Part shown: positions 1-51,451 of the stretch, in pieces | Position numbering within the stretch: the first letter of the stretch is position 1 | Layout: each line of letters opens with the position of its first letter | Source of the DNA: an uncultured bacterium | GTDB taxonomy: Bacteria > Verrucomicrobiota > Kiritimatiellia > RFP12 > CAIWXQ01 | DNA length: 51,451 nucleotides | Assembly: GCA_903861045.1 (NCBI GenBank) | Contig: CAIOST010000339.1 | Location: forward strand, 1-51,451 | Reading direction: 5' to 3' | The notes under the pieces: generated by a model | The model's input: only the letters and a program-made list of their open reading frames with translations | What the model was told of the DNA's origin: nothing | Database searches by the model: none | Translations under genes and position numbers: made by a program

Positions 1-31
1 GCTCCAGCTGCGGCAGTTCGCGAGGTCGTAG

Positions 32-107
32 GCTGCTGTCAGTAGCCCCGGCCCGCCCCCGGGCCGAGGGCGGATTGCTATCCCTGGCCGGTACGCTCGT
101 GGTTGGC
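32..107. repeat. Copy 1 of a ~70-bp GC-rich element (direct repeat with 296..371); contains hairpin cggcccg-cccc-cgggccg
   Basis: Seen in sequence: cagtagccccggcccgcccccgggccgagggcggattgctatccc... recurs at 304-370 with about 85% identity. A 7-bp perfect inverted repeat lies inside the unit. Confidence 0.6.
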
Positions 108-150
108 CGGCATTGTTGTCCTGATCATAGCCACCTTGGATCACGCTGCC

Positions 151-185
151 CGCGGCCCGGGGCGGGCCGGGGCTACTGGCTGCGG
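151..185. repeat. Inverted partial copy of the same ~30-bp GC-palindromic element
   Basis: cgcggcccggggcgggccggggctactggctgcgg is the reverse complement of gcYgcNgNcagtagccccggcccgccccgggccg seen at 32-66 and 296-330. Confidence 0.55.
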
Positions 186-238
186 CCTGCGCTGGACTGC
201 CGGGGTCTTAATCTTGGGTCTTTGTCTTGCCGCTGGAC

Positions 239-281
239 AGATTAAGACCGGAGATTAAGACCGGAGATTAAGACTGAAGAT
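239..281. repeat. Tandem 13-mer x3.3 (agattaagaccgg)
   Basis: Seen directly: agattaagaccgg agattaagaccgg agattaagactga agat. Noncoding region. Confidence 0.7.
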
Positions 282-295
282 ATCCCATTGCCTTG

Positions 296-371
296 GCTGC
301 GGTCAGTAGCCCCGGCCCGCCTCCGGGCCGAGGGCGGACTGCTATCCCGGGCCGGTAACGATCGTTGTTGG
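296..371. repeat. Copy 2 of the ~70-bp GC-rich element
   Basis: gctgcggtcagtagccccggcccgcctccgggccgagggcggactgctatcccgggccggtaacgatcgttgttgg, direct repeat of 32-107. Confidence 0.6.
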
Positions 372-385
372 AAAAACCTGCCAGT

Positions 386-416
386 TAGGTGCTAGGTGGT
401 AGGTGCTAGGTGGTAG
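386..416. repeat. Tandem 14-mer x2.2 (taggtgctaggtgg)
   Basis: Seen directly: taggtgctaggtgg taggtgctaggtgg tag. Confidence 0.65.
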
Positions 417-704
417 TGACGGGCGGCAGGGATACGCGGAGCAAACATAAACCGCTAATGCACGCAAATGGACGCGAATGCGAGAATTCTTTACAGCGAG
501 GGACGCGAGGGGAGTTTCATGGTACTTGGTTGCTGGCGCCGGGTGGACGTGCGGTGGCATAGGGGGGCAACCGGCAAGGAACCATGGGTTTGGGAATTTC
601 CGCCCTTGGAATTTAGGATTTGTTGCGGATTTCGGTATTCGGATTTCGAGTTTCCGCGACGGACGCAGAGTGCGGCTGGCCCTAACCTACCGTTCTGGTG
701 CCGA

Positions 705-937
705 CTTTCCAGCCGCCTCGACCAGCCGCTTGGCCTGCGCCGTAAGTTTCTGATCCACGGTACGGCCGGTCAGGTGCGGCAGTCGCCCTCGTTGCAACAG
801 CGGGTCGCGCGCATGGCCGCGGAAGCTGCGCACACACCCCTCGCGCACTTCGATGCGCCCTACCACACGGGCCGTCGCCTGTATCCGCAACTCCGCCAGC
901 CGCAACAAGCGCGCTACCGGTGGCGGCAGCGCCCCGA
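705..937 (-). pseudogene. Detached duplicate of the 3' end of mfd (last ~75 codons), left copy of a long direct duplication
   Basis: Translation (ORF 687..908 -) reads ...LRLAELRIQATARVVGRIEVREGCVRSFRGHARDPLLQRGRLPHLTGRTVDQKLTAQAKRLVEAAGKSAPER. The intact Mfd C-terminus at 13537.. reads ...LRLAELRIQATARGVGRIEVREGCVRIFRGHSRDPLLQRGRLPQLTGRTVDQQLTALTKLVEAAGK. DNA identity is about 90% over ~230 bp, with a perfect 54-bp run at 883-936 = 13725-13778. There is no upstream mfd body. Confidence 0.75.
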
Positions 938-982
938 ATGGCCGCCCGTCTCCTATGAACCGGATGAATTGCGAGACTTCCT

Positions 983-1732
983 TTACGATGAAGGTGTTGC
1001 TGCCACCACAGTTATGTTGCGCGTGTTATCAATGCCGCCGAAGACCAGGTGATCCTTTGCCATGTTGGCCAGATCGTCTTTGCGGTTCAACCAGTCAGGC
1101 ATGGCACGGTCGAGCGCCTGCCAGAATTTAGGTCCGTGGTGCTTTTCCATCAGATGAATGAGTTCGTGCATGATGACGTAGTCTATTAACCGAACAGGCA
1201 ACTGAAGAACCCGCCAATTAAACCGAACAATTCCGTTCTTGCTGCACGATCCCCACAGAAACCCAAGATCACCAACCTCAATCTTTTCTGGTTTCCGGGC
1301 GGTATGTCGCGAGAGCCGCTCGACGCGCTGGCTAATCCATTCCGTGCCGGTCTCGAGATACCAGCGACGGAAGTGGGATTCTGCCGGACGGGCATCGCGA
1401 CGCAATGTGAACTGCGTCCCGTCGAATTGTAACGGAAGCGGTTGCTTCGACACAACCTTCAGCCTGAAACGACGCCCCAAATAGCAAAAGCCCTCGCCCG
1501 AAACATATTCCGGTGTGGTTAATCCAGGTGCCACAGATGCTTTTAGCGCCAGTTTACGATATACCCACACCAACTTATTGTTAATCCAGCGGGTGAGATC
1601 TTCGACCGATGTCGCTACGGGAACGTGCGCAACCAATTCAGCGCCACGATCCACCGTTAGCCCCAGCGTCTTGCGACGGGCGCTCCGGCGCACATCAAAT
1701 ACTAAACCATTTAGTTGGACGGTTTCGCTCAT
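983..1732 (-). CDS. YgjP-like (DUF45/M48-family) zinc metallohydrolase, translationally coupled to hsdR
   Basis: HEXXH motif in IMHELIHLMEKHHGPKFW is typical of YgjP/DUF45. Its ATG overlaps the hsdR stop (1729-1732). DUF45 genes commonly follow hsdR. Confidence 0.7.
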   Translation of the reverse strand: MSETVQLNGLVFDVRRSARRKTLGLTVDRGAELVAHVPVATSVEDLTRWINNKLVWVYRKLALKASVAPGLTTPEYVSGEGFCYLGRRFRLKVVSKQPLPLQFDGTQFTLRRDARPAESHFRRWYLETGTEWISQRVERLSRHTARKPEKIEVGDLGFLWGSCSKNGIVRFNWRVLQLPVRLIDYVIMHELIHLMEKHHGPKFWQALDRAMPDWLNRKDDLANMAKDHLVFGGIDNTRNITVVAATPSS

Positions 1733-4700
1733 GAGTTGGTCAGGTTGGAGTGGTTTTCCTTAGCAAGGGCGACGAGACGCTGGGCTAGATCGCGTTCTGT
1801 ACCGGGGCAGCAGATACCGGCGCGGTCGAGATCCCGAACTAAACTCTTGGTCAACAGTTCGCGCATGTCGTCGTTCTTCCAGAAGCCGACTTTACGCACT
1901 TCTTGACGGATGCGCTCTACCATATCCAGTGTAGTCTTAATGGACTTTTCGCGCTGATCCGCATTCTGTTCACGCCCCTTGCCACATTCTTCCAACACAA
2001 GGCGAACGAATGGTACTTGCGCCTTGGCGTCGAGATGCGGGAAATCATTCCGGTCACCCTGGCGTAACTCATCAATATACTTCTTCAGTTCCCGCTCGAG
2101 GGCGTTCCAGTCGTCTTTGAACCGCTGGAGAATCTCCTCCAAGCGCTGGCTCATCTTCCGGGCGTAGGCCGGGTTCTGATTTGAGAAGCCGATGATGTGG
2201 TAGCGGGCGGCGTGTTGCATCTGCGCAGCGCGGGCGCGGCTGCTAGTTTGGGCTTGCAACACCTTTTCAAACTCCGCGTCGGTGATGGCCGTGGGCGGAA
2301 TCTTGGGGTCAACGCCACGCGCCGAAATATGGGCGTTGATGAGCGCCTTTACTTTTTCCGCCACGCCAAATAGATTCAATGACGGGTCGCGATACAAGTT
2401 AGCGGCTACTTTGTTGATGAAGCCTAGCAGTTTGGCGTCGCGAAATACATCGTTCGGCACTTCCGGCCGGTGCTCCAGAATACCCAGCAATTCGTAAAAC
2501 ATGCGCAGTTTGTTAATGAAATCGGCACGTAGCTTCAGGTCTTCAAGCAACTGCACGCAGACATCAACCTGACTCTGCAAATCCGTGATGCCCCGGCCTG
2601 TAAATACCGCGACCGCCCGCGCTCTTCGATCGAGCAATTTGGGCAATTCGACGTTGATGTCAATCAACGCGCCAGCGGTATCATTACCATCGTAATCTTT
2701 AAGCGCGACCTCCAAATGTTGAGCCACACCGATGTAGTCCACCACATAGCCACACTTCTTCTGGCCACAGGTTCGATTCACCCGCGCAATGGCCTGCAAC
2801 AAGTCATGTGCGACGATTTTACGGTCGAGATAAAGCACCTGTTCCACAGGCGCGTCAAAGCCCGTCAGCAACATGTTCATCACAACGAGAATCGTCAGGG
2901 GATCGGTCTTGTCGGTCTTATCCGGAGAAAACTTGCGCTTGAAACGTTTGATGAGTTCCTCTTGTTTACCCTTGTCCGCCCAATCCCACCATGCCTCAGG
3001 ATCGTTATGGTTGCCGGAGAAGACGGCGGCAATCTCCAAGGCGCGAAGCTTGGGCAGTTGCTGATGGATTTGCAGCAGAAACTGCGTCTTGGCATCGAGA
3101 TTATTCGTCTCGTCATCGGTCAACCCCAGCGTGGCGGCAGGTACAGCCTCCAATTCGGAAACCAGTTCCGTCCGCGCCAGCGCAAGTTTATCGAGATAGG
3201 TCATCACCGCCTGCCGGCTCGTGGCTACGATCTGTGCCTTGAAGCCCTCGGGTAAAACCACGCTGGCGAAATGCCGGATCATATCGCGCGCCTTTTGCTC
3301 AATAAGCATAGGCGCCTCCATCACATCGCCTTCGGTCGCATACTTGGCCTTAATAACGGCTAATTCCTTCTGCGTGTATTCACAGAACATATCCTCGAAC
3401 AGGGTGTCGAGGTTGGGCGCGTCCTTGACGATCCCGTCTGCGGTCCGGCCTTCGTAGAGAATCGGCACGGTGGCGCCATCGAGTTCCGCGTCCTGGAGAA
3501 GGTATTTATCAATGTAGTCGCCGAAGATATCTTTCGTCTCCGTCTTTTCACTGTTTAGGATGGGCGTCCCGGTAAAGCCGATGATGGCAGCGTTGGGCAG
3601 CGCTTTGTGGAGGTTGCGATGCAGCGTGCGCGTGTGGGAACGATGCGCTTCGTCCACCAGTACGAGAATTTCCGGAGAATCGTTGAGTAATGGGAATTCC
3701 TCGAACCGAATATTCTCCGTGAAGGTGACGGATTTTTCGACGACTGGCTCGTTGCGGCCTGGCTTCTTCTCCTTGCGAACGATGGTCATGGCCACCTTGT
3801 CGCCGGGTTGATCGCCTGGCTCAGGCAACAGGGCCAGCGCAGCGTCATCCTGCTTGCTGCCAACGGGTTGATACTTTTGCAGCATCGCCATAATGATGTC
3901 CGGCGTGCGTTCGCTGAGCAGGCGTTGGGTCAGAGCCGTCGGTGACTCGCGCGATTTCAAATCCTCGTCTGTCGGACGAACGGCTTCCCCACTCAACTGC
4001 GCTGTCGCGCCAAGTTGGGCCTGCAAGTCCGTGCGGTCGGTCACGACGACAATCTTGAACCGGTTGAGGCGCGGCATCATCCGCATTTTACGCACAAGGA
4101 AGACCATGCTGAGGCTCTTGCCCGAACCTTGCGTGTGCCAGATGATGCCCCCGCGCTGGTCGCGCTCCGCGCCCTGCGCCTTGGTCTGGCCATCCTGTAA
4201 TCTGGCCACGGCCTTGTGAATCGCGCGAAACTGCTGGTAGCGCGCCACCACCTTGCGCGTCTTGCCGTCCACTTGCTGAAACACGGTGAAATTACGGATG
4301 AGATCGAGCAAGTGCGCCGGTCGCAACATGCCGGCGACAAGAATCTGCTGACTCTGCAACGTGGCTCCGAAACCTTCGCGTAAGACATCCGGGCGCTCTT
4401 TGCGATCCCGGAAGAATAGCGGCGTGCCTACCCGGTCGCCATGTTCCGCGCCCAATGTGGCCAATTCCTGGGCGGCTTCTGTCTCGTCCGCGGGCCGGGA
4501 CAACACCCCGAGCTCCTGCGCCACGGTGCTCAATGGCACGGGGCTGGTATCGGCCCATTCCAAATATGCCTCCGGCGGCGCGCCGATGGTCGCCGCTCGC
4601 GACTCAAAGAAATCGCTGGCGATAAGCAACTGGTTGGTATGAAACAGTTTCTCCACGCCCTCGTTCTCGGTGTAGAGCGTGGGGTATATCTCCCGGCGCT

Positions 4701-5262
4701 GGTTGCAATAGCGCAGCAGTTGGTTGATGGCCTCCTGCAACGGGTTCTCTATACCGGGACTTTTGAACTCCGCGACGGACACCGGAATGCCGTTGATGAA
4801 CAGCACCGCATCTGGAATGATGTGGCCACGCCCACTGGTTAGTTCCACCTTGAACTGGTTGATCACGAGAAAATCGTTATTGGCTGGGTTCTCGAAATCT
4901 ATAAAGCAAATGGGCTGCGGGCGGCCGCGTTCCCAGTCCGGCAGGCCTTCCGCCACCGTACCCTTGAGCAAAAGCTGGGTGGCAGCTTGATTGCTCTCCA
5001 TTAACCGGTGTCCGGCAGCCTGCTCCAGATCGCGGATGGCGCGGGCAATGCGCTCGTCATCCAGCCACGGCTGGCCGTCACGCAGGTTGAGTTTGCGAAG
5101 CGCCGCCGCGAGCCGCCCTTTGAGCAAAACCTCACGGAAGTTGGCGCGCTCAGTAAAATCGGGCACGTCCTTGTCGCCCTCAATCCACTGCCAACCCATG
5201 GCCTTGAGTTGCTCGCAGAACGGGCGCTCGGCCAGATCGTATTCCCATTGGATTTTGCTCAT
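1729..5262 (-). CDS. hsdR: Type I restriction enzyme R subunit (HsdR), 1177 aa
   Basis: SF2 helicase motifs: Walker A WHTQGSGKSLSM and DEAH box LVLVDEAHRSH. The N-terminal nuclease region and operon context with hsdM/hsdS also fit. Confidence 0.9.
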   Translation of the reverse strand: MSKIQWEYDLAERPFCEQLKAMGWQWIEGDKDVPDFTERANFREVLLKGRLAAALRKLNLRDGQPWLDDERIARAIRDLEQAAGHRLMESNQAATQLLLKGTVAEGLPDWERGRPQPICFIDFENPANNDFLVINQFKVELTSGRGHIIPDAVLFINGIPVSVAEFKSPGIENPLQEAINQLLRYCNQRREIYPTLYTENEGVEKLFHTNQLLIASDFFESRAATIGAPPEAYLEWADTSPVPLSTVAQELGVLSRPADETEAAQELATLGAEHGDRVGTPLFFRDRKERPDVLREGFGATLQSQQILVAGMLRPAHLLDLIRNFTVFQQVDGKTRKVVARYQQFRAIHKAVARLQDGQTKAQGAERDQRGGIIWHTQGSGKSLSMVFLVRKMRMMPRLNRFKIVVVTDRTDLQAQLGATAQLSGEAVRPTDEDLKSRESPTALTQRLLSERTPDIIMAMLQKYQPVGSKQDDAALALLPEPGDQPGDKVAMTIVRKEKKPGRNEPVVEKSVTFTENIRFEEFPLLNDSPEILVLVDEAHRSHTRTLHRNLHKALPNAAIIGFTGTPILNSEKTETKDIFGDYIDKYLLQDAELDGATVPILYEGRTADGIVKDAPNLDTLFEDMFCEYTQKELAVIKAKYATEGDVMEAPMLIEQKARDMIRHFASVVLPEGFKAQIVATSRQAVMTYLDKLALARTELVSELEAVPAATLGLTDDETNNLDAKTQFLLQIHQQLPKLRALEIAAVFSGNHNDPEAWWDWADKGKQEELIKRFKRKFSPDKTDKTDPLTILVVMNMLLTGFDAPVEQVLYLDRKIVAHDLLQAIARVNRTCGQKKCGYVVDYIGVAQHLEVALKDYDGNDTAGALIDINVELPKLLDRRARAVAVFTGRGITDLQSQVDVCVQLLEDLKLRADFINKLRMFYELLGILEHRPEVPNDVFRDAKLLGFINKVAANLYRDPSLNLFGVAEKVKALINAHISARGVDPKIPPTAITDAEFEKVLQAQTSSRARAAQMQHAARYHIIGFSNQNPAYARKMSQRLEEILQRFKDDWNALERELKKYIDELRQGDRNDFPHLDAKAQVPFVRLVLEECGKGREQNADQREKSIKTTLDMVERIRQEVRKVGFWKNDDMRELLTKSLVRDLDRAGICCPGTERDLAQRLVALAKENHSNLTNS

Positions 5263-6743
5263 GGAACTTTGCGGCCTTTGCTTTGCAACCGTTTTCCAAC
5301 CGCTGTGAGTCTGTAGCTCTGTCGGCTACTTTGCGGTTTGGCAGGAATGGTGCGTTCCAACCAGCCGCCCTCCAGCGCAGGGGCTAAATAGTTCCGTCGG
5401 AAATGCTCACGGTCAGCAAGCTTCAGCCTGGCCTGCAACTTCTCCCTGGACAGCTCCCCCTCAACCACTCGAACGAGCGACTCTACTTCCGGGGTGACTT
5501 CCGGGGTAACTTCCGGGGTGACTTGCGGGGTGACTTGCGGGCTGACTTGCGGGGTGACTTGCGGGGTGACTTGCGGGGTCCGAAAGGTCAGCGTCACCCC
5601 CCGTTCCGCCGTCGAAATCCAAACCGGATCGGGCAGCCCTTGTTTCCGGCACGCCTCCATGATCAGAAAACTCCCCCGTCCCAGTTTCTCCATGAAGCCG
5701 CGCAGGTAGAGCACATGGGCAATGTCGGGGTTGCGCAGGACGGAAAGGTGCCCTTGATGCAACAACGTATCCGGCGTGATGCCCGCCGGAAAGGCTCCGG
5801 AATTCCAGATTTCCAAACGCGTCGGATAGACGTGCACGGCGACTCCGCCCGAGTGCTCGGCGTAATCCCGATGGGCAAAGGCATTGATCAAACCCTCGCG
5901 AATGGCCTCTTCCGGATAGACGCAGGCGTCCTGCCGTTGCGGCTTCTCCTTCGAGAACCGCGCCAGTGTGGGTGTGTTGCGGAGAATGAAAGCGAACAAC
6001 TGGTTGAAGACCGGCATCAGCGGCCCGTCAAAGCTCTTCATGTCCGTAAACTGGTCGCTCGCCTTGTCGTGACTGAACGCCGCAGCCCGCACTCGCACCT
6101 GCGGGAAAACACGCCCCGGTTCGTTGGCAAAAAGCACCACCCCGCCCTGCGTCAACCGGCCAAACTGGGCCAGAGACAGGTCATCCAAAACCGTTTGGGT
6201 GTCGTTCGCATTGCGAAACTGGAACGGCCGGGCCTTCCGGATATCTGCCACGGTCGTCTGCACCTCGACGGTCTCGACATCCGACCCCGTGCCACACGTG
6301 GAGAGGCGTCGCTCCCATCGTTCCGGTTCGGCAGACTTCCGCAACACCATTTCACGGATTTCTGCTGCCCCAGCTTTATGGGTGGCGCTCCCTTCGCGTA
6401 GATAGACCACATCCTCGAAGGCGTATGGCACATCTTTGCCGGCAGGCGCCTCGATCAATACCAGTGCCACACCATCAACCTGCTGCACGCCCACCCACAC
6501 CAGCGCTTTAGGCGAAAGCCTTTCGATCAGCAGTTGCTCCACCCGCCGGGCTTCAGATTCGGCATCCGTAACGCCCACGAGTTTTCCGTTGTCGCCAACA
6601 CCGCAAACCAATGTGCCACCGCCCGCATTCAGAAATCCGCACACCACGCCGCCAATGGCCTTGGGGTTGCCCACGCCAGTCTTGAACTCCACGGCCTGCC
6701 CCTCACCGAGACGAAGCACCTCCCGCAACTTCTCCGCTTTCAC
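5259..6743 (-). CDS. COG2865-type protein: N-terminal AlbA_2/Schlafen-like domain + HATPase_c_4-like domain + TPQV repeat linker + C-terminal wHTH
   Basis: N-terminus GEGQAVEFKTG...GFLNAGGGTLVCGVGDNGKLVGV has the AlbA_2 pattern. EEAIREGLINAFAHRDY...RLEIWNSG has the HATPase_c_4 pattern. It carries 8 tandem TPQV/TPEV repeats. It shares a 4-nt overlap with both neighbours. Confidence 0.7.
   Translation of the reverse strand: MKAEKLREVLRLGEGQAVEFKTGVGNPKAIGGVVCGFLNAGGGTLVCGVGDNGKLVGVTDAESEARRVEQLLIERLSPKALVWVGVQQVDGVALVLIEAPAGKDVPYAFEDVVYLREGSATHKAGAAEIREMVLRKSAEPERWERRLSTCGTGSDVETVEVQTTVADIRKARPFQFRNANDTQTVLDDLSLAQFGRLTQGGVVLFANEPGRVFPQVRVRAAAFSHDKASDQFTDMKSFDGPLMPVFNQLFAFILRNTPTLARFSKEKPQRQDACVYPEEAIREGLINAFAHRDYAEHSGGVAVHVYPTRLEIWNSGAFPAGITPDTLLHQGHLSVLRNPDIAHVLYLRGFMEKLGRGSFLIMEACRKQGLPDPVWISTAERGVTLTFRTPQVTPQVTPQVSPQVTPQVTPEVTPEVTPEVESLVRVVEGELSREKLQARLKLADREHFRRNYLAPALEGGWLERTIPAKPQSSRQSYRLTAVGKRLQSKGRKVP
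5486..5580. repeat. In-frame tandem 12-nt repeat x ~8 (encodes TPQV/TPEV linker) inside the COG2865 gene
   Basis: Plus strand reads cttccggggtga / cttccggggtaa / cttccggggtga / cttgcggggtga ... The unit is a multiple of 3, so copy-number change keeps the frame. Confidence 0.8.
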
Positions 6744-7390
6744 GGTTGGCCTCCCTTCGGGTTGGCAATCACTTTGGACACTTTGACCGGATCGGCGAAG
6801 CTCTCCTTCACAAACGCCTCGACCTCCTGATAGCGGAAGAACTGGGCCGTGGCAAACAATGCCGCATCCTCCGGCTCCTGATATTGCTGCACCCAGTTCC
6901 CCTGCCGCTCGCGTAACGGCCTGTCCGAAAGGATCGCGTCTTCATACATGTCAATCACGCGCAGATCGTCAAGCATGGGCGTCTTCTTCAGGCTCAACCC
7001 CTGCCGCGCCTTCCGATCCGCATAGCCGAGATTCTTCAACAACGCACGCGCAAAGACCACATGGTCATGCGCCAGCACCCAGCGCGGCTTCTTCAACGCG
7101 ACGGCCTTGCGCAACTCCTGATGCGTAATGGAAAGCGCCCCCGGTCGATCCTCCTTGCCGCTGCCATAATTCGGCGTGACCAACCCCAGGAACAAATCGC
7201 ACTTCTCCACCGCCACCAGGCAATTCTCGAACGCCGACCGGTTCGAAAACACCGGCATGGTCCCCTTGTGCGACATCCAGACTTCGTACCCATAGGCCGT
7301 CAGCAACGTGTACAAACGGTTCAGCAACTCCTCGATGCCATAGACCGAGGAGGAGACCATGATGACCAGCTTGTCTCGTTTCGCACTCAT
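6740..7390 (-). CDS. DUF4062-like domain protein (216 aa from Met at 7390; alternative start 7480 gives 246 aa and a 20-nt overlap with the upstream gene)
   Basis: KLVIMVSSSVYGIEELLNRL...CDLFLGLVTPNYGSG...SITHQELRKAVALKKPRWVLAH matches the remembered DUF4062 consensus (vFiSSTf.DL..eR...gRYGs..giSyTe.Ey..A...gkp.l.fl). Its stop overlaps the COG2865 start. Confidence 0.55.
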   Translation of the reverse strand: MSAKRDKLVIMVSSSVYGIEELLNRLYTLLTAYGYEVWMSHKGTMPVFSNRSAFENCLVAVEKCDLFLGLVTPNYGSGKEDRPGALSITHQELRKAVALKKPRWVLAHDHVVFARALLKNLGYADRKARQGLSLKKTPMLDDLRVIDMYEDAILSDRPLRERQGNWVQQYQEPEDAALFATAQFFRYQEVEAFVKESFADPVKVSKVIANPKGGQP

Positions 7391-7460
7391 GGGAGTAGAT
7401 CCGTTCCAGGAGCAAGTGTGGCAAAGTGGCGTTTTGTGGTAAAGCTTATCCGCACGAGAA

Positions 7461-9320
7461 TCACGCCTCTTTCCCCTCATTGGCGTTAATCAACTGACCG
7501 AGATGAAAACCCTTCCAGCAAAGATGCACAATCAACCACCAAAGATAGACGGAAGATGCCTGGTAAAAACCACCTTCCGGCAGGAGGCCATGGGCAGATT
7601 CGTTTCGCAAATTATGCCCGAACCTCTCGATCAATAGACCGCGCAAGTCAAACAGGATGTTAGCACCAATGATTCTTTCGACATCCGGGATCCATAGCAA
7701 TTGGTTCAAGTCACGTTCCTGTTGTGTGCCATCCGAATCCAGCGTTGAGGTAATGATCCCATATTGATTCAACACATGTCGAATGGATGCTTCAACCTGC
7801 GGAATCAGCAAATGGAGCGCGGTTAACCAGTCGCCAAAGAACCCGGCCTGGATGCCGCGCAGATAAATCCCCTCGTGCCCTGGCGGAATGAAAGGGTTGT
7901 TTGTCACGAAGAAGATTAAGTCGCGATGACGAATCACGTGTTCGTCGACTATTGCGTAACGCGCAGGTTCGATATACCATACCGCATGCATGGGCCAGTT
8001 GAGCGTTCGCGCCTGTTGGCAAAGTCGCTTACGCAAGGCCTCCTTTTCCTCTTCTGGATTACCAACGCCTGCGGCAGGAACCGTGTCAGCGACTTTTCCA
8101 TCGTGGTCGATAGATGAAGCACCGGCAATTTTATCGAAGATGGTATTCTTGGTAGCTTCTTGGTGCTGCTGTTGAAGTTTCTCGACATCTGTAGGCTGTG
8201 TGACATTGGCAAACCGTACGAGTGCCGTCTGAAAATCATGCCCACGAACATGGGCAGCCGAACGTTCCTGCGTCACCCTTTCAGCTTCAACAAACTCAGG
8301 ATTCGACAAACTGTCAATCTTGATTGTAGTCAACTCTGACAGGCTTTGCTTCTGCAGTGCAAGGAACCGCCGATGAACGGTTTTGATGCGTTCAGGATTG
8401 GCCTTGGCGCGTCGCAAGGCTTCAACACCCCGACCAACCCAATAAGATGCAAACATGGCACCTTGTGTCGCCAGTCCCTCTTCACCACGGGAAACATTGC
8501 ACTCAGCAGCAGCCAATAGACATGCCTGCGCTTCGGTCTCCTTCTTGGCTACTCGATGCCACTGTTCCGCAAGTAGCCAATACGCCTCCGCAACATGCCA
8601 GTCTTCAGCATCCGCAAACCGCTTGGCCAAACGCTCGGACAATGCCGCGTAATGAACTGCGTCTCCCTCCTTAAGGCCCAACAGTGCCAACATGAGATGA
8701 TGGCAAAGCAACCCTGCCTTTGTGTTGTTCTCATATTCAACGATCGCGGCCTCTAAAGCAGCAACCACCGTTTTTCGTTCCGTTTCGAAACCGCGAATAG
8801 CGGAAATTTGCGCCGCGCGCTCCAAACGTTCAACGTAGGGAGGCCAGAGATCGTCAGTCTTAAGACGCTCGGATGCTTGCAGAAAAGCCAAGATGGCAAT
8901 ACGAGCAGCCTTGAAGTCCTTCTTGGTCACCCAGAGTACATCGGCAACACGTGCACGAAATTCCGGGTCTTGAATCTCTTCCACGATCCCGCTAAGTGCG
9001 GCAAGATCGTCTTCGCACAAATCCTCCGCATTCAGCGTCCTCTTGCCGTTGAAACCGCTCCACATCGAGCCGTATGGATTTCCTCGAATATCGTAATTCG
9101 GGTAGAACGAGGCAACGACGTTGAGAAATGAAAAGACGCGAAACCCCAGGTCGTCTTTCGCGGTCGTACATTCCCTCGCTGCGGCAGTAAAGCCTTCACA
9201 GAGCCCGTAACACTCTTTGTTCTTTGCCTGCCACACCCGAGACTGCCAATCGCTTCGACGCAGATCGTCTGCCGTTACGCCAAAACTGGATTGTTTCGTT
9301 TCGCCCATGTCAAACAACAC
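7461..9320 (-). CDS. 619-aa protein with C-terminal HEPN-type motif (Rx4HG; NLR...HG as in DUF4209); N-terminal ~500 aa unassigned
   Basis: C-terminus reads ...RFGHNLRNESAHGLLPEGG... It overlaps the hsdS stop by 11 nt. Codon usage and composition are typical of real genes here. Confidence 0.55.
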   Translation of the reverse strand: MLFDMGETKQSSFGVTADDLRRSDWQSRVWQAKNKECYGLCEGFTAAARECTTAKDDLGFRVFSFLNVVASFYPNYDIRGNPYGSMWSGFNGKRTLNAEDLCEDDLAALSGIVEEIQDPEFRARVADVLWVTKKDFKAARIAILAFLQASERLKTDDLWPPYVERLERAAQISAIRGFETERKTVVAALEAAIVEYENNTKAGLLCHHLMLALLGLKEGDAVHYAALSERLAKRFADAEDWHVAEAYWLLAEQWHRVAKKETEAQACLLAAAECNVSRGEEGLATQGAMFASYWVGRGVEALRRAKANPERIKTVHRRFLALQKQSLSELTTIKIDSLSNPEFVEAERVTQERSAAHVRGHDFQTALVRFANVTQPTDVEKLQQQHQEATKNTIFDKIAGASSIDHDGKVADTVPAAGVGNPEEEKEALRKRLCQQARTLNWPMHAVWYIEPARYAIVDEHVIRHRDLIFFVTNNPFIPPGHEGIYLRGIQAGFFGDWLTALHLLIPQVEASIRHVLNQYGIITSTLDSDGTQQERDLNQLLWIPDVERIIGANILFDLRGLLIERFGHNLRNESAHGLLPEGGFYQASSVYLWWLIVHLCWKGFHLGQLINANEGKEA

Positions 9321-10548
9321 CTTCCGGCACCCTCACACGACCGGTGAGCAGGTCGGTCATCAGGCCGGATTTCAGTTGTTGGAGCTTCCTTAACTCAACC
9401 TCTTCCGACGCAATCGTAGCTTCAGAAGCGAGCATAGCGTTGGCCGCCGTTCGTTGCTCCTCGCTTGGCGGAACTGCAATCTTTAGTCTTTTGAAATACG
9501 GGAGACCAATCGTCTTGATGGTGCTGCCCATCGCAATCGCCTCAAACTGCGGCTTGTTGTGCTGAAGCCAGTAATACAGAAAGAGGTTGTACAGCCGTTT
9601 TCCGCACCGCCACGCCATGAAATGCTGACTGACCGCCATTTCCTCGGCGAGTATCGCACTCTTCCCGATTCCAGCATCACGGGACAGAATGACAGTTCCG
9701 GCCGAGTGCTTCACGGCTGACGAGTTCTCGATTCCGAGTTCGCTGATTTGCTTGTCAGTCTCTGAGATGTAAATGCGGTCGAGTTTGTCTGAGTCAGCCA
9801 ACGACACCCACTTGATGCCCCCATCCCAACAAGAGGGGACATCTTTAGTCGGCGTATGGCCGCTGCCACGGAGGGCGACATCGTCTAAAAGACAAATATC
9901 CCAGTCCTTCGGGAGTTGGCCGAGGGGGGAGTCTTGGAATTGTTCGGGGTGGGCGATGGGGTCGCGGAGTTGGCCGTTGTGGTCGAGGCCGCGGGTGAGG
10001 AGATCGTGGAGCAGGCCGGCGCGCACCTGCCGCAACTTCGCAATCACGGCCTCCGTCTTCGCAATCGCGTCGTCTACCGTGTCCAGAACGGTGGCGATGC
10101 GGGATTGCTCGATTTCTGAAGAAGGTTTGAAAACCCAATGACGTTTCAAGTCGTTCCAGGACGTGCGCGGCATCTTGGTACCAACCCCGGTTGCCGACGC
10201 AGCGGCAAATACGCGCTCCCATTGAAAAACATGGGCGGCATATTGTGGAAGGACACCGTTGCGAGCTCGTAGCACAAGGATATCTGTTGAGCAGTAACCA
10301 GAGAACGGGGCTTTCAGGCTTTTTCGAAGATTTGGTCGGAGTTTGCCAAACAGAATGTCGTCCTTGGAAAAGCAGGAGTTTATGCTGACCGAAGCACTGC
10401 TGGGCAAAGAACCCAGCAAGTGGGGTTGGCCTTGCGCAATGTGCTCAAGTCCGATGTAACGGAGACTCGGGTCTTTGTTGCTTGCAACCTTTTCTGGTCG
10501 CAGTTCAACCAGTGCATCGAGACCGACTGTGGGAGGGCACGCACTCAT
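9310..10548 (-). CDS. hsdS: Type I R-M specificity subunit (HsdS), two target-recognition domains
   Basis: 412 aa with a bipartite repeat structure and conserved central and C-terminal helices (…LRQVRAGLLHDLLTRG…, …LQQLKSGLMTDLLTGRV). Its ATG overlaps the hsdM stop. Confidence 0.85.
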   Translation of the reverse strand: MSACPPTVGLDALVELRPEKVASNKDPSLRYIGLEHIAQGQPHLLGSLPSSASVSINSCFSKDDILFGKLRPNLRKSLKAPFSGYCSTDILVLRARNGVLPQYAAHVFQWERVFAAASATGVGTKMPRTSWNDLKRHWVFKPSSEIEQSRIATVLDTVDDAIAKTEAVIAKLRQVRAGLLHDLLTRGLDHNGQLRDPIAHPEQFQDSPLGQLPKDWDICLLDDVALRGSGHTPTKDVPSCWDGGIKWVSLADSDKLDRIYISETDKQISELGIENSSAVKHSAGTVILSRDAGIGKSAILAEEMAVSQHFMAWRCGKRLYNLFLYYWLQHNKPQFEAIAMGSTIKTIGLPYFKRLKIAVPPSEEQRTAANAMLASEATIASEEVELRKLQQLKSGLMTDLLTGRVRVPEGVV

Positions 10549-13205
10549 CTGTAGGACAATGCCTCCAAGAAAGTCTCCAGATTAGATTCAGCACTTGCAC
10601 GTTCTGAGCGCAGAGCAGTCAACGTCACCCGATACTTGTCCCAAAGACCCTCAATGTAACGCACCAACTCGTGCCGTTTCTCGGCCACGGCGGCGTCGAG
10701 GCCGACCTGCACATCCTGCGCGAAGAGTTCGAGGACGAGGTCGCGTTTCTCGGTGTCGTCGAATCCGGTACAGCGCAGTTTGAGTTCGTTCACAAACTCC
10801 GCGGTGAGCGTGCGGAAAAGGGCGCGGGCTTCGGCGAGTTGTTCCTTGATCGTTTCGTGGGGGACGAGGGCCATTTCGAATGCGGCCAGTTGATCGAGGA
10901 TCGGCTGGAGTTTGCGCTTTAACTCGTTTGACGTGGCAACGGGTTTGCGGACGGCGCGGAGCGCCGTCCCTACCTTTCGTTCCCGCTCCTGTTTGGAAAG
11001 CTCCTTGAGATCGGCCTTGTGCTCGGCCTTGAGTTCGCGGATCTGCCGCTCGATATCTTTGGGGTAGTTCCAGTTCTCCAATTCCTCCTCGTCGAGGTCG
11101 TCGGGCACGTTGCTCTGCTCGAAGGCTTCCTTCTCGCCCTTGAGCCGGGCGATGTCGGACTTGGCGGCGGCGATGCGTTCCAGATAGTCGGTCATGGTGC
11201 GACGGACGAGCTTGTGCGCGAAGGGGTCGAGCACCGGGCCGGCGGCTTCGTCGTCTTCCACGGCGTCGGCGATGGCGTCCACCCAGCCGTCTATGACGCC
11301 AGGGAAGCCGTTTTCGAGCAGGGTCTTGAAGTCAGGGAGCGTGTCGGTCCACCAGGTGGCGATGACGCCGGCGAGTTTGAAGCGATCGAGGGTGTTCAAG
11401 GGCAGCAGCGCGGCGACAAAGGTTTCGAGGAACTCGGCGCGAACCTTGTTGAGCTTGCGATGTTCGGGCAGTTTGGCCAGACGCGGGGAGTGTTCTGCCC
11501 ACCACTGTCCCAGGTGTTGGCGCACGGTCGCAAGGGTCTTTTGAACCCCGGGATCGCTTTCGACCAGCGGGCGGATGGCGGCGCGTTCCGGGAGCGCGGG
11601 GGCGAAGTCGTAGTAGAGCGTGTCGCCTGTGCGCTTGGCGAAGGCGTGGGAAGGCTTGAAGCCGAGGGCGTCGAACAACGCACGGTTGTCCGTCACCTCA
11701 GCCACGGGCACGCCGCCAAGTAGGTGGGCGCGCACGTCGTGCGGCTCTGGTGGTGGGGAGTTGTCCACGTAGCGGCGGATGTTAAGATTGAAATCGTTGG
11801 CTTCGCTGGCGATTTCGGTGAGGGGGACAACGCGGGCGTAGCCGGGGATATCCTGATAGTTATCGAAGGTGGAGACAACCTTTTCGACGTGCTCCGGGCG
11901 GAGGTAGTTTTGCGCGCGGCCAGCATGGAACTCGGCGTCCGCATTGATGAACAGCACCTTGCCCCGACGTTCGGCGGGCTTTTTCGCGTTAGGTGCGTGA
12001 CCGGTGAGGTTGGGGCGCATGATGAGAATACACGCCGGAATGCCCGCGCCGTAGAACAGATTCTGGGGCAAGCCGATGACGGCCTCGATGAGGTCCTGTT
12101 CGAGGAACTTTCTGCGGATCTCCTTTTCCGCCCCGCCGCGAAAGAGCACGCCGTGAGGCATGACCGTGGCAACCATGCCGCCTGGCTTACAGACGGCAAG
12201 CATGTGCTGGGCGAACATGAGGTCGCCCTTCTTGCCGGAGGTTGGACACCAGCCCCAGCGGAAACGCTCGGGAAACTCCATGTTGTTGCGCGTGTAGTTC
12301 TGGCTGAAAGGCGGATTGGCGATGACACGGTCGAATCGTTCCAGTTCGCCAGCATCCTTATGCAGCGGGTGCAGCAAAGTGTCCTGAAGTTGAATATCTG
12401 CGCCGGTGACGCCGTGCAGGAGCATATTCAATTTACAGATGGACCAAGCCGAGGCGTCGTTAACCTGGCCGCAGAGGCGAAGGTTGGTGGGGTCGCCACC
12501 GGATTGCTCGATGAACTCGCGGCTGATGATAAGCATGCCGCCCGAACCGCAGGTGGGGTCATAGACAGATAGGCCGGGCGCGGGTTTGAGGATACGCACC
12601 ATGAGACGGATGACATCGCGCGGCGTGTAGAAATCTCCACCCTTTTTGCCCGCCGACTCGGCGAAATTGTTGATGAGGAACTCGTAGGCCGCGCCCAGCA
12701 GGTCGGAGAACTGAAAATCCTCATTGCGCAGCCTGTAGCGGCTAAAGATACGGCTGACCAGGTCTTTGCAACAGTCGTCCGAAACGATGCGTTTGCCGCT
12801 CTCGACGGCCATGAAGAAGATACGATCGAGGACATGCTCCAACTGCGGGTTGGATTCGCGGAGCGCCGCGAGCGCTTTGTCAAGGACCGAGCCATACACT
12901 ACGTTGGCGTCGCCTAGTTTGTCCTTGAGGTAACCCCATCGAGCGCAATCGGGGACAAAGAAACCATCGTAGTAATCAGGATTTTCGCCGTACTGTTTCT
13001 CCGCTGCATCTTTCACCATGCCTTGTTCGACCTTCCGGCCGACAATATTCTCGCGTTCGGCCTCAAAGACGTCCGAACACCGCTTCAGGAAAAGCATGCC
13101 GAAGATGTAATCCTTGTAAGTGGCCGCATCGAGTCCCTCCTGGCGAAGTCGGTCAGCAGCCGACATGAGATGTCGTTCGAGTTTGGCGAGGGAAAGGCGT
13201 GGCAT
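10545..13205 (-). CDS. hsdM: Type I R-M N6-adenine DNA methyltransferase subunit (HsdM), unusually long (886 aa) with ~350-aa C-terminal coiled-coil extension
   Basis: HsdM_N-like start (ERHLMSAADRLR...YKDYIFGMLFLKRCSDVFE), SAM motif DPTCGSGGML and catalytic NPPF (IANPPFSQ). Confidence 0.88.
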   Translation of the reverse strand: MPRLSLAKLERHLMSAADRLRQEGLDAATYKDYIFGMLFLKRCSDVFEAERENIVGRKVEQGMVKDAAEKQYGENPDYYDGFFVPDCARWGYLKDKLGDANVVYGSVLDKALAALRESNPQLEHVLDRIFFMAVESGKRIVSDDCCKDLVSRIFSRYRLRNEDFQFSDLLGAAYEFLINNFAESAGKKGGDFYTPRDVIRLMVRILKPAPGLSVYDPTCGSGGMLIISREFIEQSGGDPTNLRLCGQVNDASAWSICKLNMLLHGVTGADIQLQDTLLHPLHKDAGELERFDRVIANPPFSQNYTRNNMEFPERFRWGWCPTSGKKGDLMFAQHMLAVCKPGGMVATVMPHGVLFRGGAEKEIRRKFLEQDLIEAVIGLPQNLFYGAGIPACILIMRPNLTGHAPNAKKPAERRGKVLFINADAEFHAGRAQNYLRPEHVEKVVSTFDNYQDIPGYARVVPLTEIASEANDFNLNIRRYVDNSPPPEPHDVRAHLLGGVPVAEVTDNRALFDALGFKPSHAFAKRTGDTLYYDFAPALPERAAIRPLVESDPGVQKTLATVRQHLGQWWAEHSPRLAKLPEHRKLNKVRAEFLETFVAALLPLNTLDRFKLAGVIATWWTDTLPDFKTLLENGFPGVIDGWVDAIADAVEDDEAAGPVLDPFAHKLVRRTMTDYLERIAAAKSDIARLKGEKEAFEQSNVPDDLDEEELENWNYPKDIERQIRELKAEHKADLKELSKQERERKVGTALRAVRKPVATSNELKRKLQPILDQLAAFEMALVPHETIKEQLAEARALFRTLTAEFVNELKLRCTGFDDTEKRDLVLELFAQDVQVGLDAAVAEKRHELVRYIEGLWDKYRVTLTALRSERASAESNLETFLEALSYR

Positions 13206-13536
13206 GGTTTTACTACCTGTATGCGATATGTGCGGGCGTTACCGGCGGGAACTGCTAGATCTTGGTTCTTCCATCATTACGAAAACGCCATGCGAGTACG
13301 AACGATGATCGCGATCGTTGGTCGGCTGCGCCTGTTCCAACCACAGATTCCAGAAGCGCGTATTGATTGATAAGAAAGGCGCTTTCGTCAAACCCCGATC
13401 GGCCTCGGCCCACGCGGGCCGAAAACATGCCGGAAACGGTCAGGCGCAACGATGCCTTGGGAAGGAGCATGGCAGAAGCGGGGAGAAACGTCAAGATCAC
13501 CACCAACCAGCGCTTTGGGACGGACGGAGTAGGCCC

Positions 13537-16500
13537 CTACTTTCCCGCCGCCTCGACCAGCTTGGTCAGCGCCGTAAGTTGCTGATCCACGGTGCGGCCG
13601 GTCAGTTGCGGCAGTCGCCCGCGTTGTAACAGCGGATCGCGCGAATGGCCACGGAAGATGCGCACACACCCTTCGCGCACTTCGATGCGCCCTACCCCAC
13701 GGGCCGTCGCCTGAATCCGCAACTCCGCCAGCCGCAACAAGCGCGCTACCGGTGGCGGCAGCGCCCCGTAACGATCCGCCAACTCCTGCTGTAACTGCCG
13801 CACTTCCGCCACCTTTACCAGCTCCGCCAGCCGCCGGTGCAGCGCAAAGCGCTGCGCATCGTCTTCCACATACTGGTACGGCAGACACGCGGAGCGCGCC
13901 GCATCTGGCGTGCCGGGTGACAAATCAATAAAATCAAGGCGCAGATCCACATCGACCAGCGCCGGTGGCTGCTCCCCCTGCAAACGGGCCACGGTGCGCC
14001 GTAGCAACTGGCAATAGAGGCCAAAACCAATCGCGGCAATGTGGCCGCTTTGCGCCGACCCCAGTAGGTTCCCCGCCCCACGGATCTCCAGGTCGCGCAT
14101 GGCCAGGCCGAAACCGGCCCCCAGCGCACTATGCTTCTGCATGGCCGCCAGTCGCTGCCGACCATCCGCATCCACATGCCCCTGCTCCGGCAGCAACAGG
14201 TACGCAAACGCCTTGTGCGAAGAGCGCCCCACCCGCCCGCGCAACTGATAGAGATCCGCCAGCCCGAAACGATCCGCCCGGTGAATCAGAATCGTGTTGG
14301 TCCGCGGAATGTCCAAACCACTCTCGACAATCGTCGTGCAGAGCAGCACATCGCACGCCCCCGCCTCAAAATCACGCATGATTCCGGCGAGCTGCGTGGA
14401 GGACATCTGCCCATGCGCCACGGCCACACGCGCCTCCGGCACCACCCGTTCCAGCCGCGCCCGCATCAAGTCAATGCTGAGTACCCGGTTGTACAAGAAG
14501 AAGACCTGCCCCTCGCGGTTGAGCTCCTGGAGGATCGCCGAGCGGATCACCGCATCGGTATCGCGGACCACGCGCGTCTCCACGGCCAGGCGCTCCTGCG
14601 GCGGCGTTTGCAACAGGCTCATATCGCGGGCGCCGGTCATACTCTGGTAGAGCGTACGCGGAATGGGCGTGGCGGTTAGCGTCAGCACATCCACCAGTTG
14701 CCGCACCTGCTTGAGATACTCCTTGTGCGCCACGCCAAAGCGCTGCTCTTCGTCGATCACCAGCAGCCCCAGATCGCGGAAGGCCAACCCCGGCTGCAGC
14801 AGCGTATGCGTGCCGATCACAATATCCACGCCGCCCTCTGCCAGCGCCAGCATCACGCGCCGCCGCTCGGCCTGGGTGCGGAAGCGGCTCAAGACCTCGA
14901 TGCGGATCGGATAGGCGGCCATGCGCTCGCGGAACGATTCGTAGTGCTGTTCCGCCAGCACCGTGGTCGGCACCAGCACCGCCACCTGCTTGCCATTCAT
15001 CACGGCAATAAACGCCGCGCGCATGGCGATCTCGGTCTTGCCATACCCCGCATCGCCGCAGATCAGGCGGTCCATGGGGCGGTTCGACGCCAAGTCCGCC
15101 TTGATCTCGGCAATCACCTTTTCCTGGTCCACCGTTTCGCGATAAGGAAAAGCCGCCTCGAAGGCCTGCATCCAGGACGGATCGGTCTGATACGCAAACC
15201 CCGGACGCAACTGGCGCCGCGCCTGCGTCTCCAGCAGAGAAGCCGCCAGATCCTGGATGGCGCGCTCGGCCTCGGCCTTTTCGCGCAGCCAGCGCCGTCC
15301 GCCCAAGCGGTGTAACGGCGGTGGTTGACCAGCCACACTGACATAGCGGCTCAGCAGCGAGGCATGCGCCACCGGCACATGCAACCGCGCCCCCTCGGCG
15401 TATTCCAGCGTCATGACCTCGCTGCGCCGGCCATCCATCTCGATCTCGGTGACGCCGGCATAGCGCCCCAGGCCATGATCGAGGTGCACCACCAGATCGC
15501 CCGGCGTCAGCTCGCCCAGGGACTCCACGCGCGGTCCGCGTGCCGGTGCCGCCGCCGTGGTCGCGGGCAGATAGCGCCGGCCGGATTGCTTACGTACCGC
15601 ATAGAGATCGGACTGCGTGGCGACGGTTAAATGCGCCGCCGGCAGCACAAAACCACCCGACAAGCGCGCATGCTGCACGCGCACCGGTGCCGCCGCACCC
15701 AGCTCGCGGACGAGTTGTTCACAAGCCCCCGCCGTATCCATGCAGAGTGCCACGGTCTCGCCAGCCGCGCCGCGCCGCGTTAATTCGGCCAGCAGCCGTT
15801 GCCGCACCATGGCGCTGACTTCCGGATGGTGCCAATCAGCTACATCCGCCAACCCCGCAATGGGCGCGAGTGCCAGCGGCAGCGAGGGCGTGGCCGGTGG
15901 CGGCGGATCGCCACAGAAAAGTTCCAGGACCGGCCGCCGGGCGGCGACGTGTTGCTGTAACTGATCCCAATCCAGCAGCTTGTCATCACCCGCCACGCGC
16001 TCTGCCGCAAACTGCCGCACCTGATCATGCGCCAGCCAGATCACGACCGACCCTTCGGGGAGCAGGTCCGCCAGCAGTACCTCCGGCAGGGCCGCGACGC
16101 GGCAGGGCGGCACCCAGGCCTCCTCGCGCTTTTCCACGGAGCACTGCGTGCCCGGATCAAACACGCGCAGCGATTCCAGCGTATTGCCAAAAAACTCCGC
16201 GCGCAGTGGCAGCGGCGCAGTCAGCGGCCAGACATCCAGCAGCCCGCCCCGCACGGCCAGTTCGCCTTTGGCGGTGACCTCGGCCACGCGCGCAAACCCG
16301 CCTGACACGAGGCGCTCTACCAGTTCATCAAACGCGAACTCCGCGCCCACGTGCAAGGAGACGGCCGCGCGCTCCACCGCCAGTGGGTCCGGCACAGACT
16401 GCTGGAGCGCCAGCACACAGGTGGCCAGCAGCGTGGCGCCGGCTGGAGCCGTCGCGTGCTGACGCAGGGCCTGCAGCGTGGCAAAGCGGATACCGGCCAG

Positions 16501-16815
16501 CTCGGGATCCGATAGCGGATCACCCCCTTCGATGGCTGGGAAGAAGAGCGGCTCGCGGCCGGTTTCGCGCCCCAGCGTCAGTAGGTCGGCATGCAGCGCC
16601 TCTAGCTCCTGTGGGCCCGGCGCGACCACCAGCACGGCCCCTAGCGGATGCTGCCGTCCCAGCGACAGGGCGGTCAGGGCGGCTGCCGCCCCCGGCAGGT
16701 GCGGGGCTGCCAGACGCGCTGCCGGCGCCGCGCGCAAAGCGGCCCGCAGCACTTCGTCAAAACTATCCAGCAAAGCTGTGGCAGGTGGCGACATACGACG
16801 GAATGGTAGCACCAT
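13537..16815 (-). CDS. mfd: Transcription-repair coupling factor Mfd (1092 aa)
   Basis: SF2 helicase motifs (LICGDAGYGKTEIAMRAAF; DEEQRFGV) and a TRG/CarD-like region. Length is typical. Start may be the internal Met at 16794. Confidence 0.9.
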   Translation of the reverse strand: MVLPFRRMSPPATALLDSFDEVLRAALRAAPAARLAAPHLPGAAAALTALSLGRQHPLGAVLVVAPGPQELEALHADLLTLGRETGREPLFFPAIEGGDPLSDPELAGIRFATLQALRQHATAPAGATLLATCVLALQQSVPDPLAVERAAVSLHVGAEFAFDELVERLVSGGFARVAEVTAKGELAVRGGLLDVWPLTAPLPLRAEFFGNTLESLRVFDPGTQCSVEKREEAWVPPCRVAALPEVLLADLLPEGSVVIWLAHDQVRQFAAERVAGDDKLLDWDQLQQHVAARRPVLELFCGDPPPPATPSLPLALAPIAGLADVADWHHPEVSAMVRQRLLAELTRRGAAGETVALCMDTAGACEQLVRELGAAAPVRVQHARLSGGFVLPAAHLTVATQSDLYAVRKQSGRRYLPATTAAAPARGPRVESLGELTPGDLVVHLDHGLGRYAGVTEIEMDGRRSEVMTLEYAEGARLHVPVAHASLLSRYVSVAGQPPPLHRLGGRRWLREKAEAERAIQDLAASLLETQARRQLRPGFAYQTDPSWMQAFEAAFPYRETVDQEKVIAEIKADLASNRPMDRLICGDAGYGKTEIAMRAAFIAVMNGKQVAVLVPTTVLAEQHYESFRERMAAYPIRIEVLSRFRTQAERRRVMLALAEGGVDIVIGTHTLLQPGLAFRDLGLLVIDEEQRFGVAHKEYLKQVRQLVDVLTLTATPIPRTLYQSMTGARDMSLLQTPPQERLAVETRVVRDTDAVIRSAILQELNREGQVFFLYNRVLSIDLMRARLERVVPEARVAVAHGQMSSTQLAGIMRDFEAGACDVLLCTTIVESGLDIPRTNTILIHRADRFGLADLYQLRGRVGRSSHKAFAYLLLPEQGHVDADGRQRLAAMQKHSALGAGFGLAMRDLEIRGAGNLLGSAQSGHIAAIGFGLYCQLLRRTVARLQGEQPPALVDVDLRLDFIDLSPGTPDAARSACLPYQYVEDDAQRFALHRRLAELVKVAEVRQLQQELADRYGALPPPVARLLRLAELRIQATARGVGRIEVREGCVRIFRGHSRDPLLQRGRLPQLTGRTVDQQLTALTKLVEAAGK
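13725..13778. repeat. Perfect 54-bp direct repeat (second copy at 883..936), candidate recombination core inside mfd
   Basis: atccgcaactccgccagccgcaacaagcgcgctaccggtggcggcagcgccccg is identical at both sites. Flanking homology decays towards the mfd 3' end. Confidence 0.8.
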
Positions 16816-16874
16816 CCACGCACTTAGGAAAGCGAACTACCACCAACCTGCATCGCGCCCTAGCCAGCCCCACG

Positions 16875-18020
16875 CTATTTTTTAAAAATCACCGGCGGGA
16901 TATCCAGGCGCACGGGTAGGCCCAGGAACATCCCCTGCCCCAGCGTATGCGCATCCCAGTTACAAAGCCGGAAACAACCGTGCGATTCCATATTGCCGAT
17001 GGTTTCGGGGTGCGGTGTGCCATGCATGCCATACCCCGGTTGACTCAGCGAAATCCAGTACACCCCAACCGGATTGCGCGGCCCGGGCGGCAGGATCAAT
17101 TTGCGCCCGATCTGCTGCGCGCGGGCCGACTCGGGAAAGTTTGCCGGATCAAACGTATAGTTGGGATGCGGCGCCACGTTGGCCACGCGCAACTCCCCCA
17201 CGGGGACCTTCGCCCGCTCGCGCGCAATCGAACAGGGGAAGGAACAGACCATCCGCCCCTTCGCATCGTAGCCCCGCAAGCGGAAGCATTCGGTATCCAC
17301 GACGATCTGTTTTACGTCAAACTTAACCGCCTCCGTACGTACATTCGGCACGCAGAGGCGGCGGCCAACCAGCCCTCCGCCCCAATTGGTCACCGACGGA
17401 TTCAAGCGCCGCAGAAAACCATCCGTGGCATGGAATTTTTCTGACAGACCTTCGATCAAGGAGTGGCAGGCCATGGCCGGCAGTTGTGCCGCCTCTTCCC
17501 AATCCGCGGCCCGGGGGCCGACTTGCGCCAGATCACCGGCGGTCACTTCGTACCAGACAAAAGCCGGTGCCGGATCATCCAACAGTTGCCGCCGCGCCTC
17601 GGCCTCTGGCACGGCATTGGTGGTGATATAGCGGAAATCGAGCAAGGCCTGCTGCGTCTTGCGCCCGGACTGGCCGTCAATCAAGCCAATGCCAAACCCC
17701 CGCCGATCGAGCGCAATCTGGATGGTCGCGGTTTCACGCACCGCCTTGACGAGCACCGGCTCGGCGCGCAGCGGCGCTACCACCACCGTCTCGACGCGCG
17801 CGATGGCGGCCGCCACCGGGCTGGCCGCTGGCAGCACCCGCGCATTCACCGTGGCAGGTGGTGGCGAGGTTGGCGCACGATATTCGGTCGCATAGACGGC
17901 CACCACGGCTTGGAGCTGATCTGGCAGATCCTCCACCCCTTGCCCGCGCACGTCATGCCCGAGCCCAAGCCAGAACACGAGCCCCAGAATCAGATTACGC
18001 TGGCTACTGACTGCACGCAT
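16875..18020 (-). CDS. L,D-transpeptidase (YkuD/ErfK family) with signal peptide
   Basis: Catalytic motif GYGMHGTPHPETIGNMESHGCFRLCN. N-terminal signal MRAVSSQRNLILGLVFWLGLG (start 18020 preferred over 18056). Confidence 0.75.
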   Translation of the reverse strand: MRAVSSQRNLILGLVFWLGLGHDVRGQGVEDLPDQLQAVVAVYATEYRAPTSPPPATVNARVLPAASPVAAAIARVETVVVAPLRAEPVLVKAVRETATIQIALDRRGFGIGLIDGQSGRKTQQALLDFRYITTNAVPEAEARRQLLDDPAPAFVWYEVTAGDLAQVGPRAADWEEAAQLPAMACHSLIEGLSEKFHATDGFLRRLNPSVTNWGGGLVGRRLCVPNVRTEAVKFDVKQIVVDTECFRLRGYDAKGRMVCSFPCSIARERAKVPVGELRVANVAPHPNYTFDPANFPESARAQQIGRKLILPPGPRNPVGVYWISLSQPGYGMHGTPHPETIGNMESHGCFRLCNWDAHTLGQGMFLGLPVRLDIPPVIFKK

Positions 18021-18075
18021 GGCACCAAAGATACCGTCATCGTCGGCATAGGCCAAGCATCTTGATGGGAGAAAT

Positions 18076-18119
18076 TTTGGTTGGCTGATGGTTTGGACAT
18101 GGGCAGGATCGGCGCAGAC
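18076..18119. repeat. 45-bp intergenic element, copy 1 (copy 2 at 51407..51451, truncated by window end)
   Basis: ttttggttggctgatggtttggacatgggcaggatcggcgcagac vs ttttggttggcagagggtttggacatgggcaggatcggtgcagac (about 41/45 identical). Confidence 0.7.
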
Positions 18120-18261
18120 AATTCAAATTGGCCACAAAAGGCACATAAAACGCAAAAAAAACGGCTGTTTTGTGTCTTTTGTGCTTTTTGTGGCTAAATT
18201 CCGCCTGGCGGGGAGTCCGCAGAACCATGTCTTCAGAAAAAGACCATGGATAAACGGCGGT

Positions 18262-18900
18262 CTAAAGCGCGTGACGCCCCATCATCCTGTCAATATCGCG
18301 CTTCCAGTCGGGTTGCAGGGGGGTCGTATCGCCCAACTGACGGGTAATCAGCGTCATCTGGGCGGCGGCCTCGACCAGTTCGAGCCGGTCAAAGGCCCGC
18401 AGGAGGGTGTCGCCCAGCGCCACCACGCCATGGTTCTGCAACAGCACGATGTCGGCTTGGCGCGTCTGTGCAGCGACCTGCTCGGCCAGCGCGGGCGTGC
18501 CCATCAAGGCATAAGGGGCCAGCGCGATGCGCTGCAACAGGGCGTAACTCTCCGCGATCAGTTCGCAGTTGATGGTCTGGCCGGCGAGGGAGAAGGCGGT
18601 GGCAATGGTCGGGTGCGCGTGTACAATGGCTTGAACGTCCGGGCGCGCCTGATAAATGGCCAGGTGCATGCCGGACTCGATACTAGGCTTGAGCTCTGGC
18701 GTGTGATTGACGCCATCCATCCCCATCACCAGAATCTGGCTAGTGGTTAGGCGCCCCTTATCGAGCGCTGAGGGCGTAATGGCAATGCGCTGATCCATCA
18801 GGCGCAGCGAAATATTCCCCCCGGAGGTAGTCGTCAGCTTCTGACGATACAAGCGCCGCATGTAGTAGGCTACTTCGCGGCGTTCATTGGCAAAATTCAT
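18262..18900 (-). CDS. Class II aldolase/adducin-family protein (fuculose-phosphate aldolase / ribulose-5-P epimerase-like)
   Basis: RRLYRQKLTTTSGGNISLR and IVHAHPTIATAFS motifs. Start taken at MNFANERRE (the ORF could extend to 19017). Confidence 0.7.
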   Translation of the reverse strand: MNFANERREVAYYMRRLYRQKLTTTSGGNISLRLMDQRIAITPSALDKGRLTTSQILVMGMDGVNHTPELKPSIESGMHLAIYQARPDVQAIVHAHPTIATAFSLAGQTINCELIAESYALLQRIALAPYALMGTPALAEQVAAQTRQADIVLLQNHGVVALGDTLLRAFDRLELVEAAAQMTLITRQLGDTTPLQPDWKRDIDRMMGRHAL

Positions 18901-19031
18901 AAGGGTATGGCTCCTGTCGCGAGGTAGCATAGCAAAGTTCCGCGCAAACTTGCGAAACATATGGCAGCCAAATTTCCTGTTGCTCAAACCGCTGACCGGG
19001 GCGTAGACTACTCCCAAGATGGTGTGGGGTC

Positions 19032-19364
19032 ATGATTGCGATGCAGGATGTCCTAAATAGAATTGTGGCCGTCGAGGCGGAGGCCCGTCGGCAGGTGGAG
19101 GCGGCCCAAGCGCAAGCCGCGCAGATTCTGGCGCGTGCCCGCCTTGCTGCCCAAGCCATGCAGGCACAAACGCACCAGGCCGTCCAGCTCGAGACAGCCA
19201 ACCTGCTGGCCACGCGACTCGCCGAGGCCACCCAGGAGCGGGATCGGCGCCTCGCGTTAGCCGCCGCGACCATCGCGGCACAGATCCGCCTGGATGACGA
19301 CACCGTGCGCCAGGTGGTAGATGCCGCCCTGCGGTGCGTCTGCGGCGAGGAGGTGCGGCCGTGA
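19032..19364 (+). CDS. atpG: V/A-type ATPase peripheral-stalk subunit G/H-like (small coiled-coil)
   Basis: 110-aa Ala/Gln/Arg-rich coiled-coil protein, first gene of the V-ATPase operon. It resembles Thermus-type AtpG. Confidence 0.5.
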   Translation: MIAMQDVLNRIVAVEAEARRQVEAAQAQAAQILARARLAAQAMQAQTHQAVQLETANLLATRLAEATQERDRRLALAAATIAAQIRLDDDTVRQVVDAALRCVCGEEVRP

Positions 19365-20404
19365 TGCGCACCCCCACGCTTGTTGATCTGGACTACTTGC
19401 TCGCACGCCTCCATGCGCGGCGCAGTCGGCTGGCGGAGGGCGCGCGGCTGGAGGGGCTCTGCCGCCTCAGGACGCTGCCGGAGTTGGCGCTCGCCCTGGA
19501 GCCCGGTTGGGTGACGCAGTCCGCCCGTGAGCTCCAGCGCACGCTAGTTACGCGCCTGGTACAAGAACTGACGGAGGTGCTGGCGCACTTGGAACGAAGT
19601 GGCCGCCATCTTGTAAGCAGCCTGCTAGCCCGGTTCCAGATCGAGAATCTAAAAGTCCTGCTCCGGGCGCATTGCCAGCACCTTTCGGCGGATGTGGTGC
19701 GTGCGTTCCTTGTGCCGCTGCCGGCGCCAATAATGCCGGATATGGCGGCTTTACTGGCGGCACCAACTTTTCCCGACTTTGTCGCCGCGCTACCACACGG
19801 CCGGGCGCGCGACCGGTTGGCCATGCCATGGCCCGACGAGCTCACGCCGTTTGCGCCGTTTCTGCGCGAAGCCGCCTTGGACGCCGGGTATTTTGCGGAG
19901 TTACTGACCGCATATGACCGGCTTGAACCAACGGAGCAGGCATACGTTGCACCCCTGCTCTTTCATGAACAATCAGCCGCACAATTCATGATGGCGTTAC
20001 GCGGCCGGTTCCATTACCGGCTGCCGGCGGCAGCTCTGCTGCGTGTCGCGATCGCGGCTGAAAACAGCGCCCAGACGCGTTGGTTTCGTGCCTTGCTGAG
20101 GGCCCCGGATTTTGCCACGGCCGCCGCTCTGGGGTACGGCGTAGTGTTGGACGATGGGGACACCCCGCTGACCGATATGGCGCAGGTGGAGATTCTGACG
20201 TGGCGGCGCTATTTGCGCTTAGCCAACCAGGCCTTGCGACGCAGCCACATGGGCATTGGCGCCGTGGCCGGCTACTTCGGGTTGCGGCGCGTGGAGGTTG
20301 CCAACCTCATCACGCTTACGGAGGGTATCCGCCTGGGCATGGACGAACCGCACCTCCACGCCCGGTTGATCACACCCGGGGAACCGGAGGTCGCGCATGC
20401 TTAG
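19334..20404 (+). CDS. atpC: V/A-type ATPase subunit C (V0 d subunit)
   Basis: DLDYLLARLHARRSRL... is colinear with Thermus AtpC (DFAYLNARVRVRRG...). About 350 aa. Confidence 0.7.
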   Translation: MRLRRGGAAVMRTPTLVDLDYLLARLHARRSRLAEGARLEGLCRLRTLPELALALEPGWVTQSARELQRTLVTRLVQELTEVLAHLERSGRHLVSSLLARFQIENLKVLLRAHCQHLSADVVRAFLVPLPAPIMPDMAALLAAPTFPDFVAALPHGRARDRLAMPWPDELTPFAPFLREAALDAGYFAELLTAYDRLEPTEQAYVAPLLFHEQSAAQFMMALRGRFHYRLPAAALLRVAIAAENSAQTRWFRALLRAPDFATAAALGYGVVLDDGDTPLTDMAQVEILTWRRYLRLANQALRRSHMGIGAVAGYFGLRRVEVANLITLTEGIRLGMDEPHLHARLITPGEPEVAHA

Positions 20405-22361
20405 GCCAGAGCCCATGGCGCACGTACAGCTCCTACTGCTAGCGCGCGACGAGCGTGCCGTTTTGCGGCAACTGGGGTCCGACGGGGTGATCCAACTGTC
20501 CGGTTCGTCGCCCGAAACGTCCATAGCGCCGCTGTCGCGACAGAATCGCGCCACGGAGTTAGCCCGCCTCGAGCAGCTCGCGGTCCGCCTCGCAAGCCTT
20601 GGCGAGGCCTTGGCTCTACCGGCGTCCGCACCGTGCGTGGCGGGATTCGAACCAACCATTGAACAAGTAGAGCGCACGCTCCAAGCCATGGAGCGACAGC
20701 TCGGCACGCGGCCCGCCCAGCGCCAGCAACTCGCGCAGCATCTTAGCGAAAAACAGTCGGCCTACGCGCAGGCGCAGCTCGCCCGCGAATTGGCGCTGCC
20801 CGTGGCGACGGCGGATTCTTCGTTTCTGTATTTTGTGCTCGGCTCGCGGCCTGTAAACGGCACCATCCGGTTAGTCGCTGACATGTCGGCCGTTGTGATT
20901 CCCCTGACAGCACAGGGTGGACGGCAGCGCGTGCTGGCCGTCGTCAGGCGTAGCGCACGCGCGGCGTTGGACCTGGCGTTGCAGCAGGCGGGGTTTCAGC
21001 AGGAGCAACTCCCCCGCGCGTGGCTCGACACGACTGATGCCGCCTGGGAGGATATGCAACGCGACTGCGAACAAGCGCATGCACAACTGCAACAGGCGGA
21101 CGAGCAGCTGCAACAACTGGCAAAGGAACTCGCCCCAAGCTGGGCCGCCGCCGCGTGTGCCATCCGCACCGAGCGCTGCCTACTGGAGACCGCAGCCAAG
21201 TTGCCACGCACGACGGCGGTCACCATGATTACGGGCTGGGTGCCGCAAGCGTCGGCCCCGGCGATAACAGGCTCGTTACGCGCACTGACACAGGGACGCT
21301 GCTGCCTTGCGGTAGCCCCCCCGACCGGCGACGAGGCCGAGGATGTCCCGGTCCTGATCCGGCACGCGCGCCTGCTGCGCCCTTTTGCTGCGCTGGTGCG
21401 CGGCTGCGGTTTGCCGCACTATTGGGAAGTGGAGCCCACGCTGTTCGTGGCCATTAGCTTTGTCCTCATGTTTGGCATGATGTTTGGTGATGTCGGCCAT
21501 GGCTTCATTTTGGCGGCGAGCGGACTGGTCGCCCTATGGGCGGGCCGGCGCGAAAACGTACGTGATGCCGGGGTCTTGCTGCTGAGCGGCGGGTGCGCGA
21601 GTATGCTGTTCGGGGTACTTTACGGCAGCTACTTTGGTCTGGCGGCAGCCCGCCCATATGCACTCTGGTGCGACCCCCTGGATGGTGACCCGGTGCGGCT
21701 GATGGCGCTGGCGGTCGGCGTCGGGATCGTCATGATCACCTTGGGGCTGCTGCTGAACATTATCAACCGCTGCCGCCGCGGCGACATCATCGGCGCCCTG
21801 ATGGGAGGGTGCGGCGTGCTTGGCATTATGTTCTACTGGGGCGCACTGACGCTACTGGTCAGTCCGGATATCCTGCGTTCATCCCATTTGCTAGCGGCGG
21901 CGCTGGGATTGTTCCTCGGCGTCCCCATGATCGGCTGGCTGCTCCGCCGGCCGCTCGAACTGTGGCACGCGCGGCGCGTGGGGATACCGTGTGAGCCACA
22001 GGGTTGGTTCGCCGCACTGGCAGAAACGCTGGTGGACGTTTTCGAGGTTGCCTTGAGCTATCTCGCCAACACGATCAGCTTCGTGCGTCTGGCCGCCTAT
22101 GCCATGAGCCATGCCGCGCTGCTGCTAGCCGCCTTTCTGCTCGCCGAGGCGGTGCGCGGGTTACCGGGCGGGCACGTCTGGGCGATCCTCGTGATCATCT
22201 TCGGCAACCTGGGCGCGCTACTCCTGGAAGGCCTGATCGCCGCGATGCAGGCCTTGCGTCTGGAATATTACGAATTTTTTAGCAAGTTCTATGCCGGCGG
22301 CGGGAAGGCCTTTACCCCCTTCCGCCTGCCGGTTAACAGCGTCATGGCACGTGTGCCCTGA
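20397..22361 (+). CDS. atpI: V/A-type ATPase subunit I (a subunit, membrane)
   Basis: 654 aa, with an N-terminal cytoplasmic coiled coil then multiple TM helices, including the conserved Arg-containing helix (…SFVRLAAYAMSHA…). Confidence 0.8.
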   Translation: MLRPEPMAHVQLLLLARDERAVLRQLGSDGVIQLSGSSPETSIAPLSRQNRATELARLEQLAVRLASLGEALALPASAPCVAGFEPTIEQVERTLQAMERQLGTRPAQRQQLAQHLSEKQSAYAQAQLARELALPVATADSSFLYFVLGSRPVNGTIRLVADMSAVVIPLTAQGGRQRVLAVVRRSARAALDLALQQAGFQQEQLPRAWLDTTDAAWEDMQRDCEQAHAQLQQADEQLQQLAKELAPSWAAAACAIRTERCLLETAAKLPRTTAVTMITGWVPQASAPAITGSLRALTQGRCCLAVAPPTGDEAEDVPVLIRHARLLRPFAALVRGCGLPHYWEVEPTLFVAISFVLMFGMMFGDVGHGFILAASGLVALWAGRRENVRDAGVLLLSGGCASMLFGVLYGSYFGLAAARPYALWCDPLDGDPVRLMALAVGVGIVMITLGLLLNIINRCRRGDIIGALMGGCGVLGIMFYWGALTLLVSPDILRSSHLLAAALGLFLGVPMIGWLLRRPLELWHARRVGIPCEPQGWFAALAETLVDVFEVALSYLANTISFVRLAAYAMSHAALLLAAFLLAEAVRGLPGGHVWAILVIIFGNLGALLLEGLIAAMQALRLEYYEFFSKFYAGGGKAFTPFRLPVNSVMARVP

Positions 22362-22379
22362 CGCAGCGGAGGATCACGC

Positions 22380-22721
22380 ATGCAAGCGACGCGAACGAGG
22401 GGTTGGTCAGTCGGTACGATCGTTACCGGGCTAGTGCTGCTGGGCTCGGCGGCCATGGCCAGCGAGGCCGGCAGTGCGGCAAGCCCGGTGGAAGCGGGGA
22501 GCGTCCATCGCACCGTCGGCTTGGGCATAGCGGCGGCGCTGGCCATAGCGATCAGCGTGCTAGGCGCTGGCCACGCGGTCGGCAAGATCGGTGCGGCCGC
22601 CATGGGCGCGGCAGCGGAAAAACCGGAACTGCTGACACGCAGTATCCTGTTCGTGGCTCTGGCCGAGGGGCTAGCCGTGCTGGGTTTTGCCGTAGCCATG
22701 ATGCTGATACAGAAGATCTGA
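22380..22721 (+). CDS. atpK: V/A-type ATPase proteolipid subunit K (c ring)
   Basis: 113-aa hairpin proteolipid with Gly-rich helices and the conserved carboxylate in LAEGLAVLG. Confidence 0.8.
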   Translation: MQATRTRGWSVGTIVTGLVLLGSAAMASEAGSAASPVEAGSVHRTVGLGIAAALAIAISVLGAGHAVGKIGAAAMGAAAEKPELLTRSILFVALAEGLAVLGFAVAMMLIQKI

Positions 22722-22776
22722 AACCATGCCAGGCGCTCGCAGCAGACTCAGGGTTGTGTCTCAGGAATAATTCTGC

Positions 22777-23130
22777 ATGAAATTCTACTGTATTGCTGAT
22801 GAAGACACCGTGCGCGGCTTTCGTCTGTCCGGGGTGGACGGGACCGTGGCGACCTCTGCCGAGGATGCCGCCAGGACACTAGCCACGGCTGCCGCACGCC
22901 CCGATTGCGGCGTCATCATTCTCACCGAGCCATGCGCCGCAGGCATCCGACCGCTGGTGACACAATTGCGACTGGAGCGCGACCGACCCTTGATCGTTGA
23001 AATCCCAGGACCCGCAGGCCCCCTGCCCGGTAACAAGCGCATATGGCGCCTTGTGCAGGAGGCCGTCGGTCTGTCACTGGAGGCAGAGAAAGGAGCCGCG
23101 GATGTCCCCATCCTCCGACCACGCCCCTGA
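22777..23130 (+). CDS. atpF: V/A-type ATPase subunit F
   Basis: MKFYCIADEDTVRGFRLSGVDG... matches the typical AtpF start (I.vIGd.dtv.GFrLaGi). Confidence 0.75.
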   Translation: MKFYCIADEDTVRGFRLSGVDGTVATSAEDAARTLATAAARPDCGVIILTEPCAAGIRPLVTQLRLERDRPLIVEIPGPAGPLPGNKRIWRLVQEAVGLSLEAEKGAADVPILRPRP

Positions 23131-23755
23131 CCTGCTTTGCGAAGAACTTCTGGCGGAGGCCGCCCGGCAAAGCGCGGTTATTCTGGCCAGTGCGCAGGCC
23201 GAGGCCACGACCCTATTCACGGCGGCGGTCACGGCGGCGGCGGAGTTCCGCCAGCAACGGATCGCCGCATCGCAGGCCGAAGCTACGCAGCGTTGCGAAG
23301 CCATTCTGGCTACGGTAGCACTCGAAACGCACCGGTTGCGGGCGACCCGGGTTGAGGAATGCCTGGCTGGCATCCGTACTACCATCCAGCAGCGCATTCA
23401 AGCGACCAGCTATGATCCCCGTGCGGTGATCATAGCCCTGGCAGCTCATGCGGCCCGGAGAATGACAGGCAGTGCCCTGGTGCTGAAGCTATCGCCAGCG
23501 GGGTGGGCCGCGCTAACCAAGGACGATGTGACAGAGATCGGTCGGCGCGCGGGGCGAGAGGCAACCGTCTTCACCCTCGCGGTGGATGCCACCATGGTGG
23601 ATGGCGGGGTGTTGCTCGAGGACAGCGAGGGACGACAGACGTGGGACAACCGTCTGTGCGCCCGTTTGGAGCGCTTGTGGCCGGCATTGCGCACACAGGT
23701 GGCCGTTCAAACCAGATTGCTTTATGATGGGCCAGCAACCGGAGACGCACGATGA
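23102..23755 (+). CDS. atpE: V/A-type ATPase subunit E
   Basis: ~218 aa with an N-terminal coiled coil (LLAEAARQSAVILASAQAEA) and a C-terminal globular part. Start taken at the internal Met. It overlaps the F 3' end in another frame. Confidence 0.65.
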   Translation: MSPSSDHAPDLLCEELLAEAARQSAVILASAQAEATTLFTAAVTAAAEFRQQRIAASQAEATQRCEAILATVALETHRLRATRVEECLAGIRTTIQQRIQATSYDPRAVIIALAAHAARRMTGSALVLKLSPAGWAALTKDDVTEIGRRAGREATVFTLAVDATMVDGGVLLEDSEGRQTWDNRLCARLERLWPALRTQVAVQTRLLYDGPATGDAR

Positions 23756-25539
23756 TGCCAGTCGGTAACTCATTGGTGAGCGGCGTCAGCGGGCCCACGG
23801 TGACCGCGATTGGCATGGCCGAGGCGCAGATGTATGAAGTCGTTGAAGTTGGCGAGCTTGGCCTGATCGGTGAAGTTGTCCGACTGCTTGGCGATCGCGC
23901 GACCATCCAGGTGTACGAGGACACTACGATGCTGAAGCCCGGGGCGCCCGTGCGGCGCACCGGCGCGCCACTCTCGGTCTGGCTCGGGCCCGGGCTGCTC
24001 GGCGGAATCTATGACGGCATCCAGCGGCCGCTGCCAGGCCTGCTGGCCCATAGCGATGCTTGGATCCGACCTGGCGAGAAGATCGACCCGCTAGACTTGC
24101 GTAAAAAATGGAACTTCACCCCCCTGCTACGAGCCGGCGACACCCTGTCAGCCGGCCAGATGCTGGGCGAAGTCGCCGAGACCGGCCTGGTGAAGCACCT
24201 TGTCATGGCACCCCCGGGCCTTACTGGTGTGATCCGATCCGTAGTCGCCCAAGGTGCGTACACCCTTGAGGATTCCTTGGCGGTCGTCACAACGGCCGCC
24301 GGCCCGCGCGAGCTACGCATGCTGCAGAAGTGGCCGGTGCGGGTCGCGCGCCCCATCCGGGAGCGCCTGCGCATTACCGAACCCCTGCTAACGGGGCAGC
24401 GAATCATTGATGCACTCTTCCCGCTGGGCAAAGGGGGCACGGCGGTGATCCCGGGCGGCTTCGGCACGGGCAAAACCATCACACAGCACCAGTTGGCAAA
24501 GTGGTCCGATGCCGAAATCATCCTCTTTATCGGTTGTGGCGAGCGCGGTAATGAAATGACCGAAGTGTTGCGCGACTTCCCGGAATTGCAGGACCCTCGC
24601 AGTGGACGCCCGCTGATGGAGCGGACCATCCTGATCGCGAACACGTCGAACATGCCGGTGGCGGCACGCGAAGTGTCCATCTACACCGGCATCAACCTTG
24701 CCGAGTACTACCGGGACATGGGGAAGAGCGTCGCCGTGCTCGCCGACTCGACCAGTCGCTGGGCCGAGGCGCTGCGCGAACTGGCGGCGCGGCTGGAGGA
24801 GATGCCCGCTGAGGAAGGGTTCCCAGCCAGCCTGCCAACACGCCTGGCCCAGTTTTACGAGCGCGCCGGCGCTGTCACCACCCTGGGCGGCGCGCGCGGC
24901 TCGATCAGCATCGTCGGCGCCGTCAGTCCGCCGGGCGGGGACTTTGCCGAACCGGTTACCCAGCACACGCGACGCTTCACCCGCTGCTTCTGGGCGCTCG
25001 ACACGGAACTGGCCAATGCACGCCACTACCCCTCCATCCACTGGCTCCACTCCTATTCGGAATATGTGGAGGACGTCAGCGCGTGGTGGGAACAAAAAGC
25101 CCCCGGCTACCGCGCACTGCGCAATGAAACGCTCGCCCTGCTACAGCGGGAGGAGCGCCTCCAACAAATTATAAAACTCGTCGGACCTGACGTGCTCCCG
25201 GATTCACAACGACTCATCGTTTTCATCGCCGATCTGCTCAAGGACGGCTTTCTCACTCAGAATGCTTTTGACGAGAAAGACATGTTCTGTTCACCGGAAC
25301 GGCAGGTGGCGCTGCTCCGACTCATCTTGACCCTCTACCGGCGTGGCAAAGAGCTGATCGAAGCGGGCACGCCGCTGGCGAAACTCCGCAGCCTCACGAG
25401 TGTGCCACGTCTGCTCCGCGCAAAATCCACCTTCAGCGACGCCCAGATGGATGGCCTCGCACAATTGGAACGCGAACTAGCAAAAGAGTTGGATGAACTG
25501 GCACACGCACAGGCCCATGGCCCGGGGAGCCAAGCATGA
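23752..25539 (+). CDS. atpA: V/A-type ATPase catalytic subunit A
   Basis: N-terminus [45 protein letters not shown], Walker A GGFGTGKT and [14 protein letters not shown]. Confidence 0.92.
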
Positions 25540-26951
25540 AGCGTCTGGATTTCACCGTAGAAGACCATGGCCTGCAGTACACGGGCGCCTCCCGCATCGA
25601 GGGACCGCTGGTCTTTATCGAGCGCGTACAGGACGTCGGCTACGACGAGGTCGTGGAGATATTGGATCCTGCCGGCCACCTGCGACTTGGCCGCGTGCTG
25701 GAGATCTCGCAAACGCATGCCGTGGTACAAGTGTTGGAAGGGACCAGCGGTCTCGCCACCCGGTCCCTGCGGGCCCGTTTCCTGGGCGAAAGCTTTCGGC
25801 TCCCGGTTTCGCAAAATATGCTCGGCCGGATCTTCGACGGGTTAGGCCGTCCCGCGGACGGGGGCGCGGCACCACTCTCGAGCGATCTGCGCGACGTCAA
25901 TGGACTGCCGATCAACCCGGTAGCCCGTCGCTACCCGCGCGAATTTATCCAGACTGGCATTTCCGCGATCGACGGCATGAACGCCCTGGTCCGGGGGCAG
26001 AAGCTGCCGATCTTCTCCGGCAACGGTCTGCCGCATGACCGTCTGGCCGCGCAGATCATCAGGCAGGCGCGTCTAGTAAACGAGACAGCCGGCTTCGTAA
26101 TCGTATTCGCAGCCATGGGGATCAAGCACGATGTAGCAGAGTTCCATATCCGCAACTTGCGTGAATCCGGGGCCTTGGCCCATGCCGTCATGTTCCTGTC
26201 CCTGGCCGATGCGCCGAGCGTGGAGCGGTTGCTCACGCCACGGGTGGCCCTCACCATGGCCGAGCACCTCGCGTTTGCGTGCGGACAGCACGTGCTGGTG
26301 CTTATGACCGACATGACCAACTACTGCGAGAGTCTGCGGGAAGTCGGCTCCGCGCGCGGCGAAATTCCCGGGCGCAAGGGGTATCCGGGATACCTGTACT
26401 CCGATCTGGCCAGCCTCTACGAGCGAGCCGGTCGCATCGAGGGTGCCGCGGGATCGATCACGCAGACCGCAATCCTCACCATGCCTGCGGATGACATCAG
26501 CCATCCGGTGCCAGACCTGACGGGGTACATCACCGAAGGGCAGATCGTCCTGGATCGCGAACTATTCCAGCGCGGCATCTATCCGCCGATTGCCGGACTG
26601 CCGAGTCTATCGCGCTTAATGAAGGACGGCGTCGGCGCCGGATACACGCGGGCGGATCATCCGGCACTGGCCAGTCAGTTGTTCGCCTGCTATGCCTATG
26701 TCAAACGGGTGCGGGGCCTGGCAGATGTGATCGGCGAGGAAGATCTAAGCCCGCTCGATAAGCGCTACCTGCAGTTCGGCGAAGCGCTCGAGCAACGCCT
26801 GTTGCGCCAAGGTGAGCACGAGAACCGCCCCATTGCCCTCACGCTGGACATCGGGTGGGAGGTGCTCTCCCTGCTGCCGCGCGATGAACTGCACCGGGTA
26901 AGCGATGCCCTGGCGCAGCAGCACTACCACGGCGCCGAGTTGCTCGCATGA
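25536..26951 (+). CDS. atpB: V/A-type ATPase subunit B
   Basis: [39 protein letters not shown] and [20 protein letters not shown]. Start overlaps the A stop. Confidence 0.92.
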
Positions 26952-27027
26952 AAGTAACGGCACGTTACGTAGTCTTCGTGAACGGCGTGGCAAATCACGG
27001 CCACGACGTTACCGCGCGAGGGATGGC

Positions 27028-27657
27028 ATGCTGCACGTAACGCCCACGAAATCCAACCTGTTAACCCTAAAACGGCAGCTAAGCTTTGCCGAGGAGGGGT
27101 ATGATATGTTGGAGCAGAAGCGGCAAATCCTGGTCCTTGAACTCATGCGTCGCCTGTCGCGCGTGCGGGAACTCGAAGACGCCACCGGCGAGGCGCTGCG
27201 CGGCGCCCACGCGGCGCAGCGGGCCGCCACGCTTGATATCGGCAGCGAGGCTCTCGACCGCGTAACCCAGGGCACGCCGCGCGAGCACGAGGTCACGCTG
27301 TCATGCCAGCATCTGATGGGTATGCGCCTGCCGTCGAGCCGCGCGCAACTACAGACGACAGGGGCACCATTCGGTGCGGGGGGCACATCCGCGAACACCG
27401 ATCTGGCAATGCTTCAATTTCTCGAAGTTCTACCGCTGCTGGGTGAGCTGGCAGGTTTGCAGAACGCCGTGCTGCGCCTGGCGCAGGAACTCCGCAAAAC
27501 GCAGCGTCGCTCCAACGCCCTCTCCAAGCGTCTGATCCCCGCCTACCGCGAAACCATCGCCTACATCGCCAGCGCACTGGAGGAGCGGGATCGCGAGGCC
27601 CTTACGATCCTAAAGATGATACGTGACCGGTTGGTAGAAAAAGCCGGTGCTTTGTAA
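27028..27657 (+). CDS. atpD: V/A-type ATPase subunit D (central stalk)
   Basis: MLHVTPTKSNLLTLKRQLSFAEEGYDMLEQKRQILVLELM is the canonical AtpD start. About 210 aa. Confidence 0.85.
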   Translation: MLHVTPTKSNLLTLKRQLSFAEEGYDMLEQKRQILVLELMRRLSRVRELEDATGEALRGAHAAQRAATLDIGSEALDRVTQGTPREHEVTLSCQHLMGMRLPSSRAQLQTTGAPFGAGGTSANTDLAMLQFLEVLPLLGELAGLQNAVLRLAQELRKTQRRSNALSKRLIPAYRETIAYIASALEERDREALTILKMIRDRLVEKAGAL

Positions 27658-27677
27658 GATGGAAAACAACCGCCCGC

Positions 27678-29564
27678 TTATTTCAATAACCCGGGCAGGA
27701 ACGTGGTCAGGCAGGGAATGTACGTGATCACCAGCACACCCACAAACAGGATCAGCAGCATGGGGAGCACCGCGCGCATGACCTCCAGCATCGGCTTATG
27801 GAACCGGTACGAGGCCAGTAGCAGGTTTAGCCCCACCGGCGGAGCAATGAACCCCAGTTCCATGTTGACCAGGAAGATGATCCCCAGATGCACGGGGTCA
27901 ATCCCCAGGGCCATCCCGACCGGCACCAGCAACGGGACCACCACCACAATTGCGGCATAAATCTCGATCAGCCCGCCGATAAACACCAGGATCACATTGA
28001 GCCCCAGCAGGAAGAGCCACCTGGATTTGACGGTACGCCCGGCCCACTCTACCAACTGATCAGGGATCTGAGCCTGCACCAGATAATGCGTGAATCCTAG
28101 CGCCACCCCCAGGATCAGCAGCACGCCACCCACCAACAGACCGCACTCCGTCATCACCCGCAGCACATCCTTAACCGGATGCAGGTCGCGGTGTATCACG
28201 GTCGTGATCAGGAAGGCAAAGGCCGCGGTCACCGCCGCTGCCTCGACCGGTGTGGCAAACCCGCCAAACAGCGCTATCAGCGCCACCGCGGGGAGCAGCA
28301 ACTCCCATTTCGCCTCCGCCATGGTCTGCCAGGCCTCACGCAGATTGAACTTCTGTAGATGCACAGCCGCATGCGGCTGCCGGCGGATCCCCCACCACGC
28401 CGTCAGCGCCATCATCAACACCCCGGGGATCAACCCGCCCAGGAACATCTTCTCCATGGTCACGCCATGGGCCTGGCTACCGCCCATGTTCGCCATGACC
28501 GTGCTGGCAATGATGGAGTAGAGAATCACCGGCAGGCAGGGTGGGAAGAGCAACCCGAGCGATCCGGCCCCAGTTAGTAACCCCAACGCATCGCGTTCGG
28601 AATAACGGGCCGCACGCAAAACCGGCAGCAGCAAACCACCCATCGCCAGAATGGTTACGCCGGAAGCACCGGTAAAAGAGGTGAAGAAGGCGCAGACCAG
28701 CACCGTGACAATCGCCGGACCACCGCGGAAGGCGCCGAACCACGCCTGAAACACGCGCACCAACCGCTTGGACGCACCGCTCTCCGCCAGGAAATAGCCG
28801 GCCAAGGTGAACAGCGGGATGCTCGGCAGCGACTGACTCGTGACCAGCGAATGATGTTTGAGAGGCATCGTCGCCAGCGGCAACTGATCCCCCCAGAATA
28901 GAATCAACGCGGCGCCACCAATCGCGGTAAAGACCGGTGCGCCCAGAATCGTCACCAGCAGCAGCAAAACCAGGGCCGGCCAGACCAAGTGGGCTGGATC
29001 CACGCCCGGAAAAAAGCCCAACCCAATCACCGCCCCCGCGATCAGCATCGCGCTGAGACGCCCGGCCCACTTGTCCGCCGCAAACCAGAACAACCGCCAC
29101 GCCATCAGCCCAAAGCCCACGGGCAACGACAACTCCACCACCCAAACCGGTATGCCGTAGACTAACAGTTCACCGGCCGTGCGTTCCGACCACACAAAGG
29201 TCACGCTGGCCGCGCACAGCAGCACACAGATGGCCGCGGCCACCCCGCCGCTGATCAGGCGCGCCGTGTCTTTGGCGCGCCCCTGCAGGAACCCCGCAAT
29301 CGTTGAAAACGTCAGCAACCGGTTTTCCCGCGCGGCAATGGCAGCCCCTGCCATGCCGATGATGAGCGTGGCATTTTGCACCAGCAGAATGGAGCCGCTG
29401 ATGCCAACCTGAAAACGGCGGAGTACGATCTCCAGCAGCGGCAGCACCACCGCCAGTGCCAGCGGCACCACCAGCAGCAGATTCTCCGCGCCGCACAGCA
29501 TACGTCGCCACCCGGTTCGCCGCACAGGGGACGGAGTGGGCGTATGGGTGGCCTCGATATGCAT
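27678..29564 (-). CDS. TRAP transporter fused small+large permease (DctQ-DctM fusion)
   Basis: 628 aa, about 16 predicted TM helices. The N-terminal ~160 aa are DctQ-like, followed by a DctM-like permease. Confidence 0.8.
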   Translation of the reverse strand: MHIEATHTPTPSPVRRTGWRRMLCGAENLLLVVPLALAVVLPLLEIVLRRFQVGISGSILLVQNATLIIGMAGAAIAARENRLLTFSTIAGFLQGRAKDTARLISGGVAAAICVLLCAASVTFVWSERTAGELLVYGIPVWVVELSLPVGFGLMAWRLFWFAADKWAGRLSAMLIAGAVIGLGFFPGVDPAHLVWPALVLLLLVTILGAPVFTAIGGAALILFWGDQLPLATMPLKHHSLVTSQSLPSIPLFTLAGYFLAESGASKRLVRVFQAWFGAFRGGPAIVTVLVCAFFTSFTGASGVTILAMGGLLLPVLRAARYSERDALGLLTGAGSLGLLFPPCLPVILYSIIASTVMANMGGSQAHGVTMEKMFLGGLIPGVLMMALTAWWGIRRQPHAAVHLQKFNLREAWQTMAEAKWELLLPAVALIALFGGFATPVEAAAVTAAFAFLITTVIHRDLHPVKDVLRVMTECGLLVGGVLLILGVALGFTHYLVQAQIPDQLVEWAGRTVKSRWLFLLGLNVILVFIGGLIEIYAAIVVVVPLLVPVGMALGIDPVHLGIIFLVNMELGFIAPPVGLNLLLASYRFHKPMLEVMRAVLPMLLILFVGVLVITYIPCLTTFLPGLLK

Positions 29565-29600
29565 GCGCAGATTCCCGTCAGGTAGCGTGAAGATCGCCGG

Positions 29601-30638
29601 CTATTTTTGCTGTGCCATCGTGCGCCGCGTCTTAACCAGACGCTGCACTTCGTCAAAGATGTCACTGGGTACCAGTTGCCCGCGGATATCTGGATAGAGT
29701 AGCTCAGCCGCAGCACGCCATTGCGATTCCACTTCCGGCAAAACCGGATGAACGGTGAGCCCGCGCTTTTTCATTGCTTCCACCGCCAGGTCGCCTTCCA
29801 CCCGGCTCTTGGCCTGAATCTCCTTGCCCGCCGTGGTCGCACTGTCCCGCAGGAGGAGCCGGGTCTCTGCAGGGATCTTATCCCAAGCATCTTTTTTGAC
29901 GACACACGCGCCCACGAGAGGGGCCCAATTCAAGTCCAGCATATGCGGGGCGTTCATATCCAACTGCCCGGCTAGGGCAAAGATCGGCGGTAGGGCGGCC
30001 GTATTGATCAAGCCGGTCTTCAGGCCGGGAAGGATATCGCCGGTTTCCAGACCCACCGGCCCATAGCCGGCCTTGCGCATCATATCCATCTGAACCACGT
30101 CGCCGGCCCAGACGAAGATCTTCATCTTCTTCAGCTCTTCGGGGGCGTTCAGGGGTTGACGGGAGAAGTAGCGAACCCATCCGGCATTGACCCAGAAGAG
30201 CACCTCATACCCTTTTTCCTGCAAGCGTTTTTCCAGCATCGGACGCAACTGCTCCTGGATGGCATCCACCTCGTCCAGATCGCGAAAGAGCATGGGTGCA
30301 TATTGCAACCCCACCACCCCCGGCTCAATCTTCGAAAGCCCCACGGCGGTCAGCAACCCGGCCTGCAAGGCATTCACATTCATCAGCCGCACCATGTCGG
30401 CCTCACTCCCCTGTGTGCCGTCCGGATAGACCACCAGCTTGACACCGCCGGCGGCCTTACGCCACTGCTCCACCATGGTCTGCAGGGATTGATGGTAGAC
30501 CGAGCCGCGCGGGGCCAGCGTGCCGAGATTTATGCGCACCTGCTTTTCGGCTGCGGCCGCCGGGAGCACGCCGCAGCAGGTCATCATCGCCAAGGCTAGC
30601 CGCAGCAGGTTCTTTTGCCACATTCTTGACATCGTCAT
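29601..30638 (-). CDS. TRAP transporter periplasmic substrate-binding protein (DctP/TatP family)
   Basis: Signal peptide followed by the DctP-family fold. Lies adjacent to the permease. Confidence 0.75.
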   Translation of the reverse strand: MTMSRMWQKNLLRLALAMMTCCGVLPAAAAEKQVRINLGTLAPRGSVYHQSLQTMVEQWRKAAGGVKLVVYPDGTQGSEADMVRLMNVNALQAGLLTAVGLSKIEPGVVGLQYAPMLFRDLDEVDAIQEQLRPMLEKRLQEKGYEVLFWVNAGWVRYFSRQPLNAPEELKKMKIFVWAGDVVQMDMMRKAGYGPVGLETGDILPGLKTGLINTAALPPIFALAGQLDMNAPHMLDLNWAPLVGACVVKKDAWDKIPAETRLLLRDSATTAGKEIQAKSRVEGDLAVEAMKKRGLTVHPVLPEVESQWRAAAELLYPDIRGQLVPSDIFDEVQRLVKTRRTMAQQK

Positions 30639-30643
30639 ACTTT

Positions 30644-31588
30644 CTATTTGTTGGGCTTGGGCAGAAACAGCTCATCCGTGCGTGACAACAGCCACCGTGC
30701 GCGCCGTTGCATAATCAGGTTCGCCAGGCGCCACGGCGGCTTGGCGTCCACATCAATGGAAAGCGCCAGGCCCAACTGCGCCTTGAACCCGTCCAAGTCC
30801 TGCTGCTGCACACAGACGGCCTCCGCCCAAGACACAAAAGGGCTGGCCTGCTGCCCGCCACTCAATGCCAGGGCGCGCTCATAATGGGCGCGAGCGCGGG
30901 GCAGCGGATCACCTGCCACCCCCTGGCGGCTGAATTCGTAGCTGATGTAGAAGGCATGCAGCGCGCCGGCCTCAAAGCGTTCGTCCAGCGTTAGGGCCCG
31001 ATCCATCAGCGCCTCGGCTTGCGGCAGATCCGCGATTAGGTCCGGATTGTCCTTGGATACGGCAATGGCCGCGAACCATGACAAGGCGCACCAATAAGCT
31101 TGGGGCACATCCTCCTTATTCAGCACCTGCACCGCCAGCCGCGCGTCCTTCTGTAAGGTCTTGGTGATGCCGGGGTGGGTAAGCTCCAACCCGCGTAAGC
31201 CGTAATTGCGTGCCCGCAGATAGAGCCGTCCGGCGCGCTTGCGTAACCGTAGCGCGGCAGCAAAATCCTTCTCCTCCAGTTCATCGGCCTCCTGCTGCAC
31301 ATAAGCATACGTATACTGCGTAAAGCCGCTGGAGGTGGCAAAGAGCAGCCCGGCATGCCGCGGATTTTCATCCAGCAGGCTTTCCATCAGTTTCAGGCTG
31401 AATGGCACCGCAGCCTTGATCAGTTCCGGGTCATCGTCGGCGGCAAAGGTCGTGCCGCCCGCGGCCAGCGCGTCCCCCACCCGATTCACCGCCAAGCGCT
31501 GTATGGAACAGCCCGAGGTGGCCACCAGCCACAGCACCATCAAAATATTCAAACAAACCTGCATGGCGCGCATAGTGGCACAGGGCAC
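30644..31588 (-). CDS. TPR-repeat lipoprotein, TatT-like component of TPR-protein-associated TRAP transporters (TPAT)
   Basis: Lipobox LVATSGC. TPR-like helical repeats. Lies immediately upstream of the dctP-dctQM genes, as T. pallidum TatT does. Confidence 0.6.
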   Translation of the reverse strand: MPCATMRAMQVCLNILMVLWLVATSGCSIQRLAVNRVGDALAAGGTTFAADDDPELIKAAVPFSLKLMESLLDENPRHAGLLFATSSGFTQYTYAYVQQEADELEEKDFAAALRLRKRAGRLYLRARNYGLRGLELTHPGITKTLQKDARLAVQVLNKEDVPQAYWCALSWFAAIAVSKDNPDLIADLPQAEALMDRALTLDERFEAGALHAFYISYEFSRQGVAGDPLPRARAHYERALALSGGQQASPFVSWAEAVCVQQQDLDGFKAQLGLALSIDVDAKPPWRLANLIMQRRARWLLSRTDELFLPKPNK

Positions 31589-31615
31589 AGTGGACTGACA
31601 AGCCGCAAAGCCTGG

Positions 31616-31834
31616 TTAGGCCCCCTTCGCGTCAGCCTGCTTCTTGGCCGCTACCTCCTTGGCATCGCGCTCCCCCTCCTCGCGCCCCTTTTTGAACTCG
31701 CCGATACTGCGCCCCAGCGACCGCGCTAGGTCAGGAATACGCTTGGCACCGAACAGCAGCAGGATTAACAGCGCCAGCAGGATTAACTCTTCCGGATTGA
31801 TGCGTCCGAATAATGCCACCGGTGTCATAGCCAT
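31616..31834 (-). CDS. tatA: Sec-independent translocase subunit TatA/E
   Basis: TM helix followed by an amphipathic helix: LILLALLILLLFGAKRIPDLARSLGRSIGEFKKG. Confidence 0.8.
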   Translation of the reverse strand: MAMTPVALFGRINPEELILLALLILLLFGAKRIPDLARSLGRSIGEFKKGREEGERDAKEVAAKKQADAKGA

Positions 31835-31863
31835 CCCCCTCTCACGCTCATCCACGCAAACGA

Positions 31864-32349
31864 TTACTCACGGCCATGGCTGGCGATAGCCCGCGAGGTC
31901 TCACGATCCGCCTCGCGACGCTTAATGGTCTCGCGACAGTCATCCTGGGTCTTGCCCCGACATACCGCCAACTCGACCTTCACGATGCCCCGCGCCGTTA
32001 AATATAACCGCAAAGGGATCAAAGCCATCCCCTTTTGCTCCTGCAGGGCCTGCAGTCGGCGAATTTCTTTCCGATGCACCAACAAGCGCCGCGTGCGCAG
32101 CGTATCGTGATTGAAACGGTTGCCGAATTCGTAAGGCGGGATGGAAACCTGTTGCAGGAAGAGCTGCCCCTTGTCCACCTTGGCATAGGCACCCGCTAAC
32201 CCGGCCTCGCCGTTGCGGACCACCTTGACCTCCGTCCCCAGCAATTCGATCCCCGCCTCGAGTTTCTCCAGAATGGAGTAATCGTGCGAGGCTTTGCGAT
32301 TGACCGTCAGATTCCGGCCGGCACGTGCGGATTTGGCATCCTGACTCAT
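31864..32349 (-). CDS. smpB: SsrA-binding protein SmpB
   Basis: NRKASHDYSILEKLEAGIELLGTEVKVVR...LLVHRKEIRRL... Start taken at MSQDAKS. Confidence 0.9.
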   Translation of the reverse strand: MSQDAKSARAGRNLTVNRKASHDYSILEKLEAGIELLGTEVKVVRNGEAGLAGAYAKVDKGQLFLQQVSIPPYEFGNRFNHDTLRTRRLLVHRKEIRRLQALQEQKGMALIPLRLYLTARGIVKVELAVCRGKTQDDCRETIKRREADRETSRAIASHGRE

Positions 32350-32403
32350 GGGATCAAGCCACCGGCAGCGCGAGACCAGCCTGCGCACCAACGCCGCAAA
32401 CGG

Positions 32404-32649
32404 CTACTCCGTCCACTTAGACTGCTTTTCTTTCAGCCGGGTGATGGTATCGAAATCAACCTCAGCCACGATTTTCCCCTCGGCAATTTCGCGCAGAACG
32501 ATATCTAAGCGGTCCTCATCCGGGGAGAGCGGTTTCACATAGGGGTGCATCCCGGCGTTGAGTTGACGAACCCGTTTGGAAACAATGTTCACCAGCACGG
32601 GTACGCTGGGGATCCGGGTCTTGGCCTTCTCAAGCTGTTCAAGATTCAC
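32404..32649 (-). CDS. rpoZ: Small protein resembling RNA polymerase omega subunit
   Basis: IPSVPVLVNIVSKRVRQLNAG resembles the RpoZ core (NRFeLvllAakRARQL). 81 aa. Confidence 0.45.
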   Translation of the reverse strand: MNLEQLEKAKTRIPSVPVLVNIVSKRVRQLNAGMHPYVKPLSPDEDRLDIVLREIAEGKIVAEVDFDTITRLKEKQSKWTE

Positions 32650-32861
32650 AAGGACGCTCCTTTTCGGGGTGAACGGCTATAATAGAAAAATATGGGCGGG
32701 GCGTCAACCGATGCATTTACAAAATATACCCGCGGCTATTCATGCGATTCTTCCCCGTACATCTCGCGCATCTTACCCCGACCTGATCTGAAACCGACTG
32801 CCCCCCCGCAGCACCAACGTCGGAGACGGCCCATGCCCCCCTCGCCGGGCGACGCCCGGGC

Positions 32862-34892
32862 TCAGGTAGAGAACGGCACAAACTGCGGATGCGCGCGTAA
32901 TTGCGCCGCAAACCCAGCCTGCATCTCGGGCGTGACATCCGCCGGATAGCGGGCACCACTGCGCTCCCAGCGCGCCAGCCAGCGCCCGTCTAAGAGTGAT
33001 ACAACGGACGCGCCGGCATCAGACAGGCAGGACGGCGCGGTACAGGCCATCGTGGTTTCGTTCTTTGGCCCGGTTGGCGCACCACGTGCCACATGAAACC
33101 CAGCCCAGAGCAGAGCGGCACGAATCGCCGTGGAGGTGGTATACGTGTAGAGCGCGCTCTTACCGGGCATGGCCGCGCGAAAAATCCGCGCGAAAATCCC
33201 GGCCGTCCATAAAGGCCCATCCGTCTTGTAGGAAAACGGGTCGTAAAAGATCAGGTCCGGTCGGGGCGCCCCAGCCAACTGCTCCTGGAAATCACCGGCT
33301 AGCAGGACCCATTGCAACCCGCCTGACGCATGCGCCCAGCCCGACTGCCGCAGCAGCGTGCTGGGGGCCGCATGATGCAGGTGGGGAAACCGCGCCGACT
33401 CCCGCACCGCCAACCGCAGCGCATCCAAATCACGCTCATAGCTGACGATCCGTAACGGGCGCAGCGGCGCGCCCGTGGCCTGCAACGCCTCCCAGCAACG
33501 TACGGCCGCCATGGCGTTGGTAGCGGCCCCCAGCCCAACATCCCAAATCACCAGTTCCGGCGCGTCGGCCTGGCGCAACCGGCTCGCCAGGTTGGACTGT
33601 GCCACATACAACTGCTGCGCTTCCTCCATGGGATTGCTGACCGAGTGCATGACTTCCCCGGAACTGCACTGGCGAATACTACAAAACCCTTGCGGCGCCA
33701 CCTGCACCTCATAATCGCCCAAGCGGGGGCGTTGCACCGCACGTGGCTGGGGGCGCCGCGCCCCCGGATCCTCTCCATCTACCCGTGCCCAAGCCAGGCG
33801 TTTCGTCTGGTAATACGCGCAAAAATCGCCGGCCACCACCTGCGCCCGCATTTCGCGCATGCTGCGATGATAGAAATGCAGATTGTGCACCCCGATCAGA
33901 TGCCAGCCCAACGCCTCCTCGGCCTTGATCAGATGGTGCAGGTAGGCCCGCGCGTAGCGGCGGCAGGTGGGGCACGCACACGTCGCATCCAGCGGCTGGT
34001 CCTGCAGGCGGTACCAACCGCGTCGCATGTGCAGGCGCCCTTCGGACGTATAGGCGGTGCCGCGCTGCGCCAGCGAGGTCGGAATGATACAGTCGAACAT
34101 ATCCACGCCGCGATGCACGGCCTCTAGCATATCTACCGGCGTGCCCACCCCCATGAGATAGCGCGGCCGCTCGCGGGGCAGGCAGGCCGTGGCCGCCGCC
34201 GTCAAATCTTCGCGCTGCGCGCGCGTCTCGCCTACGGCTAACCCCCCCACGGCAAACCCGTCAAACGGCAAACTCGTTAAAAAGGCCGCACAGGTCTCGC
34301 GTAAATCCGGAAAGGCCGCCCCCTGCACAATGCCGAAGAGCGCCTGCGGCGAATCGCCGCGCGCCGCCAAGCTCCGTTCGGCCCAGCGGTGTGTCCGTGC
34401 CATGGCGGCCTCGGCTTCCGCACGGGGCGCCGTGGAGGGAATGCATTGATCCAGCGGCATCATGATGTCGCTGGCGATCGCCTGCTGCATGGCGATGCTG
34501 GTTTCTGGCGAAAGCAGCAGCCACCGCCCGTCAATATAGCTCTGAAACATCGCCCCGGCTTCCGACATCCGGCACGACTGCGGCATGGAAAAGATCTGGT
34601 AGCCGCCGGAATCCGTCAGCACCGGGTGGTCCCATTGCATAAACCGGTGAATGCCGCCGAACTTTTCAAAGACCTCGGCGCCGGGACGCAGCATCAAGTG
34701 GTAGGTATTGGCCAGCAACACCGTGGCGCCGGCTTCGCGCAGCGACTCCACGGTCTGGCACTTGACCGTGGCCTGCGTCCCCACCGGCATAAAGACCGGC
34801 GTCTGGACCCGCCCATGACGCGTTTCGAATTCACCGGCACGCGCCCCGGAATTGGGCGCCTCCGCCGCTAGGGTAAAAGGGAGACGAGACAT
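32862..34892 (-). CDS. tgt: Queuine tRNA-ribosyltransferase (Tgt) fused to an MnmC N-terminal-type (MnmD/DUF752) SAM methyltransferase domain
   Basis: N-terminal 390 aa: FMPVGTQATVK, LTDSGGYQIFSM, Zn site CxCxxC...H (CACPTCRRYARAYLHHL). C-terminal 280 aa: LVIWDVGLGAATN...PDLIFYDPFSYKTDGPLWTAGIFARIFRAAMPGKSALYTYTTSTAIRAALLWAGFHV is colinear with E. coli MnmC residues ~60-230. Confidence 0.8.
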   Translation of the reverse strand: MSRLPFTLAAEAPNSGARAGEFETRHGRVQTPVFMPVGTQATVKCQTVESLREAGATVLLANTYHLMLRPGAEVFEKFGGIHRFMQWDHPVLTDSGGYQIFSMPQSCRMSEAGAMFQSYIDGRWLLLSPETSIAMQQAIASDIMMPLDQCIPSTAPRAEAEAAMARTHRWAERSLAARGDSPQALFGIVQGAAFPDLRETCAAFLTSLPFDGFAVGGLAVGETRAQREDLTAAATACLPRERPRYLMGVGTPVDMLEAVHRGVDMFDCIIPTSLAQRGTAYTSEGRLHMRRGWYRLQDQPLDATCACPTCRRYARAYLHHLIKAEEALGWHLIGVHNLHFYHRSMREMRAQVVAGDFCAYYQTKRLAWARVDGEDPGARRPQPRAVQRPRLGDYEVQVAPQGFCSIRQCSSGEVMHSVSNPMEEAQQLYVAQSNLASRLRQADAPELVIWDVGLGAATNAMAAVRCWEALQATGAPLRPLRIVSYERDLDALRLAVRESARFPHLHHAAPSTLLRQSGWAHASGGLQWVLLAGDFQEQLAGAPRPDLIFYDPFSYKTDGPLWTAGIFARIFRAAMPGKSALYTYTTSTAIRAALLWAGFHVARGAPTGPKNETTMACTAPSCLSDAGASVVSLLDGRWLARWERSGARYPADVTPEMQAGFAAQLRAHPQFVPFST

Positions 34893-34895
34893 GTG

Positions 34896-36509
34896 TTATT
34901 CAATCCTGCCCCAGCGGTGGGAGGCAAAAGGCCAATAGATCATGGATGCCGGTCCCAGCAGGTTGCGACGGGGCACGGCACCCCAGTACCGGCCATCCAG
35001 ACTGTTCCGGGTGTTGTCGCCCATGGCAAAATATTCATCCGTCGCCAATTGAATGCTATCCGCCTCCGTTCGCAGCGCATGCAGATAGCGTCCATCCACC
35101 GCCCCGACTACCTGATAGCCGGCATACGGCGCCGCCCAAGAGGCCAGTTTCTCCCGCCGGGCCACACGCGCGATGGTCGGCGGCGGTGCCGCCAGCGGCG
35201 CCCCATTAATCCAGATTTCCGGCGGATGGATGGCGAGCGTTTCGCCCGGCAACCCACACATGCGTTTGATGTAATGAGTGCCCTGTTGCAACCCATGGAT
35301 CCCCTGCGTGGAAAAGACCATCACTTCGCCACGCTGCGGCCAGCGGAAATTCCAGGCCCAGCGGTTGACAAACACGAAGTCCCCCGTGGTCACAACCCCG
35401 CTCCAGAGCGTCTCCCCGGCTGGATGTTCCACCCCGAACCCGGACAGGAGCGGAAACCAGGGGATCGTCGGATCGCCGGTAACGGCTCCAGTTGCCCAGG
35501 CGGACAAAACCGGATACAAAAGCTCGCAAACCTGTCGCTCCACGTCCGCCTCCACCACGCGGCGTTGCCCCTGCTCTTCGCAGACGCGGTAGGCGACGAG
35601 CACCGCGTTCCACCACGCGGCCTCCCGCCCCGATCCCGTTCGCTGGGCCCAATCGACAAGGGCCGTCACAACCGGGGCCACCTTCTGCCATGCCATGGCC
35701 CTGGCCTCGTCCGTAGCATTCGGCGCGGCCGCCGCCTGCATCCAATAGGCCAACTGGCGCAACGACTCTGCCGTTTGTTTCTGCCGCGGCGCATCCGGCA
35801 CCCAATTTCGCTGAAAAAGTCCCGTCTGGCGGGCACAGACATCATTCGGCAGGAAATAGAGTTCATAGCCGCGATCAAACCAAGACAACCCTACGCGTCC
35901 CCCCACCGATGCAAGCAGGCGGACCAGCGGTGCTTCCCGTCGGATCACCGCCTCCGTAGGCAAAGCACCTGGCCAACGGCCACAAGCCACCGTGGTATAC
36001 CCCGGCACCCGGTCATCGCCCCACAACACCGCCACCTTGCCGGGGCGCCGCGTCTCCACCTGCGTGAACCACTCGCCCGCCCACAGCCAGTTGGCCATCT
36101 TCATCCCCGGCAGATCCCGTGTGCGCGGCGCCGCTTGCTCGACCGAACTGATCCCATAGAGCGTTGGCTGCATGGAACCGGTAGGAATCTGAAATGGCTG
36201 ATAAAAGTAGGCGCGAAATGCCATGGCCACACCCAGCGCCACCACCAGCACTTCAAAGTTCTCTCGCCAGCCGGGCATGGCACAGGGCGGCGTCAAGGCC
36301 TCGATGCGCGCCCCGAGCGATTCGCAGGCTGCGGGCAACGCTCCGTCGTCGCGTGAGCGGTGCGCCTGTACCGCGCCCTGAATGGCCGCATCCAGGGCGG
36401 AGAGTTCAGCGGGGGGGAGCAGATCCTCGCGCATATGGCGCAACCCACGGGCGTGATGCAACAGGGCTTGCAAATGGTTGCGTTGTTTGCGGCGTTGCCA
36501 GAAATTCAT
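34896..36509 (-). CDS. lepB: Signal peptidase I (S26), atypically long (537 aa)
   Basis: Box B IPTGSMQPTL, box D YIKRMCGLPGETL, box E AMGDNTRNSLDGRYWG. It has an ~80-aa N-terminal extension and an ~250-aa insertion. Confidence 0.8.
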   Translation of the reverse strand: MNFWQRRKQRNHLQALLHHARGLRHMREDLLPPAELSALDAAIQGAVQAHRSRDDGALPAACESLGARIEALTPPCAMPGWRENFEVLVVALGVAMAFRAYFYQPFQIPTGSMQPTLYGISSVEQAAPRTRDLPGMKMANWLWAGEWFTQVETRRPGKVAVLWGDDRVPGYTTVACGRWPGALPTEAVIRREAPLVRLLASVGGRVGLSWFDRGYELYFLPNDVCARQTGLFQRNWVPDAPRQKQTAESLRQLAYWMQAAAAPNATDEARAMAWQKVAPVVTALVDWAQRTGSGREAAWWNAVLVAYRVCEEQGQRRVVEADVERQVCELLYPVLSAWATGAVTGDPTIPWFPLLSGFGVEHPAGETLWSGVVTTGDFVFVNRWAWNFRWPQRGEVMVFSTQGIHGLQQGTHYIKRMCGLPGETLAIHPPEIWINGAPLAAPPPTIARVARREKLASWAAPYAGYQVVGAVDGRYLHALRTEADSIQLATDEYFAMGDNTRNSLDGRYWGAVPRRNLLGPASMIYWPFASHRWGRIE

Positions 36510-36557
36510 GAGAGATCCAAAAGTGGTTTACGCGGTACAGCGCGCGTACGCGGCTGC

Positions 36558-38378
36558 TTATTCGTTCTCGCTGCGCCCCCCGCGCAACACGGCGATGAAC
36601 GCATGTTGCGGCACATTGACCGTGCCGAACTCCTTCATGCGTTTTTTGCCTTCCTTCTGCTTCTTGAGCACCTTCTGTTTGCGCGTGACATCGCCACCAT
36701 AGAGCTTGGCCGTCACGTCCTTGCGGAAGGGGCGAATATCCTCGCGTGCAATGACATTACGCCCGATGGCGGCCTGCACCGGAATCTTGAACATGTGGGC
36801 AGGAATCGTATCCGCCAAGGCTTTACAGATCTGCCGGCCACGGCCGACGGCCTTGTCGCGGTGCACCATCACGGAGAAGGCGTCCACGATTTCGCCGTTC
36901 AGCATTACATCCATGCGCACGATGTCACTGACCTGGTGGCCGGCGGGTTCATAGTCCATGGAAGCGTACCCGCGACTGAGGCTTTTGAGGGTGTCATGGA
37001 AGTCAATCAGGATCTCATTCAACGGCAGTCGGCAGGTCATGATCACGCGCTTGGCATCCACACTCTCCGTGGCCTGCATCTCGCCACGGCGTTCCATGAC
37101 CAGGCGCAGCATATCGCCGATGCAGGTGTTGGGGCAGATGATCGTGGCTTTGATCATCGGCTCCTCAATGCGATCAATGCGCGTCACATCCGGCAGGTGT
37201 ACCGGATTATCAACCTCCATCACGTCGCCGTTGCTGAGGTGGACGCGGTAGACCACGCCTGGGTGCGTGTTGATGATATCGAGATCAAACTCGCGGCGCA
37301 ACCGCTCCTGCACCACCTCCATGTGCAGCAACCCGAGAAAGCCGCAACGATAGCCAAAACCCAGCGCCACGGAACTCTCCGGATGGAAGGTAAAGGCCGA
37401 GTCGTTCAGATGCAGTTTTTCCAGCCCCTGGCGCACCTTTTCATACTCATCACTGCTGACCGGATAAATGCCGCTGAAAACCATCGGCCGGATTTCTTTG
37501 AAGCCCGGCAGCAGTTCGGTGGCACCATCCTTGGCACAGGTCACGGTATCGCCGATCTTGATCTCGCTGGGGTCCTTGATGGTGCCCACGAGATACCCCA
37601 CCTGCCCCGCCTCGAGCACTGGCACCTGTTTCTGGTCCGGACTGAAGACCCCCACCTCTCGCACCTGTGTGGCCACACCGCTGCCCATGAAGCGTACGCT
37701 GTCCCCCACCTTAATACGGCCATCCACCACACGGACGTAGGTGATCACGCCGCGAAAGACATCAAACACGGAATCAAAGACTAGCGCCCGCAGTACCGCA
37801 TCCGAGCCGCGTGTTTTGGGGGGTGGAATGCGCTGCACCACGGCTTCCAGCACATCGGGGACGTTCAGCCCGGTTTTCCCACTAATCAGTAGCGGGTGGT
37901 CCATGGAGATGCCCAGAATGTCCTCGACCTGGCGTTTGACCTCCTCGACGTTGGCCGTGGGCAGGTCCACCTTATTAATGACCGGGATCACTTCCAGCCC
38001 GTTGCCAATGGCCAGATAGGCATTCGCCACGGTCTGCGCCTCCACGCCCTGCGCCGCATCAATCAGCAGAATAGCGCCTTCGCAGGCGCCCATGCTGCGC
38101 GAGACCTCATAGGAGAAGTCCACATGGCCGGGGGTGTCAATGAGGTTAAATCGGTACGTCTGGCCATCCTTGGCCGTATAGTGCATGGAGACCGGGTGGC
38201 ATTTGATGGTAATGCCACGCTCGCGCTCCAGATCCATGGCATCGAGCGTCTGCTCGCGCATGAGGCGCATCTCGATGGTCTTGGTCAGTTCGAGGATGCG
38301 ATCCGACAGCGTCGTTTTGCCATGATCAACATGGGCAATGATGCAGAAGTTGCGTGTCTGTGCGACTGTTTGTTCCAT
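36558..38378 (-). CDS. lepA: Elongation factor 4 (LepA)
   Basis: NFCIIAHVDHGKTTLSDR, DTPGHVDF and the LepA-specific C-terminal domain. 606 aa. Confidence 0.95.
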   Translation of the reverse strand: MEQTVAQTRNFCIIAHVDHGKTTLSDRILELTKTIEMRLMREQTLDAMDLERERGITIKCHPVSMHYTAKDGQTYRFNLIDTPGHVDFSYEVSRSMGACEGAILLIDAAQGVEAQTVANAYLAIGNGLEVIPVINKVDLPTANVEEVKRQVEDILGISMDHPLLISGKTGLNVPDVLEAVVQRIPPPKTRGSDAVLRALVFDSVFDVFRGVITYVRVVDGRIKVGDSVRFMGSGVATQVREVGVFSPDQKQVPVLEAGQVGYLVGTIKDPSEIKIGDTVTCAKDGATELLPGFKEIRPMVFSGIYPVSSDEYEKVRQGLEKLHLNDSAFTFHPESSVALGFGYRCGFLGLLHMEVVQERLRREFDLDIINTHPGVVYRVHLSNGDVMEVDNPVHLPDVTRIDRIEEPMIKATIICPNTCIGDMLRLVMERRGEMQATESVDAKRVIMTCRLPLNEILIDFHDTLKSLSRGYASMDYEPAGHQVSDIVRMDVMLNGEIVDAFSVMVHRDKAVGRGRQICKALADTIPAHMFKIPVQAAIGRNVIAREDIRPFRKDVTAKLYGGDVTRKQKVLKKQKEGKKRMKEFGTVNVPQHAFIAVLRGGRSENE

Positions 38379-38432
38379 GGTTTTTTTTTGCCGGATCGGT
38401 CATTACCGGGCCGATCCATCCGGTTGCAATCC

Positions 38433-39122
38433 TCATCCCTGGCACATGCGTCCGTAGGCGGCGGTGGTTGCCGCACGCATTTCGGACACTCCGGCACGCA
38501 TATCCGCCAGCCGGAAAAGCGCGCTTCCCGCTATGAACCCATTGGCGCCATGCGCGGCACAATCCGCCGCCGTACCGTTATTAATGCCGCCATCCACCAG
38601 CAGGCCCAACTTCCCCTGCCCCAGGCGATCGGCCTCCCGACGGATGTCCGCCAGTTTTGCTAGCATCCCCGGCAGGAACGGCTGGCCGCCATAGCCGGGC
38701 TCCACGGTCATCACCAATACTTCGTCAACCTCCGCCAGAAAGGGAAAAACGGCGGCGGCGGGCGTGGCGGGTTTGAGCGTCAGCCCCGTACGCACCCCGG
38801 ACTGCCGGATCTGCGCCAGCGTGCGCGACAAATCGCAGGCGGCCTCGACATGGATCAGCAGGGACGCTGCGCCGGCATCGATAAAGCGATCCATCAGCAG
38901 ATGCGGATGGGTCATCATCAAATGCACATGCAACGGCAGGCCGGGCACGGTTCGATGGGCCATGGCGGTCACATCCGGGCCGAAACTCAGATTCGGGACA
39001 AAATGGGCATCCATGATGTCCACATGCAGCGCATCCGCCCCAGCCGCCGCCACGCGGCGGCATTCTTCGGCCAAACAGCCGTAATCGGCCGCCAACAAAG
39101 ATGGTAGGATGGCAATGTCCAT
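38433..39122 (-). CDS. rpe: Ribulose-phosphate 3-epimerase
   Basis: ILPSLLAADYGCLAEE...HVDIMDAHFVPNLSFGP...HLMMTHP. 229 aa. Confidence 0.9.
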   Translation of the reverse strand: MDIAILPSLLAADYGCLAEECRRVAAAGADALHVDIMDAHFVPNLSFGPDVTAMAHRTVPGLPLHVHLMMTHPHLLMDRFIDAGAASLLIHVEAACDLSRTLAQIRQSGVRTGLTLKPATPAAAVFPFLAEVDEVLVMTVEPGYGGQPFLPGMLAKLADIRREADRLGQGKLGLLVDGGINNGTAADCAAHGANGFIAGSALFRLADMRAGVSEMRAATTAAYGRMCQG

Positions 39123-39269
39123 GGGTCCCTAGTGTCGCAGATCAAATCGCAAAAAGCAACGTTTGCGCAACCCACTACCCTGTCTGGCGCTGTGGCGCGC
39201 GTATCGGGCACGCGCCCCCAGCCATCGCCTACCCAAAAAACCAAAGAAGTCTACATTATCGCTAAGAAG

Positions 39270-39346
39270 TGGTAGGCCGAGCGGGGATCGAACCCGCGAC
39301 CCCGTGATTAAAAGTCACGTGCTCTACCGAACTGAGCTATCGGCCT
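39270..39346 (-). tRNA. tRNA-Lys (anticodon UUU), encoded CCA
   Basis: The minus-strand read AGGCCGAUAGCUCAGUUCGGUAGAGCACGUGACUUUUAAUCACGGGGUCGCGGGUUCGAUCCCCGCUCGGCCUACCA folds as a cloverleaf. Acceptor AGGCCGA/UCGGCCU, anticodon loop CUUUUAA, T-loop GTTCGATC. Confidence 0.9.
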
Positions 39347-39460
39347 GCATTGGTGCGCGCACATAGAAACAGATTTAGCCGCGTGTGTCAATTCGTACCG
39401 CAACGCGCACGTCACTTACTACCCTACGGTGCGGCGGCCCGCACGCGCGATCGGCGCGCC

Positions 39461-39489
39461 GGCGCAAAAAAGCGCACGTCCCGTGCGGG
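39461..39489 (-). terminator. Rho-independent terminator downstream of opgH
   Basis: On the minus strand, CGCACG-GGA-CGTGCG hairpin followed by CTTTTTTG. Confidence 0.55.
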
Positions 39490-39498
39490 CCTAGGACC

Positions 39499-41754
39499 TC
39501 ACGGCTGTAACAGATGGACCTGACGGCCGGACATCAGGTTATACTGGCTCATGGCCACGCGCCACCAAGGTGCCAATTCGCGATCCGGTTGCAACCAGAT
39601 GCGCGAGTGCAGATCCAGCACCACGCCGGGATGCAACAGCAAGGCCATCTGCTCGCGTTTACTGAGTGCGGCCGGCCCCTCTTTCAGCACGCGTTCGACC
39701 AGCAATCGATAATACCCTCCCACCTCATGATCAGTCTTACCGCCGCGCTGCCGCAGCAGCGCCACATGCACAGAATTCACCAGTGGGTCCAGAATCACCT
39801 GCATGAACCCGCGATGCAACCAGAGCGCCTGCGGCGGCGGGACGACCTCCTCATAGGCTGAGAGCCGTTGCGTATATTCGGCGACTTCCCGGCACGGCAA
39901 GGTCTCCGTGGGTGTGACCAACAGACGTGCGCGCCGCAGCAGATCACTGAACCCCTGGTGGCTCAGCAGAATCGAGAGCGGCACGGACAACACCATGCCG
40001 AGCAGCACCGGCGACATCCAGAGCAGGAAATGCGGCGAAATACGCAACGCCAGCAAACTCCAGGCCAGCCCGATCAAAACGTGACTCCAATGCGTCAACA
40101 TGGCTTCCCGCCAATCCACGCCGGCGAAGTCACGATTCTGCGTCGTCCAGTGCACGGTTCGCCCCAGCCAGACCGAGACCACGAAGACGGTGCCGAAGAG
40201 CATCTGGATGGGTGCTATCAGCGTGGCCACCACTTGTTCGATAAGCACACTACACACCAACCGGAAGGCACCACCAAAACGGCGGCACAGATCCGCCCGT
40301 TTCAGGATCACCAGTGTCGCTAGGATCTTCGGCAGGAAGAGCATCGTCATCATGACACCAAAGAGATACAGCGGCATCAGATCCAGCCAAGGCCATTGCA
40401 GGCGGTGCGCACTCCGGATAATAAAGCCCGTGCTCTCCACATCCACCATTGCGCCAGGCACGGTGCTCCGATACCAGAGGAACGTCCCTGCCAGCAGGAA
40501 CAAGAGCCAAAGCAAGGACGAGACATACGAGAACACGCCCAGCCCGAGATGTAACCGGCTCATGGGGCGGAACCCTTTGGCAAATAACAGCCAGGCATGC
40601 TGCATGTTCCCCCGGCACCAGCGCAAATCGCGTTTGGCGTGATCAATCAAGGTGGGCGGCCCACCTTCAAAGCTACCGGGCAGATCATAGGCTAGCAAAA
40701 CTTTATAGCCAAACTTGGCCATGAGGGCGGCTTCCACATAATCATGACTCATGTATTTTGTCGCGGCCCCACCACCAGGCAGGTCCGGCAGTCCGCAATG
40801 TTCAATAAACGGCTTCAAGCGAATAATCGCATTATGCCCCCAATAATTCCCCTCATCCAACTGCCAATAATGCTGGCCGGCGCTGAAGATCGGGCCATAG
40901 GCGGCACTGGCAAACTGCATTAACCGCGCAAAAGGCGTGACGCCCCCGCACAGCACCGGCGAACTCTGGATAATCCCCACGCGCGGGTCGGCCTCCATCA
41001 GGGCCACCATGTTCACCAGCGTGCGTCCTGCCATCAGACTGTCGGCATCTAGCACCAGCATGTAGCGATAGCGCCCCCCCCAGCGCCGGCAGAAGTCGGC
41101 AATGTTGCCGCTTTTCCGGTTGATCGGCATGCGGCGACGACGGTAAAAAATGCGTCCGAAGCCTTTCACCTGCTTGCAAAGTTCAACCCAGGCGGCCTCC
41201 TCCTCGATCCACTTATTCGGATCGTTGGAGTCGCTCAAAATAAAGAAATCAAACCGTGCCAGGGCGTCCATCCGGCTGAGCGAATGATAAATGACTCGCA
41301 ACCCTTCATACACTTCGCGCACGTTCTCGTTGTAAATAGGCATCACAATCGCCGTTACCGGCAACTGATCGGGCTGGATCGTGTTGGGCAGCAGGCTGGT
41401 AATCCTGGTGCTGTCGTGCCCCCGGGCGAGCACCAGATAGCCTGCGCAGGCCTGTACAAACCCCTGCGCCACCATCGCACAGAGGGGGATAAACAGCACC
41501 AGCAACAACACCCGCGGCGCGGAGAAGTGCAAGGACCAGAGAATATCGCCGAACACGGCCGTCGCGAGGGCCGTAATCAAGACCACGGCCGAAAAGAACA
41601 GAAAGCGCCGACGCTGGCGTCGCTCAGGCGTGACCAGCGGTTTGGCGGTTAAGGTCGCATCCCACGCACCGGCCTCGAAGGCATGCTCGGCATGCTCCGC
41701 GGCAGGTGTAACCGGGGGGAGTTCTGTCGAAAGGGGCGCATCACTCATACACAA
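39499..41754 (-). CDS. opgH: Glucans biosynthesis glucosyltransferase H (OpgH/MdoH), GT2 family
   Basis: 751 aa, polytopic. DxD (LVLDADSLM) and a QxxRW-like motif (RDLRWCRGNMQH). Length and topology are typical of OpgH. Confidence 0.85.
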   Translation of the reverse strand: MCMSDAPLSTELPPVTPAAEHAEHAFEAGAWDATLTAKPLVTPERRQRRRFLFFSAVVLITALATAVFGDILWSLHFSAPRVLLLVLFIPLCAMVAQGFVQACAGYLVLARGHDSTRITSLLPNTIQPDQLPVTAIVMPIYNENVREVYEGLRVIYHSLSRMDALARFDFFILSDSNDPNKWIEEEAAWVELCKQVKGFGRIFYRRRRMPINRKSGNIADFCRRWGGRYRYMLVLDADSLMAGRTLVNMVALMEADPRVGIIQSSPVLCGGVTPFARLMQFASAAYGPIFSAGQHYWQLDEGNYWGHNAIIRLKPFIEHCGLPDLPGGGAATKYMSHDYVEAALMAKFGYKVLLAYDLPGSFEGGPPTLIDHAKRDLRWCRGNMQHAWLLFAKGFRPMSRLHLGLGVFSYVSSLLWLLFLLAGTFLWYRSTVPGAMVDVESTGFIIRSAHRLQWPWLDLMPLYLFGVMMTMLFLPKILATLVILKRADLCRRFGGAFRLVCSVLIEQVVATLIAPIQMLFGTVFVVSVWLGRTVHWTTQNRDFAGVDWREAMLTHWSHVLIGLAWSLLALRISPHFLLWMSPVLLGMVLSVPLSILLSHQGFSDLLRRARLLVTPTETLPCREVAEYTQRLSAYEEVVPPPQALWLHRGFMQVILDPLVNSVHVALLRQRGGKTDHEVGGYYRLLVERVLKEGPAALSKREQMALLLHPGVVLDLHSRIWLQPDRELAPWWRVAMSQYNLMSGRQVHLLQP

Positions 41755-41757
41755 AAC

Positions 41758-42354
41758 TCACCACGTGCGGGATTTATAGAACAGGACGGCAAACAGGATC
41801 AACATCAGCAGCCAAACCACCAGGGCTTGCAAGATCGGCCAGCGGTTCAGCGAGCCCAGCGTATCGCCGGCGATCTCTGGAAACCAGCCATAATCAATCG
41901 CGCGCGGCACCATGTTATTGATTTCCAGGTTGGGCCCTGCCACCAGCATACTGGCACGCATCTCCTTGACAAATTCCGGGGGAAAATCATCATCGGACAG
42001 GAAGGCATACGGCCAGCGATCCGGTCCATCGCAGAGCAGCAACGCGACCCGGCCGTCCACCAGGGAGTAGCGGCCGTCCTCAGCGGTTGGTTGCATCAAT
42101 CGTGCAAACCACGCTTTCATCATATGCTGCGTTTCGCGAATGGCCAAGGTGGAGAGCGCATCGCCGCAGTCCGACGGACCGCGCTCCGCCACGCGCTGCA
42201 GGATGGTATGAATCAGGCGTGCGCGGTGCAGACGGCTGTTGATACGGCAAGCACGAAGGTAGTTTTCCACCTTCTCGTAGGCTTCGTTCCACTCCTCGGG
42301 CGAACCCCAAATCGGAACAAAGAGGGTCAATGTGTCACCAGCGGATAGGTCCAT
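41758..42354 (-). CDS. Hypothetical protein with C-terminal TM anchor, inserted between opgG and opgH
   Basis: 198-aa ORF with balanced composition, not the Arg/Ala/Gly-rich pattern of antisense ORFs. It overlaps the opgG 3' end by 28 nt and stops 4 nt before the opgH start. C-terminal helix ILQALVVWLLMLILFAVLF. Confidence 0.45.
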   Translation of the reverse strand: MDLSAGDTLTLFVPIWGSPEEWNEAYEKVENYLRACRINSRLHRARLIHTILQRVAERGPSDCGDALSTLAIRETQHMMKAWFARLMQPTAEDGRYSLVDGRVALLLCDGPDRWPYAFLSDDDFPPEFVKEMRASMLVAGPNLEINNMVPRAIDYGWFPEIAGDTLGSLNRWPILQALVVWLLMLILFAVLFYKSRTW

Positions 42355-43823
42355 GTTTCACTCAATGCGTTACCATCCTTGTCGCGCAGGACAACCTGAA
42401 GCGACACCGGCTTCCCGGCTATGGTATCCATCACTTCAAAGCCCAACCGCCAGCCATGGATTTCCGGATTGGCCAGCATATGCACGCCATGCAGTTTACC
42501 CTGGTCGAGCGAGATGTCTGGCAGCGGTTCCTTCTGCGAAGCGCGTGCGAGTCGTCCGCCGGCAAAATCCAGTACCACGCGGCGCCCGGCGACAAACGAA
42601 TTCACGGCGCGGGCCATGGGTGGCCAAGCGGGGTTATCCAAAAACCAATGCAGCCGCCAGGCGGCTTCCAACGGTTTGCCCGGCAACAGCGGCGCGGATG
42701 GTTGCCAATACGCCACAATGTTGTCGCCATATTCATTCCAGGTCGGCAGTTCGGCCAGCATCACATAGCCGAACCCCCAGTCGCCCCGTGGCTCCACCCA
42801 GACGCTCGGCCGTTTATGGTAATTCGCCTCGATGTCCTCATAACTGGTGTAGCGGCGATCGCGCTGCAGCAAACCGAAGCCACGCGGATTACGGGCGGTC
42901 AGGCGCTGCTCCTGCAAATACTGGGGGTTCCGCAACGGTCGCCACAGCCAGGCGCCGTCGCTGCGCGACAACAGCAACCCGTCCGCGTCATGCACTTCCG
43001 GACGGAATTCGCCATGATGATTAACCGTGTTTTCGCCAAACCAATACATGCTCGTGAGCGTCCCCAAACCATACCTGGTCAGGGGATGGCGGGCATACAA
43101 CACACATTGGACATCCACAATCGTGTCTGCGCCTGGATAAACGGTGAAGCGATAGGCGCCGCACACGCTAATGCTGTCCATCAACGCATCAATCACCAGA
43201 TTGGTGGCATTGGCCTCGGGCCGTTCGATCCAGAACTGTACAAAGCGCGGAAACTCCTCCTTATCCTCACAGCAGGAATTCACCGCCAAACCGCGAGCCG
43301 AAGTTCCGTAAATTTGCCCCTTGCCCAGAGCCCGGAAATACGAAACACCGAGAAACGAGATCAATTCGTCAAACTTACCCGGCTCATTCAACTGCTGCAG
43401 CACCCGGAAGCCGGCATAGCCAAGCGTATCGGGCAATTCCGCCTGGTTGACCGGCAACTGGTGATACAAAAAGCGGCTGGCTGAAAAAGGCAATGGCGTG
43501 GCTTGCCCACCCGCCACGGTGTGCAAAGAAATACCCTGCCGCTGCAGCGGACCGCCCAAATGATACATCATCAACCGGAAGGGGAGGTTTTCGGTGCGCC
43601 AGATGGCCTGATTAGAATCAAACTCGATGCATCGCATTTCATCATAACACAACTTGTCGAGGGAACTCGGCAAGCTGGTGGGAGCCTCCTGATATGGCGT
43701 CGTCGCCCGCACCTCCGCCAAGGCGCGCACCTGCTCAAAGTTTCCCGCTGCCTCTGCCAGGCAGCCACAGACGGCCCAGCCGCTGATGGCCGCCAGCATC
43801 AGACCACGTTGTAGTGTATTCAT
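42327..43823 (-). CDS. opgG: Periplasmic glucan biosynthesis protein OpgG/MdoG (OpgD-like)
   Basis: Signal peptide MNTLQRGLMLAAISGWAVCGC. Conserved MdoG-family blocks: FRLMMYHLGGPLQ, YAGFRVL, FLGVSYFRALG and VIDALMDS. Confidence 0.85.
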   Translation of the reverse strand: MNTLQRGLMLAAISGWAVCGCLAEAAGNFEQVRALAEVRATTPYQEAPTSLPSSLDKLCYDEMRCIEFDSNQAIWRTENLPFRLMMYHLGGPLQRQGISLHTVAGGQATPLPFSASRFLYHQLPVNQAELPDTLGYAGFRVLQQLNEPGKFDELISFLGVSYFRALGKGQIYGTSARGLAVNSCCEDKEEFPRFVQFWIERPEANATNLVIDALMDSISVCGAYRFTVYPGADTIVDVQCVLYARHPLTRYGLGTLTSMYWFGENTVNHHGEFRPEVHDADGLLLSRSDGAWLWRPLRNPQYLQEQRLTARNPRGFGLLQRDRRYTSYEDIEANYHKRPSVWVEPRGDWGFGYVMLAELPTWNEYGDNIVAYWQPSAPLLPGKPLEAAWRLHWFLDNPAWPPMARAVNSFVAGRRVVLDFAGGRLARASQKEPLPDISLDQGKLHGVHMLANPEIHGWRLGFEVMDTIAGKPVSLQVVLRDKDGNALSETWTYPLVTH

Positions 43824-43970
43824 TTGCCGCCCTATTTTACCGTTCCGAGGGCACAACTCCAGCGAAAATTACAGAAGCAAAATCCTGATTGCACAACCAC
43901 GACAACCTCGCTACCCTACCGATACGCAAAGCAAAGACCCGCGCGCGGCAGCCGGGCAAGGAGAACGTTC

Positions 43971-44540
43971 ATGGCCAACCCTCGTACATTGCAGCAACTA
44001 CAGGAATCATTGGAAGACGCCTTTTTTTTGGAGCAGGAGCGCAAGATTCTGGAAAACCGGCGGGCCCAGCGACAGCTTGAAGAGAACAAGCAGAACCTGG
44101 CGGCCGCCTCCGGCATTCAGAACGAAGCCGTGCTGGCGCGGCTGGTCGCCTTGCAGGTGCGGCCCGAGACGCTGGCCTCGCTGGCGCTGGTGCCGCTGGT
44201 TGAAGTCGCTTGGTGTGATGGCGAAGTAACCGGGGACGAACGCACCGCCGTGCTCCACGCCTCCCGCCAGGCCGCCGCGAAGCAACCCGGGCTGGACCAC
44301 GAATTGCTCGCGCAGTGGCTGACACATCGACCGGCGCCCGAGTTATTCACGGCTTGGGAACAGTATGTCCACGGTTTGCGCGGCTTGCTGAGCCCAGCCG
44401 AGACACTCGCCCTGCAACAGGAAATCGTAACCCATGCCCGTCAGATCGCCCGCTCCAGCGGCGGCCTACTAGGATTAGGTACGGTTTCCGCGGCGGAACG
44501 GGCTGTCCTCACACGTATCGAAGCCGCCTTCACCTCTTGA
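43971..44540 (+). CDS. TerB-like domain protein
   Basis: LVPLVEVAWCDGEVTGDERTAVL plus a second half-motif ...IARSSGG..VSAAERAVLTRIEAAF resemble the bipartite TerB fold signature. Start taken at MANPRTLQQ. Confidence 0.4.
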   Translation: MANPRTLQQLQESLEDAFFLEQERKILENRRAQRQLEENKQNLAAASGIQNEAVLARLVALQVRPETLASLALVPLVEVAWCDGEVTGDERTAVLHASRQAAAKQPGLDHELLAQWLTHRPAPELFTAWEQYVHGLRGLLSPAETLALQQEIVTHARQIARSSGGLLGLGTVSAAERAVLTRIEAAFTS

Positions 44541-44547
44541 ACCACCC

Positions 44548-45606
44548 ATGAGTACATCAGCCCCCGCCACCAGCAGCCCCCCCCCCGCGGACACCACCGG
44601 CAAGAGCCTCTGGCGGATCCGGACCGAAAAAGGCGAAGTTTTTGGCCCGTCCGACCTGGCCACCCTGAAGGTCTGGGCACAGGATGGCCGCCTGGCCCCC
44701 ACGCACCAGATCAGCGATGATGAACGAACCTGGATGAGCGTGACCACCCTACCAGACCTGGAGATGGACTGGGTGGCGGAAGTCATGACCGGTTCGTTTT
44801 ATGGTCCTATCCATAAAAGTGCCATGGTGGAACTGGTGCGGGAAGGGTCCATCCGCGCCACGGCACCGCTCTTTCAACGCAGCACGCCATCTGGACGCGC
44901 CCCGTCGGAACACGAACATCAATTGGAAAATCGCGTCCGGGAGCTGCAACAGGAAACGGCCCGCCGCGGCGCGGCGGCCGATGCGCTGCTGGCCGTGACC
45001 CGTGGCGAACTGGAGCAAGCACGCGCCGCCTTGCGGGCGCGGGATCTGGAATTCGATGCCGAGCGCCAAGAACATAAGGGGGCTCTGGCACGCATCCAAG
45101 CGGAACTGCTGAAGCGCGATAGCCGTATCAACTCTCTGGAAACCGACGCACAGCGACTGGAGCAACTCGCCCGGGAGCGGGGGATCTTGGAAACCCGACT
45201 GGCGGATGCCGAGCGTCAAACCTCCGATCACAACCGGCTGGTAAGCCAGCAGCGCGAAGAGGTGGAACAAGCACGGGCCCTGCAACGCGAAGCCGACCGG
45301 CATGCCAACCTGCTAAAGGATCGACTGTCTGGCCACGAACGCGAAACGGAGGCTTTGCGGGAGGCCACACGCGCGCTCCAACTGCGCTTAGGTTCCGTAC
45401 GCAAACTCTTACAGCAAGCCAGCTGTTCCCTGGGAACGCAGGACGAAACCACGGACGCGGTAGTGATCGAATCCCCCCCCCGGCCGGCGACCTCGCGGCG
45501 CGCCATGGCCCGCCCCCGCTGGCCACCCCTGCCGGCGGGGCCGTCAAGCCCGGCATGTCGTTGGCGGACCTCGAGGCGCAAGCCCAGCGGGAACTGCGGC
45601 AACTGA
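44548..45606 (+). CDS. Protein with two N-terminal DUF4339 (GYF-like) domains followed by a long coiled coil
   Basis: WRIRTEKGEVFGPSDLATLKVWAQDGRLAPTHQISDDERTWMSV and SFYGPIHKSAMVELVREGSIRATAPLFQRS, then heptad-rich ELQQETARRGAAADALL... Confidence 0.55.
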   Translation: MSTSAPATSSPPPADTTGKSLWRIRTEKGEVFGPSDLATLKVWAQDGRLAPTHQISDDERTWMSVTTLPDLEMDWVAEVMTGSFYGPIHKSAMVELVREGSIRATAPLFQRSTPSGRAPSEHEHQLENRVRELQQETARRGAAADALLAVTRGELEQARAALRARDLEFDAERQEHKGALARIQAELLKRDSRINSLETDAQRLEQLARERGILETRLADAERQTSDHNRLVSQQREEVEQARALQREADRHANLLKDRLSGHERETEALREATRALQLRLGSVRKLLQQASCSLGTQDETTDAVVIESPPRPATSRRAMARPRWPPLPAGPSSPACRWRTSRRKPSGNCGN

Positions 45607-45646
45607 ACCACAAGGGCGGCTCATTATTCAAAGGTCGGTCCAAGAG

Positions 45647-47581
45647 TTGATCGCCACGGCAAGGACACTGGGTATGGCGCACGAAAAAAGCGATGCGAAT
45701 CAATGGTTCCTGCGGATTGCAGGCGGCGCGGTCTTTGGCCCTGTTTCCGCCAAAGGGCTCCTGGTCTGGGCGGAACAAGGGCGTGTGGTACCCGGCAATG
45801 AAGTGTCGCCTGACCGGGAGAACTGGCTGCCCGCCGAACAACTCGCAGAACTCGAGATGCATTGGTATGTCAAGGCGGGTACCAAAACAGAAGGCCCTTT
45901 CAACCGCGTGGCCGCCGAAAGCTTCCTGAAAAGCAACAAGGCACCGGCCGGTGCCCGGCTGATCCACAGCCAGGACGTCGCCGCGGCACTGCCGGCCCGT
46001 CGCACCCCGGCCACCACCCGCACCGAACCGGAACCAACCGTCACGCCGCCCGCTCCACCACCCGAACGCAAAGCCAGCGCCACCATTCGTCACGCCGTAC
46101 CGCCCGCCACCGATGCAAAACCCGCACCAGACGCACGTGACCACCACTTCGCCGAGTTGCCGATGTCTAGCGAGCAAACACTCGAAGCCACCACGCCGGC
46201 CGGCCAAACCGCCGTGAGCCAGGGCGCCTTGGAAGCGGAGCGCGACGAACTGCGCCGGCAACTGCAAGAGCTGCAAGCCCAACTCGAAAATGTACGCGCC
46301 AATGCGGACAAAGACGCCCTGAAGCGTGACCGCAAACTGGAGGCACTAAAACAGGATCTGCTCCGGTTACAACAGGAGCAGGAGCAAGCCCGCACCGTGC
46401 TCGAACTCGATTCAGCGCACGCACACGCCACCGTGCAAACGGAAATGGCAGAGCTGCGTGCGGCGACCGCCCAACAAAGCCGTCAGATCGCGGAACTCAC
46501 CGAACAGACCGCCTCCCTCGGCCGCGAACGGAACCTGCTTAGCGAGGAGTGCCAGACCCTGCAGCAACAGCTCAGCAGCGCCATGCGCGCCGCCGCTGAC
46601 GCCGCAAACGAAACCAGCAACGGCGAGCTGCGCCGCCGCAGCGAACAACTCGATGCCGTAGTGGCCGGCTTACGCACAGAACTCGCACAGGCCGATCAGG
46701 CCCTGTCGGCGGAGCGCGCCGCCCTGGCAGAGTTGCTAGCGGCCTCCAACGACCGCGACATTGCCAGCCGACAGCGCCTCCAGGAACTGGAAGCGGCACT
46801 GGCGGCACAAGCCGCCCACACGCCCGCCGCACCAGACGCCGCGCCGGACGCCAAGCTGGTCACGGAACTGGCCGCCGCGCGCGCACGCATCGCCGAACTG
46901 CAAGCCCGCCTCACGCGCCAACCGGAATCGCCACCGGTACAAACTCCGGATGCTGACTGTTGGCTGCGGCAATTTGCCACCGATGAACTGACCACACTCG
47001 ACAAGGCGCTGCTGGCCGAACGCCAATCATTTCACGATTTCCGTGAAGTGAGCAGCGCCCGGCAGGAAGCCATCCAAGCTCGCATGCAGACCGTGCAACA
47101 GCTGCTGGTCGGCCACGCCACCGATCCCCGCCGTACCAGTAGTGGCGGCAAACTGCGCGGCACCACCCTGGACGCCACCCGACTGCAGCTCGAGATGGAG
47201 GACATACGCGCCACCCAACAGCGCGAGTCGAAACAGTTTGAAGAGCGGGAGCAGGAGCTCCTGCGCCGCATCCGGGTGCTGGAAACCGAAGAAGCCCGGC
47301 TGCGCGCGCTGATGGAGGCCACCGATATGAAGGGCGACCAGCGCATCGAACTCATGGAAACGATCCGGCGGCGGGAACAGGAACTCGCGCAGGAACGACG
47401 CCACCGCGACCAGGATCGCGAGCAATTCCAGTCCGCCCAACAAGCGCTGCTGCGACGCATCGAAGTCCTCGAGCGCGGTGCCGGCGGCGCCGCCCCGGAT
47501 GCGCCCGAGGACCAACCCAGCGCGCCCGGCCACCCCGGCAAACCGCGTCGTCTGGCCAGTTTCGGCCGTTGGCTCCAATAA
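45647..47581 (+). CDS. Paralogous DUF4339x2 + very long coiled-coil protein (644 aa; start possibly at Met 45674)
   Basis: WFLRIAGGAVFGPVSAKGLLVWAEQGRVVPGNEVSPDRENWLPAEQL and HWYVKAGTKTEGPFNRVAAESFLK, then ~450 aa of Q/E/A/L/R-rich heptads. Antisense ORFs over it are rejected. Confidence 0.55.
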   Translation: MIATARTLGMAHEKSDANQWFLRIAGGAVFGPVSAKGLLVWAEQGRVVPGNEVSPDRENWLPAEQLAELEMHWYVKAGTKTEGPFNRVAAESFLKSNKAPAGARLIHSQDVAAALPARRTPATTRTEPEPTVTPPAPPPERKASATIRHAVPPATDAKPAPDARDHHFAELPMSSEQTLEATTPAGQTAVSQGALEAERDELRRQLQELQAQLENVRANADKDALKRDRKLEALKQDLLRLQQEQEQARTVLELDSAHAHATVQTEMAELRAATAQQSRQIAELTEQTASLGRERNLLSEECQTLQQQLSSAMRAAADAANETSNGELRRRSEQLDAVVAGLRTELAQADQALSAERAALAELLAASNDRDIASRQRLQELEAALAAQAAHTPAAPDAAPDAKLVTELAAARARIAELQARLTRQPESPPVQTPDADCWLRQFATDELTTLDKALLAERQSFHDFREVSSARQEAIQARMQTVQQLLVGHATDPRRTSSGGKLRGTTLDATRLQLEMEDIRATQQRESKQFEEREQELLRRIRVLETEEARLRALMEATDMKGDQRIELMETIRRREQELAQERRHRDQDREQFQSAQQALLRRIEVLERGAGGAAPDAPEDQPSAPGHPGKPRRLASFGRWLQ

Positions 47582-47838
47582 TAAGGAATTTTCTCAAAAC
47601 GCCGCCGCACGGAGCGCGCCGCGCCCCGAGGGCTATCGATATCCCTCAATAAATATATGGCAAATCGAGTCCCTTCCGCACGCCTACCGTGGCGCGCACT
47701 CACCGTCGATGCTGCCTGCCGGCGCAAGCGGGACAAACGTTAACTCTTGCCAACCGGCCGAGCAAACGCTATCCTAATTACATCATGTTAATGGCATTGA
47801 TAGCAATGTAGATTCCAAATTCAGCAAAAGGTGCAACA

Positions 47839-48984
47839 ATGAGTCGTAAAGTTCGGATGGCAATGGTTGGCGGCGGCAAGGAATCTTTTATTGGCCCGTT
47901 TCATCGCATGGCGGCGCACATGACCGGGCGCGTTGAGCTCGTCTGCGGTGCCTTTGGCAATACACGCCACCGTTCCTTTGAAGGTGGGGAAGACCTCTTT
48001 CTCGGCCGCGACCGCGTGTACGGCGCCTATCGCGACATGCTGCGCAAGGAAGCCTCCCTGCCAGCCGACAGCCGGCCCGACTTTGTAGCCATCACCGCCC
48101 CCAACAACCTGCACTATCCGGTGGCGATGGCGGCCTTGGATGCCGGCTTTCATGTACTATGCGAAAAACCACTGACCACCAATATGGATGAAGTGCTGAA
48201 TTTGCAGCGCAAAGTGGAGGACAAGAAGCTGCTGGTCGGCTTGGCGCACTCCTATACCGGCTACCCGATGGTCCGCGAAGCGCAAAAACTGATCCGCGAA
48301 GGGCGGGTAGGCACCATCCGACGCGTCGTGATCGAATGCCCACAAGGATGGCTGGCCACCCGGCTGGAAACCGCTGGCAACCGCCAAGCCAGTTGGCGGG
48401 CCGATCCACGCCGCTGCGGTCCTAGTGGCTGCATGGCCGATGTCGGCTCGCACGGCGCCTATCTGGCGGAACTGTTCACCGGCCAAGCGATCACCGAGGT
48501 CAGTGCCGACATCCGTGGCTGCGTCGCCGGCCGCCAGGTAGACGATGATGGTGCCGTGCTCTTCAGGCTCGCCAACGGCGCGCAAGGCGTGCTCTGGGCC
48601 AGCCAGGTGGCCGTGGGCGAGACCGGTGGCACCCGCATCCGCATCTTCGGGGATAAGGGTGGCCTGCTCTGGGAGCTCGAAAATCCCAACACCCTGACCA
48701 TCCACAGCGTAACCGGCTCCTCGGAAGTTCGCCATTCCGGTTTCCCACTCTCGCCGCAGACCGCCACCCCGCCCGCGGGACGTACCGAAAGCCTCTGCCA
48801 CGCTTTGGCTTACGTCTATACCCAGTTTGCTGAAAGCATCTTGGCCGAGGCGGAAAAACGCGACCACCCCCCCGCTTACCCGTCCCTGGCGGATGGCATC
48901 CGTGGCGTCGCCTTTGTGGATGCCGTCTTGCGCAATAGCCGTCAGGAGAATACCGAGAAATGGACGAAGCTGACCATCGCCTGA
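47839..48984 (+). CDS. Gfo/Idh/MocA-family NAD(P)-dependent oxidoreductase
   Basis: N-terminal Rossmann VRMAMVGGGKESFIGPFHRMAAHM, EKPLTTNMDE and the C-terminal alpha/beta domain. Confidence 0.8.
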   Translation: MSRKVRMAMVGGGKESFIGPFHRMAAHMTGRVELVCGAFGNTRHRSFEGGEDLFLGRDRVYGAYRDMLRKEASLPADSRPDFVAITAPNNLHYPVAMAALDAGFHVLCEKPLTTNMDEVLNLQRKVEDKKLLVGLAHSYTGYPMVREAQKLIREGRVGTIRRVVIECPQGWLATRLETAGNRQASWRADPRRCGPSGCMADVGSHGAYLAELFTGQAITEVSADIRGCVAGRQVDDDGAVLFRLANGAQGVLWASQVAVGETGGTRIRIFGDKGGLLWELENPNTLTIHSVTGSSEVRHSGFPLSPQTATPPAGRTESLCHALAYVYTQFAESILAEAEKRDHPPAYPSLADGIRGVAFVDAVLRNSRQENTEKWTKLTIA

Positions 48985-49340
48985 CCGCCGCGCGCGCGCG
49001 CCTCCATACGAAAACCGTGTGAAATCGACGACTTGTGGCAAGGGCGGGGCCGCCAGACCCGCCGAGTGCGGGCGCATCCCTGTCTCATTATAGGGTTGCT
49101 TTCGGTGGGCCGGAACTCCGGTTCAGGCCTTGGAATAGGCCGCAATCGGAGTTGCGGCCTACAACTTTACACCGCAAAGTCAGGGGAACAGGGATGCGCC
49201 CACCGCGTGCCATAATGCGAATTGCTGCTTGCTCCGCGCTGACGATATCGGCTACCCTACCGCAAGTATAGAATAGCTTGGTTGCAGTCGTTGGCCTAAA
49301 ACCACATGGCGCGCTGCGACAAATTGCTAAGTAATAAGGG

Positions 49341-50942
49341 GTGGCTATGTTCTCTTTTCTCGTCGGCATGGTGGCGCTGGTGGTGGCCTTGGTGGTCTTC
49401 GTAATGGGGCGGAACTTTCTTTTTTCTGCCTGGCATCGGTTGCTGCTCATCGGCTTGTGTGTGATTTTTGGTTTCACCGTGATTATCTATTCGACCTCTC
49501 TCTGGGTGAGTTCCAGCAGTGGCGGGTTGATCACCAAAAAGTTCGGCGACTCGCTGAAAGGCGGGCACATCATCGCGGTGAATGGCGAGCGCGGCGTGCA
49601 GGCGGATATCTTATCACCGGGATGGTCGTTTGCCTGGGCACCGTGGCAATACGATCTGCAATCCGTGCCGAATATCACGATCGCGGAAGGCAACGTGGGG
49701 ATTGTGACCGCCATGGATGGCCAGCCGTTGCCCGCGGGCGAAGTCTATGCGCCGGAATGGAAGAACCCCACGGAGATGATTGACGCCCGGATCTTCCTTA
49801 CCAAAGGGGGCTGCCGGGGGCCACAGTTGACCGTGCTTCCGCCGGGGCAATACCGTTTCAATCCCATGCTGTTCGACATCAAGCAGTCGCCCTGTGTAGA
49901 TATTGCCATTGGTGTAGTGGGGGTCGTGCGTGCGAATGCCGGGCTGGTCTACGCGGAAACCGGGACGGCCGCCGTGGTGGTTAATGGCATTCCCTTGGTG
50001 CCGAAAGGGTATAAGGGCATCTGGGACGAACCGCTAATGCCTGGCAAGTACTACCTGCACCCCAATGCCTACCAAGTCGTTAAGAAAAAAACCACCAAGC
50101 GCATGTATTCGTACACCGGTAAGACGCAGGAAAGCCAGTCCAGCGCCGACCGGCCACATGCGGACTCCTCGATCCCCACGCGCAGTTCGGATGGCTTTTC
50201 CATCCCCGTGGATGTGCGCGTGACGACCTGTGTAAAGGCCGAGCATGCGCCGTACGTGGTGGCACGCTTCGCCGACCCGGATGCGGTCTCAGCGGACGGC
50301 TACGAGACCCTGGAAACCTTGGCCATCCTCCCCTCCATTCGCGCGCTGCTGCGCAATGCCGCCCAGAACGAAGGCGCCCTTCAATTTGTGCAGAAACGCT
50401 CGGTGGTCGAACAGGATGCCTTCGAGAAGTTTAAAGTTGATATGGCCAAGGACAAAATCGAGGTGGAGGCGGTTTATCTGGCCGATATCCGTCTGGATGC
50501 CACGCCGGAGGGGCAGGCGTTGCTGAAGACGCAGACCGATAAGCAGATCGCTGATCAGCAACAGCAAATGTATCAGCAGCAGGTCAAGGCGGAAACGGAA
50601 CGGGCCCAACAGGTGAAAGCCATGGCGGCCGCCGATCAGCAGAAACGGATTCAGGAGTCGCTGGCTTCCATCGAATACGAGAAGAACAACGCCGAGGCGG
50701 CCAAGAACAAAGCGGTGGGTGAGGCCGCGGCCTATGAAGCCAAGGTGAAGGCCCTGGGGGGCGTGGAAAACTTCACCAAGCTGGAGATCGCTAAGCTGTG
50801 CACGGAGGCCTTCGGCAAAGGGTGGAAGGGACTGCTCCCGGAAGTGTTGGTGACCGGCGGCGGGACAGAGGGCAGCAATTTGTTGAGCGCCTTCTTCGCG
50901 CAGCAGTTGGCTAAGACGGCCAAACAGCCGGCTGCGCCATAG
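49341..50942 (+). CDS. Flotillin-like SPFH/Band-7 protein
   Basis: N-terminal TM segments, SPFH core and a C-terminal Ala/Glu/Lys/Gln-rich coiled coil (EAAKNKAVGEAAAYEAKVKALGG). Confidence 0.75.
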   Translation: MAMFSFLVGMVALVVALVVFVMGRNFLFSAWHRLLLIGLCVIFGFTVIIYSTSLWVSSSSGGLITKKFGDSLKGGHIIAVNGERGVQADILSPGWSFAWAPWQYDLQSVPNITIAEGNVGIVTAMDGQPLPAGEVYAPEWKNPTEMIDARIFLTKGGCRGPQLTVLPPGQYRFNPMLFDIKQSPCVDIAIGVVGVVRANAGLVYAETGTAAVVVNGIPLVPKGYKGIWDEPLMPGKYYLHPNAYQVVKKKTTKRMYSYTGKTQESQSSADRPHADSSIPTRSSDGFSIPVDVRVTTCVKAEHAPYVVARFADPDAVSADGYETLETLAILPSIRALLRNAAQNEGALQFVQKRSVVEQDAFEKFKVDMAKDKIEVEAVYLADIRLDATPEGQALLKTQTDKQIADQQQQMYQQQVKAETERAQQVKAMAAADQQKRIQESLASIEYEKNNAEAAKNKAVGEAAAYEAKVKALGGVENFTKLEIAKLCTEAFGKGWKGLLPEVLVTGGGTEGSNLLSAFFAQQLAKTAKQPAAP

Positions 50943-50972
50943 CGCCGGCTCACACACGCAAAGGAGCACGAT

Positions 50973-51257
50973 ATGAGCGAAATCTTTCCAGTTTTGATTG
51001 TCGGGCTGGTGCTGCTGGCGATCGTCGTGGCGGTCATGGCCAAAATGCAGCTCAACAAAAAAGCCGTCGTCAAGCCGATGGATCAAGAAGATCTGGTGGA
51101 GCGCATCAAGATGCGACTGACCGCCGACTTAGCCCGGGCCCTCGCCCGGCAGTTAGCGGAAGCCAGCGACACCGCGCTGCAAGCGCACCAGCCCGTGGTG
51201 GTCGATATTTACGAACCCAAGACGGATCGCCTGCTGCGGTTTGAAGTCGAAGCGTAA
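50973..51257 (+). CDS. Small membrane protein (94 aa) co-transcribed with the flotillin gene
   Basis: N-terminal TM IFPVLIVGLVLLAIVVAVMA. An RBS-like aaaggagcacgat lies upstream. No recognisable family. Confidence 0.4.
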   Translation: MSEIFPVLIVGLVLLAIVVAVMAKMQLNKKAVVKPMDQEDLVERIKMRLTADLARALARQLAEASDTALQAHQPVVVDIYEPKTDRLLRFEVEA

Positions 51258-51285
51258 GCGCTGTGAGCCGCGCCCCTACGTCTCT

Positions 51286-51320
51286 AAAGACCATGCGGAA
51301 TGGGGGCATGGTCTTTTCCT
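51286..51320 (+). terminator. Rho-independent terminator after the flotillin operon
   Basis: aaagaccatgc-ggaatgggg-gcatggtcttt followed by tcct. 10-bp stem. Confidence 0.5.
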
Positions 51321-51451
51321 GAAGCGCCACCTAACGCAGGCTGGCTGTAGTAAGGGCTTTGTGGTAACCGCAGAAGCCGCTGTTGTGTATGCTATAAATG
51401 GAGAGGTTTTGGTTGGCAGAGGGTTTGGACATGGGCAGGATCGGTGCAGAC

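Follow-up and report, generated by a model that had tools for sequence, protein, structure and literature searches.

Gene content and composition of the island beside mfd

The analyzed window is a whole contig of 51,451 nt belonging to a metagenome-assembled genome of the Kiritimatiellia. It carries the gene of the transcription-repair coupling factor Mfd, and an insert of 12,602 bp (positions 937–13538) separates the 3' end of this gene from a second, detached copy of its tail. The tail that belongs to the working mfd gene is designated R (right copy) and the detached one L (left copy). The features of the region are listed below.

1–686, no strand: non-coding spacer downstream of L, extending to the contig end; ORFs there give no Pfam match
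687–936, minus strand: L, mfd 3'-tail remnant separated from the gene (707–936 duplicated in R)
883–936, no strand: left copy of the perfect 54-bp run, on the mfd-internal side of the repeat
937–982, no strand: 46-bp island-side spacer from the ygjP stop to the remnant, without significant mfd similarity
983–1732, minus strand: gene of a YgjP-like metal-dependent hydrolase, the last island gene (Pfam PF01863, E 8.5e-48)
1729–5262, minus strand: hsdR, type I restriction subunit, 1177 aa (Pfam HSDR_N, SWI2_SNF2, T1R_D3-like; PADLOC REase_I)
5259–6743, minus strand: accessory gene, 494 aa, with Schlafen/AlbA_2, HATPase_c_4 and Fic-like_C domains
6740–7480, minus strand: accessory gene with DUF4062 (216 aa, 6740–7390, in public assemblies)
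7461–9320, minus strand: candidate defence gene PDC-S39 with DUF7380 and DUF4209 (PADLOC PDLC05011, E 9.5e-160; Pfam)
9310–10548, minus strand: hsdS, type I specificity subunit (Pfam, PADLOC)
10545–13205, minus strand: hsdM, type I methyltransferase, 886 aa (Pfam, PADLOC)
13206–13538, no strand: island-side spacer upstream of hsdM; the mfd TAG (13537–13539) lies at the R junction
13539–13768, minus strand: R, right copy of the duplicated mfd tail
13715–13768, no strand: right copy of the perfect 54-bp run
13537–16815, minus strand: mfd, intact 1092-aa ORF (UvrB_inter, CarD_TRCF_RID, DEAD, Helicase_C, TRCF)

The gene content between the repeats agrees with that originally predicted (YgjP-like protein, HsdR, a cassette, HsdS and HsdM), and all the genes are located on the minus strand. 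Together they form a complete type I restriction-modification (R-M) operon, hsdM-hsdS-...-hsdR-ygjP, in which hsdR, hsdM and hsdS lie in one co-directional cluster and three accessory genes are embedded between hsdS and hsdR. The 494-aa accessory gene contains a 12-bp in-frame tandem repeat (5485–5579) encoding (TPQV/TPEV)n. In the spacer 1–686, REP-like elements of 63/64 nt were identified at 31–93 and 295–357 (direct) and at 156–191 (inverted), as well as 13-bp and 14-bp tandem repeats at 239–274 and 386–416. Rfam, promoter and terminator scans of the junction regions returned nothing, and no tRNA gene was found near the island.

The composition of the block is deviant. The GC content of the island is 0.569 versus a comparison value of 0.623, and the GC3 values of ygjP, PDC-S39 and hsdS are 0.54–0.63 versus 0.73–0.79 in most housekeeping genes (0.68 in MdoG); HsdM (0.75) and the DUF4062 gene (0.79) are host-like in this respect. 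Tetranucleotide distances are 0.24–0.37 in the three 4-kb island windows (1–12,000) versus 0.13–0.19 in the later ones. The HsdM relatives are 75–88% identical, and three of them have source names from other phyla or families. The layout hsdM-hsdS-(variable genes)-hsdR is common to the 83–88% relatives, the slot between hsdS and hsdR being occupied by different genes; ygjP follows hsdR in the one relative whose DNA reaches there. The operon of one relative (L068–L070) is of the same type, with 83% HsdM identity and 81–82% nucleotide identity over hsdM and hsdR-ygjP, and has a split Phage_integrase gene directly upstream of hsdM; flanking att-like repeats or a tRNA were not found in L068. The deviant composition, together with the absence of its proteins from the 62 related loci, supports the original view that the R-M genes are accessory DNA inserted at the mfd 3' end between duplicated tails. 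That the 12.6-kb block was acquired horizontally and entered the mfd tail with duplication of about 230 bp of the target is, in our estimate, close to an even bet.

Flanking repeats and a third copy of the mfd tail

A repeat search in the first 18.5 kb revealed one long direct pair, 713–936 and 13545–13768 (224 nt, 91% identical, spacing 12,832), which is far beyond chance, since this region contains no other pair of such size. Alignment in MAFFT widened the pair to approximately 705/707–936 and 13537/13539–13768, with about 91% identity and a single 3-bp indel. The direct repeats predicted at 705–937 and 13537–13769 with ~90% identity are thereby confirmed, as 705–936 and 13537–13768. A perfect run of 54 bp (883–936 = 13715–13768) is located at the mfd-internal end of the repeat, and this 54-mer occurs twice in the whole window, both times in the mfd-tail copies. 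Its predicted length and left site hold, but the right site had been given as 13725–13778, which is off by 10 and at odds with the offset that the prediction itself implied.

R and L differ at 0 of 54 positions in this core and at 15 of 176 positions (8.5%) in the remaining tail, in addition to the indel (Fisher p 0.025). When the 15 differences were placed randomly, a run of at least 54 bp at the mfd-internal end had a permutation p of 0.015, and one anywhere in the repeat a p of 0.24. The idea that the 54-bp core marks the crossover site gains little from a position-specific p of ~0.015 beside 0.24 for any position.

Translation of L in the mfd frame (...GALPPPVARLLRLAELRIQ...AAGKSAPER, then a stop) verifies that the left copy is detached and encodes the mfd tail. 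Its mfd homology ends sharply at 936/937. The possibility that mfd-like sequence continues past 936 as a more diverged arm was considered and rejected, as 776 of 2000 shuffles reached the local alignment score of the adjoining 90 nt. Because the homology breaks at 936/937, L is not part of a second mfd paralogue, a possibility that had been raised with the original prediction and is now ruled out.

A third detached mfd tail, L2, was found in another locus (L071) beside unrelated genes, in the same five samples as the contigs of the window. Its neighbours have host-like GC content and encode LacI-family regulators, FGE-sulfatase-like proteins, glycoside hydrolases (GH43-related, GH4, GH123) and an 1833-aa adhesin-like protein; there are no R-M genes. 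The upstream boundary of L2 lies ~16–37 nt from that of L, and the further upstream mfd homology in L2 was confirmed (4 of 2000 shuffles). The terminal ORF of the L2 contig (L078) looks spurious. A join of this contig to the left end of the window was rejected: its far end has just a short motif region with 78% identity in common with the window (L078 19899–19976 and window 203–275).

L and L2 have in common a five-codon extension and collinear downstream blocks, both of which are missing from R. A REP-like 34-mer was found only downstream of L and L2 in the window and all 81 loci fetched, and the 31-nt block 368–398 recurs just past the L2 stop. In L, positions 687–706 encode SAPER and the TAG stop and are absent from R, where the homology is lost directly after AAAG and the TAG follows immediately at the junction. 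Since two independent detached copies have the homologous extension ...AAGK(S/T)APER-stop in common, it is probably ancestral, and the working mfd, whose stop lies at the junction, probably lacks the last five codons. Thus, the stop of L, formerly described as shifted, is probably the older one; R, taken for the true end of mfd, does close an intact 1092-aa ORF but is probably not the ancestral terminus.

For L versus R, dN/dS is ~0.35 (8 synonymous and 7 non-synonymous changes), a value compatible with both a formerly functional foreign allele and a decaying remnant. In L, conserved hydrophobic positions have undergone radical changes, and there is an in-frame insertion. Polarised with the nearest species (L023, L005), the L/R differences divide 7 versus 5 with 3 ambiguous, the synonymous sites being uninformative (dS above 1).

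R and L2 differ at 6 of 54 core positions and 6 of 176 tail positions (3.4%), a heterogeneity opposite to that of R and L (Fisher p 0.037): the core stretch is the most diverged part of L2, and its tail is close to R. Thirteen sites are unique to L, all in the tail; ten to L2, six of them in the core; and one to R. At the level of sequence, this distribution demonstrates that the three mfd-tail copies are mosaics of each other. As the identity pattern of L2 reverses that of L, we prefer to interpret the 54-bp block as a stretch over which the copies exchanged sequence by homologous recombination or gene conversion, and do not take it for a proven att core; the L2 pattern fits shifting exchange tracts better than a fixed core.

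The mfd locus in related genomes

The best Mfd relatives belong to the Kiritimatiellia (81–83% identity). R-M genes after mfd, or any match to an island protein, were found in none of the 62 related species loci fetched, and a second mfd tail within 10 kb in none of the 48 relatives tested. Two tail copies without R-M genes between them, the other possibility weighed against the original prediction, were accordingly absent, each of the 48 having one mfd tail. In the nearest relative, mfd is followed by Pyr_excise and then by an M20 peptidase gene; both of these genes are absent from the window and the L2 contigs. An alignable empty site was not found: the nearest genomes have just 81% Mfd identity, and nothing in them corresponds to the 700 bp left of the remnant. 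The 90% protein cluster contained no island-free allele, and a metagenome scan with the 101-aa Mfd tail returned one irrelevant 28% match amid chance pattern matches and no island-free close relative.

Several relatives have direct repeats that overlap the mfd stop and flank small unrelated inserts. Such repeats occur at 4 of 48 mfd stops versus 15 of 644 control ORF stops (p 0.036, with spurious ORFs among the controls). On a speculative and rather improbable reading, the mfd tail and stop region of Kiritimatiellia and relatives would be a recurrent capture site that works without a recombinase, and the duplicated tails would keep exchanging by gene conversion. The target duplications would then measure 22, 34, about 105–110, 230 and possibly >300 bp, and the cargo would comprise ~630 bp of non-coding DNA, a pyrimidine-dimer glycosylase gene, a RAYT-like gene and the 12.6-kb R-M island. 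If this were true, it would mean a general insertion mechanism tied to the mfd end and not to R-M systems.

Origin of the island and its relation to known systems

The best explanation overall, to which we give a probability of about 0.5, is insertion of the R-M block in the mfd tail without a site-specific recombinase and with duplication of ~230 bp. The block may have entered by "insertion with long target duplication", as described for R-M units, or by homologous recombination through the mfd tail; in the latter case, a circle with a fragment of the mfd tail could have undergone Campbell-type integration, or the island could have been transferred by double crossover from a relative in which it was already present. 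R keeps mfd open and ends it at the junction, and L is a dead remnant; the stop of R would be new, and the older terminus and spacer would persist in L. The 54-bp perfect direct repeat would permit RecA-dependent loss of the island, whereby mfd would regain the older tail and the excised circle could enter another mfd by the same homology. The 8.5% divergence of the repeats outside the core, which is more than in most published cases, presupposes that the duplication is old or that a foreign tail was imported.

Mobility genes bear directly on this explanation. As originally predicted, the island holds no integrase: no Phage_integrase, resolvase or transposase match was obtained for any of its ORFs, and no integrase, resolvase or transposase was found in the 38 kb to the right or elsewhere on the 51-kb contig, which ends 700 bp left of the remnant. 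A search for an integrase remnant in the 331-bp spacer upstream of hsdM, with the integrase of the 83% relative as the query, gave nothing significant. These results also weigh on an origin that we consider unlikely, namely, that a tyrosine recombinase integrated a circle whose attP carried an mfd-like replacement 3' end, with crossover in the 54-bp core, and that the integrase gene was later lost or is located past the end of the contig, within a larger composite island. The architecture is as expected from such an event, with an intact gene whose diverged tail adjoins the island and with the original tail displaced to the opposite end; the direct repeats share an identical core, the Mfd ORF retains all its domains, the R-M relative L068–L070 has its split integrase gene at hsdM, and the area left of the remnant is unassembled. 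However, R ends five codons before the terminus of L and L2 and therefore falls short of a complete replacement end, L2 diverges most in the supposed core and also has an upstream boundary other than that of L, and the related operon of L068 showed no att-like repeats or tRNA at its flanks.

It is possible, although doubtful, that the duplication is older than the R-M genes. A pre-existing paralogue consisting of the mfd tail and its downstream spacer would then have provided the repeats between which the R-M block landed; in a variant, the block would have replaced an earlier cargo via homologous recombination in the flanks, as cargo turnover at a pre-formed hotspot. L2, with its collinear spacer beside non-R-M genes of host-like GC in the same five samples, the REP-like 34-mer confined to L and L2, and the repeat-flanked inserts at the mfd stops of relatives are in line with this order of events. 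Against it, the homology of L begins precisely where the island ends, with 54 perfectly matching bp, so the junction was most simply formed together with the island; no contig carries different cargo between both repeats at these boundaries, and the repeat enrichment at mfd stops is weak. A simple in-place duplication whose remnant then decayed neutrally and uniformly, without later recombination, appears very improbable. The 54-bp run would then reflect chance or coding constraint, and a run of this length somewhere in the repeat is not rare (p 0.24), while the radical changes and the insertion in L resemble those of a pseudogene; but a dead copy would be free of constraint, zero differences over 54 bp at 8.5% tail divergence have a p of 0.008 under uniform decay in place and a run at that particular end a p of 0.015, and R is closer to L2 than to L in the tail with the opposite order in the core, which fits no single tree.

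A chimeric join at the repeated 54-mer during metagenome assembly has a negligible probability. Contigs of several assemblies do break in or near the repeat (L073, L076); every assembly breaks in repeats 350–700 bp left of the remnant; and a truncated Mfd (P0244), which proved to belong to the same strain and to have lost 1 nt of the core at a distance of 51 bp from its contig end, was set aside as probably an assembly error. Assemblies made independently from several samples (L001–L004 and a 42.8-kb contig) contain both junctions at 99.98–100% identity with one 1-nt gap, the 42.8-kb contig running from mfd through the whole island into the remnant, and for this reason the locus is not an assembly artefact. 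Among the contigs available, junctions were seen in the integrated form alone.

Insertion of R-M genes with long target duplication is the subject of reference 37 of the later survey of Furuta et al., reportedly the work of Nobusato and co-workers in 2000. In that survey, direct repeats of 46 to ~420 bp with 93–99% identity flank type I–IV R-M units without mobility genes, one of them being a type I M-S-R operon whose genes are separated by unrelated ones and whose repeat overlaps a gene 3' end (Furuta et al. 2010, PMC2853133). The class is defined there by R and M genes inside an insert of <20 kb, a direct duplication of >30 bp, absence of mobility genes (integrase, transposase, prophage) within the unit and next to it, and an empty site in a related genome, with a single repeat copy between aligned flanks. 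The present island has R and M genes inside a 12,602-bp insert, a repeat of ~230 bp, deviant GC content and no transposase or integrase found. In both the published cases and the present one, the repeats greatly exceed the target duplications of transposons in length. In contrast to the published pairs, which are mostly 93–100% identical, its repeat is almost wholly coding and is 8.5% diverged outside the perfect 54 bp, and a third tail copy exists elsewhere in the population. Its membership in this class as a further example is evenly balanced in our judgement.

The island also resembles integrase islands at the 3' ends of tRNA, tmRNA or protein genes in its low-GC defence-gene cargo and in a gene kept intact by a diverged tail, the displaced tail remaining as a direct repeat. 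It differs from them in that the searches revealed no integrase, the final five codons present in L and L2 are missing from the replacement tail, and the "core" is not conserved in L2. In addition, the repeat is far longer than typical att identity, taken as 30 bp or less (Furuta et al., PMC2853133). As in hsd allelic turnover, a type I operon here is a replaceable cassette beside housekeeping genes, with homology-driven exchange and a variable hsdS-hsdR slot, but those loci have no target duplication, whereas here one homology flank is a duplicated gene fragment. The hsd locus of E. coli is also named the immigration control region. Its alleles turn over by recombination in conserved flanks (PMC2853133).

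Although the case opens no new question on its own, it provides a clean example of a type I R-M and defence island, with no recombinase of its own found, in the tail of a housekeeping gene, and it comes from a little-studied phylum outside the survey of Furuta et al. It also advises caution: the longest identical block between flanking repeats is not necessarily the integration crossover. The three mosaic mfd tails suggest that long duplications keep recombining and are not passive scars, which bears on how such islands may be lost, regained or swapped.

The duplicated mfd tail and the island between its copies

A repeat search in the first 18.5 kb of the window found a single long direct repeat, 713-936 versus 13545-13768 (224 nt ungapped, 91% identical, spacing 12,832 bp), which gapped alignment lengthens to about 705/707-936 and 13537/13539-13768 with one 3-bp indel. 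A perfect 54-bp run, the core, lies at the mfd-internal end of this repeat (883-936 and 13715-13768), and the 54-mer has only these two sites within the window; the original prediction had recognized the run, with its right copy displaced by 10 nt (13725-13778). The right copy (R) is the 3' end of a 1092-aa ORF on the minus strand (13537-16815), in which the UvrB-interaction, CarD/TRCF-RID, DEAD, Helicase_C and TRCF domains are all present, indicating an intact Mfd, as had been proposed. The left copy (L) is translated in the mfd frame as ...GALPPPVARLLRLAELRIQ...AAGKSAPER*. Its similarity to mfd ends sharply at 936/937; the next 90 nt match mfd no better than shuffles (776 of 2000 reach the score), and the sequence past this edge leads into the stop codon of a ygjP-like gene at 983. 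As predicted, this makes L a detached fragment, and the same abrupt end rules it out as part of a second mfd paralogue.

Both repeat junctions were recovered in independent assemblies of several samples, and a 42.8-kb contig covers mfd, the whole island and L. Since the junctions recur in this way, the structure of the repeat and the island is genuine. One assembly (L073, 9987-10059, equal to window 13768-13695) has a 1-nt deletion within the core, 51 bp from the contig end, resulting in a truncated Mfd call of 1022 aa (P0244); misassembly at the repeat is the most likely cause.

The genes between L and R form a type I restriction-modification (R-M) island, all on the minus strand, continuing the reading direction of mfd:

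Genes of the island
10545-13205, minus strand, hsdM, type I methyltransferase
9310-10548, minus strand, hsdS, specificity subunit
7461-9320, minus strand, PDC-S39 candidate defence gene (DUF7380 + DUF4209)
6740-7480, minus strand, DUF4062 gene
5259-6743, minus strand, Schlafen/AlbA_2 + HATPase_c_4 + Fic-like_C gene (494 aa)
1729-5262, minus strand, hsdR, restriction subunit
983-1732, minus strand, YgjP-like hydrolase gene, the final gene of the island

The PDC-S39, DUF4062 and Schlafen-like genes are embedded in the hsdS-hsdR gap (5259-9320). In relatives with the same operon, the gap is occupied by other small genes (one of 190 aa; two of 79 and 266 aa), which makes it a variable cargo position within the operon. 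The Schlafen-like gene contains a 12-bp in-frame tandem repeat (5485-5579, 7.9 copies, 93% matches). The repeat is located between the HATPase_c_4 and Fic-like_C domains, encodes TPQV/SPQV/TPEV tetrapeptides and could vary in length.

The GC content of the 12,602 bp between the repeats is 0.569 versus 0.623 for the rest of the contig. GC3 of ygjP, PDC-S39 and hsdS is 0.54-0.63 versus 0.73-0.79 in most housekeeping genes (MdoG 0.68); HsdM (0.75) and DUF4062 (0.79) are host-like. The three 4-kb windows within the island (1-12,000) have tetranucleotide distances of 0.24-0.37, and later ones 0.13-0.19. The non-island genes of the contig are ordinary (V-type ATPase, TRAP transporter, SmpB, TGT, LepA, tRNA-Lys, MdoG).

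Relatives of mfd and of the R-M operon

The Mfd-tail search found Kiritimatiellia/Lentisphaerae MAGs, the best of them having 81% aa identity in a species-level genome collection and 83% in a protein collection. With 10 kb fetched downstream, the mfd tail is single-copy in 48 of the 48 loci where it could be located, as was expected of relatives lacking the island. The direct continuation of mfd into the sequence left of L, also expected, was not seen in the nearest relative (L023 = L067), whose mfd precedes genes for Pyr_excise and an M20 peptidase; neither gene is present in the window. Comparison of the island proteins with 62 related loci gave no match; the one match obtained was YkuD, whose gene lies outside the island.

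HsdM has many relatives with 75-88% identity, three of them bearing source names from other phyla or families (Lindowbacteria, Acidobacteria, Competibacteraceae). The order hsdM-hsdS-(variable genes)-hsdR is repeated in the relatives examined, and ygjP follows hsdR in the one whose DNA extends that far. A relative with 83% HsdM identity, showing 81-82% DNA identity to the window over hsdM and hsdR-ygjP, carries a split tyrosine integrase (178-aa and 208-aa ORFs) directly upstream of hsdM (L068, 8614-9791; also L069 and L070); no att-like repeats or tRNA were detected within 10 kb of its flanks. At the same site of the window, the 331-bp spacer upstream of hsdM, no integrase trace was found, and the ORFs scanned across the whole 51 kb gave no match to integrase, resolvase or transposase families, in agreement with the earlier statement that the island contains no integrase. 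The island is therefore accessory, as predicted, and horizontally acquired, and in its present form no recombinase of its own was found; the deviant composition also supports its accessory nature.

A third copy of the mfd tail and the 54-bp block

The 90%-identity cluster of the Mfd of the window includes an 86-aa "hypothetical protein" (P0243), which represents a third, detached copy of the tail (L2). It is located on a 28-kb contig (L071, 10000-10263 = L074, 19469-19732; also on L078), beginning about 30 bp past the stop of an 1833-aa adhesin-like gene, with a GH123 gene upstream. GC of the block is host-like; its other products are FGE-sulfatase-like proteins, GH43-related and GH4 glycoside hydrolases and two LacI-family regulators. 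The five samples that yielded the contigs of the window also yielded the L2 contigs, and all of these contigs are recorded under NCBI too; L2 is therefore very probably part of the same genome or population.

In a three-way alignment, L and L2 extend past AAGK with a homologous (S/T)APER, TAG and a few further bases, whereas R loses homology right after AAAG, with TAG immediately next. Since it is found alike in two detached copies that are independent of each other, this longer terminus is probably the ancestral one; the working mfd would then be truncated by five codons and its stop would lie at the junction. The "shifted" stop originally ascribed to L thus probably has the opposite polarity. 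The mfd homology of L2 extends about 16-37 nt further upstream than that of L, so their upstream boundaries differ. Downstream, L and L2 share two collinear stretches, a 31-nt block (90% identity) and a REP-like element of 64 nt (97%), whose relative orientation is the same in both, indicating two copies of the mfd tail plus its downstream spacer. The 63/64-nt element, with an internal GC-rich palindrome, occurs at 31-93, 156-191 and 295-357 of the window and at 10440-10503 of L071; its 34-mer core was found only downstream of L and L2, being absent elsewhere in the window and in all 81 loci fetched. The window also contains a AGATTAAGACCGG array (204-275, x2.8) with an inverted partner and a TAGGTGCTAGGTGG tandem array (386-416, x2.2); a stretch 78% similar to this motif-array region lies toward the far end of an L2 contig (L078, 19899-19976).

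R differs from L at 0/54 core and 15/176 tail positions plus the indel, and from L2 at 6/54 and 6/176. Copy-specific variable sites number 13 in L (all in the tail), 10 in L2 (6 in the core) and 1 in R. With such opposite identity patterns, no single tree suits both core and tail.

Given the 8.5% tail divergence, zero differences over 54 bp have a probability of 0.008, and Fisher's test of core versus tail gives 0.025; of the random placements of the 15 differences, 1.5% produced a run of at least 54 at this end and 24% produced one anywhere. The block is thus probably meaningful, though not overwhelmingly. In single-crossover integration, whether Campbell-type or by an integrase, each duplicated position still sets one parental allele against the other; the crossover point creates no identity, which is a precondition of recombination or a product of heteroduplex repair or gene conversion. 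Considering this logic and the reversed pattern in L2, the block is interpreted as a stretch over which tail copies exchanged sequence by homologous recombination; its proposed role as the crossover site is not established, and an att core is not demonstrated. The dN/dS of L versus R is about 0.35 (8 synonymous and 7 non-synonymous changes, dS about 0.15), and L combines an in-frame insertion with radical changes at hydrophobic positions that are otherwise conserved. On these values, a once-functional allele of a foreign lineage and an old remnant that conversion has refreshed in part are not distinguished. Plain decay with no recombination at all is regarded as very improbable.

Entry of the island and alternative explanations

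An accessory R-M island lies within the mfd tail, flanked by a 230-bp duplication with mosaic repeats, and no recombinase gene was found in it; the predicted insertion, accompanied by long duplication of mfd-tail sequence, is upheld. [quoted passage not shown] For RecA-dependent recombination, a 54-bp perfect direct repeat is long enough for occasional precise loss of the flanked DNA. Such loss would restore mfd with an L-type tail and release a circle, matching the invade-amplify-release cycle proposed for R-M units, whose release, according to the paper itself, is without experimental demonstration (PMC2853133).

An alternative, which is possible although doubtful, is that the duplication is older than the R-M cargo, with turnover at a pre-formed repeat pair. 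Direct repeats touching the mfd stop were found by self-comparison in 4/48 related loci:

Repeats at mfd stops in related loci
L023, 10750-10858 and 11425-11531, about 105 nt, each starting exactly at TAG (of mfd, of Pyr_excise)
L048, 10108-10136 / 10737-10766, 22-nt identical run in the last codons of mfd, again 630 bp downstream
L043, 9449-9561 / 11130-11242, about 110 nt, flanking a 471-aa ORF
L042, 8389-8422 / 9443-9475, 34 nt including TAG, flanking a 313-aa ORF

In L023, the repeats flank a 147-aa Pyr_excise (pyrimidine-dimer glycosylase) gene directly after mfd, a pattern resembling a small insertion accompanied by target duplication. In L048, the downstream copy stays in frame and has a stop of its own, with about 630 bp of non-coding DNA between the copies; a TCTTAATC-type array was seen by eye after the mfd stop (10140-10165). 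The 313-aa ORF of L042 matches the REP-associated tyrosine transposase (RAYT) model NF047646 with 52.7 bits, below the cut-off of 80. For all remaining ORFs of 250 aa or more in these loci, repeats overlap 15/644 stops (Fisher p 0.036); the enrichment at mfd is weak and, since these controls include spurious ORFs, is treated as a lead, not a finding.

Loss or non-assembly of an integrase is less likely still. The window is a complete contig of 51,451 bp, and all other assemblies likewise end 350-700 bp left of L, in a spacer rich in REP-like elements and short tandem repeats. The right contig end also lies inside a repeated element, as the final 52 nt (51400-51451) are 90% identical to 18068-18119, between the aldolase and YkuD genes. 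An assembly artefact is the least credible explanation, the junctions having been recovered independently.

Insertion of R-M units with long target duplication was described by Kobayashi's group, whose survey covered units of all four types with direct repeats of 46 to about 420 bp, 93-99% identical, and no mobility genes, one case being a type I M-S-R operon with unrelated genes inside it and a repeat overlapping the 3' end of a gene (PMC2853133). The island is similar to this class in its R-M cargo and long flanking repeats; no mobility genes were found in it or in the 38 kb to its right. The structure belongs to an already known class of R-M insertion, with a modestly interesting twist in the three-way mosaic of mfd-tail copies.

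Follow-up and report, generated by a model that had tools for sequence, protein, structure and literature searches.

Three additional genes lie between hsdS and hsdR of a type I restriction-modification (R-M) operon in the window, the whole stretch of 51,451 nucleotides of DNA that was analyzed. These inserted genes are two independent modules: ORF615 (gene X), and a pair of overlapping genes (Y and Z) that encode NIR, a small DUF4062 protein, and Schlatpase-HTH, a protein with Schlafen, GHKL ATPase and winged-helix (wHTH) domains. We consider it probable, at roughly 70%, that the 4-kb hsdS-hsdR insert comprises two independent, horizontally acquired defense modules in a variable cargo slot. 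A first-pass annotation of this DNA recognized the three genes as defense-type cargo carried within a type I R-M operon, a view that we share, and its domain assignments (HEPN-like, DUF4062, and AlbA_2/Schlafen with HATPase_c_4 and wHTH) are upheld by Pfam matches and by the HEPN fold. The same annotation merged the three genes into a single system and cast two of their products as sensors or regulators, and the evidence presented here leads away from both of these proposals.

Operon layout and independence of the inserted modules

The operon consists of seven tightly packed and intact ORFs in the order hsdM-hsdS-X-Y-Z-hsdR-ygjP (Table 1). Intact hsdM, hsdS and hsdR genes are present in this single operon, as expected of a type I R-M system, and the hsdM and hsdR products match PADLOC MTase_I (E 8e-264) and TIGR00348 (420.8 bits; cut-off 284.55), respectively. 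Four junctions, read directly, are 4-nt stop/start overlaps: ATGA between hsdM and hsdS (10545-10548), GTGA between the NIR and Schlatpase genes (6740-6743, with GGGAGG just before it), ATGA between the Schlatpase gene and hsdR (5259-5262), and ATGA between hsdR and ygjP (1729-1732). These overlaps stand from the unbroken chain described in the first-pass annotation, whose 11-nt overlap of hsdS with a 619-aa ORF exists only if translation begins at an alternative GTG at 9320. Homologue N-termini favor the ATG at 9308, one base past the hsdS stop (TGAcATG), in agreement with the 615-aa database gene call (P0001). The chain is also interrupted within the insert, since alignment of 24 homologues sets the start of the DUF4062 gene at 7390 (216 aa) and thereby leaves a 70-nt gap to ORF615. 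This spacer is the left edge of an indel relative to the sister operon L001 and is not conserved at other loci; DNA homology of the Y-Z pair begins at about 7364-7372. Scans for promoter-like sites (4 versus 4.8 expected) and terminator-like sites (13 versus 16.8 expected) returned none above chance, and the packing of the genes suggests that all seven form one transcription unit.

Table 1. Features of the R-M operon and its inserted genes, with positions in the window
Feature	Position	Strand	Description
hsdM	10545..13205	-	886 aa; long type I methyltransferase; first gene of the operon; Pfam HsdM_N + N6_Mtase
hsdS	9310..10548	-	specificity subunit; Pfam Methylase_S; PADLOC Specificity_I, E 2e-84
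ORF615 (gene X), module 1	7461..9308	-	615 aa; DUF7380 + TPR-like helical repeats + C-terminal DUF4209/HEPN
HEPN domain of ORF615	7464..7874	-	residues ~479-615; Rx4H motif RNESAH at 7590-7607
Spacer, module 1/module 2	7391..7460	-	70 nt; sole non-overlapping junction in the insert
NIR gene (Y), module 2 gene A	6740..7390	-	216 aa; DUF4062/NIR TIR-like NADase family; putative catalytic E92 at 7115-7117
Schlatpase-HTH gene (Z), module 2 gene B	5259..6743	-	494 aa; domains from Pfam
Schlafen Ex4ExK motif (gene Z)	6681-6704	-	EGQAVEFK
SLFN_AlbA_2 domain (gene Z)	6375-6704	-	PF04326; 64.3 bits, above cut-off
GHKL N-box (gene Z)	5865-5912	-	EAIREGLINAFAHRD (translated sequence)
GHKL ATPase domain (gene Z)	5586-5843	-	HATPase_c_4 (PF13749); 57.4 bits, above cut-off
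Tandem repeat (gene Z)	5485..5579	-	12-nt unit, 7.9 copies; TRF score 155; encodes TPQV/TPEV linker from GHKL domain to wHTH
Fic-like_C wHTH (gene Z)	5304-5489	-	82.2 bits, above cut-off
hsdR	1729..5262	-	restriction subunit; 1177 aa; Pfam HSDR_N, SWI2_SNF2, T1R_D3-like
ygjP	983..1732	-	YgjP-like metallopeptidase; Pfam YgjP-like, E 8.5e-48; last gene; conserved operon scaffold

According to the earlier proposal, the three genes constitute one R-M-embedded abortive-infection system built around an RNA-targeting HEPN effector, for which the DUF4062 and Schlafen-ATPase proteins serve as sensor or regulator. The genes are indeed adjacent, co-directional and part of one packed operon, and the trio recurs on several metagenome contigs, all of them near-identical copies from the same organism. 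Outside that organism the modules were not found together: ORF615 homologues were absent from the best 80 NIR loci (0/80), and the DUF4062 and COG2865 partners that the first-pass annotation had envisaged for ORF615, namely NIR or close Schlatpase genes, were absent from the loci of ORF615 homologues (0/89). Sister operons likewise carry one module without the other. L001 (HsdR 86% and HsdM 80% identical to those of the window) has ORF615 and a PDC-S06 gene and is missing the pair, L045 (HsdR 79% identical) has the pair and is missing ORF615, and ygjP follows hsdR in L001, L045 and a further operon, L106. Additionally, the DNA match with L001 breaks off exactly around the pair (5265-7500), GC3 is 0.54 for ORF615 and 0.79 and 0.70 for the two genes of the pair, the spacer separates the modules, and both supposed sensor proteins bear conserved catalytic effector motifs. 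The three-gene reading is largely refuted by the locus surveys, and we regard it as very improbable. With all three genes packed into the R-M operon, the modules may nevertheless interact functionally with each other or with the R-M system.

ORF615 is a member of the PDC-S39 family

A PADLOC profile search of the kind suggested in the first-pass annotation gave a full-length match of ORF615 to PDC-S39 (PDLC05011; E 9.5e-160, 531 bits), with residues 15-603 covering model positions 8-580 of 595. Pfam matches are to DUF7380 (131.9 bits) and DUF4209 (47.5 bits). The AF2 model of the protein has a pLDDT of 88.9, and its C-terminus has the four-helix up-down bundle of the HEPN fold. The catalytic-type motif, R568-NESA-H573, contains three residues (R568, N569 and H573) that are invariant among 44 homologues of 49-85% identity. 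On the basis of fold and motif, the C-terminus of ORF615 is a candidate HEPN RNase.

PDC-S39 is a single-gene phage defense candidate from a "guilt-by-embedding" screen, its candidate status being defined by embedding in R-M, BREX or DISARM systems (Payne et al. 2024). It corresponds to DUF7380-DUF4209 proteins and to the C6orf70/ERMARD HEPN family, of which it had already been noted that it "occurs in R-M related operons" (Anantharaman et al. 2013). ORF615 shares this architecture and, within its type I operon, the R-M embedding; it is an ordinary, already catalogued member with no structural difference. The literature searched reports no experimental validation of PDC-S39 and lists the family as a candidate. 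The caveat in the first-pass annotation that the cassette might prove to be a known system applies to ORF615; the Y-Z pair is absent both from PADLOC 2.0.0 and from the literature searched. Among 89 loci of ORF615 homologues no conserved partner gene was present, and of 22 well-flanked loci 6 were R-M-linked and 16 were without detectable adjoining hsd genes.

The anticodon nucleases PrrC and RloC, which the first-pass annotation named as precedents for second-line defense embedded in R-M loci, are likewise latent effectors of the RNase type with genes located among hsd genes, as ORF615 putatively is. However, ORF615 has no N-terminal ABC-type ATPase, no ATPase domain being found in it with Pfam, NCBIfam or PADLOC, and it does not match the PADLOC PrrC model. 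Its HEPN domain belongs to a different family, DUF4209, and the AAA_13/PDC-S06 gene of L001 resembles PrrC more closely than ORF615 does. In the mechanism we propose for module 1, the HEPN RNase domain would be restrained by the large N-terminal DUF7380 and helical-repeat region, which would act as the sensor, and activation would lead to RNA cleavage and abortive infection.

The NIR-Schlatpase gene pair

The product of gene Y matches Pfam DUF4062 (PF13271) with 55.4 bits (gathering cut-off 24.7; E 7e-15). Its E92, within the sequence SITHQE, is invariant in 83/83 family sequences and lies near E87, E97, E98, E103 and E108 of characterized proteins, as compared by position and not by direct alignment. 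Identity within the family is 58-75% across archaea and bacteria and extends over the whole 216 aa. These features suggest a DUF4062/NIR TIR-like NADase-family protein that is predicted to hydrolyze NAD+. The earlier assignment of this protein as a sensor or regulator is at odds with the demonstration that DUF4062 is an NADase effector domain in Swarozyc, Avs2, Vulcan and Vesta (10.64898/2026.05.01.722283; 10.64898/2026.09.04.749371). Like Swarozyc, Evangelion, Vulcan, Vesta and NIR-Avs2 (2026 preprints), NIR has a DUF4062 core, a catalytic Glu and a W-containing motif, and is horizontally mobile and defense-associated. In Swarozyc, Evangelion, Vulcan and NIR-Avs2 one protein also carries a long variable sensor of AUX, HEAT or STAND type, and in the first three this polypeptide suffices for defense, whereas NIR has no such region, being only 216 aa long and conserved throughout, and is followed by a partner gene in 77 of the best 80 loci. 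Vesta pairs a small NIR protein, VstA, with an alkaline phosphatase, VstB; here the partner is an SLFN_AlbA_2, HATPase_c_4 and wHTH protein, and no recurrent phosphatase family was found among the neighbors. The texts of the three DUF4062/NIR defense preprints (2026) mention neither Schlafen, AlbA, HATPase nor restriction.

Gene Z fits the architecture termed "Schlatpase" or pSlfn-HisKinase-HTH (SLFN-pAgo preprint 2026; Taboada et al. 2026; Cash paper 2026), the commonest among prokaryotic Schlafens and one reported to be tightly associated with R-M systems. Full-length orthologues from Geotalea (57% identity) and Methanoplanus (52%) have the identical arrangement of SLFN_AlbA_2, GHKL ATPase and C-terminal HTH domains; the copy number of the linker repeat, whose translation was checked, differs among orthologues. 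In prokaryotes the Schlafen domain acts as a tRNase with the catalytic motif Ex4(E/D)xK (PMC13056530; PMC13462974), and gene Z retains the Ex4ExK nuclease motif, which argues against a mere sensor or regulator. Among 80 partners the Schlafen residues E14, E19 and K21 are conserved in 75, 77 and 61, respectively, and because K21 is kept in just 61/80, some partners may not be nucleases. The N-box residues N287, H291, R292 and D293 are essentially invariant, being kept in nearly all of these proteins that have a residue at the position concerned. Characterized Schlatpases have their sensor within the same polypeptide (Argonaute, an Ig-like domain or Csx15), whereas neither a trigger nor a partner is known for the small HTH-type Schlatpases. 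What defines the subfamily of gene Z is its conserved upstream NIR gene, a link unreported in those Schlatpase papers.

The NIR subfamily is present in 221 reference genomes, of which the best 80 loci were surveyed; these come from archaea and from over 12 bacterial phyla. In 77/80 the gene immediately downstream of NIR is a Schlatpase orthologue, with a 4-nt overlap in 65/77; the three exceptions are one contig end and two apparently decayed loci. Reciprocally, NIR is upstream of 3/4 sampled Schlatpase homologues (48-53% identity), the fourth, of 49% identity, being without it. On plasmids of Hymenobacter and A. baumannii the pair is kept even though NIR identity is down to 41-46%. No conserved third gene accompanies it (86 singleton neighbors), and NIR and Schlatpase were never seen fused in one protein. 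The pairwise identities of the two partners are correlated (r = 0.79; 1953 comparisons), a value that may largely reflect co-transfer of the two genes. Translational coupling and this correlated divergence hint at a possible physical interaction of the two proteins. NIR and Schlatpase are a widely conserved and apparently unnamed gene pair.

Embedding of the pair in R-M operons is frequent but not obligatory, with about half of the pairs inside type I operons and half outside. The pair directly follows hsdM of a type I operon in 14/28 loci with enough flank and in 22/64 with enough upstream sequence, and published surveys tie ATPase-containing Schlafens closely to R-M, where they may sense DNA-cleavage products (PMC13462974). 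Together with the translational coupling of the Schlatpase gene to hsdR in the window, these observations are compatible with the inserted genes encoding accessory or regulatory subunits of the R-M enzyme that have no autonomous function, Schlatpase for instance controlling hsd expression or sensing R-M failure or DNA breaks, as in PrrC-EcoprrI. We find this unlikely, as half of the pair loci lack hsd genes up to 10 kb away, including those in housekeeping surroundings and on plasmids, the placement of the pair with respect to hsd genes varies (four or more arrangements) and so does the R-M family, and ORF615 homologues at well-flanked loci are mostly found apart from R-M. Cargo genes of type I R-M operons are often defense systems in their own right (10.1101/2024.01.29.577857; PMC11411939). 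TgvAB of Vibrio cholerae VPI-2 is likewise a two-gene unit inserted between hsd genes and has been experimentally validated to work independently of, and to complement, the surrounding R-M system; its proteins are unrelated, being GmrSD-like type IV restriction proteins rather than a putative NADase and a Schlafen protein.

Some pairs lie among housekeeping genes with no other defense gene nearby, as in P. mosselii, which counts against a defense role of the pair.

The layout of the pair, a small enzyme gene overlapping a larger gene for an HTH protein, also resembles that of a toxin-antitoxin system, in which an NADase toxin, NIR, would be paired with Schlatpase-HTH as antitoxin and autorepressor, stabilizing mobile elements or the R-M island without sensing phage. 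The occurrence of the pair on small plasmids beside vapBC and its patchy distribution, suggestive of horizontal transfer, agree with such an addiction role. However, the partner has strongly conserved nuclease and ATPase motifs that would be superfluous in a simple antitoxin or repressor, the NIR and Schlafen domain families are both experimentally tied to phage defense, the pair is nearly absent from phage and viral collections, and about half of its loci are within R-M operons; we consider an addiction module unlikely.

Possible modes of action

We infer an anti-phage function for both modules, and the trigger and any functional cross-talk with the R-M enzyme are likewise conjectural. In the mechanism we favor for module 2, the translationally coupled NIR NADase and Schlatpase-HTH, with its Schlafen tRNase, GHKL ATPase and wHTH, would form a complex in which Schlatpase is the switch and its variable wHTH end senses nucleic acid or DNA damage. 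[quoted passage not shown] Oligomerization would free both the tRNase and the partner NADase, resulting in a two-effector growth arrest of infected cells. A pair of effectors in one small system is unusual, and this speaks against the two-effector proposal.

TIR-family enzymes are the signal generators in Thoeris. By analogy, the pair might work like Thoeris, NIR acting not as a bulk NADase but making, upon infection, an NAD-derived signal that binds the adenine-nucleotide pocket of the Schlatpase GHKL domain and switches on the Schlafen tRNase as the sole effector. This precedent, the strict two-gene linkage, and the whole-length conservation of NIR, more readily expected of an enzyme tied to one partner or ligand than of a phage sensor that evolves fast, agree with such a scheme, as does the nucleotide-binding switch domain of Schlatpase (10.64898/2026.05.29.728809). 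On the other hand, all four characterized DUF4062 systems act as terminal effectors that hydrolyze NAD+ to ADPR and nicotinamide (10.64898/2026.05.01.722283; 10.64898/2026.09.04.749371), the known ligand of the GHKL domain is ATP and not an ADPR derivative, and Pfam finds in the partner neither SLOG nor Macro nor any other known receptor domain for a signal such as Thoeris would have. A Thoeris-like signal thus seems to us to have only a small chance of being correct.

More broadly, the pair could be an unrecognized pan-prokaryotic two-enzyme immune system whose proteins communicate, either through an NAD-derived signal that gates the tRNase or through ATP-driven Schlatpase oligomers that scaffold and unlock the NADase, with frequent insertion into R-M operons reflecting surveillance of R-M failure or of R-M-made DNA ends. 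We hold this idea to be doubtful and offer it as speculation; if it is true, the small HTH-type Schlatpases, a very large and uncharacterized class, would gain a first trigger and partner.

Organization of the operon and identity of the inserted genes

Seven co-directional minus-strand ORFs occupy positions 983-13205 of the window, with three genes inserted between hsdS and hsdR of a type I restriction-modification (R-M) operon. This arrangement, described in the first-pass annotation, stands with two small corrections, both concerning the inserted genes. Reading of the sequence at the junctions revealed ATGA or GTGA overlaps at four of them. An 11-nt overlap between hsdS and the first inserted gene, ORF615 (earlier ORF619), exists solely if a GTG start at 9320 is used, and the ATG at 9308 lies one base past the hsdS stop; we favor this ATG, which predicts a 615-aa product, on the basis of homologue N-termini and a database call (P0001). 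Alignment of 24 homologues sets the start of the second gene at 7390 (216 aa), and a 70-nt spacer therefore separates it from ORF615.

Genes of the type I R-M operon and its inserts in the window
Gene	Coordinates	Strand	Type
hsdM	10545-13205	-	ORF
hsdS	9310-10548	-	ORF
ORF615/619	7461-9308 (or 9320)	-	ORF
DUF4062 gene (NIR)	6740-7390	-	ORF
COG2865 gene (Schlatpase)	5259-6743	-	ORF
hsdR	1729-5262	-	ORF
YgjP-like gene	983-1732	-	ORF

A single transcript for the seven-gene block is plausible; promoter and terminator scans of positions 1-13600 found no more sites than expected from shuffled sequence, a chance level that neither backs nor refutes it. The R-M block has a G+C content of 52-60% versus 62-69% in its flanks, and mfd is its direct upstream neighbor. 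Neither an integrase gene nor a tRNA gene adjoins the island, the sole tRNA gene in the window being tRNA-Lys at 39270-39346. The end of hsdR and the YgjP-like metallopeptidase gene overlap in all members of this R-M scaffold (the window and comparison loci L001, L045 and L106), and an 827-aa YgjP-like fusion is encoded close to a NIR-Schlatpase pair in Methanoplanus (L013, 12030-14513). A plus-strand ORF at 468-1052, antisense to the 3' end of ygjP, is annotated publicly as a 177-aa gene on the same contig; it has no recorded family match and is probably spurious.

Domain scans with Pfam, PADLOC and NCBIfam covered the proteins encoded by all seven genes. ORF615 contains DUF7380 and DUF4209 and matches the PADLOC model PDC-S39 from end to end (E 9.5e-160). 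DUF4209 has been classed as the C6orf70/ERMARD HEPN family and is said to occur in R-M-related operons (PMC3710099). In an independent test of the HEPN assignment, a full-length AlphaFold model of ORF615 (pLDDT 88.9) gave structural matches to helical repeats only. An ATPase domain was not found in ORF615 by any of the three scans, and the protein is not PrrC- or RloC-like. The second gene product, NIR, carries a DUF4062 domain by Pfam. Preprints from 2026 on Swarozyc, Evangelion, NIR-Avs2, Vulcan and Vesta show that DUF4062 acts there as a TIR-like NADase effector, a role that displaces that of sensor first proposed for it. The third product combines SLFN_AlbA_2, a PF13749 GHKL ATPase and a Fic-like_C winged helix-turn-helix (wHTH), the architecture termed 'Schlatpase'-HTH or 'pSlfn-HisKinase-HTH'; it retains an intact Schlafen nuclease motif, Ex4ExK (EGQAVEFK), and an intact GHKL N-box. 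In PDB sequence searches with the three insert proteins, the useful matches were limited to 4rgl, for the Fic-like wHTH, and one weak match for the GHKL domain. Between the GHKL and wHTH domains, a 12-nt tandem repeat at 5485-5579 (7.9 copies, 93% matches) encodes TPQV/TPEV tetrapeptides, which number about 4 in Geotalea, 5-6 in Methanoplanus and 8 in the window. The tract is missing from many Schlatpase partners and could be a slippage-prone linker of variable length.

ORF615 and the NIR-Schlatpase pair as separate modules

The three inserted genes had been interpreted as a single R-M-embedded defense system. The reading of these genes as R-M-embedded defense cargo, with an HEPN-like ORF615, is retained; the three-gene system is not, since ORF615 and the NIR-Schlatpase pair are unrelated modules. 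The ORF615 and NIR families were surveyed separately. An alignment of NIR was used to scan 185,579 species genomes, of which 221 matched, and none of the best 80 loci has an ORF615 homologue near the pair. Reciprocally, neither NIR nor a close Schlatpase was found near ORF615 homologues (24-57% identity) in 80 metagenomic and 9 viral loci. The complete trio was found again solely on near-identical contigs of the same organism.

Comparison of related operons separates the two modules further. The nearest relative of ORF615 (85% identity) adjoins a type IIG-like R-M system, and the next (68%; L001/L002) lies in a sister operon whose HsdM, HsdR and YgjP are 80%, 86% and 77% identical to those of the window, with a PDC-S06 AAA_13 ATPase in place of the pair. 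In L045, a second sister operon (HsdR 79% identical), the pair is present and ORF615 is absent. DNA homology between the window and L001 ends at 5264 and restarts at 7501, a gap that brackets the pair and the spacer exactly. The GC3 of ORF615 is 0.54, and those of the two genes of the pair are 0.79 and 0.70. No conserved third gene was found beside either module; neighbors are nearly all singletons, and a Pfam tally of them gives only scattered R-M components.

Several features of individual loci were also recorded. In Geotalea the pair is preceded by a 679-aa gene that was considered as a diverged ORF615 analogue because of an 'IRDREAH' string; it has no significant similarity by BLASTP, Pfam or PADLOC and was rejected. 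A protein of about 301-328 aa is encoded directly beside ORF615 homologues at four loci (L003, 12013-12999; L106, 11869-12837; L107, 1780-2748; L140, 9060-9965) and is possibly an optional partner for a subset of PDC-S39 genes; it is not encoded in the window, and the L106 copy has no PADLOC match. In L001 (11860-14255), the ORF615 homologue is followed by a 55-aa ORF resembling the HsdS C-terminal end (PADLOC Specificity_I, E 3e-4) and then by the PDC-S06 ATPase; this HsdS-like relic hints at cargo exchange via recombination at hsdS 3' ends. A GmrSD/HEC-06-like gene follows ygjP in the same locus (18516-20582).

Linkage, distribution and conservation of the NIR-Schlatpase pair

The conserved NIR-Schlatpase pair, which was not claimed in the first-pass annotation, is the most valuable outcome of this analysis. 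A Schlatpase orthologue lies directly downstream of NIR in 77 of the best 80 loci, and the two genes share a 4-nt overlap in 65 of these 77. The three remaining loci comprise one at a contig end and two that are apparently decayed. When the test was reversed, NIR was found upstream with the same overlap in three of four sampled Schlatpase homologues (48-53% identity); the fourth lacks NIR and lies in a type I R-M operon with IetAS. In a Margulisiibacteriota locus (L190, 11789-15261), a NIR-less Schlatpase and an IetA/IetS pair lie between hsdS and hsdR of a type I R-M operon, which, like the window, is a case of stacked cargo in one such operon. A NIR-Schlatpase fusion was not seen in the 120 best homologues of NIR or in those of Schlatpase.

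The pair occurs in archaea (Methanomicrobiales and Methanothrix among the best 80 loci) and in more than 12 bacterial phyla. Its hosts include Verrucomicrobiota, Lentisphaerota, Spirochaetota, Chlorobiota, Desulfobacterota, Bacillota, Bacteroidota, Fibrobacterota, Omnitrophota, Patescibacteria and others, as well as Beta-, Gamma- and Epsilonproteobacteria. Cultured hosts include Geotalea uraniireducens Rf4, Methanoplanus endosymbiosus and Pseudomonas mosselii, an isolate of which, one of the three positive cases in the reversed test, carries the pair among guaB/guaA housekeeping genes. At 41-46% NIR identity the pairing is kept on two plasmids, one from Hymenobacter and the other, of 8.9 kb, from Acinetobacter baumannii. 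The small A. baumannii plasmid pC9_4 (NZ_CP113446.1, 2477-4351) encodes a 182-aa DUF4062 protein followed by a 440-aa HATPase_c_4 and Fic-like_C protein in which SLFN_AlbA_2 was not detectable. In the Evangelion preprint, an A. baumannii DUF4062 homologue, which may or may not be the pC9_4 protein, and Eva02 gave no protection when tested as single genes; a missing partner gene is a speculative explanation of such negatives. An Armatimonadota locus (L187) is flanked by two ADP-ribosylglycohydrolase genes (1076-2767 and 4876-6228), one ending 165 nt upstream of NIR; this single occurrence may be relevant to ADP-ribose released by an NADase or may be coincidence. Neither module is typically phage-borne: 50,697 phage genomes contained no match, and IMG/VR yielded a single locus with the NIR pair along with nine distant relatives of ORF615.

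NIR is conserved over all 216 residues, with 58-75% identity across domains of life, and its putative catalytic E92 is invariant in 83 of 83 sequences. Identity of the Schlatpase partners to the one in the window ranges from 38% to 58%; by alignment, the Schlafen residues E14, E19 and K21 are kept in 75, 77 and 61 of 80, and the GHKL N-box is almost invariant. Pairwise identities of NIR and of its partner are correlated (r = 0.79, 1953 pairs), a pattern consistent with co-transfer and perhaps also with co-evolution.

Of 28 pair loci with adequate flanks, 14 contain type I hsd genes, and hsdM is directly upstream of the pair in 22 of 64. At least four placements of the pair with respect to the hsd genes were seen, in different R-M families. 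The association with type I R-M is thus strong and non-obligatory, and reflects repeated insertion. In many pair-hosting type I operons (L017, L020, L034, L036, L044, L050, L078, L086 and L092), hsdM is present as two complete paralogues, each of which matches residues 1-484 of the HsdM in the window; the pair follows the second paralogue or separates the first from the second. In some of these operons, another Schlatpase paralogue, without NIR, is found just before hsdR.

Relation to known systems and proposed mechanism

ORF615 is an ordinary member of PDC-S39, a catalogued and apparently untested candidate family defined by embedding in R-M, BREX or DISARM systems. The PADLOC check called for in the first-pass annotation placed one insert in a catalogued family and left the pairing absent from PADLOC-DB 2.0.0, in which NIR has no match and Schlatpase matches only pAgo-associated models. 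The pairing is also not mentioned in the searchable text of the DUF4062 preprints, the Schlafen papers, the embedding paper and one supplement. The NIR and Schlatpase families were each validated in 2026 in other architectures, and relative to PADLOC-DB 2.0.0 and this text the pair joins two known families of immune effectors in a new two-gene arrangement.

The functions of both modules are ones that we infer. By analogy with other HEPN abortive infection and toxin-antitoxin effectors and with HEC-08, the DUF7380 and helical-repeat part of ORF615 would keep the HEPN RNase off until a trigger is received. NIR and Schlatpase would form a complex in which Schlatpase is the switch, sensing through its divergent wHTH end and then oligomerizing on ATP, as reported for RzAgo; oligomerization would free both its own tRNase and the NADase of its partner. 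Alternatives for the pair are Thoeris-like signaling between the two proteins, a toxin-antitoxin type addiction module and an accessory role in R-M.

What looks like a multi-gene 'cassette' in an R-M operon can consist of unrelated single modules stacked together, which matters for automated discovery of defense systems by embedding. Among prokaryotic Schlafens, the small Schlafen-GHKL-HTH architecture is the most common; it comprises tens of thousands of proteins, which cluster with R-M systems and whose mode of activation is, according to recent papers, unknown. The role of DUF4062/NIR as an immune effector with NADase activity came to light only in 2026, so far with the domain fused to or paired with other partners. 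The operon encoding the pair offers a testable way into how Schlafen-GHKL-HTH proteins are switched on, and bears on cooperation or mutual signaling between an NADase and a tRNase and on why such modules repeatedly land in type I R-M operons.

Follow-up and report, generated by a model that had tools for sequence, protein, structure and literature searches.

The DUF4062 gene of the window (the whole 51,451-nt stretch of DNA analysed) and the Schlafen-GHKL gene directly downstream form an obligate, translationally coupled pair, in which the DUF4062 gene comes first. The original prediction described a stand-alone gene, but all related loci examined tie it to the COG2865-type gene downstream. 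The DUF4062 protein is predicted to be a TIR-like NAD+ hydrolase of the DUF4062/NIR family. Our analysis makes it reasonably probable that the pair is an abortive-infection module, in which the Schlafen-ATPase would sense infection, oligomerise and switch on the NADase. No description of a DUF4062-Schlafen/GHKL module was found in the literature searched.

Gene, start codon and predicted active site

The DUF4062 gene and its upstream surroundings are as follows.

6740..7390, minus strand: DUF4062/NIR gene, 216 codons plus stop; a TIR-like NADase-type domain, then a conserved helical C-terminal region
7115..7117, minus strand: codon of the predicted catalytic glutamate, which is Glu92 of the S-I-T-H-Q-E motif (E122 in a 246-aa protein)
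7391..7480, minus strand: spurious 30-codon N-terminal extension, absent from all homologues
7391-7460, minus strand: non-coding spacer of 70 nt, after the stop of the upstream gene (7463-7461)
7461..9320, minus strand: upstream neighbour, DUF7380 and DUF4209 with a HEPN-type RNESAHG motif (Pfam); PADLOC candidate PDC-S39, E 9.5e-160

The longest version of the open reading frame is ATG-initiated and has 246 codons (7480..6740, minus strand). Its translation includes the residues from which a DUF4062 protein was predicted, and the Pfam search confirmed that assignment: PF13271 matches residues 40-126 (246-aa numbering; E 7.1e-15; 55.4 bits, where the gathering score is 24.7) and spans profile positions 2-82 of 82. 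It is the sole Pfam domain found in the 216-aa protein, which has the alpha/beta fold of the TIR and nucleoside-deoxyribosyltransferase-like proteins. The AlphaFold model is moderate (mean pLDDT 64.7; residues 136-185 below 50), so it does not reveal the C-terminal region or any interface. No PADLOC 2.0 model matches the DUF4062 protein.

The start had been called ambiguous between ATG 7480 and the in-frame Met31 codon at 7390-7388. The aligned homologues and the public gene calls settle this: the start codon is ATG 7390, and the deduced product has 216 aa. The homologues all have about 200-225 aa and begin at the position of this Met; the best 120 database matches all have 202-223 aa. The 30-residue extension is unique to the window, with no counterpart in 22 aligned homologues. 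ATG 7480 gives the longest reading frame, and since the upstream gene ends with TGA at 7463-7461, it would produce the predicted 20-nt overlap, a possible geometry for translational coupling to the HEPN-type gene. However, the extra residues lack counterparts, the gene callers select 7390, and the HEPN gene is missing from all related loci. A 246-aa protein coupled to the HEPN-type gene is hardly credible. With the start at 7390 the overlap is replaced by the spacer. As had been noted for Met 7390, there is no obvious Shine-Dalgarno sequence; neither ATG is preceded by an AGGAGG-like motif at a distance of 5-12 nt. The RNA structure of the spacer is unremarkable (z -0.10), and it has no excess of promoter- and terminator-like sites over shuffles.

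The earlier view of DUF4062 as a module of unknown function has been superseded. Three preprints of 2026 (bioRxiv 10.64898/2026.05.01.722283, 10.64898/2026.06.25.731849, 10.64898/2026.09.04.749371) establish DUF4062 ("NIR") as a TIR-like NADase that uses a catalytic Glu and acts in phage defence. The catalytic residues are E97 in KpSwz, E108 in PsAvs2, E98 in Vulcan, E103 in VstA, and E87 in Eva01. KpSwz, PsAvs2, Vulcan, Vesta, and Eva01 combine NADase activity or NAD+ depletion with defence; for TEP1, NADase activity only is reported. E92 of the window protein is invariant in 73/73 aligned relatives, and aligns with the Eva01 E87 (S-Y-T-E-M-E-Y). Its spacing from the N-terminus fits the catalytic Glu positions of the family only with the start at 7390. 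The substrate is predicted to be NAD+; all six experimentally tested DUF4062 domains deplete or hydrolyse it. An N-glycosidase acting on another nucleotide is unlikely, for example a CMP/dNMP hydrolase or a deoxyribosyltransferase for phage-modified or methylated nucleotides.

The proteins of methanogens and Verrucomicrobia share 60-76% identity across all 216 residues. Such conservation of the family is unusual, and makes it tractable for biochemistry and structure determination. For annotation, the gain is a corrected start at 7390 and a functional name for the DUF4062 gene.

Pairing with the Schlafen-GHKL gene

The partner gene and its junction with the DUF4062 gene are as follows.

5259..6743, minus strand: partner gene, 494 aa; Schlafen AlbA_2, GHKL ATPase (HATPase_c_4) and Fic-like_C winged helix, the "Schlatpase"-HTH architecture
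6681..6704, minus strand: Schlafen catalytic motif E14-x4-E19-x-K21 (GEGQAVEFK) in the translation; motif definition from PMC13056530
6740..6743, minus strand: GTGA overlap, in which the DUF4062 stop (6742-6740) overlaps the partner GTG start (6743-6741); translational-coupling geometry

The DUF4062-pattern gene had been placed immediately upstream of a Schlafen-like gene, and the stop/start overlap agrees with this. GGGAGG lies 7 nt ahead of the partner GTG start. The Pfam domains of the partner are clear (AlbA_2 1.9e-17, HATPase_c_4 1.5e-15, Fic-like_C 2.5e-23). It has the features of a Schlatpase (pSlfn-HisKinase-HTH): AlbA_2 with Ex4(E/D)xK is joined to a GHKL domain (PF13749) and, at the C-terminus, to an HTH. 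The GHKL motifs (E283, N287, HRDY, GRG) are invariant in 61/61 homologues, and the Ex4ExK motif is largely kept (E14 in 58/61, E19 in 60/61, K21 in 48/61). The partner thus appears to be an intact enzyme.

A Schlafen(AlbA_2)-GHKL homologue lies directly downstream, in fixed order, in 79/79 assessable related loci from many phyla of Bacteria and Archaea, with a 4-nt stop/start overlap in 60 of 74. The pair is retained at 33-37% identity, and moves as a unit, also into non-defence neighbourhoods. It is present on two plasmids. Among 140 plasmids with Schlafen-ATPase homologues, a DUF4062-protein homologue (E <= 1e-3) is detectable only on two, which carry the two best-scoring matches. The pairwise distances of the two proteins are correlated (Spearman 0.56; in a Mantel test 0/2000 permutations reach the observed value). 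A search for fusions to neighbouring proteins, suggested as a Rosetta-stone check, was positive: natural DUF4062-AlbA_2-HATPase_c_4 fusions of 640 aa occur, in three variants spread over at least 4 contigs. A duplicated DUF4062 form is coupled to a Schlafen-GHKL-NACHT-FGE-sulfatase protein. The original prediction had named HEPN and COG2865 genes as the expected neighbours. The COG2865-type link holds; the HEPN link is not conserved, with no homologue of the HEPN neighbour in 80 related loci (0/80), which indicates a separate insertion outside the conserved module.

A DUF4062 protein of the Evangelion/Swarozyc type and a pSlfn could also come to lie side by side in a defence island as two independent single-gene systems. 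Autonomous single-gene systems are known in both families, and three different accessory genes are stacked in the window operon. This reading is very improbable, since it is disfavoured by the invariable adjacency in fixed order, the 4-nt overlaps, the fusions and the correlated divergence. The movement of the pair as a unit into non-defence neighbourhoods and the plasmid distribution also count against it.

Translational coupling and co-inheritance are typical of toxin-antitoxin pairs as well. One protein might restrain the other, for example the Schlafen-ATPase/wHTH neutralising the NADase, or the reverse; the restrained protein would then be freed once its inhibitor is degraded or titrated, instead of being switched on by ATP-driven assembly. 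On Deinococcus pRadio3, the gene that precedes a homologous Schlafen-ATPase gene, again with a 4-nt overlap, is long and antitoxin-like (HigA/Peptidase_M78). However, catalytic and ATP-binding residues are near-invariant in both proteins, and a partner that only inhibits would not be expected to keep them so. A single-polypeptide fusion is also unusual where toxin-antitoxin pairs rely on differential stability. We regard such an arrangement as quite improbable.

Proposed mechanism and its relation to signalling systems

In the favoured abortive-infection module, the DUF4062 protein and the Schlafen-ATPase protein would assemble as a complex. Infection would be sensed by the Schlafen-ATPase protein, through its nucleic-acid-binding domains, or through NACHT and a C-terminal sensor in relatives. 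ATP binding might drive its oligomerisation, which would gather the TIR-like domains and turn on NAD+ hydrolysis, probably together with tRNA cleavage by the Schlafen domain. The infected cell would then cease growth. By its sequence, the 216-aa protein lacks its own sensor domain: it stops at residue 216, and the portal-binding AUX of KpSwz extends at least to W238/Y239.

ATP-driven assembly has a precedent. In SLFN-pAgo, tetramers form as a result of ATP binding to a homologous GHKL domain, and tRNA is cut by the SLFN domain (bioRxiv 10.64898/2026.05.29.728809). The window partner shares with SLFN-pAgo and pSlfn-HisKinase-HTH the AlbA_2, HATPase_c_4 and C-terminal HTH domains, a combination more common than any other among prokaryotic Schlafens. 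The partner retains the Ex4ExK and the invariant GHKL motifs, and is often found within type I R-M loci. The Schlatpase papers describe single-polypeptide systems with a fused sensor that controls the Schlafen nuclease, and SLFN-pAgos have no conserved gene partner. In contrast, the present proteins form a distinct clade with an obligate upstream gene for a TIR-like enzyme, a second catalytic activity. Seven Schlafen systems, including HisKinase-type fusions, have been tested, and the only two that defended were the DUF262- and Ig-like fusions (PMC13056530); this counts against the proposed module. The HisKinase-type systems in that study may have been tested without a DUF4062 partner. If the pair indeed works as a two-enzyme system, some stand-alone Schlafen-HisKinase genes may be negative in defence assays because the partner is missing.

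The two-gene operon also resembles Thoeris (ThsB TIR and ThsA effector), which combines a small TIR-type protein, a larger effector, and NAD+ chemistry. By analogy, the DUF4062 protein would sense infection and turn NAD+ into a diffusible signal; the Schlafen-ATPase would bind it, for example in the GHKL nucleotide pocket, and unleash tRNA cleavage. The TIR-like fold and conserved Glu suit this scheme, and with its conserved nuclease motif the partner could be the sole effector. Ligand-activated Schlafens exist, such as Cash, which is activated by cA4 (PMC13462974). However, the TIR protein of Thoeris makes its signal for a SLOG or Macro domain, and in the partner Pfam detected neither of these, nor a SAVED or CARF-type ligand domain. 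The DUF4062 enzymes characterised so far all yield ADPR and nicotinamide or deplete NAD+, with no signal reported, and an evident sensor domain is missing from the 216-aa protein. The fusions suggest a physical complex, unlike in Thoeris; together with the start/stop coupling they point to a stoichiometric complex and disfavour a diffusible amplifying signal. Thoeris-like signalling is therefore improbable.

It was only in 2025-2026 that DUF4062/NIR NADases, and likewise prokaryotic Schlafen nucleases, came to be known as immune effectors; both have human counterparts (TEP1 and SLFN11, respectively). A conserved operon with occasional fusion would define a new architecture in which one ATP-dependent switch controls two effectors, and would also give a testable role to the Schlafen-GHKL-HTH proteins.

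Restriction-modification context and related systems

The remaining genes of the operon are as follows.

13205..10545, minus strand: hsdM (Pfam N6_Mtase, E 5.8e-94)
10548..9310, minus strand: hsdS (Pfam Methylase_S, E 1.4e-24)
5262..1729, minus strand: hsdR (Pfam HSDR_N, SWI2_SNF2, T1R_D3-like)
1732..983, minus strand: YgjP-like metallopeptidase gene (Pfam YgjP-like), which closes the operon with hsdR

The R-M operon context that had been predicted is correct. The gene lies between hsdM/hsdS (13205..9310) and hsdR (5262..1729) in a type I R-M operon with the order hsdM-hsdS-HEPN-DUF4062-Schlafen-hsdR. Among the loci with at least 3 kb on both sides, 21/39 carry type I R-M genes that run in the same direction; in 22/73 loci, the gene immediately upstream is hsdM. 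The pair forms a mobile cassette, which in about half of the loci, including the window, sits inside a type I R-M operon. There it may take over once restriction has been defeated. R-M genes are missing from about half of the loci, which excludes R-M guarding as a general mechanism.

PrrC and RloC (EcoprrI, work of the Kaufmann laboratory) provide a precedent for such nesting. The tRNA-targeting suicide anticodon nuclease is encoded between hsd genes and co-transcribed with them, and PrrC has an ABC-ATPase-like N-domain. Nucleases of the PrrC type are kept latent by binding to HsdMSR, and anti-restriction factors activate them. The window pair likewise lies within a type I hsd operon and is read in the same direction, and a back-up on defeat of restriction is plausible. 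However, the proteins are unrelated, PrrC is not known to have a NADase partner, and with about half of the cassettes lacking R-M neighbours, dependence on HsdMSR is not general, unlike for PrrC. A wider proposal is possible but tentative: the pair may represent an unnamed two-enzyme abortive-infection system that is widespread in Bacteria and Archaea. A GHKL-ATPase/Schlafen scaffold would license a trans-acting TIR-like NADase, tRNA cleavage and NAD+ depletion would act together, and the system would recur as a PrrC-like fail-safe in type I R-M operons. This would extend the PrrC paradigm of suicide modules nested in such operons.

The known DUF4062/NIR systems (Swarozyc, Evangelion, Vulcan, Vesta, and NIR-Avs2) share with the 216-aa protein the Pfam domain in N-terminal position, the TIR/NDT-like fold, and the catalytic Glu in S-x-T-x-x-E. 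Defence-island and R-M context is also common to them, as is a patchy distribution consistent with horizontal spread. The pair differs from each of them. Swarozyc is a single gene with a C-terminal portal-binding AUX (hairpin W238/Y239); by this description it is set apart from a protein that ends at 216 and has an obligate partner. Evangelion is also a single gene, with a DUF4062 core and AUX; BLASTP to pMW2 Eva01 (324 aa) gave 21% identity over 103 residues (E 0.33), and the AUX or C-terminal part is not alignable. Vesta pairs a small NIR protein with the alkaline phosphatase VstB, whereas the downstream gene in the window and in 79/79 loci encodes Schlafen-GHKL-wHTH. The Schlafen-GHKL partner is not mentioned in the text of the three DUF4062/NIR preprints or in one supplement; the figures may depict the pairing. 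The NIR domain shares its polypeptide with HEAT repeats in Vulcan and with a STAND NTPase plus repeats in NIR-Avs, in contrast to the single PF13271 domain here. One relative does pair in trans with a Schlafen-GHKL-NACHT protein.

Operon organization and start of the DUF4062 gene

Pfam and PADLOC scans of the window identified an operon of seven genes, all co-directional on the minus strand:

13205..10545, minus strand: hsdM (Pfam/PADLOC)
10548..9310, minus strand: hsdS (Pfam/PADLOC)
9320..7461, minus strand: DUF7380 + DUF4209 protein with a HEPN-type RNESAHG motif (PADLOC candidate PDC-S39, E 9.5e-160)
7480/7390..6740, minus strand: DUF4062 gene (Pfam PF13271)
6743..5259, minus strand: SLFN_AlbA_2 + HATPase_c_4 + Fic-like_C protein, the Schlafen-ATPase (Pfam)
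5262..1729, minus strand: hsdR (Pfam/PADLOC)
1732..983, minus strand: YgjP-like metallopeptidase (Pfam/PADLOC)

The residues on which the DUF4062 call was originally based are present in the translation of 7480..6740, and PF13271 matches residues 40-126 of this 246-codon ORF (E 7.1e-15; 55.4 bits against a gathering score of 24.7). The setting in an R-M operon was also described correctly. The hsdM and hsdS genes lie upstream and hsdR downstream, and the gene adjoins the Schlafen-like gene through a GTGA stop/start overlap. The hsdM gene (10545-13205) is unusually long (886 aa; the PADLOC MTase_I model matched over the full length), and the YgjP-like gene (983-1732) overlaps the end of hsdR. 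This R-M family appears to include both genes, since the related locus L031 carries the same set.

The start had been left ambiguous between 7480, which would give a 20-nt overlap with the upstream gene, and the in-frame Met31 codon at 7390. The absence of an obvious Shine-Dalgarno motif was confirmed; none was found at either position, so the two starts are not discriminated by this signal. A search of 5.8 billion proteins yielded 1758 relatives; the best 120 have lengths of 202-223 aa and account for only 79-88% of the 246-aa query. When 23 sequences were aligned, all homologues started at Met31 or a few residues from it, and residues 1-30 of the long ORF had no counterpart. The identical gene is annotated as 216 aa in public assemblies. 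With the start at 7390, the predicted catalytic glutamate is residue 92 (Glu92), in register with E87, E97, E98, and E103 of characterised DUF4062 proteins. The gene is therefore assigned to 7390..6740, which settles the ambiguity. This start leaves a 70-nt spacer (7391-7460), in which RNA structure is not unusual (z -0.10) and no promoter or terminator signals were found above shuffled controls.

Pairing with the Schlafen-ATPase gene

The DUF4062 and Schlafen-ATPase genes form an obligate gene pair. In 79 of 80 related loci, the next gene downstream, in the same orientation, is a Schlafen-ATPase homologue, and in the eightieth the sequence stops 77 nt past the DUF4062 gene; the description as a stand-alone gene thus does not hold. 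The 4-nt stop/start overlap of the window recurs in 60 of the 74 loci with both ORFs callable, and 10 more have a 1-11 nt overlap or abutting ORFs. The pairing is retained in relatives only 33-37% identical to the window protein. The pair lies between hsdS and hsdM in locus L094 and beside uvrA in locus L095. Only 2 of 72,556 plasmids encode a detectable homologue of the DUF4062 protein (E <= 1e-3), namely a Hymenobacter plasmid and A. baumannii pC9_4, and each has the pair; NCBI labels the partner on pC9_4 "Fic family protein". The pairwise identities of one protein correlate with those of the other (Spearman 0.56; 0 of 2000 Mantel permutations reach the observed value). The two genes also occur as a natural 640-aa DUF4062-AlbA_2-HATPase_c_4 fusion, the Rosetta-stone evidence that the original prediction had proposed to look for, with three sequence variants on at least 4 contigs in a metabolic neighbourhood. 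The alternative that two autonomous systems are merely adjacent is strongly disfavoured.

Several variants of the arrangement were observed. The fusion at L087 5598-7520, whose variants come from independent assemblies, has no R-M genes nearby, and its Schlafen motif SESIEFLK departs from Ex4ExK. On the 8.9-kb plasmid pC9_4 (L086 1984-3025), a 166-aa hypothetical gene extends 8 nt into the start of a shortened DUF4062 gene (182 aa), and the Schlafen-ATPase gene follows, with a weak AlbA_2 match (E 0.0025); this may be a three-gene variant. There are also DUF4062 proteins duplicated in tandem, one of which precedes a 1245-aa Schlafen-GHKL-NACHT-FGE-sulfatase protein with a 4-nt overlap. In L091 5001-9970 (also in the loci L092 and L093), the duplicated protein has 411 aa and its first copy is degenerate. 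The NLR-like NACHT variant suggests that the DUF4062 unit is functional as a dimer.

Association with R-M genes was counted in the 39 loci flanked on both sides by at least 3 kb of sequence. Co-directional type I R-M genes are present in 21 of these, and hsdM together with hsdS or hsdR in 17. The immediate upstream gene is hsdM in 22 of 73 loci, and the immediate downstream gene is hsdS in 9 of 61; the usual order is hsdM-DUF4062-Schlafen-hsdS-...-hsdR. In the remaining loci the flanking genes are unrelated (for example isocitrate dehydrogenase, glnE, and uvrA). It follows that the pair is a self-contained cassette that strongly, though not exclusively, favours type I R-M operons. A link to the HEPN-type gene (7461-9320), also considered originally, was rejected, as homologues of this neighbour occur in 0 of the 80 loci. 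Its absence from all 80 indicates an independent insertion between hsdS and the DUF4062-Schlafen pair. The RNESAHG motif of this DUF7380 + DUF4209/EMARD_N protein is a HEPN-type Rx4H motif. In L031 (hsdR 79% identical, same R-M family), the HEPN slot is filled by an unannotated 126-aa ORF.

On sequence comparison, the DUF4062 subfamily of the window is distinct and tightly conserved. Its members are 60-76% identical along the entire protein, including the ~110 residues past the Pfam domain, where the motifs RQGNWVQKF and FATAQFSRYQEVEAF are conserved. An exhaustive HMMER search retrieved 541 cluster representatives at E <= 1e-3, of which 84 reach E <= 1e-30, and a survey of 185,579 species genomes counted 221 copies. 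The bacterial hosts include Verrucomicrobiota, Lentisphaerota, Desulfobacterota, Spirochaetota, Chlorobiaceae, various Proteobacteria, Bacillota, and candidate phyla; the archaeal hosts include Methanomicrobiales and Methanothrix. The phage collection gave no match and IMG/VR only one contig, and on these results a phage-borne cassette was no longer considered.

Relationship to known DUF4062 systems

The earlier view of DUF4062 as a domain of unknown function is outdated. DUF4062, also named NIR, is a TIR-like, NAD+-hydrolysing domain that has a catalytic Glu and acts in abortive-infection defence (bioRxiv 10.64898/2026.05.01.722283, 10.64898/2026.06.25.731849, 10.64898/2026.09.04.749371). These 2026 preprints describe Swarozyc, which is activated by the phage portal; Evangelion, which is carried on a plasmid; and the further defence systems NIR-Avs2, Vulcan, and Vesta. 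The DUF4062 domain of human TEP1 is likewise active. In the window protein, E92 of the S-I-T-H-Q-E motif is invariant in 73 of 73 relatives, and aligns with the catalytic E87 of the Evangelion protein Eva01. PDB sequence searches gave only chance-level matches (best E 0.16 for the protein and 0.26 for a 45-sequence profile), and the structure of the Swarozyc protein KpSwz was not recovered. Among fold matches, MilB and NDT scored as well as TIR, the reason for considering an alternative in which the substrate is a nucleotide other than NAD+.

The window protein belongs to the DUF4062/NIR superfamily, outside all named systems; Swarozyc, Vulcan, and Vesta were set apart by architecture alone. 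Evangelion membership was ruled out, with only 21% identity to Eva01 in the core and an unalignable C-terminal part. The portal-binding AUX domain of KpSwz makes its contacts through W238 and Y239, and the window protein is too short to contain it. Vulcan and Avs2 have HEAT repeats and a STAND module, respectively, and neither was found by Pfam in the window protein. The C-terminal 110 residues have no confident fold in the AlphaFold model. PADLOC and NCBIfam scans of the protein gave no match; therefore, no existing system name applies.

As immune effectors, both enzymes are already known. What appears to be undescribed is their obligate coupling, together with the fusions and the embedding in R-M operons, although a figure in the DUF4062 preprints could still show such an operon (e.g. 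Fig. S1G, Swarozyc). Schlafen, AlbA, and SLFN are not mentioned in the text of these preprints, and Schlafen, AlbA, and HATPase are all absent from the one supplementary file searched. Among the papers searched that join Schlafen, NADase, and phage (reviews, pAgo/SPARTA, and Schlafen papers), no title or abstract describes such a pair. In the same literature, the term "Schlatpase" occurs in one preprint, bioRxiv 10.64898/2026.05.29.728809, which reports SLFN-pAgos without a conserved gene partner.

Proposed mechanism and the partner protein

The DUF4062 protein and the Schlafen-ATPase may form a physical complex. This is suggested because a 216-aa TIR-like protein without a sensor domain is co-translated with the Schlafen-ATPase, because the N-terminal fusion resembles that of NIR on the STAND NTPase in Avs2, and because DUF4062 stays when the partner gains NACHT and a C-terminal sensor. 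The Schlafen-ATPase would be the infection sensor and would oligomerise on ATP; in the oligomer the TIR-like domains would come together as an active NADase, tRNA cleavage would probably accompany this activity, and the outcome would be abortive infection. Two other arrangements of the pair were considered: a Thoeris-like one, in which one gene encodes the signal producer and the other the effector, and a toxin-antitoxin-like inhibitory pair. PrrC is a fail-safe inside the type I R-M operon of EcoprrI. The two-gene module may serve as a similar PrrC-like fail-safe in type I R-M operons.

The Schlafen catalytic motif (defined in PMC13056530) is represented in the partner by E14-x4-E19-x-K21, kept in 58, 60, and 48 of 61 homologues, respectively. 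The GHKL motifs E283, N287, HRDY, and GRG are invariant (61/61). "Schlatpase"-HTH is the commonest prokaryotic Schlafen architecture (PMC13056530; bioRxiv 10.64898/2026.05.29.728809). SLFN-pAgo tetramerises when its homologous GHKL domain binds ATP, and this assembly forms the active tRNase (bioRxiv 10.64898/2026.05.29.728809). Seven Schlafen systems, HisKinase-type fusions among them, have been tested (PMC13056530); only the DUF262- and Ig-like fusions defended, neither of which is HisKinase-type.

Schlafen-ATPase homologues occur on 140 plasmids, and the two with a linked DUF4062 gene are precisely those that score highest. Unpaired examples also exist, and a specific Schlafen-ATPase clade has therefore acquired the DUF4062 partner. 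Two unpaired Schlafen-GHKL-wHTH genes also lie inside type I R-M operons. In Synechococcus elongatus pIITB7_2 (L089), the gene is directly between hsdS and hsdR. In Deinococcus radiophilus pRadio3 (L088), it lies in a type I R-M operon behind RelE and a long HigA/Peptidase_M78 gene, which is joined by the same 4-nt overlap, and hsdR follows. Both are labelled "Fic family protein" by NCBI because of the Fic-like_C domain, and the label is misleading. In the window, a 12-nt tandem repeat (5485-5579; 7.9 copies, 93% match) encodes a (TPQV/TPEV)n linker from the GHKL domain to the C-terminal winged helix of the Schlafen-ATPase. This stretch is occupied by residues in just 9-22 of 61 homologues; thus, the linker is a lineage-specific, possibly length-variable expansion.

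Follow-up and report, generated by a model that had tools for sequence, protein, structure and literature searches.

The DUF4209 domain, which corresponds to the C6orf70-type family of HEPN domains, was defined computationally by Anantharaman et al. in 2013 (PMC3710099). The family was described there as one that "occurs in R-M related operons", fusions to TPR were noted and the bacterial versions were predicted to be catalytically active. The HEPN hallmarks given in the same work are an Rx4-6H motif ending helix 3, a polar residue after the R, a conserved acidic residue in helix 2, typically within Ex3[KR], and an insert between helices 2 and 3 (PMC3710099). The candidate set to which PADLOC PDC-S39 belongs was derived on the principle of "guilt-by-embedding" from genes embedded in BREX, DISARM and type I R-M operons (Payne et al. 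2024, 10.1101/2024.01.29.577857). These PDCs are predicted candidates and were not among the systems tested in that study; they are described as unvalidated in a later report (10.1101/2025.01.08.631726). The literature naming PDC-S39 merely lists it, and no experimental study was found in the literature on DUF4209, DUF7380, PDC-S39 and ERMARD/C6orf70 with HEPN, although the four validated HEPN systems of DefensePredictor could include a family member. Defence has been demonstrated for two further single-gene HEPN proteins whose genes lie within defence operons, HEC-08 (10.1101/2024.01.29.577857) and DS-11 (10.1101/2025.01.08.631726), and it disappears on mutation of the Rx4-6H histidine or of other HEPN catalytic residues.

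Here the analysis concerned a HEPN gene of an uncultured Verrucomicrobiota bacterium, carried on a 51,451-nt stretch of contig CAIOST010000339.1 (hereafter, the window). Judged by its sequence, the encoded protein is a member of the family already catalogued as PDC-S39.

Results

Gene, start codon and coding sequence

The ORF list and translation showed an unbroken reading frame at 7461–9320 on the minus strand, the strand having been left unstated in the original prediction. The predicted length of 619 aa (619 codons) holds for the alternative start GTG at 9320; however, the ATG at 9308 is probably the start, giving a CDS at 7461..9308 (minus strand) and a 615-aa protein, because an identical database protein (P0001) is annotated at 615 aa and homologues start at the point where this ATG places the N-terminus. 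Residue numbers below refer to the 615-aa form unless indicated otherwise. With either start the gene is tightly coupled to hsdS on the same strand, overlapping it by 11 nt from the GTG, in agreement with the overlap originally noted, or beginning 1 nt past the hsdS stop from the ATG, where the junction reads TGAcATG. The gene has a GC content of 51.9%, compared with 53.5–60.5% for the other operon genes and 62–67% for the backbone. The antisense ORFs had been described as Arg/Ala/Pro-rich, which was not borne out: the R+A+P+G fraction, taken over two antisense ORFs and one nested out-of-frame same-strand ORF under the HEPN gene, was 0.25–0.31 against 0.28 in the gene itself. By a crude test, no stretch of the protein is hydrophobic enough for a transmembrane segment, the maximum 19-residue Kyte-Doolittle mean being 1.09 against the usual ~1.6.

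Family membership and domain architecture

Profile searches gave matches far beyond chance, confirming that the ORF is real. Pfam DUF4209 (PF13910, named EMARD_N in precomputed Pfam annotations) exceeded its curated cut-off of 22.3 bits with a score of 47.5 (E=2e-12), the match spanning profile positions 1–88 of 89 and falling, as had been anticipated, on the last ~100 aa of the protein. For Pfam DUF7380 (PF24098), where the curated cut-off is 27, the score was 131.9 bits (E=2.8e-38), and PADLOC PDC-S39 (PDLC05011) aligned residues 15–603 with profile positions 8–580 of 595 (E=9.5e-160). The protein matched none of the named systems in PADLOC and no model in NCBIfam.

The N-terminal region, which had been called unassignable, is thus covered by DUF7380 over aa 12–174 of the 619-aa form (8799..9287, minus strand). 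Within this domain R120, D123, W126 and R164 are near-universal, being conserved in 262–268 of 270 sequences. It is followed by an all-helical middle region (aa 176–415; 8064..8783, minus strand), a putative sensor or regulatory part that, together with the end of DUF7380, resembles a TPR/alpha-SNAP-like helical solenoid. Searches of PDB sequences with the single sequence and with the family profile returned no HEPN protein, only weak matches to alpha-SNAP (E=0.06) in this middle region. The protein has no Pfam match to AAA_13 or any other NTPase and no Walker A motif. The earlier suggestion that the N-terminal ~500 aa may act as a sensor or regulator seems reasonable. DUF7380 was also considered as a degenerate second HEPN domain arising by internal duplication, which was rejected on hhalign probabilities of <3%.

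The HEPN domain itself occupies aa 476–600 (7509..7883, minus strand), with predicted helices at 479–490, 494–515, 549–572 and 584–614 and an insert with a beta-hairpin between the second and the third.

HEPN motif conservation and predicted fold

The motif HNLRNESAHG that first drew attention to this protein is present at residues 565–574 (569–578 of 619), 41 residues from the C-terminus rather than ~35. Its core, R568-N-E-S-A-H573, is encoded by 7590–7607 (minus strand) and forms an Rx4H motif that closes HEPN helix 3. R568 and H573, whose conservation had been proposed as a check, were invariant in an alignment of homologues, being found in 265/265 relatives covering the site at ~30% overall identity, and the residue after the R (569) was N in 251 and H in 10. 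In helix 2, translation of 7779..7793 (minus strand) gives E506-A-S-I-R510, an Ex3[KR] motif with E506 conserved in 267 and R510 in 268 of 269 sequences.

In monomer models the HEPN domain is predicted to form a four-helix up-and-down bundle with the helix 2–3 insert. Its best structural matches were the HEPN toxins of HEPN/MNT pairs (PDB 7ae2, 5yep and 8xdj), the next ones being AbiA, Csm6, sacsin, LsoA, RnlA, Las1 and MtlR. DrrA (6yx5) came in between, at rank 8, as did several chains that are not HEPN proteins. A Foldseek search of the C-terminal model against the PDB gave no significant match, and in the model of the isolated domain confidence was lowest for the catalytic loop (pLDDT <50 over residues 570–574). 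The profile search, the fold and the conservation of R and H, the three checks that the original prediction had set out, were all favourable and support the HEPN interpretation.

Mean pairwise identity was highest in the HEPN domain (0.47) and lowest in the N-terminal and middle regions (0.27–0.30). From sequence comparison, this is the pattern that would be expected of a conserved effector joined to a faster-evolving sensor.

The type I R-M operon of the window

Three cargo genes, the HEPN gene among them, occupy the hsdS–hsdR slot of an intact type I R-M operon, which lies entirely on the minus strand and has the gene order hsdM–hsdS–HEPN gene–DUF4062–SLFN/Fic-like gene–hsdR–YgjP-like. The first gene, hsdM (10545..13205), encodes a methyltransferase of 886 aa (Pfam HsdM_N and N6_Mtase; PADLOC MTase_I, E=7.7e-264), and hsdS (9310..10548) a specificity subunit of 412 aa (Pfam Methylase_S; PADLOC Specificity_I, E=2.4e-84). 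The two other cargo genes, assigned from Pfam and from gene calls on a twin contig, encode a DUF4062 protein of 216 aa (6740–7390) and a 494-aa protein with SLFN AlbA_2, HATPase_c_4 and Fic-like_C regions (5259–6743). This pair is a separate cassette, since the same two genes occur apart from the HEPN gene in locus L022. Downstream, hsdR (1729..5262) encodes a restriction subunit of 1177 aa (Pfam HSDR_N, SWI2_SNF2 and T1R_D3-like; PADLOC REase_I, E=6.4e-111), and the last gene of the unit, a YgjP-like metallopeptidase (983..1732; Pfam PF01863, E=8.5e-48), overlaps the hsdR stop. A YgjP-like gene also follows hsdR in loci L011, L017, L027 and L029. Counts of internal promoters and terminators in the operon were not above shuffled expectation.

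Distribution and genomic neighbourhoods of the family

The DUF7380 + DUF4209 family comprises >6,000 clusters at 50% identity, spread over many phyla and plasmids. Members were found in bacteria, including conjugative Klebsiella plasmids and P2-like prophages of E. coli, and on at least one plasmid from an archaeon. Homologues were present in 32 plasmid records, 16 of them conjugative. In one P2-like prophage the homologue sits between gpA and gpQ, an interval documented as an anti-phage hotspot (PMC9122126). Neighbours elsewhere included GmrSD, RES, AbiU2-HEPN and relaxase/T4SS genes, as well as a Dnd-associated protein with SNF2 helicase and PLD-like genes. The search for a conserved partner gene or antitoxin came out negative: the 127 neighbours from 46 loci fell into 132 Pfam families, none occurring more than three times, and the 25 commonest families listed included no nucleotidyltransferase.

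Of 33 well-flanked loci, 8 have type I R-M genes no more than 10 kb away, and none were found in the other 25 (76%); the association is a lower bound, as Hsd proteins were detected by similarity to those of the window. In five of the 33 the HEPN gene is embedded directly after hsdS, as it also is in the window and in L011. Overall, 15–24% of loci have it within or next to a type I R-M operon. In every embedded case (the window, L011, L017, L018, L021, L027 and L029) it is the first gene after hsdS, at a spacing from a 4-nt overlap to a gap of at most 12 nt. In L013 and L047 it comes after hsdR. In L040 a 383-aa ORF, unconfirmed as hsdS, lies directly upstream of the HEPN gene. Four related R-M backbones (hsdM 79–80% and hsdR 79–86% identical) all keep a family member after hsdS while their other cargo differs, and the HEPN proteins of these operons are only 40–68% identical compared with 79–86% for the Hsd proteins.

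Discussion

We regard it as rather probable that this member of the DUF7380 + DUF4209 family is a latent HEPN ribonuclease, soluble and single-chain, which is self-contained and serves abortive-infection defence. We infer its RNase activity, dimerisation, N-terminal sensor role, trigger and anti-phage function. The N-terminal ~415 aa, made up of DUF7380 and the TPR/alpha-SNAP-like solenoid, would keep the C-terminal HEPN domain inactive and serve as the sensor, and a cue derived from the phage would free the domain. Two HEPN domains would then pair to form a composite Rx4H site and cleave RNA in a metal-independent manner to give 2',3'-cyclic phosphate ends, so that translation would halt and the infection abort. 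The protein would act alone; in the operon of the window its gene is translationally coupled to hsdS. A simple sensor-scaffold role does not account for the near-universal R120, D123, W126 and R164 of DUF7380.

The setting of the gene raises the question of whether its link to R-M is functional and not a mere convenient insertion site, as it would be if the HEPN RNase were held silent by binding to the type I R-M complex encoded around it and fired, like PrrC, only once that complex had been put out of action by a phage anti-restriction protein. The gene does occupy the slot that PrrC holds within EcoprrI (hsdMSR), its place immediately after hsdS recurs with tight spacing in all embedded cases, and the four related backbones have retained a family member there through changes of other cargo. 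However, 25 of the 33 well-flanked loci show no type I R-M gene nearby, the association being a lower bound, copies also occur alone on plasmids, in the P2 prophage hotspot and beside unrelated defence genes, the gene follows hsdR in two loci and the protein lacks the ABC ATPase that is the regulatory module of PrrC/RloC, so that we consider such a guard unlikely. Because 76% of the well-flanked loci lack a nearby type I R-M gene, the operon context says little on mechanism. A variant restricted to this R-M lineage, to which we give similarly low credence, is an NTPase-free PrrC-like guard in which the DUF7380/TPR-like front end and its R120/D123/W126/R164 patch would dock onto HsdM–HsdS or bind a small ligand, with anti-restriction proteins bringing about release. 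An arms-race sensor would be expected to show this pattern, in which the gene is kept after hsdS and yet has diverged much further than the Hsd proteins beside it.

A role outside phage defence was also weighed, namely that of a selfish or addiction toxin, or of a housekeeping or stress RNA-processing enzyme, riding on mobile islands. HEPN domains are known from toxin–antitoxin systems and RNA processing, for instance in Las1, Ire1 and the eukaryotic C6orf70 homologue (PMC3710099), the closest structural neighbours of the domain are toxins, and no defence phenotype has been reported. Against this, there is no conserved antitoxin-like neighbour among the 46 loci, the distribution is patchy, horizontally mobile and low in GC rather than core-genome, and the gene is enriched in the neighbourhood of genes for restriction or abortive infection as well as in the defence hotspot of P2, which makes this role improbable. 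Less probable still is that the HEPN domain is catalytically dead and serves purely for binding or regulation, like MtlR and the HEPN domains fused to nucleotidyltransferases. Some HEPN families are indeed non-catalytic, although these typically lack the Rx4-6H motif (PMC3710099), whereas in this family, at ~30% identity, essentially all members retain the R and H, the polar residue that follows the R and the Ex3R pair. The latent ribonuclease acting on its own remains our preferred reading.

The assignment of the DUF4209 domain and the "embedded in R-M" context are already published, and no new principle emerges from this locus. Its interest lies in the size of the family, for which no report of a functional test was found, and in the proposal that the DUF7380 + DUF4209 family is the prokaryotic source of the HEPN domain of human ERMARD/C6orf70. 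Since the type I R-M system around the gene is intact, this clean example is well suited to asking whether PDC-S39 defends and whether embedded HEPN proteins guard the restriction system of their host.

Comparison with known systems

The protein differs from the HEPN/MNT toxins (7ae2, 5yep and 8xdj), which are stand-alone domains of ~130 aa neutralised by an adjacent nucleotidyltransferase antitoxin; here the HEPN domain lies behind ~475 aa, and the neighbours are hsdS and the DUF4062 gene, with no nucleotidyltransferase. HEC-08 (a DUF3644 HEPN with zinc ribbons) and DS-11 (CBS + HEPN) resemble it in carrying a HEPN effector and a non-HEPN region on one polypeptide, and HEC-08 matches SO_3166 (5YEP) structurally, as does the protein studied here, although the HEPN families and accessory domains are different. 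With the anticodon nucleases PrrC/RloC it shares a HEPN-type RNase gene, predicted in the present case, within an hsdMSR operon, the position between hsdS and hsdR and, in concept, a place as second line of defence. In contrast to their N-terminal ABC ATPase, it has a TPR-like solenoid with no P-loop and no AAA_13 region, and whereas PrrC is embedded in type I R-M systems in nearly all cases (Payne et al. 2024), the DUF7380 + DUF4209 family occurs mostly elsewhere.

The likeness to the C6orf70 (ERMARD) family comprises a DUF4209 match above the cut-off, the conserved Rx4H, the TPR fusion and the R-M related operons. The eukaryotic prototype ERMARD is described as having one transmembrane segment and an ER location, in contrast to the protein of the window, which has no such segment, and neither DUF7380 nor the fixed architecture of ~600 aa was described in the 2013 work on C6orf70. 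Of PADLOC PDC-S39 the protein is a member, with a full-length match, a single gene showing no obligatory partner across the 46 homologous loci and no structural difference, and the embedding from which that candidate set was derived corresponds to the type I R-M setting of the window.

Coding sequence and family assignment

The minus-strand stretch 7461–9320 is an unbroken ORF of 619 codons starting from a GTG. In the database, an identical protein (P0001) is annotated from ATG 9308 with a length of 615 aa, and homologues also start at this position, so that the 615-aa form is the likelier product (residue numbers refer to this form unless stated). The hsdS stop codon (9312–9310) lies 1 nt upstream of this ATG; the overlap with hsdS proposed originally therefore exists only from the GTG (11 nt). 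The motif HNLRNESAHG had been read correctly, at residues 565–574 (RNESAH being encoded at 7590–7607, minus strand), but lies 41 rather than about 35 residues before the C-terminus. The two antisense ORFs and one nested other-frame ORF over the gene were not enriched in Arg, Ala and Pro, a property previously ascribed to the antisense ORFs.

Pfam assigned DUF7380 to aa 12–174 (E=2.8e-38) and DUF4209 to aa 509–599 (E=2e-12) of the 619-aa form. The original prediction was right in substance, including its expectation of DUF4209/HEPN at the C-terminus, although the N-terminal region, considered to lack any assignable motif, does carry a known domain. The whole protein matched the PADLOC single-gene phage defence candidate PDC-S39 (E=9.5e-160) and none of the named defence systems in PADLOC; there was no NCBIfam model and no match in a PDB sequence search. 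With a cut-off of E≤0.001 an exhaustive profile search retrieved 6,058 clusters (50% identity), of which 2,177 also passed E≤1e-30, the best 150 being mostly proteins of about 580–700 aa aligned end to end, with about seven shorter fragments. Relatives occurred in Verrucomicrobiota (the closest), Proteobacteria, Firmicutes, Cyanobacteria, Chloroflexota, Acidobacteriota, Nitrospirota and Armatimonadota, and plasmid-borne copies came from a haloarchaeon and, on conjugative plasmids, from Klebsiella.

DUF4209 is the C6orf70 HEPN family, reported to show TPR fusions and presence in R-M related operons, with bacterial C6orf70-type proteins predicted to be catalytically active (Anantharaman et al. 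2013, PMC3710099). The PDC set was assembled from genes located inside BREX, DISARM or type I R-M operons, which were proposed as defence candidates (Payne et al. 2024, bioRxiv 10.1101/2024.01.29.577857). In later papers PDC-S39 is only listed among PADLOC matches, one paper terms PDCs unvalidated, and our literature search found no experimental test of the family. The family had been predicted computationally in 2013 and again in 2024; the HEPN gene adds a member to it and does not represent a new type of system, but is a good candidate for experiments.

Family members were also found in two P2-type coliphage records, vB_EcoM-569R9 (L075) and P2-EC46 ORF612 (L076), both retaining the Rx4H and Ex3R motifs. 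In vB_EcoM-569R9 the homologue (4023–5954) lies between gpA and gpQ, an interval documented in P2 as the old/tin anti-phage hotspot (PMC9122126); the P2-EC46 record contains the gene only, so that the hotspot position refers to vB_EcoM-569R9.

The HEPN domain and the N-terminal region

The hallmarks described for HEPN domains are an Rx4-6H motif ending helix 3, whose R is directly followed by a polar residue, a helix 2 acidic residue that is often part of Ex3[KR], and an insert separating helices 2 and 3 (PMC3710099). Every one of them was found in the window protein. R568 and H573 were present in all 265 sequences covering the site, so that the R and H of RNESAH, whose invariance had been proposed as a check, are indeed invariant; the following N569 was N in 251 and H in 10, and E506 and R510 of the helix 2 Ex3R were kept in 267/269 and 268/269. 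Only seven columns were invariant in a 58-sequence alignment (~30% identity), among them R510, R568, H573 and G574. In the full-length AlphaFold2 model (pLDDT 88.7), Ex3R lies on helix 494–515 and Rx4H ends helix 549–572, with a beta-hairpin insert between the two helices and a long last helix thereafter. Structural matches of the HEPN-domain model were headed by the HEPN toxins 7ae2, 5yep and 8xdj, followed by AbiA, Csm6, sacsin, LsoA, RnlA, Las1 and MtlR, with DrrA and other non-HEPN chains in between. Foldseek with the same model gave no significant match (top, Csm6, E=0.66), and the isolated-domain model is poor at the catalytic loop.

Based on a weak match of the family profile to alpha-SNAP (positions 132–265, E=0.06), residues 1 to ~415 look similar to a helical solenoid of the TPR-like type, with DUF7380 forming its start. 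A second HEPN in the N-terminal part was rejected (hhalign probabilities <3%), and the protein contained no Walker A motif and no stretch hydrophobic enough for a transmembrane segment. Judged by mean pairwise identity, which was 0.30 for residues 1–175, 0.27 for 176–415 and 0.47 for the HEPN domain (476–600), divergence is faster in the front end than in the putative effector, which is conserved. Within DUF7380 (8799–9287, minus strand), otherwise only ~30% identical, R120, D123 and W126 (helix ‘RARxADxLW’) and R164 were present in 262–268 of 270 family members, a conservation as strong as that of the HEPN catalytic residues; these positions may serve as a latch or bind a ligand or a partner.

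The R-M operon of the window

The operon, on the minus strand, consists of hsdM (10545–13205), hsdS (9310–10548), the HEPN gene (7461–9308), genes for a DUF4062 protein (6740–7390) and a SLFN AlbA_2/HATPase_c_4/Fic-like_C protein (5259–6743), hsdR (1729–5262) and a YgjP-like metallopeptidase gene (983–1732). Adjacent genes overlap by 4 nt from the DUF4062 gene on, and promoter-like and terminator-like sites within the R-M unit did not exceed shuffled expectation. Upstream of the unit lies mfd, and the remaining window is chromosomal housekeeping, including a V/A-type ATPase operon (subunits C, I, E, A, B, D; plus strand) and then, on the minus strand, a TRAP transporter with fused DctQM and DctP, together at 19334–30638. 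This region is ordinary chromosomal backbone with 62–67% GC; by comparison the R-M unit stands out as an insert of lower GC, in which the HEPN gene has the lowest value (51.9%; other operon genes, 53.5–60.5%).

HsdM is unusually long (886 aa); its residues ~484–886 have no Pfam match, yet are spanned by the full-length PADLOC MTase_I profile. The two genes at 5259–7390, overlapping by 4 nt, form a second embedded cassette encoding proteins of 216 aa (DUF4062; no match among PADLOC models) and 494 aa (SLFN type; weak match to Argonaute-associated models). This pair also occurs in the related locus L022 (10453–12443, opposite strand; 44% and 33% identity), apart from the HEPN gene. The YgjP-like gene overlaps the end of hsdR and directly follows it also in loci L011, L017, L027 and L029 (68–78% identity between the window and L027, L029 and L011); this lineage of type I R-M systems thus appears to include it as a regular fourth component.

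In four closely related R-M backbones, those of the window, L011, L027 and L029, with hsdM 79–80% and hsdR 79–86% identical, every slot held a HEPN-family member, yet these proteins were only 40–68% identical. This suggests that the cassette has been replaced or, alternatively, that the embedded gene diverges much faster.

Gene neighbourhoods of related loci

Thirty-three genome loci had 5 kb or more of flanking sequence on each side. Type I R-M genes lay within 10 kb of the HEPN-family gene in 8 of them, and in 5 the gene was embedded between hsdS and hsdR, immediately following hsdS, both counts being lower bounds given detection via similarity to the window Hsd proteins. The metagenomic locus L011 showed the same embedded layout. 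In embedded loci the HEPN-family gene was always first after hsdS, with up to 4 nt of overlap or up to 12 nt between the two genes (the upstream ORF of L040 was not confirmed as hsdS), and the downstream cargo varied: an AAA_13 ABC ATPase (L011, L027), GmrSD+DUF5655 (L017, L021) or a HATPase_c_4/wHTH protein (L017). Elsewhere the gene stood by itself beside GmrSD and RES, was part of an element encoding a relaxase and T4SS components, or neighboured an AbiU2-HEPN gene, SNF2 helicases, a PLD-like protein and a Dnd-associated protein. No conserved partner gene was found among 127 neighbours in 132 Pfam families, each occurring at most three times.

The commonest single neighbour, although at just 3/127, was a GmrSD_N/GmrSD_C/DUF5655 type IV restriction gene, directly downstream in three unrelated loci (L002/L003 of Actomonas aquatica, L017 and L021, in the latter split over two ORFs). 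The ATPases of L011 (12024–14255) and L027 (11755–14055), of 743–766 aa, belong to the Pfam family of PrrC/RloC-type proteins, so that these operons hold two candidate second-line genes side by side. In an Armatimonadota genome (L038, 9983–13779), two tandem HEPN-family paralogues both kept the motif R and H, making a heterodimeric HEPN pair possible. At nine Nostoc loci (L048–L054, L066, L068), an ORF of ~110–144 aa, a PIN domain by Pfam in L048 (the sole locus checked), overlapped the HEPN-gene stop by 4 nt, and aconitase-family large and small subunits were encoded upstream.

Proposed function

The HEPN protein is probably a self-contained latent HEPN RNase that aborts infection. Its TPR-like front end would sense a phage cue or relieve autoinhibition, two HEPN domains would form a pair, and metal-independent RNA cleavage would then abort infection. 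The constant position after hsdS could instead suggest a PrrC-like guard of the restriction system, but most loci are R-M-free and the protein has no ATPase, making such a role unlikely. We give similarly little credence to a toxin or RNA-processing role outside defence, which fits poorly with the mobile, defence-linked distribution, while a non-catalytic role of the HEPN domain is contradicted by the invariant motifs and appears highly improbable.

The latent RNase reading has related precedents in two single-gene HEPN defence systems: HEC-08 (DUF3644 HEPN), in which defence is lost on mutating the Rx4-6H histidine (bioRxiv 10.1101/2024.01.29.577857), and DS-11 (CBS and HEPN), in which it is lost when the HEPN catalytic residues are mutated (10.1101/2025.01.08.631726).
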